From assembly GCF_000008665.1 (NCBI RefSeq), contig NC_000917.1:1020001-1052000 (forward strand): a stretch of 32,000 nt of DNA. Direction: 5' to 3'. A program made the position numbers and the translations under genes. The notes under the pieces are model-generated. The model was not told where the DNA came from. It was given only the letters and a program-made list of their open reading frames with translations, and did not search any database. The stretch comes from Archaeoglobus fulgidus DSM 4304. GTDB lineage: Archaea > Halobacteriota > Archaeoglobi > Archaeoglobales > Archaeoglobaceae. Below are positions 1 to 32,000 of the stretch, in pieces; the stretch's first letter is position 1; the number at the start of each line of letters is the position of its first letter.

Positions 1-214
1 TCTTCCTTCCCGCTATGTCTGCAATCCTGCCGAAGGGGACGGAAAACATGCCGGCTGCGAGAAGATATGCCGTGGCAATCCAGCCGAGAGTTATGGCGTC
101 AATCTGAAATTCTTTGCCTATTGCGGGCAGGGCTATGTTGGTTGAAGAGCCCATGAAGGGGGTGAGAAAGGAAGCAACACCTGATGTCAGCAGAGCTGCC
201 TTTTTCAGTTGCAT
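1..214 (-). CDS. MFS-family transporter, N-terminal fragment (continues beyond window start)
   Basis: Not in the ORF track because it is open at the window edge. The reverse complement from ATG (212-214) reads MQLKKAALLTSGVASFLTPFMGSSTNIALPAIGKEFQIDAITLGWIATAYLLAAGMFSVPFGRIADIAGRK. The loop after TM2 (G-R-I-A-D-x-x-G-R-K) is the classic MFS signature, and the N-terminus resembles drug/H+ antiporter members. Confidence 0.6.
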   Translation of the reverse strand, partial: MQLKKAALLTSGVASFLTPFMGSSTNIALPAIGKEFQIDAITLGWIATAYLLAAGMFSVPFGRIADIAGRK

Positions 215-245
215 GAGTTTGCCTTATGCGAAAAAATTTAAAAAC

Positions 246-1676
246 TTAATCCCTCTTGTAGAGCAAGTAATCCGGCTTGCCTGCCGGGATTGTGTAGTTC
301 GGCGGTAGAAGACCGAGTTTTTCAGCCTCCTTCTCCAGCCACTCCCTGTGGTCTGGATGCGCGAGATGAATCATCGCTATTGCCCTTTCCTTTACCGTAA
401 GCCCCTTCAGGTAGGCAACTCCCCACTCGGTTGCAACAACCTGAACCATGCTTCTCGGGACAGTCACCGCCGCTCCAGGAGGCAGGATGGGCTTGATCCT
501 CGACGTACCGTTGTGTGTGGAGTACATTGCGAGAATGCTGAAGCCCTGTCTGTCTCTGCTGAAAAGACAGCCCATAACGAAGTCCAACTGCCCCCCAGTC
601 CCGCTCACCTGATAGAGCTTGCCTGTTGGTGATATCAGCCCCATCTGCTCCGAGTTTATCTGGCCCATCAGGTCGGCCTCTGCGGCCTGGTTTAGGGAGA
701 ACATCTTCGGCTGCTGCGCTATGATGAAGGGGTCGTTGGTGTAGTCGACTGGGTAGGTTGCAACCTCCGGATTCCTGTCGAGGTACTCGTAGAGCTTGAG
801 AGAGCCGAGGGCGAACGTGAAAACGCTCTTCCCCCTATCGAGCCTCTTCTGGTCGTTGGTAACAACGCCCTCCTCAATCAACTCAAGCGTGCCATCGCCC
901 ATCATTTCGGTGTGCACGCCGAGGTTCTTGTACCCTCCTTCCTTGAGCATTTTAACAACCGTATCCGGCAGACCGCCAATGCCAACCTGAAGCGTTGAGC
1001 CATCCTGTATGAGCTTCCTGCCGTCCTTCGTTTCTGCGTTGAGTATGTTCTCTGCTATCATCTCATCCTCCTTCGTTGGGGGTATGCTGAATGGTATGAA
1101 CGGAACTGGCATCTCGTTGTCCTCAACGATGTAGTCAACTTCCGAGATGTGGATGCACTCGTCGTAGCCTCCATTGACCCAGGGCATATTTTCTTTGACG
1201 ACCACCACAACCTTCTCTGCAACCTCTGCCAGCGCCTTCATGTGCGAGCAGGTCAGGCCGAAGTTGAAGTAGCCGTGCTTGTCCATGGGCGTGGTGACGA
1301 GGTAGGCGATGTCTATCGGGTCGTAGTCTTTGGAGAACTCCCTGACAATTTTCGGAACGTCGTGATACAGGTTGGGCCTGAATACACACGGTCCAAGCTC
1401 CTTGCTGGTTTTTCTTACGGGTCGGTAGAGGAAGCCGCTCGACCACTCGAAGACCTCCCCATTGGGGTCGGCCTTGAGAAACTCGTAATGGGCGAGGTCT
1501 ATGAAAGTACCCACTTTAACGTTTTCAAGCTCGTCCTTTCTCTTTGCGAGGTATTTGTCTATTATGAGCGCTGTATTTGCGGCACCGCCAAGCTCGATGT
1601 GCATTCCACTCTCTACAAGCCCCGCAGCCTCTTCAGGACTGATAAGCTTTTTTTCATATTCTTCCCTGTAGTTCAT
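246..1676 (-). CDS. acetyl-CoA hydrolase/transferase family protein (4-hydroxybutyrate/succinate CoA-transferase-like)
   Basis: ORF track 246..1694 (482 aa). Full-length resemblance to the AcetylCoA_hydro/transferase family (N-terminus YREEYEKKLISPEEAAGLVESG; GGxxD/T-rich core). Start moved to ATG 1676 (M7) because a GAGGTG Shine-Dalgarno sits 7 nt upstream of it. Confidence 0.85.
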   Translation of the reverse strand: MNYREEYEKKLISPEEAAGLVESGMHIELGGAANTALIIDKYLAKRKDELENVKVGTFIDLAHYEFLKADPNGEVFEWSSGFLYRPVRKTSKELGPCVFRPNLYHDVPKIVREFSKDYDPIDIAYLVTTPMDKHGYFNFGLTCSHMKALAEVAEKVVVVVKENMPWVNGGYDECIHISEVDYIVEDNEMPVPFIPFSIPPTKEDEMIAENILNAETKDGRKLIQDGSTLQVGIGGLPDTVVKMLKEGGYKNLGVHTEMMGDGTLELIEEGVVTNDQKRLDRGKSVFTFALGSLKLYEYLDRNPEVATYPVDYTNDPFIIAQQPKMFSLNQAAEADLMGQINSEQMGLISPTGKLYQVSGTGGQLDFVMGCLFSRDRQGFSILAMYSTHNGTSRIKPILPPGAAVTVPRSMVQVVATEWGVAYLKGLTVKERAIAMIHLAHPDHREWLEKEAEKLGLLPPNYTIPAGKPDYLLYKRD

Positions 1677-1802
1677 TCTATCACACCTCTTCATTTGAAA
1701 ATTATGGAGAATATTTAACGTTTTCTGAATTAAACATAACTCTGATTAATCCTTTAGGAAAATGGGCAGCTTAAAAATTTTATCGTATGAAATTTTAAAA
1801 AA

Positions 1803-3026
1803 TTAAGATTTGCCCCACTTCTTCGCCCAGTATTCCTTGATAACCTCAAGAGCTACCAGCTTTTCACCGCTCAGGAACCTTATGCACGCCCCTCCTGCAG
1901 TTGATATGTGGCTGAACTTGTCCGAAAGGCCGAAGAGGCGTGCTGCTGAGGCGATGTGCCCCCCGCCAACAACCGAGTAACCAGCCCTTGTCGCGGCCCT
2001 CAGAATCTCGTAAGTTCCGAGAGAGAAACGCTCATCCTCAAAAACTCCCGCAGGACCGTTCAGAACCACATAATCGTACTTCGGGATGATTTCCGAAAGC
2101 TGGTTAACGGTTTCAAGCCCAATATCCATTATTCTGTATTTCCCATCAAACTTCTCCAATGGGATATCTACCCTGACACCGTCTTTCTCTATACCGAGGT
2201 CAATGGGAAGGATAATTTTGTCGGAGTACTTCTTGAGTATGTTTATCATCTCCTCGTCGCTCACGTCTTCCTTGTTGTCCTCCACAACCTTTCTGTTCAC
2301 TTCACCTATATCGTAACCTTTCAGCATGAGAAAGTAGTTGGCAACTACACCCGTGAGAACGACTTTTTCCGCAATGTTGTTTTCCAGCACGTTTTTTAGA
2401 ACTTTCACCGAGTCCTTGATTTTAGCTCCGCCCAGGACAAATATCTTTCTCCCCTCCCCCTTGAGGGGTTTGCTGAGGGCGGTAACCTCATTTTCGACGA
2501 GCCTTCCCACGACGGATGGCAGAACCGGAACGAAGCCGACCAAAGATGCGTGGCTTCGATGGGATGCGGAGAAGGCGTCGTTGACAAAGAGGTCAAAGGC
2601 TGTGCTGAGTTTCCTGACCATGTGGCACTCGGCATGCTCCTCAGCGCTTCTGTTCAACTGCTCCTCGGAGTAGAACCTCACGTTCTCGAGCAAAATTACC
2701 TCACCGTTCTCCATCTCCTTTATTCTTCTCAGAACGCCTTTGCTGAAAATTTCGTCTATGTACTCGACTCTCTTCCCGAGCAGTTTGGAAAGTGTGGATG
2801 CGTGGCTTTCGAGACTCGTGAAGTCCTTCTTTCCGGGTCGGCTCTGGTGTGCGAGCAAAACGAGCTTTGAGTCTTCAAGAGCCTCAATTGTCGGAATGTG
2901 GCTCTCGAATCTGCTCGTGTCGAGAATCGTTGAGTTCACAATAGGAGCGTTGATGTCAACCCTCAGCAGAACGTGCTTTCCTCTGTACGGAATATCGTCT
3001 AGTGTTGGAAGGCCGTCTATCATCAC
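1803..3026 (-). CDS. pgk: phosphoglycerate kinase
   Basis: 407-aa ORF with PGK hallmarks (KHVLLRVDINAPI N-terminus, ...GGGHIASAA.., STAGGA C-terminus). The first codon is GTG 3026 and an ATG follows at 3023; either may be the start. Confidence 0.95.
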   Translation of the reverse strand: MMIDGLPTLDDIPYRGKHVLLRVDINAPIVNSTILDTSRFESHIPTIEALEDSKLVLLAHQSRPGKKDFTSLESHASTLSKLLGKRVEYIDEIFSKGVLRRIKEMENGEVILLENVRFYSEEQLNRSAEEHAECHMVRKLSTAFDLFVNDAFSASHRSHASLVGFVPVLPSVVGRLVENEVTALSKPLKGEGRKIFVLGGAKIKDSVKVLKNVLENNIAEKVVLTGVVANYFLMLKGYDIGEVNRKVVEDNKEDVSDEEMINILKKYSDKIILPIDLGIEKDGVRVDIPLEKFDGKYRIMDIGLETVNQLSEIIPKYDYVVLNGPAGVFEDERFSLGTYEILRAATRAGYSVVGGGHIASAARLFGLSDKFSHISTAGGACIRFLSGEKLVALEVIKEYWAKKWGKS

Positions 3027-3042
3027 TTCAATTCGGAAGGTG

Positions 3043-3051
3043 AAATTAAAA
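3043..3051 (-). promoter_or_regulatory. TATA box candidate for pgk (TTTTAATTT read on minus strand)
   Basis: AT-rich 9-mer centred ~22-24 nt upstream of the pgk start codons, which fits a leaderless transcript. It mirrors the argJ box. Confidence 0.45.
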
Positions 3052-3063
3052 ACTTTCTGAAAA

Positions 3064-3072
3064 TTTTAATTT
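3064..3072 (+). promoter_or_regulatory. TATA box candidate for argJ (TTTTAATTT)
   Basis: Same 9-mer as the pgk box but on the plus strand, centred ~24-26 nt upstream of ATG 3092 (leaderless geometry). Confidence 0.45.
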
Positions 3073-3091
3073 ACCTGCTCAGAATTGGTTC

Positions 3092-4231
3092 ATGGAAATA
3101 ACGGACATTGGCGGTGTCCTCTGCAACGGAATAAAGGAGGGAAAATACGGCCTTGGACTCGTTAGGGTTAGAGGAAGTATTGCAGGAGTTTTCACGCAGA
3201 ACAAAATCCGGGCTGCTCCGGTTATCGTTTGCGAGGAGAACATCAGGGATGGGGTTGTGGAGGGTGTGATTGTGAACAGCGGAAATGCAAATGCCTACAC
3301 CGGGGAGCAGGGGATGAGAGACGCGAGGGAGATGTGCAGAATCGCTGCAAATCTTCTTGGATGTGAGGAGAGGAGAGTTGCGGTCGCCTCTACCGGCGTA
3401 ATCGGAAGAAAGCTGGACATGGAGTGGATAAGAAAAAAAGCACCGGAGGTTTACTCAGGTCTCGGAAATTCGGTGGAGAATGCAGAGAGGTTCGGAAGGG
3501 CGATTGTAACCACGGACAGATTCGTCAAGAAGGCCTACTCAGAGAAGGCGAGGATTGCTGCTGTTGCAAAGGGGGCGGGAATGATTGCACCGAATATGGC
3601 TACAATGCTCTGCTTTGCCTTCACCTCCGCAAAATTTGACAGCGGAGAGCTTTACGATATGCTGAGAAGGGCAGCCGATAAAACCTTCAACAGACTTACG
3701 GTTGACGGGGATACCTCAACCAACGATACCGTTTTGCTGATTTCAACCGGCAAGGAGAGGGTGGAGAGAGATGTTTTCGAGGAGGAGCTTTGCTCGGTCT
3801 TTTACAGCATCGCAAAGCAGATGGCGAGAGATGGAGAGGGGGCGACGAAGGTTTTCGAAGTCAGGGTTGACGGAGCGAGAAATGATGAGGATGCGAATCT
3901 GATAGCCAGAGCTGTTGCAAGCTCGCTGCTTGTTAAGACGGCAATATTCGGCTGCGACCCCAACTGGGGGAGAATTATTGCTGCTGCCGGCTACAGCGGG
4001 GCAGATGTGGATGAGAGAATAACTCTTAGCCTCTCAGACGGGAGGGATGAAGTCTTTCTAATCGATTCCGGAAGGCCTTTGGGGAACGAAGAGCGGGCGA
4101 GAGTGTTGATGGAGAAAGCAGAGGAGCTTGTAATCAGGCTGAGGCTTGAAAAAGGTAATGGAAAGGGCTTTGCCATCGGCTGCGACCTAACCTACGATTA
4201 CGTGAAGCTGAATGCCGAGTACACAACTTAG
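3092..4231 (+). CDS. argJ: bifunctional ornithine acetyltransferase / N-acetylglutamate synthase
   Basis: 379-aa ORF. It has the ArgJ autoproteolysis site context GAGMIAPNMATMLCFAFT (A-T-M-L), followed by TVDGDTSTND and the CDPNWGRI motif. Confidence 0.93.
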   Translation: MEITDIGGVLCNGIKEGKYGLGLVRVRGSIAGVFTQNKIRAAPVIVCEENIRDGVVEGVIVNSGNANAYTGEQGMRDAREMCRIAANLLGCEERRVAVASTGVIGRKLDMEWIRKKAPEVYSGLGNSVENAERFGRAIVTTDRFVKKAYSEKARIAAVAKGAGMIAPNMATMLCFAFTSAKFDSGELYDMLRRAADKTFNRLTVDGDTSTNDTVLLISTGKERVERDVFEEELCSVFYSIAKQMARDGEGATKVFEVRVDGARNDEDANLIARAVASSLLVKTAIFGCDPNWGRIIAAAGYSGADVDERITLSLSDGRDEVFLIDSGRPLGNEERARVLMEKAEELVIRLRLEKGNGKGFAIGCDLTYDYVKLNAEYTT

Positions 4232-4677
4232 AGGTCTATCAGGTGCGTCTCCTTAACCACATTCAGCACGAGCATTGTGTATGTCTTGAGTACCTTGTCC
4301 ATCCCCGCTATTCTTTTTACAAAGGCGTTCAGGCTGTCCCTATCCTTGAACTTGGCCACAACGATAATGTCGTAGTCACCTGTAACGTCGTAAACGGCTG
4401 TCACGTTTCTCTCCTTCGCAATCTCCTTCTCAATCTCCGTCAGGTAACCACCCTCTGCGGTAATGCCTATTATCGCTATGAGGTCGTATCCCAGCATTGA
4501 GTAGTCAACGACGGGAATGAACTTCTTGATAAGCCCGATTTTTCTCATCTTGTTTATTCTGTTGTAAACCGTCCCCTCGGCCACTCCTACCTTTTCTGAA
4601 ATTTCCTTCAAGCTTTTGCGGGCATCATCCTGCAATTCTCTCAAAATTTTGATGTCAACCTCATCAATCTTTACCAT
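4228..4677 (-). CDS. Lrp/AsnC family transcriptional regulator
   Basis: 149 aa. N-terminal HTH (DIKILRELQDDARKSLKEISEKVGVAEGTVYNRINKM) plus a C-terminal RAM/AsnC ligand domain. Its 3' end overlaps argJ by 4 bp (convergent). Confidence 0.9.
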   Translation of the reverse strand: MVKIDEVDIKILRELQDDARKSLKEISEKVGVAEGTVYNRINKMRKIGLIKKFIPVVDYSMLGYDLIAIIGITAEGGYLTEIEKEIAKERNVTAVYDVTGDYDIIVVAKFKDRDSLNAFVKRIAGMDKVLKTYTMLVLNVVKETHLIDL

Positions 4678-4696
4678 TGAACTCCATTATTTGAAG

Positions 4697-4704
4697 AATT
4701 TTTA
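4697..4704 (-). promoter_or_regulatory. TATA box candidate for the lrp-family gene (TTAAAAAT on minus strand)
   Basis: Centre ~24 nt upstream of ATG 4677. Confidence 0.4.
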
Positions 4705-4748
4705 AGGTTTTTGCAGGTTGAAGCTGAGCGCGAAACTGAAGGCAAAAG

Positions 4749-4756
4749 CTTTAATC
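4749..4756 (+). promoter_or_regulatory. BRE/TATA candidate for the helicase gene (aaaGCTTTAATC)
   Basis: Centre ~27-30 nt upstream of ATG 4783. This argues that the TTG-4711 extension in the ORF track is not translated. Confidence 0.45.
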
Positions 4757-4782
4757 ACCTCCCCGCCAACATAGCCTTTACG

Positions 4783-7461
4783 ATGCTGAATCAAAGGCTC
4801 AGAGAGGCTTTGAGTGCTGCGGGAATTGAGGAGCTGACCGAGCTGCAGTTAGAGGCCTTCAGGAAGATTTTGAGCGGTAAGGACGTGCTAATCATCGCTC
4901 CAACGGGAAGCGGGAAAACGGAGGCTGCAATAATCCCCATTTTCGAGGCAATGCTAAAAATGGAGAAGCCCGAGGGAATCGTTGCCATTTACATTACACC
5001 TCTAAGAGCTTTGAACAGGGACATGCTGAGGAGGATTAGGGGGATTGCCGAGTTTCTTGGCATAAGGGTTGACGTCAGGCACGGCGATACTCCAGATTCC
5101 CAGAGGGCGAGGCAGTCCCGAAAGCCCCCGCACCTTTTAATCACCACTCCAGAAACCTTCCAGATTCTTTTCCTCGGAAAAAACCTGAGGAAGGCTTTGA
5201 AGAACGTGAGGTATGTGGTGGTTGACGAGATTCACGAGCTAATTGACAGCGAGAGGGGAGTGCAGCTTAGCGTTGCCCTTGAAAGGCTGAGGGAGATGGC
5301 AAGGTTTCAGACCATTGGCCTCTCAGCAACTGTAAGCAGGCCCAAGCTTGTTTCAAGGTTCGTTGGGGCTGATGCGGAAGTTCTGGAGTGGAAGGCTGAG
5401 AAGGAGTACGAAATTGAGGTTGTAAAGCCTGAGGTTGATGAGAAGCTTGCAGCAAAGCTTGGCGTTGATGCGGAGATTGCCGGAGAGCTGAAGTTTATTG
5501 CTGATGCGGTGAAGGAACACGGTTCTGCTTTAATCTTCGTCAACACACGCCAGACGGCTGAAGCACTGGGAATCAAGCTCAAAAAGCTGATTGATGTGGA
5601 GGTGCATCACGGCAGCCTTTCGAGGGAAACGAGGGTAGAGGCTGAGGAGAGGTTCGCCAAGGGCGAGCTTGATGCTCTAATCTGCACTTCCTCAATGGAG
5701 CTTGGGATTGACATTGGCCACGTAAATCTTGTTGTGCAGTACAACAGTCCGAGGCAGGCTGTAAGGCTCGTGCAGAGAGTAGGACGGAGCGGTCACGGAT
5801 TGGGGAGAGTTTCGAAGGGCTACGTTGTTGCGAGCAGCTTCGACGACATTCTTGAGTCCGCTGTAATTGTCAGAAGGGCCAAGGAGGGATTGCTGGAGGA
5901 TGCGGAGATTCACTTCAAAAGTTTTGACGTGCTGGCGAATCAGATATGCGCTCTCGCCCTCGAATACGGCAGAATTGATGCTGAAAAGGCCCACAGGATA
6001 GTGAAGAGAGCTTTTCCCTACCGCAATCTGACTTTTGAGGAGTTTGATGAGGTTTGCAACTTCCTCGCCCGGATCGGGAAGATTTTCTACGACGAGGGGG
6101 AGATTGGTGCGAGGAGAAACACGAGGAGGTACTTCTACGAGAACATATCGATGATTCCCGACGAGAAGCACTACAGGGTTGTTGATGTTTCAAGCGGAAA
6201 AACCATAGGCTCCCTCGACGAGAGCTTTCTCTCCACCTTCAGCGGGGAGATTTTTGCGATGAAAGGAGAGCTCTGGAGAGTTCTGAGCGTTGATGAGGTC
6301 GTGAGGGTTGAGCCAGTATCTGCTGAAGGAGAGATACCTTCATGGGTGGGGGAGGAGATTCCCGTCCCCTTTGAGGTTGCTCAGGAAGTCGGAATGCTGA
6401 GAAACTGGTTAGCCGGGCTGATAAAGGCGAAGGGGGAGAAGGCAGCGTTGAAGGCTCTGGGAGCTAAGGGAGATGTCAGTGTGGTGGTTAAAACACTGAG
6501 GGAGCAGATTGAGAAGGGCTTTGCAGTCCCCTATGACAGCCACATTACCATTGAGGGCTCGGAGAATGTTGTTGTGGTTAACGCATGCTTCGGTCACAAG
6601 GTGAACGAGACCCTCGGCAGAATTCTCGCTTTACTTTTAACCGCAAGAAGGGGAAGCAGTGTGGCGGTTGAGATCGACCCCTACAGAATCAAGCTCAGTC
6701 CAGCAAAACCCGAAGAGGTGGAGAGCATACTTAAAAGCATTCAGCCCGAAGCGGTTGAGAGTTTAGCTGAAAGAGCTGTTTTTGACACGAGGCTGATGCA
6801 GTGGAAGGTTGTCAACGCTGCCAGAAAATTCGGATTCCTGTCCAAGGAGGACGAGCTGAGCAGGATTAACGTTAGAAGCCTCGTGGTGAAGCTGAAGGAT
6901 ACGCCCATCTACAGAGAGGCTTTGAGGGAGATTTTCGTTGAGAAGATGGATGTCGAGAGAACGGCAGAAGTTGTGGAGAAAATCTCCAGCGGGGAGATTG
7001 AAGTTTCTGTTTACAATGAACTCAGTCCAATAAGCCTTGCAGCGAGACAGAGGGCCATGGACATTCTTGCCGTCAAGTCCAGCGAGGCCATCCTCAGAGC
7101 CTTCAGGGAGAGGCTTGAAAAAGAGGTGGTGAGGGTTTACTGCCTGAACTGCAGGGCCTGCTACACGGAGAGAGTTGAGAGCTTTGAGAGGTTCACATGC
7201 ATAAAGTGCGGCTCGAAAATGATTGCCGTCTTCAACTCAAGAAGAAAGCCCGAGGAGTTCAGGGAAAGAGAGCTTTTCAAGCTGGCCAACCTCGTCATGG
7301 CTCACGGAAAGAGAGCTGTTTACGCTCTCTCAACTTTCGGAATAGGGGCTGACACAGCTGCAAGGCTTCTTTCGAGGTATTATCTGGAGGAAGATGACTT
7401 CTTTAAGGCTTTAATTGAGGCTGAGAGGAACTACATTCGAACGAGGAGGTTCTGGGATTGA
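4783..7461 (+). CDS. Lhr-type (large helicase-related) DEAD/DEAH-box ATP-dependent helicase
   Basis: ORF track 4711..7461. SF2 motifs are present: I APTGSGKT, II VVDEIH, III SAT, VI QRVGRSGH. A long Lhr-like C-terminal extension ends in a CxxC...CxxC zinc ribbon (CLNCRAC...CIKCGS). Start set to ATG 4783 (MLNQRLREAL...) from the promoter position. Confidence 0.85.
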   Translation: MLNQRLREALSAAGIEELTELQLEAFRKILSGKDVLIIAPTGSGKTEAAIIPIFEAMLKMEKPEGIVAIYITPLRALNRDMLRRIRGIAEFLGIRVDVRHGDTPDSQRARQSRKPPHLLITTPETFQILFLGKNLRKALKNVRYVVVDEIHELIDSERGVQLSVALERLREMARFQTIGLSATVSRPKLVSRFVGADAEVLEWKAEKEYEIEVVKPEVDEKLAAKLGVDAEIAGELKFIADAVKEHGSALIFVNTRQTAEALGIKLKKLIDVEVHHGSLSRETRVEAEERFAKGELDALICTSSMELGIDIGHVNLVVQYNSPRQAVRLVQRVGRSGHGLGRVSKGYVVASSFDDILESAVIVRRAKEGLLEDAEIHFKSFDVLANQICALALEYGRIDAEKAHRIVKRAFPYRNLTFEEFDEVCNFLARIGKIFYDEGEIGARRNTRRYFYENISMIPDEKHYRVVDVSSGKTIGSLDESFLSTFSGEIFAMKGELWRVLSVDEVVRVEPVSAEGEIPSWVGEEIPVPFEVAQEVGMLRNWLAGLIKAKGEKAALKALGAKGDVSVVVKTLREQIEKGFAVPYDSHITIEGSENVVVVNACFGHKVNETLGRILALLLTARRGSSVAVEIDPYRIKLSPAKPEEVESILKSIQPEAVESLAERAVFDTRLMQWKVVNAARKFGFLSKEDELSRINVRSLVVKLKDTPIYREALREIFVEKMDVERTAEVVEKISSGEIEVSVYNELSPISLAARQRAMDILAVKSSEAILRAFRERLEKEVVRVYCLNCRACYTERVESFERFTCIKCGSKMIAVFNSRRKPEEFRERELFKLANLVMAHGKRAVYALSTFGIGADTAARLLSRYYLEEDDFFKALIEAERNYIRTRRFWD

Positions 7462-7481
7462 TTTATAAGCAGGTTTGCCGA

Positions 7482-7718
7482 ATGGGGATGATGAACAGGG
7501 CAGAGATTGTCATTGAGGGTTGCAGCCCTGATGTGGCCAAATCAATCCAGCCAGAAATCGAAACCTCAATAAGTCGGGCAAAGCTTTATCAATCTGGCGA
7601 AAGGTTGGGATTAGAAATTGAGGCTGAAGACGTCTCAGATTTGAGAGCGGCGATAAATTCGTGGTTAAGGCTGATTAAGATGTGTGTAGAGGTTGAAGAG
7701 GTGTTGAAAAATGGGTGA
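7482..7718 (+). CDS. pcc1: KEOPS complex subunit Pcc1-like protein
   Basis: Small ORF (track 7458..7718) with a Pcc1/CTAG-like pattern (AEIVIE..., ...DLRAAINSWLRLIKMCVEV). Sits immediately upstream of, and overlaps by 8 bp, prefoldin beta, a common archaeal arrangement. Start ambiguous (TTG 7458, ATG 7482/7488/7491). Confidence 0.6.
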   Translation: MGMMNRAEIVIEGCSPDVAKSIQPEIETSISRAKLYQSGERLGLEIEAEDVSDLRAAINSWLRLIKMCVEVEEVLKNG

Positions 7719-8061
7719 ACTCCCTCCGCAGGTTCAGAATCTGGTTGCGCAGCTTCAGCAGCTTCAGCAGCAGCTGCAGGCAGTAATCACTCAGAGGGCT
7801 CAGGTAGAGGCGTTGCTGAGAGACACGGAGCAGGCACTGGAGGAGCTTCAGAAGGTCGATGATGAAACACCGGTCTACAAGGCTGTTGGAAACATTCTGG
7901 TTAAGGAGAAGAAGGAGGACGTGATTAAGGAGCTTACAGAGAAAAAGGAGACCTACGAGATAAGGATAAAGACTCTGCAAAGGCAGGAGGAAAAGCTCAG
8001 GGAGAGGTTCGCTGAGACACAGCAGAAGCTCCAGAACCTGCTCAGTCCTCAGGCAGGATAA
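7711..8061 (+). CDS. pfdB: prefoldin beta subunit
   Basis: 116 aa with two coiled-coil arms flanking a beta-hairpin core (PVYKAVGNILVKEKKEDV), the typical prefoldin beta size and layout. Confidence 0.9.
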   Translation: MGELPPQVQNLVAQLQQLQQQLQAVITQRAQVEALLRDTEQALEELQKVDDETPVYKAVGNILVKEKKEDVIKELTEKKETYEIRIKTLQRQEEKLRERFAETQQKLQNLLSPQAG

Positions 8062-8368
8062 CGCTGAGGATTTCCTCAAGCAATTTTTTATCGATTTCCC
8101 TGCTTATTCTCAGGAATTTTCCCTCGAAGGCAATGAATCCCCTCTCGAACCGCCATGCGGTCTTGAAGGGGTGCAGCTTGACCTTTGAAGCACCAAATTT
8201 CTCAAGACTGACGGGCTTAACATCTTTGTCGAGCCTTACGGTGAAGGAGAGGTCATCTCCCACAGCTACGACGTTCTCGTAGATTTTTCTCATCTCACTC
8301 TGCAATTCCCACGGCTTCCAGTCCCTCTCGTTGGCCTTTTCGTAGAGCTTCAGAATTGTTTGCCTCAT
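8042..8368 (-). CDS. hypothetical protein (108 aa), function unknown
   Basis: Clean ORF with normal composition. It is divergent from pus10 and shares an AT-rich promoter region (gttttaaag, 8387-8396). Its 3' end overlaps pfdB by 20 bp. I recognise no diagnostic motif. Confidence 0.55.
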   Translation of the reverse strand: MRQTILKLYEKANERDWKPWELQSEMRKIYENVVAVGDDLSFTVRLDKDVKPVSLEKFGASKVKLHPFKTAWRFERGFIAFEGKFLRISREIDKKLLEEILSVILPED

Positions 8369-8414
8369 GTAGCCACTGCCACAGCAGTTTTAAAGCCCTT
8401 TTCCAATTTTCTCT

Positions 8415-9488
8415 GTGAACCTCTGCAGGGAGTGCTATGGCATCATCGGCGAAGGTGTGGTTGCAGAGAAATGCGAGGCGTGCTGCAACGCCTTCGACAG
8501 AGTTGAGGAGTTTGCCGAGGAGATTGTGAAAAAGATGTCAGAGTACGAATTCGAGACATTCAACGTTGGGAGCAGGGTTTGGGGCAGTTTGAAAGCCCTG
8601 CAAGAATATCTGTCGCTGAAGGGGATTGAGTACGAGATAAAGCAGAGGTTCAACACAAAGCTTGCCAGAGCCATCGAAGAGAAAACTGGAAGTAAAAGAA
8701 CCCTTAATCCAGACATAACCGTTCTGTTCGACCTCGAAACCTTCACCTTTGAGCTTCAGATAAGGCCCGTTTTCATCTACGGAAGATACCTGAAGAGGGT
8801 CAGGAACATCTCGCAGACGAGGTGGCTGTGCGGGTATTGCAATGGAGAAGGCTGTGAAGTATGCAACTTCACCGGGAAGAAGTACGTTTCATCGGTTGAG
8901 GAGCTAATTGCCATGCCCGCTGTCAGGCTTTTCAAAGCGAGAGATGCAAAGCTCCACGGTGCTGGAAGGGAGGACGTTGATGCGAGAATGCTTGGAACTG
9001 GCAGACCCTTTGTGCTTGAGGTAATCGAGCCAAGAAAGAGGTTTGTTGACCTGAAGGAGCTTGAAGAGGCTATAAATTCCCAGAAGTGGGTTGCTGTTAG
9101 GGATCTTGAGTACACAGATGCTGAGAAGGTCAGAGAGGTGAAAACGGAGAGGCACAGAAAGACCTACAGGGCGAAGGTCGTTTTTGAGGAGAAGGTTGAG
9201 AGGGAAAGGCTAATTGAGGCCCTTGAAAGCCTTAAGGGAGAGATAAGGCAGAGAACTCCCATGAGAGTTTCGCACAGAAGGGCGGACAGGGTTAGGGTGA
9301 GAAGGCTTTACGATGCAAGGTTGATTCACCACACCGGCAGGGTTGCGGTGGTGGAGTTTGAGGCCGAGGCGGGGCTCTACATCAAGGAGCTTGTCAGCGG
9401 GGATAACGGAAGAACAAGGCCGAGTCTGGCAGAAAAAGTTGGAGTAAATGCGAGAGTTGACAGGTTGGATGTGATAGCTGTCAGCTGA
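8415..9488 (+). CDS. pus10: tRNA pseudouridine(54/55) synthase Pus10
   Basis: 357 aa with a GTG start. N-terminal Zn module (CRECYG...CEACC), a second CxxC pair (CGYCNGEGCEVC), and a catalytic-core motif with the conserved Asp (GREDVDARMLGTGRPFVLE). Confidence 0.85.
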   Translation: MNLCRECYGIIGEGVVAEKCEACCNAFDRVEEFAEEIVKKMSEYEFETFNVGSRVWGSLKALQEYLSLKGIEYEIKQRFNTKLARAIEEKTGSKRTLNPDITVLFDLETFTFELQIRPVFIYGRYLKRVRNISQTRWLCGYCNGEGCEVCNFTGKKYVSSVEELIAMPAVRLFKARDAKLHGAGREDVDARMLGTGRPFVLEVIEPRKRFVDLKELEEAINSQKWVAVRDLEYTDAEKVREVKTERHRKTYRAKVVFEEKVERERLIEALESLKGEIRQRTPMRVSHRRADRVRVRRLYDARLIHHTGRVAVVEFEAEAGLYIKELVSGDNGRTRPSLAEKVGVNARVDRLDVIAVS

Positions 9489-10572
9489 TTTCAATCAGCC
9501 TGTAGTTTTGCGTTCCCAGTTCAAGCTTTTCGGCATAGTTAAGCATCCCCTCAACGTCCGTCCAGTCCCAGAACTTCTTGTCTTTCAGCAATGCTCCGCT
9601 TAGATTCTCAGCCTGCCTGTACAAGTCCACGCTTGCCCTGTCTATTGCGAGAATATCCTTTGAGGCCATTATGCCCAGGTCAGGCACAACTGGCAGGTCG
9701 CTGTAGGGGTGGCAGTCGCAGTGGGGGGTGATGTCCATCAGGAAGTTCAGGTAGGCGAAGTTCTTCTGCACCTTAAAAACACCCTTCGTGCACTCCACTA
9801 TTCTCTCCGACACATCTCTGCCAAAAACCCAGAAGGTTTTAACAGCCCCATAATCACAGGCCTCCGAGCAGCCGAGGCACTTGACGCACTTCTCCCTGTT
9901 AATCTGGTAGTCCTCTATCGCATTGCTTGGACAGATTTTCACGCACTCATCGCACTTCGTGCACTTCTCTTCATCAATCTGCGGGTAGTCGGACATGTGG
10001 ATGTCGAATTTGGAGGGCTTTGCAACGCAGCCAACCCCCACGTTCTTTATGCTCCCCCCAACCCCAGCCTGCATGTGCAGCTTGAAGTGGGTGCAGCAGA
10101 TGACCGCATCGCATTCAGCAATGGCCTTAGCCACCTTCACCGAGTTAAGGTGTTTCCCCTCTACCGGCACCTCAACGTAGTCGAAGCCCAGCAATCCGTC
10201 GGCGATGATTATCGGGGCCTTCAGGGTTTGGTGGGTGTATCCGTTTTCTTCAGCAATGTTTATTCTCCCCACCGCAGTGCATCTTGGCCTCAGCATCCCC
10301 AGACCGGTAGTTTCCGTCACAAAAGGCCTTCCACCAGCCTCGATAACCTTCTCAACAACTGTCCTTATGAAGACGCTCCTCAGAGTTCTTGTTGTGCCCC
10401 TATCGCCAAAATGCGTTTTTACCGCTACAACATCCCCCTTTGAAACCACATCAAGAACACCGCTCTCATCTATCAGCTTTTCCAGCTTTCTAACAGCACT
10501 CAAATCGGGCTGATACCATTTAGCTGGATCTGTAACCTCCGCCCTTGTGCTTGTGTAAAAAACATCCTTCAT
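9481..10572 (-). CDS. COG2768/DUF362-type Fe-S protein with 2x[4Fe-4S] ferredoxin domain
   Basis: 363 aa. Family-typical N-terminus (VFYTSTR..., VAVKTHFGDRGTTRTLRSVFIRTVVEKVIEAGGRPFVTETT), HFKLH..GVGGSIKN, and two Cys clusters (CTKCDECVKICP; CVKCLGCSEAC). ATGA overlap with the upstream KaiC-like gene. Confidence 0.85.
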   Translation of the reverse strand: MKDVFYTSTRAEVTDPAKWYQPDLSAVRKLEKLIDESGVLDVVSKGDVVAVKTHFGDRGTTRTLRSVFIRTVVEKVIEAGGRPFVTETTGLGMLRPRCTAVGRINIAEENGYTHQTLKAPIIIADGLLGFDYVEVPVEGKHLNSVKVAKAIAECDAVICCTHFKLHMQAGVGGSIKNVGVGCVAKPSKFDIHMSDYPQIDEEKCTKCDECVKICPSNAIEDYQINREKCVKCLGCSEACDYGAVKTFWVFGRDVSERIVECTKGVFKVQKNFAYLNFLMDITPHCDCHPYSDLPVVPDLGIMASKDILAIDRASVDLYRQAENLSGALLKDKKFWDWTDVEGMLNYAEKLELGTQNYRLIEIS

Positions 10573-11156
10573 AAACTCTCTTTCAGCATCCTCTTAATTA
10601 TCTCTTTCGCCTCATTGGAATCAAAATCGCTTTTGTCAAGGGGGACCGAGGACTTTATAATTCTGACCTTTCCATCCTCTTTAGTTTCCACAATATTGGG
10701 AAAGAACATGGAAATTGAAACTTCCACACTCTTCTCGTGGGCATCCTTGACTAAGGTGAAAATGCTGTTTGATTTCTCCTTTTCAACTCTCACAAGTAAA
10801 GCCCTTAAGAAGTGGAGGATTCTCTGATATGTGTGGTAGATGAGCAACCCCGAGATTGAGTTCATTATCAGAAGGTAGCTGCCATCAAGACCGTCAAGCA
10901 CTTTGTTTATGGCCAGGCTCACCTCGTTGAGGTTCAGGGGGTTGGAAACGATTATGTCTCTGCTGTCTTCTGAGTTCTTCTTCCCCCACGTGTAGGTGTC
11001 GATAATCCACACATCTTCTCTTCCAATTCTTTTTCTGACAAAATATGCGCTGGAGAGAGTGGTAACCCAAACTACATTGTCGAATTCCTTCGAAACATCC
11101 TCGAGGATCTTGCACTTGCCCGTTCCAGGGGGGCCATTAATCAGTACGTGTGTCAT
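10569..11156 (-). CDS. mini KaiC/RecA-superfamily (DUF835-like) P-loop ATPase
   Basis: 195 aa. Walker A lies at the extreme N-terminus (LINGPPGTGK), and a Walker-B-like hydrophobic strand reads YLLIMNSISGL. The order of conserved blocks resembles archaeal KaiC-like/DUF835 signalling ATPases. A GAGGA SD lies upstream. Confidence 0.6.
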   Translation of the reverse strand: MTHVLINGPPGTGKCKILEDVSKEFDNVVWVTTLSSAYFVRKRIGREDVWIIDTYTWGKKNSEDSRDIIVSNPLNLNEVSLAINKVLDGLDGSYLLIMNSISGLLIYHTYQRILHFLRALLVRVEKEKSNSIFTLVKDAHEKSVEVSISMFFPNIVETKEDGKVRIIKSSVPLDKSDFDSNEAKEIIKRMLKESL

Positions 11157-11200
11157 CTAAATTCCTCTCTGCAAGGTGTTGGCTTAGGTGTTCAGATAGG

Positions 11201-11208
11201 TTTTAAAC
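11201..11208. promoter_or_regulatory. shared/bidirectional TATA candidate (TTTTAAAC) between KaiC-like operon and metallophosphoesterase gene
   Basis: The only AT-rich box in the 74-bp divergent intergenic region. Its centre is ~26 nt upstream of ATG 11231. Preceded by a direct repeat AGGTGTT (11174-11180, 11186-11192). Confidence 0.4.
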
Positions 11209-11230
11209 TTTTACGCTTTTATCGTTACCA

Positions 11231-11899
11231 ATGGAAGATGTTTTGCTTACGCCAGAGAGGGCGGCAATTGTGGGAAATACAGCTGTAATAGCCGACCTGC
11301 ATCTCGGATTTGAGAATGTGTTGCAGGAGAGAGGCTACGCTGTACCGAGAATGCAGGTGGAGGAAATAAAAGCTAGAGTTGCGAGCATTGTGGAGAAGTA
11401 CGGTATCGCCAAAATCGTGGTGGCGGGAGACTTAAAGCATGAGTTCAGCAAAAATTTACCGTACGAGTGGGAGGACGTCAGGGAGTTTATAGAATCCGTT
11501 AATGTGGAGCTTGAGGTTGTGAGAGGAAACCATGACAACTACCTCGCAGCAATTCTGGCTGAGTACGGAATAGAGCTTAAGGAGAGCGTAAGGGTTGGAG
11601 ATTATCTGGTCGTTCATGGCCATAAGGATTGCGAGGAGGAGAAGGTGATAATGGGGCATGAGCATCCGGCCGTGAAGGTGAGAGTGAGGGGAGCTTTGTA
11701 CACTTTCCCATGCTACCTCGTTGCGGATGGAGCAAAAATCGTCCTGCCCGCCTTCTCCCCCCTGATGAGCGGTAGCGATGTTCTGCAGGGAAACTTTCTG
11801 TCACCCATCCTTCAGAAGGCGAGGAAAATTGAGGTTTATGCGATTGAGGAGGAAGTTGTGTATCTAGGAAGTATCGAGGATTTACGAAAAATTATTTAG
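11231..11899 (+). CDS. COG1407-type (ICC/MPE-like) metallophosphoesterase
   Basis: 222 aa with calcineurin-like motifs in order: DLHLG, GDLKHEF, GNHD, HGH, GHEHP. Confidence 0.8.
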   Translation: MEDVLLTPERAAIVGNTAVIADLHLGFENVLQERGYAVPRMQVEEIKARVASIVEKYGIAKIVVAGDLKHEFSKNLPYEWEDVREFIESVNVELEVVRGNHDNYLAAILAEYGIELKESVRVGDYLVVHGHKDCEEEKVIMGHEHPAVKVRVRGALYTFPCYLVADGAKIVLPAFSPLMSGSDVLQGNFLSPILQKARKIEVYAIEEEVVYLGSIEDLRKII

Positions 11900-11931
11900 A
11901 TTTTTAATTTTAAGTAGTTATTACGAAAAAG

Positions 11932-11939
11932 TATTAAGT
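11932..11939 (+). promoter_or_regulatory. TATA candidate (TATTAAGT) for the Panacea-like gene
   Basis: Centre ~26 nt upstream of ATG 11961 and no SD, which fits a leaderless transcript. Confidence 0.4.
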
Positions 11940-11960
11940 AACTTTGTAAACACCCCTCTT

Positions 11961-12470
11961 ATGGAATCAAGATTGCGAAGCTTGGCAGGATTTGTAGAAG
12001 CCCTCAAGGAAGCTTTGAGTTTCAAATTTAATGTTAACAGATTTGACCATAGATTGAAACTACAAAAACTAGTTTACATTTATAAGGCATTGGGCGGAAA
12101 TCTGCTAGATTATGAGTTTAATCTATACCTGAGAGGTCCATATTCTCCAGAGCTAGCGGATGATTACTACCACCTATCTAATTCTGGAATGATTGGTGAG
12201 GTAGGGGGTCAACAGAAAGAGATTTTTCTCCAAGATAAAATTTTTAGAGCATTAGTGAATATAGCAAGAGATAAAGACGGAACTTGGCTCGAAATTGCTG
12301 CGACATTATTAGAACTGAAGAAGGTTGCTGAGAGCCTAGCTAAGCTGGGAATAACGAAAGAAGACTTCGAAATGGAACTTGTGAATTTAACATATAAAAG
12401 AAAGCCCTTTGCATCTAAAAACTATATCAAAACGGTATTAGAGGAACTTAAAAAATACGGTGCTATTTAA
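11961..12470 (+). CDS. Panacea/DUF4065 (SocA/GepA-like) domain protein, antitoxin-type
   Basis: 169 aa. The core RLKLQKLVYIYKAL...LYLRGPYSPELADDYY matches the DUF4065 pattern (KLQKLLY...GP..P.ly). Lies in a low-GC stretch (hand count 19-24 G+C per 60 nt). Confidence 0.55.
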   Translation: MESRLRSLAGFVEALKEALSFKFNVNRFDHRLKLQKLVYIYKALGGNLLDYEFNLYLRGPYSPELADDYYHLSNSGMIGEVGGQQKEIFLQDKIFRALVNIARDKDGTWLEIAATLLELKKVAESLAKLGITKEDFEMELVNLTYKRKPFASKNYIKTVLEELKKYGAI

Positions 12471-12970
12471 TTCCACGCAATGTGTCAACTACGCTAACAT
12501 CTCGACCAGAAATGAAATTTATATATGCGTTTCCGTAATCTAACATCCTTCTATCATTTGCCCATATATATTTTGCATTAGGGTCCACTGACACCTGGGA
12601 GAGAAACCATATATCGTAAATGTCAAGCCCCCACTGATTTTCGTCACTCCACTCCTGATTCAGGATTTTGTCACCTCTGCCGAATATCCTCTTAAGTTCT
12701 TTTTTATCAACATCATTAATTGAATCGGCTCTTATAATTCTGGACTGAGTTTCTCTTAGAAAATCAAGCAATTTTTCGATTATTTTATCTTCTCTCCACT
12801 CTTTAACTAAACACTGCCCGAAAGTTTCGCCAATTGACGACTCTAGTAGATAGACTTCGAACTCTCGGCAATTCCCTTCTAAAATAGCTTTTTAAATCAG
12901 TGTTGTTCTCTATTTGCCCTTCAATGTAGTCTAATGCTATGGAAGTCTCTATGTAAATCCTTTTACTCAT
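12463..12970 (-). pseudogene. PIN-like domain protein (putative nuclease/toxin), disrupted by a 1-nt insertion
   Basis: ATG 12970 opens MSKRIYIETSIALDYIEGQIENNTDLK. The frame then breaks in an A5 run (plus-strand T5, 12889-12893). Skipping one base joins it to AILEGNCREFEVYLLESSIGE... and on to the track ORF 12463..12771, giving 168 aa in total. Acidic residues are spaced as in PIN domains (E8; LLESSIGE; DIYDIW; ANDRRM near the C-terminus). The family call is tentative. Confidence 0.45.
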
Positions 12971-12994
12971 CGGAATTATACTTCATGCGAGTGG

Positions 12995-13002
12995 TTTAAT
13001 TG
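12995..13002 (-). promoter_or_regulatory. TATA candidate (CAATTAAA on minus strand) for the PIN-like gene
   Basis: Centre ~27 nt upstream of ATG 12970 (leaderless geometry). Confidence 0.35.
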
Positions 13003-13071
13003 TTTTCCGTGTTAGCTTGGAGTTAGGCCGTTATTATTTCGGATAAGTATAAAATAACAATTCCTCATTAA

Positions 13072-14484
13072 TTACTCGGGAACATCAAGCCCTATGGTCC
13101 TTCTGTATCGCATTCCGGGAAAGCTAATTTTTTCAAGTGCTGAATACGCTTTGCTCCTTGCCTCCTCAATGCTTTGTCCCATTCCAACGACCGTCAGAAC
13201 TCTTCCGCCGGTTGTGACGTATCCATTCGTTTTAGCGATGCCGTTGGCGTAGATTATCGCCTCCTTCATCGCCTCCTCGATTCCTGTTATAGGCTGGCTG
13301 GTGTAGTGGTCTGCAGGATAGCCGGGCTTCAGCCCTTCTCTGCCCTTCAGAGCTCCGCTGACCGCGCAAACAGCAACGCAGTAATCGCTGCTGAACCTCA
13401 TCTCCACCTCATCCAGCCTACCCTCCACCACAGCCATCGATATCTCAGCCATATCGCTCTTAAGCCTCGGTAGCTTTGCCTCCGCTCCGGGGTCGCAGTC
13501 CCTGACGTTTATCTCAAGAACCTTAGGGATTAGTTCTCCGTTTTCCTCAACAAGCATTATGACAGGATAAAGAACGCCTTTGAACTCCTTGTCAAAGTTC
13601 TCTATTATCGGCTCCACAACCATCTCCATGATTCTCTGCTCTACCTCCTCCGTTACCGCTGGATGTGGGCTCACCGCACCCATACCTCCTGTGTTGGGGT
13701 TGATGAGCTTTCCCTCCCTGTAGAGTTGCTCTATTTGGGCTTTGGTGTAGAATTTTTTTGTGAGGCCGATGTAGAAGTCCCTCAAGCCCTCAATGTCATC
13801 GCTGTCGAAAGCCCTCTTGTAGTCCCTTGCATGGCCGAACGGCTTGACGGTTTTGCCGTCCGTCATGGCGGTGAAGGCAACCTCAATTCCCCTCAGCCTC
13901 TCCTCAACCACAATCCTGTTTCCAGCCTCTCCGAACTTCTTCTGAACCATTATCTCGTCCACCGCCCTTAATGCCTCCTCTACGGAGTCGCAGACGTAAA
14001 CACCCTTCCCCGCAGCAAGGCCATCTGCCTTCACCACTATCCCGTTGTTGAACTTCTCCCTTATGTACTCCTTCGCCTCTTCTGGATTGTCGAAGTTCGC
14101 GTACTCAGGAATGGGAACTCCAATTCTCTTTAAGAAATCCTTCGCCCAGCACTTGCTTGCTTCAAGAATCGTGGCCTCCTTTTTCGGCCCTACGGCAGGT
14201 ATTCCCTCCTCCTCAAGTCTGTCAACCAATCCGAGGCTCAGCGGCTCTTCCGGTCCGATGTAAGCGAGGTCAACCTCGCATTTCTTTGCGAACCGCACTA
14301 TCTCGTCTATTGCCCTTATAGATGGAATTTTCTTTCCATCAAGCTCGGCAATCTTACACTTTTCGAAAAATTCGCTACCCCCGTTTCCGGGAGCTATATA
14401 AATTTCTTTAACCTGCTCACTCCTTGAGAAAGCGTGAGCAATTGCGTTACCCCTCCCTCCTGCATCGACCACCAGAACCTTCAT
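13072..14484 (-). CDS. purD: phosphoribosylamine--glycine ligase
   Basis: 470 aa ATP-grasp enzyme. N-terminus MKVLVVDAGGRGNAIAHA, VVKADGLAAGKGV, NTGGMGA, C-terminal GGRVL. Carries an apparent ~30-aa insertion before NTGGMG (see findings). Confidence 0.95.
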   Translation of the reverse strand: MKVLVVDAGGRGNAIAHAFSRSEQVKEIYIAPGNGGSEFFEKCKIAELDGKKIPSIRAIDEIVRFAKKCEVDLAYIGPEEPLSLGLVDRLEEEGIPAVGPKKEATILEASKCWAKDFLKRIGVPIPEYANFDNPEEAKEYIREKFNNGIVVKADGLAAGKGVYVCDSVEEALRAVDEIMVQKKFGEAGNRIVVEERLRGIEVAFTAMTDGKTVKPFGHARDYKRAFDSDDIEGLRDFYIGLTKKFYTKAQIEQLYREGKLINPNTGGMGAVSPHPAVTEEVEQRIMEMVVEPIIENFDKEFKGVLYPVIMLVEENGELIPKVLEINVRDCDPGAEAKLPRLKSDMAEISMAVVEGRLDEVEMRFSSDYCVAVCAVSGALKGREGLKPGYPADHYTSQPITGIEEAMKEAIIYANGIAKTNGYVTTGGRVLTVVGMGQSIEEARSKAYSALEKISFPGMRYRRTIGLDVPE

Positions 14485-14591
14485 ACCGTTTTTTATCTCA
14501 TCGATTATTTTCCGTTTTCGGTCAGCAGGGGCGGATATATAATTAATCCTCGTTTTTAATTACAAATTCTACCTGTGTAAAAATAACAAAG

Positions 14592-14599
14592 CTTAAATA
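14592..14599 (+). promoter_or_regulatory. atp operon promoter (BRE/TATA aaaGCTTAAATA)
   Basis: Consensus-like archaeal BRE+TATA. The predicted TSS is near 14622, giving a ~35-nt leader with a GGTGG SD 6 nt before ATG 14657. Confidence 0.55.
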
Positions 14600-14656
14600 C
14601 GATTTGTAAGGCTTTCGAATGTCTTTAAAGTTTAGAGTTTGATCAGGGTGGTTACC

Positions 14657-14986
14657 ATGGATAGGACAGAAATTCTTGAAAAAATTAAGCAGGCAGAGAT
14701 TAAGGTTGAAGAGGCTATCAGGGCTGCAGAGGAGGAACGAAAAAACAAAATTCTTGAGGCTAAGATGAAAGCGAGAGAAATTATTGAGAGTGCCGAAGCT
14801 GAGGCGGTTAAAGTTAAGGAAGACATTCTCAATTCTGCAAGGCAACAGATAGAAGCCGAGAAGGAGGAAATCAGAAAGAGGGAAACAAAGAACATCGAGG
14901 ATTACGCAAAGAAGGGCAAGGATAACATCATGAAGGCCGTGGAGATGCTGTATAATGAGTTCGTAGGGATGATGGAACATGCTTAA
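14657..14986 (+). CDS. atpH: A-type ATP synthase subunit H
   Basis: Track ORF 14639..14986. An E/K/A-rich coiled-coil protein of ~109 aa in first position of the operon. Start set to ATG 14657 (MDRTEILEKIKQAE...) behind the SD. Confidence 0.8.
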   Translation: MDRTEILEKIKQAEIKVEEAIRAAEEERKNKILEAKMKAREIIESAEAEAVKVKEDILNSARQQIEAEKEEIRKRETKNIEDYAKKGKDNIMKAVEMLYNEFVGMMEHA

Positions 14987-17009
14987 GCCGGAACGAATGG
15001 TTAGGGTTTCTGTAGTGGGTCCCAGGGAGAAACTGGGCGAAACTGCAGACCTTCTCCACAGACTCAACCTCGTCCACATAGAGGAGCCTGAAGAATCGGA
15101 ATACTTCAGAATCGGCGAGCCGCATCCGGATGCATCAGTTGTTTCAAGAGCCCTTGTCCAGATGAGGAGCTTCATCTCCCACCTGAAGCTCGATCCATCG
15201 AGGATAGTGCCCAGAAGAAAGTTCAGAGAGTCCGAGATTGAAGCCCAGCTTAAGGAGAAGCTCGACGAGTACCAGCAATTGATTGGAGAGCGAATTGAGT
15301 ATCTGAGAAGCGTTGATGAAAAGATTGCATCCTTGCAGGAGCAGCTCAACCAGATAGAGCCTCTCAAGAGGCTCGGAATACCCGCAAGACTGCTTAAGGG
15401 CTACAAGACGCTCAGAGTTTTCGTCGGGTTTGTAAAGGAGAACCCGACGGAGAAGTTTGCCCAGGTAACGAGCGATTTTGAAGTTTTCGCCACCGAATAC
15501 GAGAAAGAGCTCGTTGTAGCGGTTTTCGTTAAAGCCGAGTACGGGGACGAGTTCCTGAGAATCTTGCAGGAGTGCGGTTACAGGGAGATTCAGGTTCCCG
15601 ACGTTGAGGACTTTGAGGCAAAAATTTCGGAGATAGAGAAGGAAATCGAATCGCTGAAGTCAAGAAAGGAGCAGGTAGAGAAGGAAATAGAAGAGGTAAA
15701 GGTAAAGGAGGCCGAAACTCTGCTTGCAATTGAAGAATACCTCAGCTCGCAGATGGACAAGTACGAGCTGCCTTTGAGAACTTTGGTTTCGAAGTACTCA
15801 TTCGTCCTCGTGGGCTATCTGCCTGCAAAGGCTTTGAACGAGTTCAAGGCCAAGATGGATGCAAACGGCGTTGCGGTTGAGGTGCTTGATGAAGAGGGTG
15901 AACCTCCAACCAAGCTCAGCAACCCTGCTGGTGTGAGAAACTTTGAGCTCCTCACAACAACCTTCGGAATTCCGAAGTACAAGGAGATTGACCCAACTGT
16001 GTTCATAGCGATCTTCTTCCCGATCTTCTTCGGTATGATGCTGGGAGATATCGGTTACGGTTTGCTCGTCACGGTCATTTCCCTGTACCTCAAGAGGGTG
16101 TTTAAGACTGAGGGCTGGCAGAGGATGCTGAACATCGGTGTGTACGCTGGAGTGATGTCAATAATCTTCGGCTTCATCTACGGAGAGTGCTTCGGCCCCT
16201 TCATAGTGCCTGGAGAGTACGAGCCATACCAGATCCACTTCATTGGCTCGCAGCTTGAGCACCTCTACGAGTTCCACCACGGTCATCCGATTTTCGACAG
16301 GGTTGAGGAGATGGGTGTCAAGATTCTGCTGTTCGCAACGATTGTGATCGGTATCGCGAAGATTCTCTTTGGATTCGCTCTCGGTTTCTACAACGTCTAT
16401 GTCGAGCATGGCCTTAAGGATGCGATTCTCGAGAAGCTCTCGTGGATCATAGGTGTTCTTGGCCTTGCAATGATCATCTTCGGCTTCGCGTACAACGTGG
16501 GAGTGTTCTACCAGCTCGGAATGGGTCCGAATCCGGGCGATGTGCCTCCGCTTCCACTGCCTGGACTTATGGAAGGCTGGCAGGCAGGACTGAACGTTTA
16601 CTACTTGGCAGCACTTCCATTGCTCGTCGTCTGGTTCATACTGTTCGTCATGGGCGAAGTGCCGAAAATGGGTGCTATGGGAGTCATACTTGCAGTCGAG
16701 CTGCTAACGTGGTTCGGCCAGATCATGAGCTACGCGAGACTTCTAGCCATTGGACTGTCTTCAGTCTACATAGCCTTCGTCATCAACTTCATCGGAATGA
16801 AGCTCATTGATCCAGTGGGTATAAGTATACCGATAGTTGGCGCAATAGTCCTGCTAATCGGACACGTGGGCAACTTGATTCTCGGCATTCTCGATCCAGG
16901 TTTGCAGTCATTGCGTTTGCACTACGTAGAGTTCTTTACGAAGTTCTTTGAGGGTGGCGGAAGGCTCTACGAGCCTTTCGGCAGGATAAAGAGGTTTATT
17001 GAGGAGTGA
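14979..17009 (+). CDS. atpI: A-type ATP synthase subunit I (stator a-subunit)
   Basis: 676 aa. Soluble N-terminal half, then a polytopic C-terminal half containing the conserved Arg region (MSYARLLAIGLSS) and LRLHYVEFF. Its start overlaps the atpH stop (ATGCTTAA). Confidence 0.93.
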   Translation: MLKPERMVRVSVVGPREKLGETADLLHRLNLVHIEEPEESEYFRIGEPHPDASVVSRALVQMRSFISHLKLDPSRIVPRRKFRESEIEAQLKEKLDEYQQLIGERIEYLRSVDEKIASLQEQLNQIEPLKRLGIPARLLKGYKTLRVFVGFVKENPTEKFAQVTSDFEVFATEYEKELVVAVFVKAEYGDEFLRILQECGYREIQVPDVEDFEAKISEIEKEIESLKSRKEQVEKEIEEVKVKEAETLLAIEEYLSSQMDKYELPLRTLVSKYSFVLVGYLPAKALNEFKAKMDANGVAVEVLDEEGEPPTKLSNPAGVRNFELLTTTFGIPKYKEIDPTVFIAIFFPIFFGMMLGDIGYGLLVTVISLYLKRVFKTEGWQRMLNIGVYAGVMSIIFGFIYGECFGPFIVPGEYEPYQIHFIGSQLEHLYEFHHGHPIFDRVEEMGVKILLFATIVIGIAKILFGFALGFYNVYVEHGLKDAILEKLSWIIGVLGLAMIIFGFAYNVGVFYQLGMGPNPGDVPPLPLPGLMEGWQAGLNVYYLAALPLLVVWFILFVMGEVPKMGAMGVILAVELLTWFGQIMSYARLLAIGLSSVYIAFVINFIGMKLIDPVGISIPIVGAIVLLIGHVGNLILGILDPGLQSLRLHYVEFFTKFFEGGGRLYEPFGRIKRFIEE

Positions 17010-17020
17010 GGTGTGTTTGA

Positions 17021-17264
17021 GGAGGTGAGATGAATGGTGGAAGATGCATTGGCTAAGGGTTTGATTGCAGTTGGTGCTGGACTGGCAGTTGGACTGGCCG
17101 GTATTGGTGCAGGACTTGGTGAGAGCGGTATCGGTGCAGCTGCCGTAGGAGCTACAGCCGAGGACAGGGGCTTCTTCGGTCTCGGTATTCTGTTCACAGT
17201 TATACCGGAGACCATAGTCATCTTCGGACTGGTCATAGCGTTCATACTGATGTTCGCGTTCTAA
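17021..17264. repeat. direct repeat copy 1 (SD + atpK + stop), 244 bp
   Basis: Identical at every position to 17441-17684 by line-by-line comparison. Flanking bases differ on both sides. Confidence 0.95.
17034..17264 (+). CDS. atpK: A-type ATP synthase subunit K (c/proteolipid), copy 1
   Basis: 76 aa Gly/Ala-rich two-helix hairpin with the ion-binding Glu in TM2 (VIPETIVIFG). GGAGGTGA SD 5 nt upstream. Confidence 0.9.
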   Translation: MVEDALAKGLIAVGAGLAVGLAGIGAGLGESGIGAAAVGATAEDRGFFGLGILFTVIPETIVIFGLVIAFILMFAF

Positions 17265-17265
17265 C

Positions 17266-17448
17266 ATGCCGGGCGAGGAGCTGGTCAGGAGATTCCTGGA
17301 AAGGAGGGTGCTGACGGAAAAAAACATAGAGAGGTTCGTGAAGTATTACTGGTTGGTGTCGACCGCGAGGATGGTTCTCGGAGTAACCATCCTCATTTTA
17401 ATATTAATAGGCGGGCTTAAGTTTAGCCAGCTTATTCCCTGGAGGTGA
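17266..17448 (+). CDS. small single-pass membrane protein (60 aa), unassigned, inside atp operon
   Basis: The ATG lies 1 nt after the atpK-1 stop, and the TGA lies inside the atpK-2 SD. Basic N-terminus (RRFLERR) plus one hydrophobic span (MVLGVTILILILIGGL). Codon usage resembles its neighbours. I recognise no homology. Confidence 0.45.
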   Translation: MPGEELVRRFLERRVLTEKNIERFVKYYWLVSTARMVLGVTILILILIGGLKFSQLIPWR

Positions 17449-17684
17449 GATGAATGGTGGAAGATGCATTGGCTAAGGGTTTGATTGCAGTTGGTGCTGG
17501 ACTGGCAGTTGGACTGGCCGGTATTGGTGCAGGACTTGGTGAGAGCGGTATCGGTGCAGCTGCCGTAGGAGCTACAGCCGAGGACAGGGGCTTCTTCGGT
17601 CTCGGTATTCTGTTCACAGTTATACCGGAGACCATAGTCATCTTCGGACTGGTCATAGCGTTCATACTGATGTTCGCGTTCTAA
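17441..17684. repeat. direct repeat copy 2 (SD + atpK + stop), 244 bp
   Basis: Identical to 17021-17264, with a 420-bp period. Confidence 0.95.
17454..17684 (+). CDS. atpK: A-type ATP synthase subunit K (c/proteolipid), copy 2
   Basis: Protein and DNA are identical to copy 1. Confidence 0.9.
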   Translation: MVEDALAKGLIAVGAGLAVGLAGIGAGLGESGIGAAAVGATAEDRGFFGLGILFTVIPETIVIFGLVIAFILMFAF

Positions 17685-17694
17685 GGTGAAAGAG

Positions 17695-18261
17695 ATGCCA
17701 CTGGATAAAGTACTGCAGGAGATCCAGCAGAAAGGTGAAGAGGAGGTCAGGAGAATCAGGGAGGAGACGGAGAAGGAAGTTGAGAAGATACTGGCCGAGG
17801 CCAAGGCTGAGGCCGAGGAGATTCTGAAGAAGGCCAGAGAGGAGGCAGAGAAGGAGGCGGAAGCCATCAGAAGGCAGGAAATTTCCAGCGTCAAACTGGA
17901 GATGAAAAGGGAACTTCTGAACGTGCAGAAGGAGATCCTTGAGGAGGTTTTCAACCTTCTCAGGCAGAAGGTTAGAGACATGGATGAAGAGACGAGAAAG
18001 AAGATACTCAAAAACCTGCTTGAAAAGAACGCTTCACCAGGAATGGTTGTTTACTCAAGGAAAGAGGATGAGGACATAGTAAAAGAGCTGATAAAGGAGC
18101 TCAAACTCGATGTCACCTACGGCGGCAACATAGACTGTATAGGAGGAGTCATACTTGAAGACCCCGCCGGGGACATCAGACTGAACCTGACGTTCGACGA
18201 ACTTGTAAGCCAGGTTTACGAACAGAAGCTGAGCGAAGTGTCAAAATTGCTTTTCAAGTAA
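17695..18261 (+). CDS. atpE: A-type ATP synthase subunit E
   Basis: Track ORF 17686..18261. E/K-rich N-terminal coiled coil plus a globular C-terminus, in the expected operon position. Start set to ATG 17695, 5 nt behind the AGGTGA SD. Confidence 0.85.
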   Translation: MPLDKVLQEIQQKGEEEVRRIREETEKEVEKILAEAKAEAEEILKKAREEAEKEAEAIRRQEISSVKLEMKRELLNVQKEILEEVFNLLRQKVRDMDEETRKKILKNLLEKNASPGMVVYSRKEDEDIVKELIKELKLDVTYGGNIDCIGGVILEDPAGDIRLNLTFDELVSQVYEQKLSEVSKLLFK

Positions 18262-18277
18262 GTAAGAGGTGATAACA

Positions 18278-19297
18278 ATGATCTACAAGGGAAATAGAGC
18301 CGCCTGGGCTTACATCGTTGCAAGAACGAAGGTTATGAAGAGCAGACTGCTGAAGCCAGAGGACTTCAGGAAACTGCTGAACATGGAGTTTGACGAGATT
18401 GTGAGGTATATAGGTGAGACGGAGTATAAAAAGGAAATCGACGAGCTCGGCTACAAGTTCACGGGGCCAAGACTGCTCGACCACGCCCTCTACGCAAACC
18501 TCGCGAGAACCTACAGAAAGCTCATTGAGGTCTCCTTTGGTGCCTCAAAGTTCCTGATAATGAAGTATCTTGAGAAGTGGGATGTCTGGAACATAATAAA
18601 CATCATCAGGGGCAAAATGGCAAACGTTCAGCCCGAAGTGGTTGATGACATTCTGGTCCCTGCTGGTGAGAGGGACATGGACTTCTGGAAGACGTTGCTT
18701 GTCAAGGATATCGAAGAAATCGTCAAGTCCTTTGAGGGGACACCCTACTACGAGCCCCTTTCCAAGATAGGCAGCGAAGACATGAGCAAAATCGAGGACG
18801 GGCTTTACAAGGTTTACTACAGGGAGTTACTAAAGCTAAATCCTTCAGACTTTGCAATGAAGCTCTTCCTCGACTTCATCAAGATGGAAATAGACATAAG
18901 GAACGTCAAGACGCTGCTGAGGCTGAAGGCGGAGGATGCGACGCCCGACGAAATAATGGAGTGCACGATTCCCGGTGGTTACGAACTTACCGAAGAAGAA
19001 CTCAGGAAGCTTGCGGCCATGCCGATTGATGAAATGATAAAGGCTCTCGAGGGCTACTGGTTCTGGAATGACGTTCAGATTGAAGGGAAGGAGGTCGCGG
19101 CAGTTGAGATCGAGTTCGACAAGGTCTGGATAAAGACAATCTCCAAGAGGGCCAGCAACTATCCGCTCAGCATTCTGCCGGTTCTGCAGTACATTGTGCT
19201 GAAAAAGGTTGAAGTGGACAACCTGAGAGTTCTTGGTTGGGGCAAATACTACGGCTTGCCGAGCGAGGAGATTGAGAGGCAGATGGTGATATTATGA
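18278..19297 (+). CDS. atpC: A-type ATP synthase subunit C (d-like)
   Basis: Track ORF 18269..19297. ~339 aa all-helical protein at the operon position after E. The GTG at 18269 is part of the GAGGTGA SD, so ATG 18278 was chosen. Confidence 0.85.
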   Translation: MIYKGNRAAWAYIVARTKVMKSRLLKPEDFRKLLNMEFDEIVRYIGETEYKKEIDELGYKFTGPRLLDHALYANLARTYRKLIEVSFGASKFLIMKYLEKWDVWNIINIIRGKMANVQPEVVDDILVPAGERDMDFWKTLLVKDIEEIVKSFEGTPYYEPLSKIGSEDMSKIEDGLYKVYYRELLKLNPSDFAMKLFLDFIKMEIDIRNVKTLLRLKAEDATPDEIMECTIPGGYELTEEELRKLAAMPIDEMIKALEGYWFWNDVQIEGKEVAAVEIEFDKVWIKTISKRASNYPLSILPVLQYIVLKKVEVDNLRVLGWGKYYGLPSEEIERQMVIL

Positions 19298-19599
19298 AAA
19301 AGTTGGCGGTAGTGGGCGATCCGGACTTCACGATTGGCTTCATGCTTGCAGGAATCTCGGACATATACGAGGTCACGAGCGACGAGGAAATCGTTAAGGC
19401 GGTTGAGGATGTTTTAAAGAGAGATGATGTTGGTGTTGTGATTATTAAGCAGGAGTACCTGAAAAAGCTCCCTCCGGTTTTGAGGAGGGAAATTGATGAG
19501 AAGGTTGAACCCACCTTTGTTTCTGTAGGAGGAACCGGAGGTGTGGAGGAGATTAGGGAGAAGATAAGAAAGGCGATAGGTGTTGACCTATGGAAGTGA
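19294..19599 (+). CDS. atpF: A-type ATP synthase subunit F
   Basis: 101 aa ([19 protein letters not shown]...) with the typical V/A-ATPase F fold signature. ATGA overlap with atpC. Confidence 0.88.
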
Positions 19600-21335
19600 A
19601 AGAAGCTGGATACGTGGGAGAAATTTATAGGATTTCTGGACCCCTCGTCGTTGCGGAGGGATTGAAGGCCAGAATGTACGACCTCTGCAAGGTAGGTGAA
19701 GAGGGGCTGATGGGAGAGGTTGTAGGTTTAGTAGGGCAGAAGGTTCTCATTCAGGTTTACGAGGATACAGAGGGTGTAAAGCCGGGTGACAAAGTAGAGA
19801 ACACCGGAATGCCGCTCAGCGTTGAGCTTGGGCCTGGATTGATAAGAAACATCTACGATGGTGTGCAGAGGCCATTGCCGGTGCTAAAGGAGGTCAGCGG
19901 AGATTTCATCGGGAGGGGCATTGAAGCTCCGGGCTTGGACAGAAAGGCAAAGTGGGAGTTTAAGCCGCTGGTGAAGAAGGGAGAAAAAGTAAAACCGGGA
20001 GAAATAATCGGAACTGTTCAGGAGACTGAGGTTGTAGAGCAGAAGATTCTCGTTCCGCCGAACGTCAAGGAGGGAGTAATCGCTGAGATTTACGAGGGCA
20101 GCTTTACGGTTGAGGACACCATTGCGGTTCTTGAGGATGGCACGGAGCTTAAGCTCTACCACAAGTGGCCAGTCAGAATTCCGAGGCCGTACGTAGAGAA
20201 ACTTCCACCCGTTGTGCCGCTCATAACTGGTCAGAGAATTCTGGACACCTTCTTCCCGGTTGCAAAGGGAGGTACCGCTGCAATTCCGGGCCCATTCGGA
20301 AGCGGTAAAACTGTGACCCAGCACCAGCTGGCAAAGTGGAGTGATGCTCAGATTGTCGTTTACATCGGATGCGGTGAGAGAGGCAACGAGATGACAGAGG
20401 TTCTTGAGGAGTTCCCGGAGCTTGAAGACCCGAGAACAGGAAAGCCGTTGATGGAGAGAACGGTTCTTGTTGCCAACACCTCCAACATGCCTGTTGCGGC
20501 GAGAGAGGCTTCGGTTTACACCGGAATCACCATTGCGGAGTACTTCAGAGACATGGGCTACGATGTAGCCATACAGGCTGACTCAACCAGCAGATGGGCA
20601 GAGGCAATGAGAGAAATCTCAGGAAGACTTGAGGAGATGCCCGGTGAAGAGGGCTACCCCGCTTACCTCGCATCAAGGCTTGCAGAGTTCTACGAGAGAG
20701 CTGGCAGAGTTAAGACCCTCGCAGGGAACATAGGGAGTGTCACGGTTGTCGGAGCAGTTTCACCGCCCGGCGGTGACTTCAGTGAGCCAGTAACTCAGAA
20801 CACGCTCAGAATTGTGAAGGTGTTCTGGGCCCTCGATGCGAAGCTCGCTGCCAGAAGGCACTTCCCCGCCATAAACTGGCTGCAGAGCTACAGCCTCTAC
20901 GTTGACACCCTGAAGGACTGGTTTGCTGAGAACGTCAGCGAGGAGTGGAACGAGCTGAGAAGATGGGCAATGGAGGTTCTGCAGGAGGAGGCTAACCTGC
21001 AGGAGATTGTGCAGCTTGTTGGTAGCGACGCACTGCCAGAATCCCAGAGAGTCCTTCTGGAGGTTGCGAGAATCATCAGAGAGGTTTACCTCATCCAGTA
21101 CGCCTACCACCCCGTCGATACATACTGCAGCGTGCAGAAGCAGTACGACATGCTGAAGGCCATAAAGCAGATCAACGACTGGTTCTATCAGGCTCTCGAA
21201 GCAGGAAAGACCATCGATGAAATTGCGGGAGTCGAGGGTCTCGAAGAGTTTGCCAGAGCCAAGTTCGAGGAGGACTACAAGCCCGCCATGGAGGCTGCGC
21301 TGGAGAAGATTAGAAAGAATCTGCTCGGAGAGTGA
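19590..21335 (+). CDS. atpA: A-type ATP synthase catalytic subunit A
   Basis: 581 aa. Walker A GPFGSGKT, Walker B region [13 protein letters not shown], and the A/V-type non-homologous insert region. No intein. Confidence 0.97.
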
Positions 21336-22753
21336 TGAAGATGAAGGAGTATAAGACCATAACCCAGGTTGCGGGTCCCCTTGTTTTTGTTGAGAAAACC
21401 GAGCCGGTTGCCTACGGAGAGCTCGTCACCATAACGCTTCCCGACGGCTCAACAAGGAGAGGTCAGGTTCTCGACACGTCCAAAGATGTCGTCGTTGTTC
21501 AGGTTTTCGAGGGTACGAGAGGAGTTGACACCTCAAGCACCGTCAGGTTCACCGGTGACATCGTCAAGCTCAACTGCTCCCAGGACATGCTCGGAAGAAT
21601 TCTGAGCGGTTCCGGTGAGCCGATTGATGGTGGGCCAAAGATCGTTCCAGAGGAGAGGAGACCAATTGTCGGTGCGGCCATCAACCCCTACGCCAGGCAG
21701 TATCCGAGAGAGTTCATCCAGACCGGTATTTCAGCAATTGACGGAATGAACACCCTCGTCAGAGGTCAGAAGCTCCCGATTTTCAGCGGTTCAGGTTTGC
21801 CGCACAACGACATCGCTCTGCAGATTGCGAGGCAGGCAAAAGTTAGGGGCGAGGGTGAGGAGTTCGCTGTCATATTCGCGGCTATGGGCATAACTTACGA
21901 AGAGGCGTACCAGTTCATGAAGGAGTTCGAGAGGACTGGGGCACTGGAGAGGGCTGTTGTTTTCCTCAACCTTGCCAACGACCCGGCTATCGAGAGATTG
22001 CTGACTCCCAGAATGGCACTCACCGCTGCAGAGTTCCTCGCCTACGAGTACGACCTGCATATTCTGGTTATTCTCACAGACATGACCAACTACTGCGAAG
22101 CTCTTAGAGAGATTTCGGCAGCAAGAGAAGAGGTTCCCGGAAGAAGAGGATATCCGGGTTACATGTACACTGACCTCGCAACTATCTACGAGAGGGCTGG
22201 CCGTATCAGGGGCAGGAAGGGGACGATTACGCAGATGCCAATCCTCACAATGCCGGGCGATGATATCACCCACCCAATTCCCGACCTCACCGGGTATATC
22301 ACCGAGGGACAGATAGTTTTGAGCAGAGAGTTGCACGCCAAGGGTATTTATCCACCAATCAACGTCCTTCCGTCGCTCAGCAGGTTGATGAAGGAAGGTA
22401 TCGGCGAGGGATACACAAGAGAGGACCACCCGCAGTGGAACGACCAGATGTATGCGGCCTATGCTGAGGGTGTTGACCTCAGAGGTCTCGTCGCCATTGT
22501 TGGTGAGGAGGCTCTGTCAGAGAGGGACAGGCTCTTCCTGAAGTTTGCCGACGAGTTCGAGAGGAGGTTTGTCCAGCAGGGAAGATACGAGGACAGAGAT
22601 ATTGAGTACACTCTCGACCTCGGATGGGAGCTGCTCGCAATGCTTCCTGAGAGAGAGCTCACGAAGGTTGAGAGAAAGTTCATAGAGAAATATCACCCCA
22701 AGTACAGGAAAAAAGAAGCTAAGCCCGAGGAGGCCACAGAGGAGGCCTCCTGA
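21335..22753 (+). CDS. atpB: A-type ATP synthase subunit B
   Basis: Track ORF 21332..22753 (GTG). ATG 21335 overlaps the atpA stop (TGATG). Typical B-subunit motifs are present ([25 protein letters not shown]). Confidence 0.96.
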
Positions 22754-22778
22754 AAACAATTTTTAGAGGTGACAGGGA

Positions 22779-23408
22779 ATGGCAGAGGTCCAACCGACAC
22801 GAATGGAGCTCATAAAGCTCAGAAGAAGGATAAAGATGGCCACCCGTGGCCATGCACTGCTTAAGATGAAGAGAGATGGCCTCATCATGGAGTTCAGGCA
22901 GCTTCTGGAGGAGGCAAAGGAAGTCATTGGTGGGATGGTTCAGAAGTACGAGAAAGCTCAGAGCAAGCTTGCGTTAGCGATAGCAGTTGACGGTATCGTA
23001 GCTGTCAGGTCAATCGCCCTCTCCTGCTGCCAGATTCCGCCAGAGTTCAGCATGAAGAGGAAGAACATAATGGGAGTCGTTGTGCCAGTCATCAAGAGAG
23101 AGCCAATAAGAAAGAAGCCCACGGAGAGGGGATACGGAATCCTGAGCACATCCACGAGAGTCGATGAAGCGGTCGAGGCTTACGAGGAGCTTGTTGATGC
23201 TGTACTTGAGGTTGCGGAGATTGAAACAACCCTCAGAAAGCTCATTGAGGAAATTGAGAGGACGAAGAGAAGAGTTAACGCTCTCGAATACCGCGTTATT
23301 CCAACGATGGAGGAGCTTGCAAAGTTCATCTCGTTCAAGCTGGAGGAGATGGACAGAGAGAACATTATAAGGTTGAAGAAGCTCAAGATGAAGAAGGCAA
23401 AGTCTTAA
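22779..23408 (+). CDS. atpD: A-type ATP synthase subunit D (central stalk)
   Basis: 209 aa with N- and C-terminal long helices (PTRMELIKLRRRIKMATRGHALLKMKRD... RVNALEYRVIP). GAGGTGA SD upstream. Confidence 0.93.
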   Translation: MAEVQPTRMELIKLRRRIKMATRGHALLKMKRDGLIMEFRQLLEEAKEVIGGMVQKYEKAQSKLALAIAVDGIVAVRSIALSCCQIPPEFSMKRKNIMGVVVPVIKREPIRKKPTERGYGILSTSTRVDEAVEAYEELVDAVLEVAEIETTLRKLIEEIERTKRRVNALEYRVIPTMEELAKFISFKLEEMDRENIIRLKKLKMKKAKS

Positions 23409-23413
23409 TTCTC

Positions 23414-23420
23414 TTTTTTT
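23414..23420 (+). terminator. oligo-T (T7) terminator candidate for the atp operon
   Basis: A run of seven T begins 6 nt after the atpD stop. Archaeal RNAP terminates at oligo-T tracts. Confidence 0.55.
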
Positions 23421-23426
23421 GGAAAA

Positions 23427-23434
23427 TTTTAAAT
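23427..23434 (+). promoter_or_regulatory. TATA box candidate (TTTTAAAT) for bioY operon
   Basis: Centre 26-27 nt upstream of ATG 23457 and no SD, which fits a leaderless transcript. Confidence 0.5.
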
Positions 23435-23436
23435 TC

Positions 23437-23467
23437 TCGTTAACCGATCTACATTCATGGTTAACGA
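23437..23467. promoter_or_regulatory. BirA-operator-like inverted repeat TCGTTAACC-N13-GGTTAACGA
   Basis: Perfect 9-bp arms lie between the TATA box and the first codons of bioY; the right arm includes the G of the ATG. Half-sites resemble the bio-operator core GT(A/T)AACC / GGTT(A/T)AC. Confidence 0.5.
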
Positions 23468-24077
23468 TATAAAGAAAACCGCTCTGGCAGTGGTTACAGC
23501 CTTAATAACCGCGGTATCTGCGCAGCTAAGCTTTAAAATAGGACCTGTGCCTTATACGATGCAAAACTTCGGCGTGATGCTATCAGGGTTTCTTCTCGGG
23601 CCCTACTACGGCCTCCTGTCGATGGCAATCTACCTAGCCCTCATAGCCTTTTCCCTGCCGATAGCTGCAGGTGGAGGCGGTTTGGGAGTTTTAATTGGTC
23701 CAACCGCTGGTTTTCTTTACGGATTTCTGATCTCATCCTTCCTGGCGGGTGTTTTCAGGAGAGCAATTTGGAGGGAGGGGAGCAGAAGAGAGGTGTTAAT
23801 GCTCTGGCTTTCAACGCTTGTGGCATCTATGCCCATCTACCTGCTTGGCTTCTTTGTTTTCTACAACTTCGCAATGATTGATGAAAAGCTGCTCATCCGA
23901 TCCGAGAGCGCCGTCAGAGCCTTTAACCTCTCCTTCTCCTCTCCCACCATGGTTATCTTCGCCGCAACCGTTCTGATTTTCCTCCCCCAGGACTTTTTCG
24001 TTGACCACCTCTTGGCCGTACTGGTTTTCAGGTACGTCCACAGAATGCTGAATGAGAGGGGTGTGGAGGTTGATTGA
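23457..24077 (+). CDS. bioY: biotin transporter BioY (ECF S-component)
   Basis: 206 aa polytopic protein with BioY hallmarks (PVPYTMQNFGVMLSGFLLGP..., GPTAGFLYGF). Confidence 0.88.
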   Translation: MVNDIKKTALAVVTALITAVSAQLSFKIGPVPYTMQNFGVMLSGFLLGPYYGLLSMAIYLALIAFSLPIAAGGGGLGVLIGPTAGFLYGFLISSFLAGVFRRAIWREGSRREVLMLWLSTLVASMPIYLLGFFVFYNFAMIDEKLLIRSESAVRAFNLSFSSPTMVIFAATVLIFLPQDFFVDHLLAVLVFRYVHRMLNERGVEVD

Positions 24078-25164
24078 ACTCAGGGTGGATAAGTACACAT
24101 ACCCTAACGGAAGGGTTGGCTTGAGCGATTTTTACGCAACCTTCGAGGGCTGCGATTTCATCATCGGCCCAACGGGTTCGGGAAAGAGCACCGTACTCAA
24201 AATGGTTAACGGACTGATTCCGAACTTCCTTGGCGGAACTCTTGAAGGGAAGGTGAGGGTTTTTGGAGAGAAGCCCAATCCCAGAATTGCGTTCTTTGTG
24301 AAGCAGAACCCTGAGGAGATGATTACCTCTACGCAGGTTATCGATGAGCTTGTCTTTCCTTTGATTCAGCAGGGGTTTGGTTGGGGGGAGGCGAAAAGGG
24401 AAGCGGAGGAGGTTTGTGAGGAGCTCGGAATCGGTGGGCTGCTGGAGAGAAAAACGTATGAGCTCTCTACCGGTGAGCTTCAGTTAGTTCAAATTGCCGC
24501 AGCACTTGCCTCAAAAGCCAGAATACTCGTTTTTGATGAGCCTTTTGCAAATCTAAGCCGTAAAAATGTTCTGAAAGTTATCAAAATACTCAGGGACTAC
24601 CCGCACTTAGTTTCGGAGCACAGGCTTGAGTTCTCAAGCTTCTTCGAAAAGACCATCAACCTCGGCCTTGAGTGTGAGGATTTCGAAATTCCAGAGGTTG
24701 AGCCAGGTGAAGCTGTTTACGATGGGCTGATTGAGCTCAGAGAGGGGGAGCTTATAGCTTTGGTTGGAGACAACGGAGCTGGAAAGACGATGATGTTGAA
24801 GAAAATAGCCACTGAGATGAGAAAGCTCGGGCTGGACTTCTCAATCGTCCTCCAGAACCCATCATACCACCTTGTGGAGGACAGCGTTGGAAAGGAGGTT
24901 GATTTGGAAACAGCCAAAGAGTTCGGTATTGAGAGCTTGCTCAGCAGGCACCCGCAGTCCCTCAGCATGGGACAGATGAAGAGGGTTGCAATTGCGAAGG
25001 CGTTTAAGTCGAAAATATTGCTTCTCGACGAGCCCACTGCAGGGCAGGACTGCAACTTTCGGAGGAGACTGCTTTACCTGCTCAGAAAGCACAGAAAGTC
25101 GGCGATTATAGCTACCCATGACCCTTATGTGGCTGAACACTGCGACAGAAAAGTGGAGCTATGA
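24052..25164 (+). CDS. ECF-transporter ATPase, fused tandem ABC nucleotide-binding domains (EcfA-A'-like / BioM-like)
   Basis: 370 aa. NBD1: GPTGSGKST, Q-loop VKQNPE, signature LSTGELQ, Walker B ILVFDEP, H-loop SEHR. NBD2: GDNGAGKT, LQNP, LSMGQMKR, LLLDEPTAGQD, ATHD. Overlaps the bioY 3' end by 26 bp, so the start is uncertain. Confidence 0.85.
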   Translation: MRGVWRLIELRVDKYTYPNGRVGLSDFYATFEGCDFIIGPTGSGKSTVLKMVNGLIPNFLGGTLEGKVRVFGEKPNPRIAFFVKQNPEEMITSTQVIDELVFPLIQQGFGWGEAKREAEEVCEELGIGGLLERKTYELSTGELQLVQIAAALASKARILVFDEPFANLSRKNVLKVIKILRDYPHLVSEHRLEFSSFFEKTINLGLECEDFEIPEVEPGEAVYDGLIELREGELIALVGDNGAGKTMMLKKIATEMRKLGLDFSIVLQNPSYHLVEDSVGKEVDLETAKEFGIESLLSRHPQSLSMGQMKRVAIAKAFKSKILLLDEPTAGQDCNFRRRLLYLLRKHRKSAIIATHDPYVAEHCDRKVEL

Positions 25165-25814
25165 TAATCGAATCGCTAAAGGAGGGGTTGAGAGGAGGGG
25201 ATAGAGAGGGGAGGTGCGCCGTAATCGCAGCCTCCTTGCTGTCAATCTCCGTTTACGTTTCCGGCATGGCGTTTGAGGTTGCAATTGCTGCAATAGCAAT
25301 CTCACTGATAGCCACTAAGGGGAGAAGCCTGAAGCTCCTGAGAGCTTTTCTACCATTCTACCTTCTATTTGCCATTACCGCACTTTTCTCTGGAATATCT
25401 GCTTTAAAGACTCTTTTGGCGTTCCTGGCAATAATATCCTCTGGCTCCATAGTATTCTCCTCTCAACCGTCCGAAGTTTCCGGAGCGTTGCTGTTCTTCA
25501 GGTTCCCCGAAAAATTTGTAAGCCTGCTTCAAATTGCTCTGTCGATGCTTCCAGTTGTAGTCAGCGACTTTGAGAACGTGAAGAGCCTTTACGGCAGGTC
25601 TTATTACAGACTGCTAAAGGCCTTCGTCTCAACCGCCATTTTGAGGGCGGTTAGCTTCTCAGAGTCGCTATACTCTAAGAACTTCAGCTACAAAGCGGTC
25701 AAGAAAATGAGAAGACCGGAAAAAGCTGATTATCTCCTTTTACTCGCTTCAACGGCGGTTTTCGTTTATGCAATATCTCTTGAGGTGTCAACCTGGATGC
25801 CCTCTTCAACGTAG
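25161..25814 (+). CDS. ECF-transporter transmembrane T-component (CbiQ/BioN family)
   Basis: 217 aa polytopic protein. ATGA overlap with the ATPase gene. The conserved cytoplasmic coupling-helix region resembles CbiQ/EcfT (QIALSMLPVVVSDFENVKSLYGRS). Confidence 0.75.
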   Translation: MIIESLKEGLRGGDREGRCAVIAASLLSISVYVSGMAFEVAIAAIAISLIATKGRSLKLLRAFLPFYLLFAITALFSGISALKTLLAFLAIISSGSIVFSSQPSEVSGALLFFRFPEKFVSLLQIALSMLPVVVSDFENVKSLYGRSYYRLLKAFVSTAILRAVSFSESLYSKNFSYKAVKKMRRPEKADYLLLLASTAVFVYAISLEVSTWMPSST

Positions 25815-26476
25815 AATCTGAAGTACTCGGTAACGGGTCTCTTTCCTCTCAGTTTGGGCACCGCAAACTTGCTGACCAATCTCTCTCCAACCCTCTCCAC
25901 TTCGATGTCAAACACCACGTCAGAGATGTCCAGAACTTTGTTGACCACATCCACCGGATGAAGGTTTTTGATAAGGTGACAGTAAACCACAACACCCTTC
26001 TCCTTTGCAAGGGTATAAAGCTTGTTTATCAACCAGTCTTTGAGCCCCCAGTCAGTGTTGAGGTTCAGGAAGAAGGAGAGGGAGTCGATGATCACGTTGT
26101 ACTCACCGCTCTCCTCTTCTGCAATTCTTGAAAGCCTGTCGTCAACGTAGTCGAAAATTTCCTTGTCCCTGTATCTGTCTTCAACGATGAACTGGCCGTA
26201 CTCGTTGAGGTAGTACTGCTCGTAAACATCAACGAAAGTAACGAAACTCGTGTCGAGACGGAGCTTTTCCATATCCTGCTTGACGAACTTTGCCGGGCGG
26301 CTGGTGGTGAAGTAGTAAGTCTTCAAAACGGTGGCAAACTGGTAAAGGAACGCCTCAGGCATCGCGAGCGGGTTGGCGTAAACACAAACAAAGCTGCCCG
26401 CCGGCAGACCCCCATCTAACCTTCTGTCAAGCAAAACGATGCCTGTTGGCACGTCTGAAGTTTTAAGTATCTGCAC
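25766..26476 (-). CDS. KaiC/RAD55-like RecA-superfamily protein with degenerate Walker A (probable pseudo-ATPase)
   Basis: 236 aa with a GTG start behind an AAGGTGG SD. It has the family N-terminus (TGIVLLDRRLDGGLPAGSFVCVY), but the P-loop position reads ANPLAMPE instead of GxPGxGKT. Walker-B-like NVIIDSLS and the C-terminal KLRGKRPVTEYFRFYVEEGIQV are retained. Confidence 0.65.
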   Translation of the reverse strand: MQILKTSDVPTGIVLLDRRLDGGLPAGSFVCVYANPLAMPEAFLYQFATVLKTYYFTTSRPAKFVKQDMEKLRLDTSFVTFVDVYEQYYLNEYGQFIVEDRYRDKEIFDYVDDRLSRIAEEESGEYNVIIDSLSFFLNLNTDWGLKDWLINKLYTLAKEKGVVVYCHLIKNLHPVDVVNKVLDISDVVFDIEVERVGERLVSKFAVPKLRGKRPVTEYFRFYVEEGIQVDTSRDIA

Positions 26477-26656
26477 AATACCACCTTGTTAGTACTTGAA
26501 TTCAAACCATTTAAGCTTTTCCATAATTATCATTATAACCGTTATATAGTCAGGTGGGAAAAAATTTTGAGGTGGGCATAGTGCTCATAACAAACATCAA
26601 CACAAAAGTTAACGGTAAAATAATAACAATTATATGGCTTTAAACGTACTATTAGC

Positions 26657-27250
26657 ATGGCTGCAAGAAAGGTCAGGATACAGACGACGATAAACTCAAA
26701 CGTTTACGAGCATTATATCAAAAAGCTTCTGCCTGAGTACGGTCAGCTAAACAAGCTTATTGAAGAAGCTGTAAAGCAGCTTTTTGAAATCAGAGAAAAT
26801 GAGTTGTCCAAGCTCGACCGTCTTAGAGCGAAGATGATGAGAGAGGCGGGAGTAATAGCCATCGGATTCGAGAGCGCTGAGAAGGCGCTCAAAGGGGAGA
26901 TCGAGAAGGTTTTAAGCGAAAACGAAATTAATTTTCTGCTGGAATGGTATTACGGAAGGCCTATTGAGAAAATTGCGTTTGAAGAGGCCATTGAGTTCAT
27001 GAGAACTGCTTTAATTGCAATGAACTGGGCTGTTGATGCCAAGGTAAACTTGGAGGGTGAGGAGACCCACATAATGGTGAGGTCGAACCTCGGAAGGGGG
27101 CTGGCAGAGCTTCTGTGCATGGTCATCAAGCACTTCTTTGAGAGGAACTACGGTGTGGAGGTGAGGTTTTCCGTTTATCCTGGCGGCTACACTCTGTCTT
27201 TCAGGCATGTTAGCACCGATGCTTATCCGTGCTCAAGCGTGAGGGAGTAA
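26657..27250 (+). CDS. hypothetical protein with N-terminal ribbon-helix-helix-like segment (putative DNA-binding)
   Basis: 197 aa. The N-terminus KVRIQTTINSNVYEHYIKKLLPEYGQLNKLIEEAVKQL fits a beta-alpha-alpha RHH pattern, and the C-terminal ~130 aa are unrecognised. A TATA box (AATTATAT, 26628-26635) is centred ~26 nt upstream of the ATG (leaderless). Confidence 0.5.
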   Translation: MAARKVRIQTTINSNVYEHYIKKLLPEYGQLNKLIEEAVKQLFEIRENELSKLDRLRAKMMREAGVIAIGFESAEKALKGEIEKVLSENEINFLLEWYYGRPIEKIAFEEAIEFMRTALIAMNWAVDAKVNLEGEETHIMVRSNLGRGLAELLCMVIKHFFERNYGVEVRFSVYPGGYTLSFRHVSTDAYPCSSVRE

Positions 27251-27261
27251 GCTAACATTTA

Positions 27262-27301
27262 AACATTGTAATCTCAAAAGATTAAAATACTCTTCAATGT
27301 T
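27262..27301. promoter_or_regulatory. promoter/operator region of the SCP2-ACAD cluster: AACATTG...CAATGTT inverted repeat enclosing TATA (ATTAAAAT 27281-27288)
   Basis: 7-bp arms at 27262-27268 and 27295-27301, with an inner hairpin TAATCT-caaa-AGATTA (27269-27284). The TATA centre is ~27 nt upstream of ATG 27312. Confidence 0.4.
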
Positions 27302-27311
27302 TTGATTGAAC

Positions 27312-27932
27312 ATGGCAGTTGTGTTTCCGTCGAAGGAGTGGATGGAGGAGCTTTATAAAAAAGTAAACGCCGATGAAGAGTACAGAAGGGTTGCTGCGAA
27401 CTGGGAGGGGGACTACCTTTGCGTTGTTGAGCTGGACGAGGAGGCTTTGAGGGACTTCCAGAATCCGAAGGTGCTGAGAGGCTTTTTAGGCATGCTTGAC
27501 AGCATTCCAAAGGAGAAGAGGGAAAGGTTCAGGGGAACACCGAGCGAGAAGTTGCTCGAAGCTCTTGGACTGTCCCTTGATTCTGATCTGAGCGATGCAA
27601 ACGTTGAGGAGATCGCGAAGAAGATTGCCGAAAATCCGGACAAGATACTGGAGGCTGCGAAGGGTGCATCGCTCAACATCTGGATGGACTTCTGGCACGG
27701 CGACTTCAGAAACATTGAGGTTGCTGCGCCGGGAGAGCACGAGGATGCGAAGTTCAAGCTCATAGGTCCTTATGCTGTGTTCAAGCAGCTCGTTATGGGC
27801 AAGGCTGACGCTATCACTCTTGTTGTGAGCGGCAAGTTGAAATTGCAGGGAGATATGGGCTACATGATGCGAAACATGGCAACAGTCAAGAAGTTTACTG
27901 ACCTGATGGCATCCATCCCCATCGAGACTTAA
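27312..27932 (+). CDS. SCP2 sterol-carrier-like domain protein
   Basis: Track ORF 27306..27932. The N-terminus FPSKEWMEELYKKVNADEEYRRVAANWEGDY and the C-terminus GKLKLQGDMGYMMRNM are typical of SCP2-fold lipid-binding proteins. Start set to ATG 27312. Confidence 0.7.
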   Translation: MAVVFPSKEWMEELYKKVNADEEYRRVAANWEGDYLCVVELDEEALRDFQNPKVLRGFLGMLDSIPKEKRERFRGTPSEKLLEALGLSLDSDLSDANVEEIAKKIAENPDKILEAAKGASLNIWMDFWHGDFRNIEVAAPGEHEDAKFKLIGPYAVFKQLVMGKADAITLVVSGKLKLQGDMGYMMRNMATVKKFTDLMASIPIET

Positions 27933-27952
27933 CTTATTTTTTGGTGGTATGG

Positions 27953-29257
27953 ATGCCAAAGTACCTCGACCTCGATGAGCTCAGCGAAGAAGACAGGATG
28001 CTCAAGGAGGAGGTCCACAGGTTTGCTGAGGAGGTAATAAGGCCCGCATCGATTGAGCTGGACAGAATGCCTCCCGAAGAGAGAGTTAAGCCGGGTTCGC
28101 CCTACTTCAAGGTCTGGAAGCAGATTAAAAAGCTCGGCTACCACCGCATGTACCTGCCCGAGAACAAAGGCGGTCCGGGCTTGACACCCTTGCAGCGCTA
28201 CATTCTCTTCGAGGAGATTGCGTGGGGAAGTCTTGGCTTCGCCACCGCTTTGGGAGTGGACATGATTCCCTTCGTTTCGGCAGCGTTTTTCGGGACTCCT
28301 GAGATTTACGAGGACCTTGTCGTTCCTTGGATTGAGGACAGCGAGGGAAAATTCCACGGATGCTGGGGTGTAACAGAGCCGGAGCACGGAAGCGATTACC
28401 TGATTACGCTCAGAGAGGAGCCGGAACTCGTTGCGAAGTTCGGTAAGGGAAACGTTGTAGCTGAGAAGGACGGGGATGAGTGGGTTATAAGCGGGCAGAA
28501 GTCCGCCTGGGTTTCCTCCGCTCCGGTTGCAACTCACTGCGGATTGCATGCACAGCTTAAAGGGTCAAGAAGTATCGCTGAGGGGCTTTTCTGCATAGTT
28601 CCCCTCGATGCGGATGGTGTGAAGAAGGGAAGGCCAGCGGACATGCTCGGAATGAGAGATGACCCGCAGGGAGAGCTTTTCTTCGACGGCGTAAGGATTC
28701 CGGAGCACTACGTTGTTGTGGCTCCAGGCTTTTTCTACGGCGTATTCTTTGATCAGCTTCTCTGCCTGACAAGCTGCGGGATGGGAGCTTTTGCTGTTGG
28801 CCTCGCGAGGGCCTGCTTCGAGGAGGCCTTGCACTACGCGAGGCAGAGAGTTCAGGGAGGAGTACCCATCGTGAAGCACAAGAACGTAAAGCTGAAGCTC
28901 TACGAGATGTTCGAGAAGGTGGAGACGGCACGCTACTACGTTCGGAAGGCTACGGAGTACACTCACAAAAAGATAATAGAGCAGCAGACCGCCGACGCCT
29001 CGCCGAGGCATGCGAGAGCGGCGCAGATTTACGCGAAAAAGATAGCCTACGAGGTTGCTCACGATGCCCTTCAGATTTTCGGTGCTTACGGACTGATCAA
29101 GGAGTTCGTAATTGAGAAGTTCTTCAGGGATGCCAGGTGCATGCTTATTGAGGACGGAACGGTTGAGGTTCTCAGCCTTGAGGCGGCTGAGGATGTTATA
29201 GACAACTACGAAAAGGAGTTTTACGATGTGAACCATGTTATGAGGGTTTTGGGTTGA
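27953..29257 (+). CDS. acyl-CoA dehydrogenase family protein
   Basis: Track ORF 27941..29257. ACAD motifs are present (GCWGVTEPEHGSD; QIFGAYG; C-terminal helical domain). Start set to ATG 27953 behind a GGTGG SD. Confidence 0.88.
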   Translation: MPKYLDLDELSEEDRMLKEEVHRFAEEVIRPASIELDRMPPEERVKPGSPYFKVWKQIKKLGYHRMYLPENKGGPGLTPLQRYILFEEIAWGSLGFATALGVDMIPFVSAAFFGTPEIYEDLVVPWIEDSEGKFHGCWGVTEPEHGSDYLITLREEPELVAKFGKGNVVAEKDGDEWVISGQKSAWVSSAPVATHCGLHAQLKGSRSIAEGLFCIVPLDADGVKKGRPADMLGMRDDPQGELFFDGVRIPEHYVVVAPGFFYGVFFDQLLCLTSCGMGAFAVGLARACFEEALHYARQRVQGGVPIVKHKNVKLKLYEMFEKVETARYYVRKATEYTHKKIIEQQTADASPRHARAAQIYAKKIAYEVAHDALQIFGAYGLIKEFVIEKFFRDARCMLIEDGTVEVLSLEAAEDVIDNYEKEFYDVNHVMRVLG

Positions 29258-29266
29258 GGTGGTACT

Positions 29267-30013
29267 ATGCTGAAGGGAATTCCGCATGACTCACCTCTTT
29301 ACGAGGTGGATGAGGATAGGGGGATAGAGTACAGAAATTGCGACGCTATTGTAGGGTTTTTCACCATTAAAGGGGACGTGAGTGACCTTCTGCCGGAAGG
29401 ACTGAAGGCGTACAGCAAGCCCGCTCAGGGGGGAATATGGATTTCCCACTACTCGTTCAGCACGGTTGGGGAGTACCACGAGTACCTGACCGTGATACAG
29501 GTAGAAGACGAGCAGGGAGACATGGGGTACTACATCCCATACATATACGTGACCAACGACTCTGCCCTCGCAGCGGGAAGGGAGCTTGCGGGTGCTCCCA
29601 AAAAGCTGGCCAATATAGGGCTCGTAAAGGAGCTCGACGTTGTTATGGGTTACCTTGAGAGGCCAACGGGAAAAAGGCTCGTTACCTTCGTAATGAAGCC
29701 CAACACGAGAGCTCTAGGTGGTATGATCGATTTCGTGCTTCCAAAACCAACTTATCTCTACTCCGTCCGCCACCTGCCGCCAATAAAGGGTAAAGGTGGT
29801 GTTACGCAGCTAGTCAAGTGGTATGCGGACATAGACTTCCACGTTGACCCCAAAGGAGAAAGGGCAATCTTCATGGGGCCGGGCAACATAACCTACGACT
29901 CTCCATCGGTCATCGACCCGGTGCACAAGGTGGAGATAGACACGCTCATGACCGCACTCTACTTCCAGTTCGACATGAAGCTCGGCTTTGTTGATATTCT
30001 GAGAGAGTACTGA
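29267..30013 (+). CDS. acetoacetate decarboxylase (ADC) family protein
   Basis: 248 aa. ADC-family core YHEYLTVIQV...YIPYIYVTNDSALAAGRELAGAPKKLA (Lys-containing G-x-P-K-K motif). GAGGTGG SD upstream. Confidence 0.75.
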   Translation: MLKGIPHDSPLYEVDEDRGIEYRNCDAIVGFFTIKGDVSDLLPEGLKAYSKPAQGGIWISHYSFSTVGEYHEYLTVIQVEDEQGDMGYYIPYIYVTNDSALAAGRELAGAPKKLANIGLVKELDVVMGYLERPTGKRLVTFVMKPNTRALGGMIDFVLPKPTYLYSVRHLPPIKGKGGVTQLVKWYADIDFHVDPKGERAIFMGPGNITYDSPSVIDPVHKVEIDTLMTALYFQFDMKLGFVDILREY

Positions 30014-30116
30014 GGGGGAATATGCTCAAAAGAGGCAGAGGCGGCAATGGTTAGGTTCTGATGGGGACATACATGCAGTACAACATGGGCCTGAGGCCCG
30101 AGAAAGTTATGAGGGA

Positions 30117-31227
30117 GTGGAGGCTGTGATAGCGGTTATCGGCGCGGGAACGATGGGGGCGGCGATTGCCTTGCTTTTCGCCAACGCAGGCTTTGAGGTT
30201 ACGCTTGTGGACAAAAGCAGGGGAGCTCTCAGAAGGGCTGAGGATAGGCACAGAGGGGAAAGCTTGGAAGAGCTTGAGGAGGCAGGGTTGAGGAAGCAGG
30301 ATAATCCAGCATCTTTGATAACCTACACGACCGAGCTGAGGGTTTATGAGTGCGATTTTATTGTTGAGGCAATAGTGGAAAGGCTTCGGGATAAAATTGA
30401 GCTCTTCAGAAAAATTGAGGAGATAAACAGCCCGGCAGTTCTCGCAACAAACACCTCAAGCTTCATGCCGTCCGAGATTGCAAGACATCTCGCAAATCCA
30501 GAAAGGCTGACGCTATTCCATTTTTCCAACCCTCCCATCCTTATGCCCCTCGTCGAGGTTGGTGGGGAGATTGTTTCTGACGAAACGGTTGAGAGGGCCG
30601 TTGAGATGGCAAAGTCCATAGGCAAGGAGCCCGTGGTTTTAAGGAAGGAGTGCAGGGGGCATGTTTTGAACAGAATGCTCGCTGCTGCTGGTGTGGCGGT
30701 TGGGTACTGTCTGCTTTACAGCAGGCCGGAGGAGATTGACGCTGCACTGAGAAACCTCGGCATGAGGTACGGCTTTTTCGAAACTATCGACCTCATAGGC
30801 CTTGATGTTGCAAAGGACGTCCTTGAGAGCTTCAGGGAGTACTATGGGGATAAGTACAGGGGAATCAGAGCAATGGACTTCTTCATGGAGAAGATGGTCG
30901 AGTGGGGTAAGCTTGGAAAGAAGAGCGGTGAGGGGTTCTATAAGTGGGATGGGAGAAGGGCGAGCATCCCGGAAAGCCAATCCTGCGGATGTAACACCAC
31001 TCGTTGCCGCAATTGTCAACGAGGCGTTCAGAATCGTGGAGGACGGGATTGCTGAAGAGGAGATTGTAAACAGAGTTTACAGGCTGGCAACGAACGCGCC
31101 CTACGGTATAATTGATGCAGCCGAGCTACTTGGATACCAGTGCTTGATTGAGGCTCTGGACGATGCCTTCAATAAGACAGGCCTCGAGGTTTTCAGACCG
31201 TGCAAGACGCTAAGGAGTAAGGCTTAA
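30117..31227 (+). pseudogene. 3-hydroxyacyl-CoA dehydrogenase, reading frame broken by a 1-nt insertion (or sequencing error)
   Basis: GTG start. Rossmann motif VIGAGTMGAAIA and 3HCDH N- and C-domains are present. After ...GEGFYKWDGRRASIPE the frame turns to nonsense, while the +1 frame (track ORF 30802..31227) continues with ANPADVTPLVAAIVNEAFRIVEDGIA..., a typical second 3HCDH_C segment. The break is at the AAA run 30973-30975. Confidence 0.8.
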
Positions 31228-31250
31228 TTTTTTTGAACCAATTTTACCGC

Positions 31251-31571
31251 ATGGAGGAGCTTTTAGACATTCTGAGGGAGTTCAGGGATTCGAGGGGATG
31301 GCTTAAATACCACACTCCCAAGAATCTCGCCGTTTCAATCTCGATTGAGGTTGCTGAGCTTCTTGAGATTTTCCAGTGGACTCGCAGCAGCGATGAGGAG
31401 TTTGAGGTTCTGGAAAGGAGAAAGGGCGAAGTTGAGGAGGAAATTGCAGACGTGCTGATTTACCTCCTCTTTCTCTGTGACGTTGCCGAAATAAACCCGA
31501 TAGAGGCGGTGAAGAGAAAGATGGAGAAGAACGAGAGGAAGTATCCGAAGAACAGAGTTCACGAGTTCTGA
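31251..31571 (+). CDS. MazG-like nucleotide pyrophosphohydrolase (dCTPase/XTP3TPA-like small all-alpha NTP-PPase)
   Basis: Track ORF 31233..31571. Motifs ...HTPKNLAVSISIEVAELLEIFQW... and EEEIADVLIYLLFL (E-x-x-E...E-x-x-D metal ligands). Start set to ATG 31251. Confidence 0.75.
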   Translation: MEELLDILREFRDSRGWLKYHTPKNLAVSISIEVAELLEIFQWTRSSDEEFEVLERRKGEVEEEIADVLIYLLFLCDVAEINPIEAVKRKMEKNERKYPKNRVHEF

Positions 31572-31633
31572 TGCTTTTCCCGTAAAATCAAAAATTCGAC
31601 AACAGTTATTAACCAGCCCGCCAACTGAATCCC

Positions 31634-32000
31634 ATGCTCCCGGACGTTCAGCTTTTGAAGCCCGAAGTTCCCATAGGACTCAGCAGAGTTGGTGCTACGG
31701 GCATAAAGAAGCTTGTGGAGGTTCAGAGGGAGGGAAAAAGGCCCATCATCCTTATCTCCACCTTCGACGTTTTCGTTGACCTTCCCGCTCATCTCAAAGG
31801 CGTCAATCTTAGCAGGAACTTTGAGGTTATAGACGAGGTTCTCGAAACCCTCACCGCAAAACCGATAGAGAACATCGAGGACTTGGTTGTGGAGATAGCC
31901 GACCACCTTCTCAAAAGGCACGAGTACGCAACGAAGGCGGAGGCGAGGATGAACTCAGAGCTCATAATGAGAAAGAGAACTCCCAAAACTGGGCAGAGAA
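31634..32000 (+). CDS. mptA: GTP cyclohydrolase MptA/FolE2 family (GTP cyclohydrolase IV), N-terminal part, runs off window end
   Basis: Not in the ORF track (no stop before the window end). From ATG 31634 it reads [71 protein letters not shown].... The LPDVQ...RVG.TG.K start is characteristic of this family. The 120-aa minus-strand ORF 31559..31921 is antisense to it. Confidence 0.65.

Follow-up and report, generated by a model that had tools for sequence, protein, structure and literature searches.

The A1AO ATP synthase operon of Archaeoglobus fulgidus DSM 4304 carries two identical copies of atpK, the gene for the rotor (c/K) subunit, on either side of a small gene, orfX (AF_1161). Comparison with related archaea indicates, with a probability of roughly 0.8, that this atpK–orfX–atpK arrangement (K-X-K) is an ancient, stably inherited module whose two outer genes are kept identical by gene conversion, i.e., that they undergo concerted evolution.

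The repeat pair and its operon

The window, by which we mean the whole 32-kb stretch of DNA analyzed (32,000 nt), was compared with itself. Positions 17021-17264 and 17441-17684 match at 244 of 244 positions with a start-to-start distance of 420 nt, and the bases flanking the repeat differ at once on both sides, with a (17020) against t (17440) at the 5′ end and c (17265) against g (17685) at the 3′ end. A repeat search of the whole window returned no other direct or inverted repeat of at least 35 nt, and a perfect repeat of 244 nt cannot have arisen by chance. The length, spacing and differing flanks reported by the first-pass annotation were all reproduced by recomputation from the window, and the Shine-Dalgarno site, 231-nt CDS and TAA stop that it had assigned to each unit were located in both copies. 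It had also correctly named the gene (atpK), the operon (A1AO ATP synthase) and the unfused state of the duplicate, in agreement with gene calls, Pfam and public records, where the locus is atpK-1/atpK-2 of A. fulgidus DSM 4304 and the duplicate has been annotated since the 1997 genome.

The atpK product matches PF00137 (ATP-synt_C) with 58.5 bits (cutoff 24) and an E value of 7.6e-16, its residues 13-72 spanning positions 1-60 of the 60-position profile, and matches the NCBIfam V-type subunit K models at 6e-16, yet under their equivalog cutoffs. The P-E-T motif with the conserved carboxylate in helix 2 of the single helical hairpin (FTVIPETIVIFGLV) is found in each copy and in every aligned relative, and the genes occupy the slot between subunit I and subunit E that is expected for subunit K/c. 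The gene order of the operon is H-I-K-X-K-E-C-F-A-B-D (Table 1). An intergenic A/T run 5′ of the atpH-like gene (14535-14547) is likely the operon promoter, and an Rfam search of the 32-kb window gave no match.

Table 1. Features of the A1AO ATP synthase operon, in window coordinates
Feature	Position	Strand	Basis
atpH-like, first operon gene, 109 aa (as called in identical public contigs)	14657..14986	+	weak ATP-synt_B-like Pfam match
atpI, stator subunit I/a, 676 aa	14979..17009	+	PF01496 5e-27
Repeat copy 1: Shine-Dalgarno GGAGGTGA (17021-17028), 5-nt gap, atpK-1 CDS 17034-17264 (231 nt, 76 aa), TAA	17021..17264	+	PF00137
orfX = AF_1161, 60 aa	17266..17448	+	exact match to O29105/AF_1161
A/T-only run ATTTTAATATTAATA within orfX	17395..17409	+	candidate internal TATA box
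Repeat copy 2: Shine-Dalgarno GGAGGTGA (17441-17448) overlapping last codons and stop of orfX, atpK-2 CDS 17454-17684, TAA	17441..17684	+	repeat identity
atpE, 188 aa as called; ORF open from GTG 17686	17695..18261	+	PF01991 2.7e-47
atpC, 339 aa	18278..19297	+	PF01992 1.1e-78
atpF	19294..19599	+	PF01990
atpA	19590..21335	+	PF00006, PF16886, PF22919
atpB	21332..22753	+	PF00006, PF22919
atpD, last operon gene, without orfX after it	22779..23408	+	PF01813

Age and concerted evolution of the atpK copies

Relatives of the locus were gathered by looking up exact proteins and by a single scan of metagenomes. Look-up gave 11 lineages with the K-X-K layout, an orthologous gene in the middle and junctions of the same types, and the scan gave ~27 further metagenome contigs; the layout is present in ~26 distinct, diverged Archaeoglobaceae lineages, only two of which, A. 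fulgidus and A. neptunius, are named isolates, the others being metagenome-derived. In a simple neighbor-joining tree of three proteins (E, C and F; 655 columns), the K-X-K lineages form one clade in 200 of 200 bootstrap replicates, within which the amino acid identity of E+C+F goes down to 52%. The single-K Archaeoglobales are paraphyletic and lie outside this clade, and Ferroglobus- and Geoglobus-type relatives have one atpK only. The shared layout and the tree indicate that the atpK duplication is ancient and goes back to a single event in the ancestor of one Archaeoglobaceae clade, before its species diverged.

Within a genome the two atpK copies are 0-8 nt apart, whereas between lineages they differ by 8-71 nt. 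Most lineages have no difference between K1 and K2; since most of the lineages are known from short-read metagenome assemblies, and De Bruijn assemblers can write one consensus for two near-identical copies, a value of zero in such a genome may conceal a small number of SNPs. The assemblers do not impose identity, because the assemblies of three lineages resolve one (L072), two (L073) and seven (L074) interior differences between the copies. Every interior difference within a genome is synonymous, and in two other lineages (L031 and L014) the copies differ by 1-2 nt at the extreme 3′ end. Among six Archaeoglobus lineages atpK has 32 variable columns (30 third codon positions, one synonymous first position and one position in the stop codon), and at 31 of these the two copies within a genome agree. 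The non-coding bases from the Shine-Dalgarno site to the ATG behave in the same manner, varying between lineages and matching in both copies of each genome. Synonymous divergence (dS) of atpK is 0.14-0.5 among Archaeoglobus species and exceeds 1 for deeper pairs.

The extent of the repeat is also conserved. In all 11 lineages measured, identity begins 12-15 nt 5′ of the ATG and stops 0-7 nt past the stop codon, and 15 further metagenome loci have perfect blocks of 245-266 nt whose first base lies at the Shine-Dalgarno site or 1-3 nt ahead of it and whose last base coincides with the stop or lies close to it. The paralogues are thus closer to each other than to their orthologues, the duplication is older than the species and the pattern recurs in ~26 lineages, against a required minimum of five species, which corresponds to long-lasting concerted evolution in the sense of PMC6053082.

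Among the alternatives to gene conversion, the one that survives best is homogenization by repeated unequal crossing-over (2→3→2 or 2→1→2) rather than by non-reciprocal exchange, in populations mixed in copy number, although we consider it unlikely. Direct repeats are substrates for exchange by homologous recombination, for which 244-nt units 420 nt apart are suitable, and cycles of such exchange would leave the same pattern as gene conversion. In four lineages (L027, L033, L045 and L048) there are precise single-unit contigs, with flanks 99-100% identical to those of two-copy contigs, as crossing-over would produce; assembler collapse, however, explains them equally well, and since collapse and real pop-out predict the same contigs, the two cannot be separated. 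Against crossing-over, there is no three-copy contig in ~45 assemblies, though short reads could not reveal one, and a lineage reduced to one copy loses orfX and cannot recover it by crossing-over.

The other alternatives fare considerably worse. A model without recombination, in which very strong selection on the sequence (through codon use or mRNA structure) pins the two copies to a single optimum, is highly improbable. In its favor, atpK dS in a given pair of lineages is 5-10 times below that of atpI, atpE and atpC, and codon usage is distinct, with a GC3 of 0.49 versus 0.55-0.70 in the other five operon genes measured. Synonymous sites and Shine-Dalgarno-to-ATG bases nevertheless change between lineages (the 8-71 differences given above), each change appearing in both copies, and under selection alone the same neutral-looking change would need to be fixed twice, independently, in every lineage. 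A recent duplication specific to A. fulgidus, with too little time for the copies to diverge, would account for the 244/244 identity and the sharp ends within this one genome, but is extremely unlikely given that the layout, with diverged orthologous orfX, is common to ~26 lineages of a single clade (200/200), that orthologous atpK genes are separated by dS values of 0.14 to more than 1, and that lineage-specific substitutions always occur in both copies. That the assembly has written one atpK twice is just as implausible: one-copy contigs exist for the same or nearly the same strains (L033, from SRR4136263, versus the window and L045 versus L043/L044, with flanks 100% identical) and two loci have N gaps within copy 2, but the insert of 176 nt is unique, is a conserved gene shaped by purifying selection and can be placed solely between two atpK copies, the layout is found in the finished 2,178,400-bp DSM 4304 record, in A. 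neptunius, in a 2.3-Mb contig from another A. fulgidus strain and in dozens of independent assemblies, and the error expected of short reads is collapse to one copy, not expansion to two.

The first-pass annotation had offered very recent duplication, ongoing gene conversion and assembly artefact as explanations of the repeat, and of these three gene conversion is the one supported, by the lineage-specific substitutions that the copies share; the spread of K-X-K refutes the first option, and its presence in a finished genome, in A. neptunius and in many independent assemblies refutes the last. It had also allowed for an old, ordinary paralogue pair, to be recognized by diverged copies in relatives. 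The pair is indeed old, but its copies are identical within genomes and different between them, and it is therefore not an ordinary paralogue pair.

orfX, the gene between the copies

The 176 bp that separate the repeats (17265-17440) were initially described as a unique spacer. The stretch does occur only once, but it is no plain spacer, since nearly all of it is a conserved 60-codon gene. This gene, orfX, starts 1 nt past the atpK-1 stop (TAAcATG), a junction at which its translation would be expected to be coupled to that of atpK-1, and its TGA stop falls inside the Shine-Dalgarno site of copy 2; its family HMM finds a single orfX in the 32-kb window. Across 11 lineages orfX has dN/dS values of 0.03-0.29, a substitution pattern which argues that it is a real gene under purifying selection. 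Its product has a charged N-terminal helix and one transmembrane helix, with an AF2 model (pLDDT 76) placing helices at residues 2-15 and 18-56 and a hydropathy profile that agrees.

The protein gave no Pfam match at E ≤ 0.01, no NCBIfam match near any cutoff and, against PDB profiles, a best E value of 0.79 for a de novo designed protein, and by family HMM it resembles none of the operon's own proteins. A word-index search yielded 11 homologous proteins and an exhaustive profile search among 1.84 billion proteins yielded 3 cluster representatives; the family is confined to Archaeoglobales. All metagenome homologues (43 of 43) and all looked-up loci lie within the A-ATP synthase operon, with none elsewhere, and orfX is found there between two atpK genes, downstream of atpD in lineages with one atpK, or as an in-frame fusion with subunit I. 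The fusion, to the C-terminus of subunit I, is present in L086 and L087 (two samples), where the operon is a mosaic with I, X and K of one ancestry and H, E, C, F and D of another. From this fusion the orfX product is predicted to pack close to the C-terminal helices of subunit I.

Small accessory or assembly proteins of rotary ATPases include bacterial AtpI/UncI, yeast Vma21 and the V-ATPase subunits e/f. Like these, the orfX product is a very small membrane protein, and its operon linkage, its place beside K or I and its fusion to I suggest a comparable role; unlike them, it belongs to a family restricted to Archaeoglobales, and it has no sequence similarity to any of them. It probably serves the AO membrane sector as an accessory component or helps in its assembly, acting beside subunits I and K. 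The searchable literature contains no expression or proteomic evidence for orfX and nothing relevant on AF1160/1161/1162, atpK-1/-2 or the Archaeoglobus proteolipid.

We also considered where orfX might come from. Its N-terminus (GEELVRRFLE..TEKNIERFV) looks like that of atpE, and a relic of a tandem duplication of K plus the 5′ part of atpE would be compatible with a 29-nt match of 76%, but the offset of this match is 462 nt, not 420. In a shuffling test the likeness to atpE reached p values of 0.001-0.02 in the genus Archaeoglobus alone, deeper lineages being not significant, and the orfX family HMM matches atpE at E=0.35. We therefore rejected the relic, and the likeness would appear to be a chance similarity of charged helices. 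Descent from a piece of subunit I or K was rejected as well, there being no profile similarity to either; the weak match of one homologue to an NCBIfam subunit I model (E=0.068) is noise.

Within orfX, an A/T-only run centred ~52 nt 5′ of the atpK-2 ATG is a possible internal archaeal TATA box, which we regard as a lead only. It is the longest A/T run within CDS in the window, where runs of at least 11 nt number 17 (11 intergenic, five in clear CDS and one uncertain, at 27352-27362). A 20-nt block (17386-17405) is invariant in six Archaeoglobus lineages, synonymous sites included, but no more than 10 of 25 lineages have a comparable A/T run.

Proposed mechanism and relation to known systems

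We propose that the rotor gene was duplicated once around orfX and that recurrent intrachromosomal gene conversion then wiped out nearly all differences between K1 and K2, with both copies evolving as one gene. The conversion tract would be confined to the homologous unit, bounded by the Shine-Dalgarno site and the stop codon, which would result in the sharp repeat ends and in the clustering of rare differences within the final few bases. Conversion tracts cannot be mapped between copies so alike: what can be seen are the 3′-edge differences (L031 and L014) and the few synonymous interior ones (L072-L074), no partial tract was caught in the compared K-X-K loci, and we infer conversion from the pattern. 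A second atpK may raise the supply of subunit K, and the low dS and GC3 of atpK point to a high expression demand. Two copies may have been kept because many K subunits are needed per enzyme, and identical copies may be favored because both products join the same ring. Recombinational loss of one repeat would delete orfX too, and this may help to retain the pair.

Going further, one may speculate, at less than even odds, that AF_1161 is an unrecognized, Archaeoglobales-specific AO component or assembly factor contacting subunit I and the K ring, and that K-X-K acts as a self-stabilizing dosage device, in which conversion keeps the copies identical and the needed middle gene penalizes recombinational loss of a copy. 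In Archaeoglobus proper, atpK-2 and the genes after it may be transcribed separately from a promoter internal to orfX.

Fused proteolipid genes with duplicated, triplicated or 13 hairpins are known from archaeal A1AO enzymes (Müller-group reviews). Fused hairpins diverge and some lose the ion-binding carboxylate, leading to an altered ring architecture and ion/ATP ratio. Both the fused proteolipids and the A. fulgidus pair vary the copy or hairpin number of the rotor gene in the same operon slot, but the A. fulgidus genes are separate and identical, so that only supply can change. Giant fused versions of the proteolipid were observed in L016 and L019.

Long-lasting concerted evolution has been catalogued for tufA/tufB, for mtrA-1/mtrA-2 of the mtr operon in Methanococcales and Methanomicrobiales, for psbA/psbD and for archaeal histones (PMC6053082, PMC4632066). 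The atpK pair resembles these genes in that paralogues are closer than orthologues, duplication preceded speciation, many species are involved and the products belong to multi-subunit complexes, and it resembles mtrA in that both copies lie in one operon, although Archaeoglobales atpK is missing from the 7 archaeal and 19 bacterial genes of the screen (PMC6053082, PMC4632066). Unlike the catalogued cases, the atpK unit is tiny (~245-266 nt), comprises a whole gene with its ribosome-binding site, is usually base-perfect and brackets another conserved gene. A bacterial parallel is the F1FO atp operon of Acetobacterium woodii, in which atpE2 and atpE3 encode identical c subunits, so that here, too, two separate unfused genes in one operon specify the same single-hairpin rotor subunit (PMC7911925). 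The A. woodii enzyme is F-type, however, with a third, fused V-type-like c1 gene and a mixed ring, and its close relative C. aceticum is without atpE3 (PMC7911925). The parts of that source drawn on here describe neither an intervening gene nor concerted evolution for the A. woodii pair, and do not report the pair as clade-wide (PMC7911925).

The bare duplicate is not new, having stood in the A. fulgidus annotation since 1997. What goes beyond annotation, relative to the searchable literature, is a compact and clade-wide case of concerted evolution in an archaeal energy-conversion operon that is absent from the published catalogue. Short-read assemblies collapse or break at the K-X-K locus, and gene-content tables will consequently under-count atpK and miss orfX. 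The atpK pair may represent a route to more rotor subunit with the ring architecture untouched, unlike the fused, diverging hairpins of other archaea. AF_1161, hitherto an “uncharacterized protein”, becomes a candidate lineage-specific partner of the A1AO membrane sector through three independent kinds of genomic association, namely its presence at three different places of the operon, its fusion in frame to subunit I and the ancestry that it shares with I and K where the operon is a mosaic.

The duplicated atpK unit and its operon

A direct reading of positions 16800-17900, together with a repeat finder, confirmed that the two atpK units are identical at all 244 positions and lie 420 nt apart, and that the flanking bases are unlike at once on either side (a/t before, c/g after). 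Each unit contains GGAGGTGA, an ORF of 76 codons and a TAA stop, and the encoded product scores 58.5 bits against the Pfam proteolipid family ATP-synt_C (cutoff 24). Pfam assignments of the neighboring genes give a complete A-type operon in the order H-I-K-(ORF)-K-E-C-F-A-B-D, and the 32-kb window contains no further repeat, direct or inverted, of at least 35 nt. The 176 nt between the units, described in the first-pass annotation as a unique spacer, do occur once, but are not mere spacer: they are filled by a 60-codon ORF (orfX) that starts one base past the atpK-1 stop (TAAcATG) and whose TGA stop falls within the Shine-Dalgarno sequence of copy 2. The proteolipid sequence exactly matches Archaeoglobus fulgidus records, under the names atpK-1 and atpK-2 in DSM 4304, and was additionally retrieved from a 2.3-Mb contig and a multispecies Archaeoglobus accession, while orfX is an exact match to 'Uncharacterized protein AF_1161' (O29105). 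As both atpK genes are annotated in the finished genome, the bare duplication is already in the databases and is not new.

Coordinates of features in the window and in comparison contigs (L handles, mostly metagenome-derived)
Feature	Source	Positions	Remarks
atpK-1 unit	window	17021-17264 (CDS 17034-17264)	
orfX (AF_1161)	window	17266-17448 (+)	
Invariant block in orfX	window	17386-17405	ACCATCCTCATTTTAATATT
A/T-only run in orfX	window	17395-17409	longest A/T run inside a CDS
atpK-2 unit	window	17441-17684 (CDS 17454-17684)	
A/T-only run	window	27352-27362	uncertain context
Repeat site	L014	3866-3966	break, gap or collapse
Repeat site	L041	3033-3041	break, gap or collapse
I-X fusion gene	L086 (Ga0071330_1063217)	6856-9177	single atpK next
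I-X fusion gene	L087 (Ga0065719_102082)	2-1027	single atpK next
Mosaic ATP synthase operon	L086	6534-15167	
Giant fused proteolipid gene	L016 (Thermoplasmata MAG JAWOAU010000041.1)	2843-6196	1117 aa; signal-like/extracellular N-terminal domain, then ~12-13 c-subunit hairpins
Giant fused proteolipid gene	L019	3317-4696	459 aa; same N-terminal domain as L016 product, 4 hairpins

Homogenization of the two copies

An exact-protein look-up placed the atpK product at 10 contig positions, eight of which show the arrangement atpK–60-aa ORF–atpK (K-X-K). Look-ups of atpK proteins at 78-89% identity revealed the same three-gene layout in four more lineages, a genome scan found it in at least one Archaeoglobaceae MAG among the matches listed, and 43 further loci came from scanning metagenomes with the middle-ORF family. 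A neighbor-joining tree built from 655 columns of concatenated E, C and F proteins groups the K-X-K lineages into one clade in all 200 bootstrap replicates, with E+C+F identity down to 52% inside it, and places the single-atpK Archaeoglobales-type operons outside as a paraphyletic set.

In 11 of 11 lineages the two copies of a genome are 0-2 nt apart, all differences lying within the last five bases, most K-X-K lineages being short-read metagenome assemblies in which near-identical copies may share one consensus and a count of 0 may hide a few SNPs. The copies are nevertheless perfectly identical in the finished isolate genome, some assemblies did resolve a few differences, and copies as diverged as orthologues would never have collapsed. 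The block of identity in these eleven lineages runs from 12-15 nt upstream of the ATG to 0-7 nt past the stop, and the untranslated bases between Shine-Dalgarno and ATG differ from lineage to lineage but are alike in the two copies of a genome. An alignment of six Archaeoglobus lineages has 32 variable atpK columns (30 third codon positions, one synonymous first position and one stop codon), and both copies of a genome agree at 31 of them. Synonymous divergence of atpK between lineages is 0.14-0.5, exceeding 1 for the deeper ones. In the metagenome set, 15 of 18 complete K-X-K loci are perfect repeats of 245-266 nt that start no more than 3 nt from the Shine-Dalgarno sequence and end at or near the stop; the copies in L072, L073 and L074 differ by one, two and seven interior synonymous changes, respectively, each with one more at the stop, compared with 18-71 differences between these lineages.

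The simplest reading of these alignments, in which our confidence is high, is that a single ancient duplication was followed by continual homogenization, i.e., concerted evolution that probably proceeds by gene conversion. Cycles of unequal crossing-over could also act as the homogenizer, as the pattern they predict is the same as that of non-reciprocal conversion. Selection on the sequence without recombination would also keep copies alike, but is excluded, as the changes that accumulate look neutral yet always occur in both copies. Parallel duplications in separate lineages are excluded, as are the very recent duplication and the assembly artefact proposed at first pass, because the middle gene is orthologous and diverged and the junctions are shared, including in a finished isolate genome; the third proposal, ongoing gene conversion, is borne out by sameness within genomes against change between lineages of one ancient clade.

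The repeat site is prone to breaks, gaps or collapse in short-read assemblies, as in L014, L041 and four single-copy contigs (L027, L033, L045 and L048), and N gaps lie inside copy 2 at two loci; public MAG annotations therefore often under-count atpK and omit orfX. The four single-copy assemblies have exactly one unit in the order I-K-E and lack the middle ORF. L033 and the window share 100% identity on both flanks (5.5 kb), L045 matches the contigs L043 and L044 at 100%, and for L027 and L048 the identity to L031 and L046 is 99-99.9%. Such contigs are exactly what homologous pop-out predicts, and equally what a de Bruijn assembler skipping the loop would produce. Assembler collapse is the more likely cause, and the earlier suggestion that pop-out could make populations heterogeneous is less likely.

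The middle gene orfX

Homologues of AF_1161 show dN/dS values of 0.03-0.29, indicating purifying selection, and have in common an invariant core, (E/D)KN.ER..KY.W..S..R, which precedes a hydrophobic helix; the protein is predicted to consist of a charged N-terminal helix and one transmembrane helix. A word-index search gave 11 related proteins, and only three of 1.84 billion cluster representatives matched in an exhaustive profile search. AF_1161 had no match in Pfam, NCBIfam or PDB and no similarity to the proteins of its own operon. The label 'ABC-type lipoprotein release transport system permease subunit', given by one source, was unsupported by profile searches of Pfam and NCBIfam.

In most lineages orfX starts 0-6 nt past the atpK-1 stop and lacks a Shine-Dalgarno sequence of its own; the junction overlaps in L042 (TGATGATG) and the gap widens to 28 nt in L046. 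As atpE, which follows the identical end of atpK-2, has its own GGTGA, this suggests that orfX is translated by coupling to atpK-1. Within orfX, one block does not vary among six Archaeoglobus lineages even at synonymous sites, while the remaining gene does. This block overlaps one of 17 A/T-only runs of at least 11 nt in the window, of which 11 are intergenic and promoter-like, five lie inside clear coding sequences and one is uncertain. The midpoint of the run in orfX lies ~52 nt upstream of the atpK-2 ATG, a spacing at which an archaeal TATA box could serve a transcript that begins immediately ahead of the Shine-Dalgarno sequence; we regard this possible promoter as a lead only. A comparable run is found in only 10 of 25 K-X-K lineages, so it is at most a lineage-specific feature.

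Every AF_1161 homologue found sits within the operon of an A-type ATP synthase, and three placements occur. The gene lies between two atpK copies at ~27 metagenome loci and in the look-ups; it closes the operon, immediately behind atpD, in single-atpK lineages with a K of the Ferroglobus/Geoglobus type (11 loci and L050-L056); and it separates I from a single K in L086-L088. In two independent samples of this third arrangement orfX is fused in frame to the C terminus of subunit I; the product is 773 aa long and includes an 18-residue linker, TKFLATQGSSVPKVMATS. The L086 operon is a mosaic: its I, X and K are nearest to the K-X-K clade (57-64% identity for subunit I versus 45% to the other type), whereas H, E, C, F and D are nearest to the Geoglobus/Ferroglobus type. 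The common ancestry of I, X and K suggests that the membrane-sector genes travelled together and were exchanged as a block. Operon linkage, fusion to I and co-inheritance point to an orfX product that works with subunits I and K, and we propose, with moderate to low confidence, an accessory AO component or assembly helper. It is tempting to speculate that orfX, lying inside the unit that pop-out would delete, may help to keep the atpK duplicate. An apparently ATP-synthase-linked small membrane protein with a natural subunit I fusion goes beyond the existing annotation of AF_1161.

Dosage and comparison with known systems

Rotary ATPases contain subunit K in many copies per enzyme and other subunits in one to three. 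A second identical atpK would boost subunit supply and leave the ring unaltered, a dosage role that we hold with moderate to low confidence. Between Archaeoglobus lineages, atpK dS is 0.14-0.45 versus 0.85 to >3 for atpI, atpE and atpC in the same genome pairs, i.e., 5-10 times lower, and its GC3 is 0.49, as against a range of 0.55-0.70 in the five other genes of the operon that were measured; orfX and atpF take intermediate values. Possible causes of the low dS are selection on codons, biased conversion and exchange among lineages; nucleotide-level constraint this strong is typical of a gene in heavy translational demand. Relatives of the Ferroglobus and Geoglobus type have one atpK, thus two copies are not generally required.

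Whereas other archaea have fused, diverging proteolipid hairpins, A. fulgidus has separate identical genes. Giant fused proteolipid genes were also seen in unrelated loci (L016 and L019, also L017, L018, L020 and L022), with the PET carboxylate absent from several hairpins.

Long-lasting concerted evolution of duplicated complex-subunit genes is known for tuf, mtrA, psbA and archaeal histones, and the atpK pair belongs to this kind. The nearest archaeal parallel is mtrA, likewise duplicated inside one operon; a prokaryote-wide screen names seven archaeal genes, and neither atpK nor Archaeoglobales genes are among them (PMC6053082). Among ATP synthases the nearest parallel is that of Acetobacterium woodii, whose atpE2 and atpE3 encode identical c subunits; that system differs in that atpE3 is missing from a close relative and a fused c1 subunit is also part of the ring (PMC7911925). 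The atpK pair is thus a well-supported example of a known evolutionary phenomenon, and what it adds is clade-wide evidence for concerted evolution of atpK in an already annotated locus.
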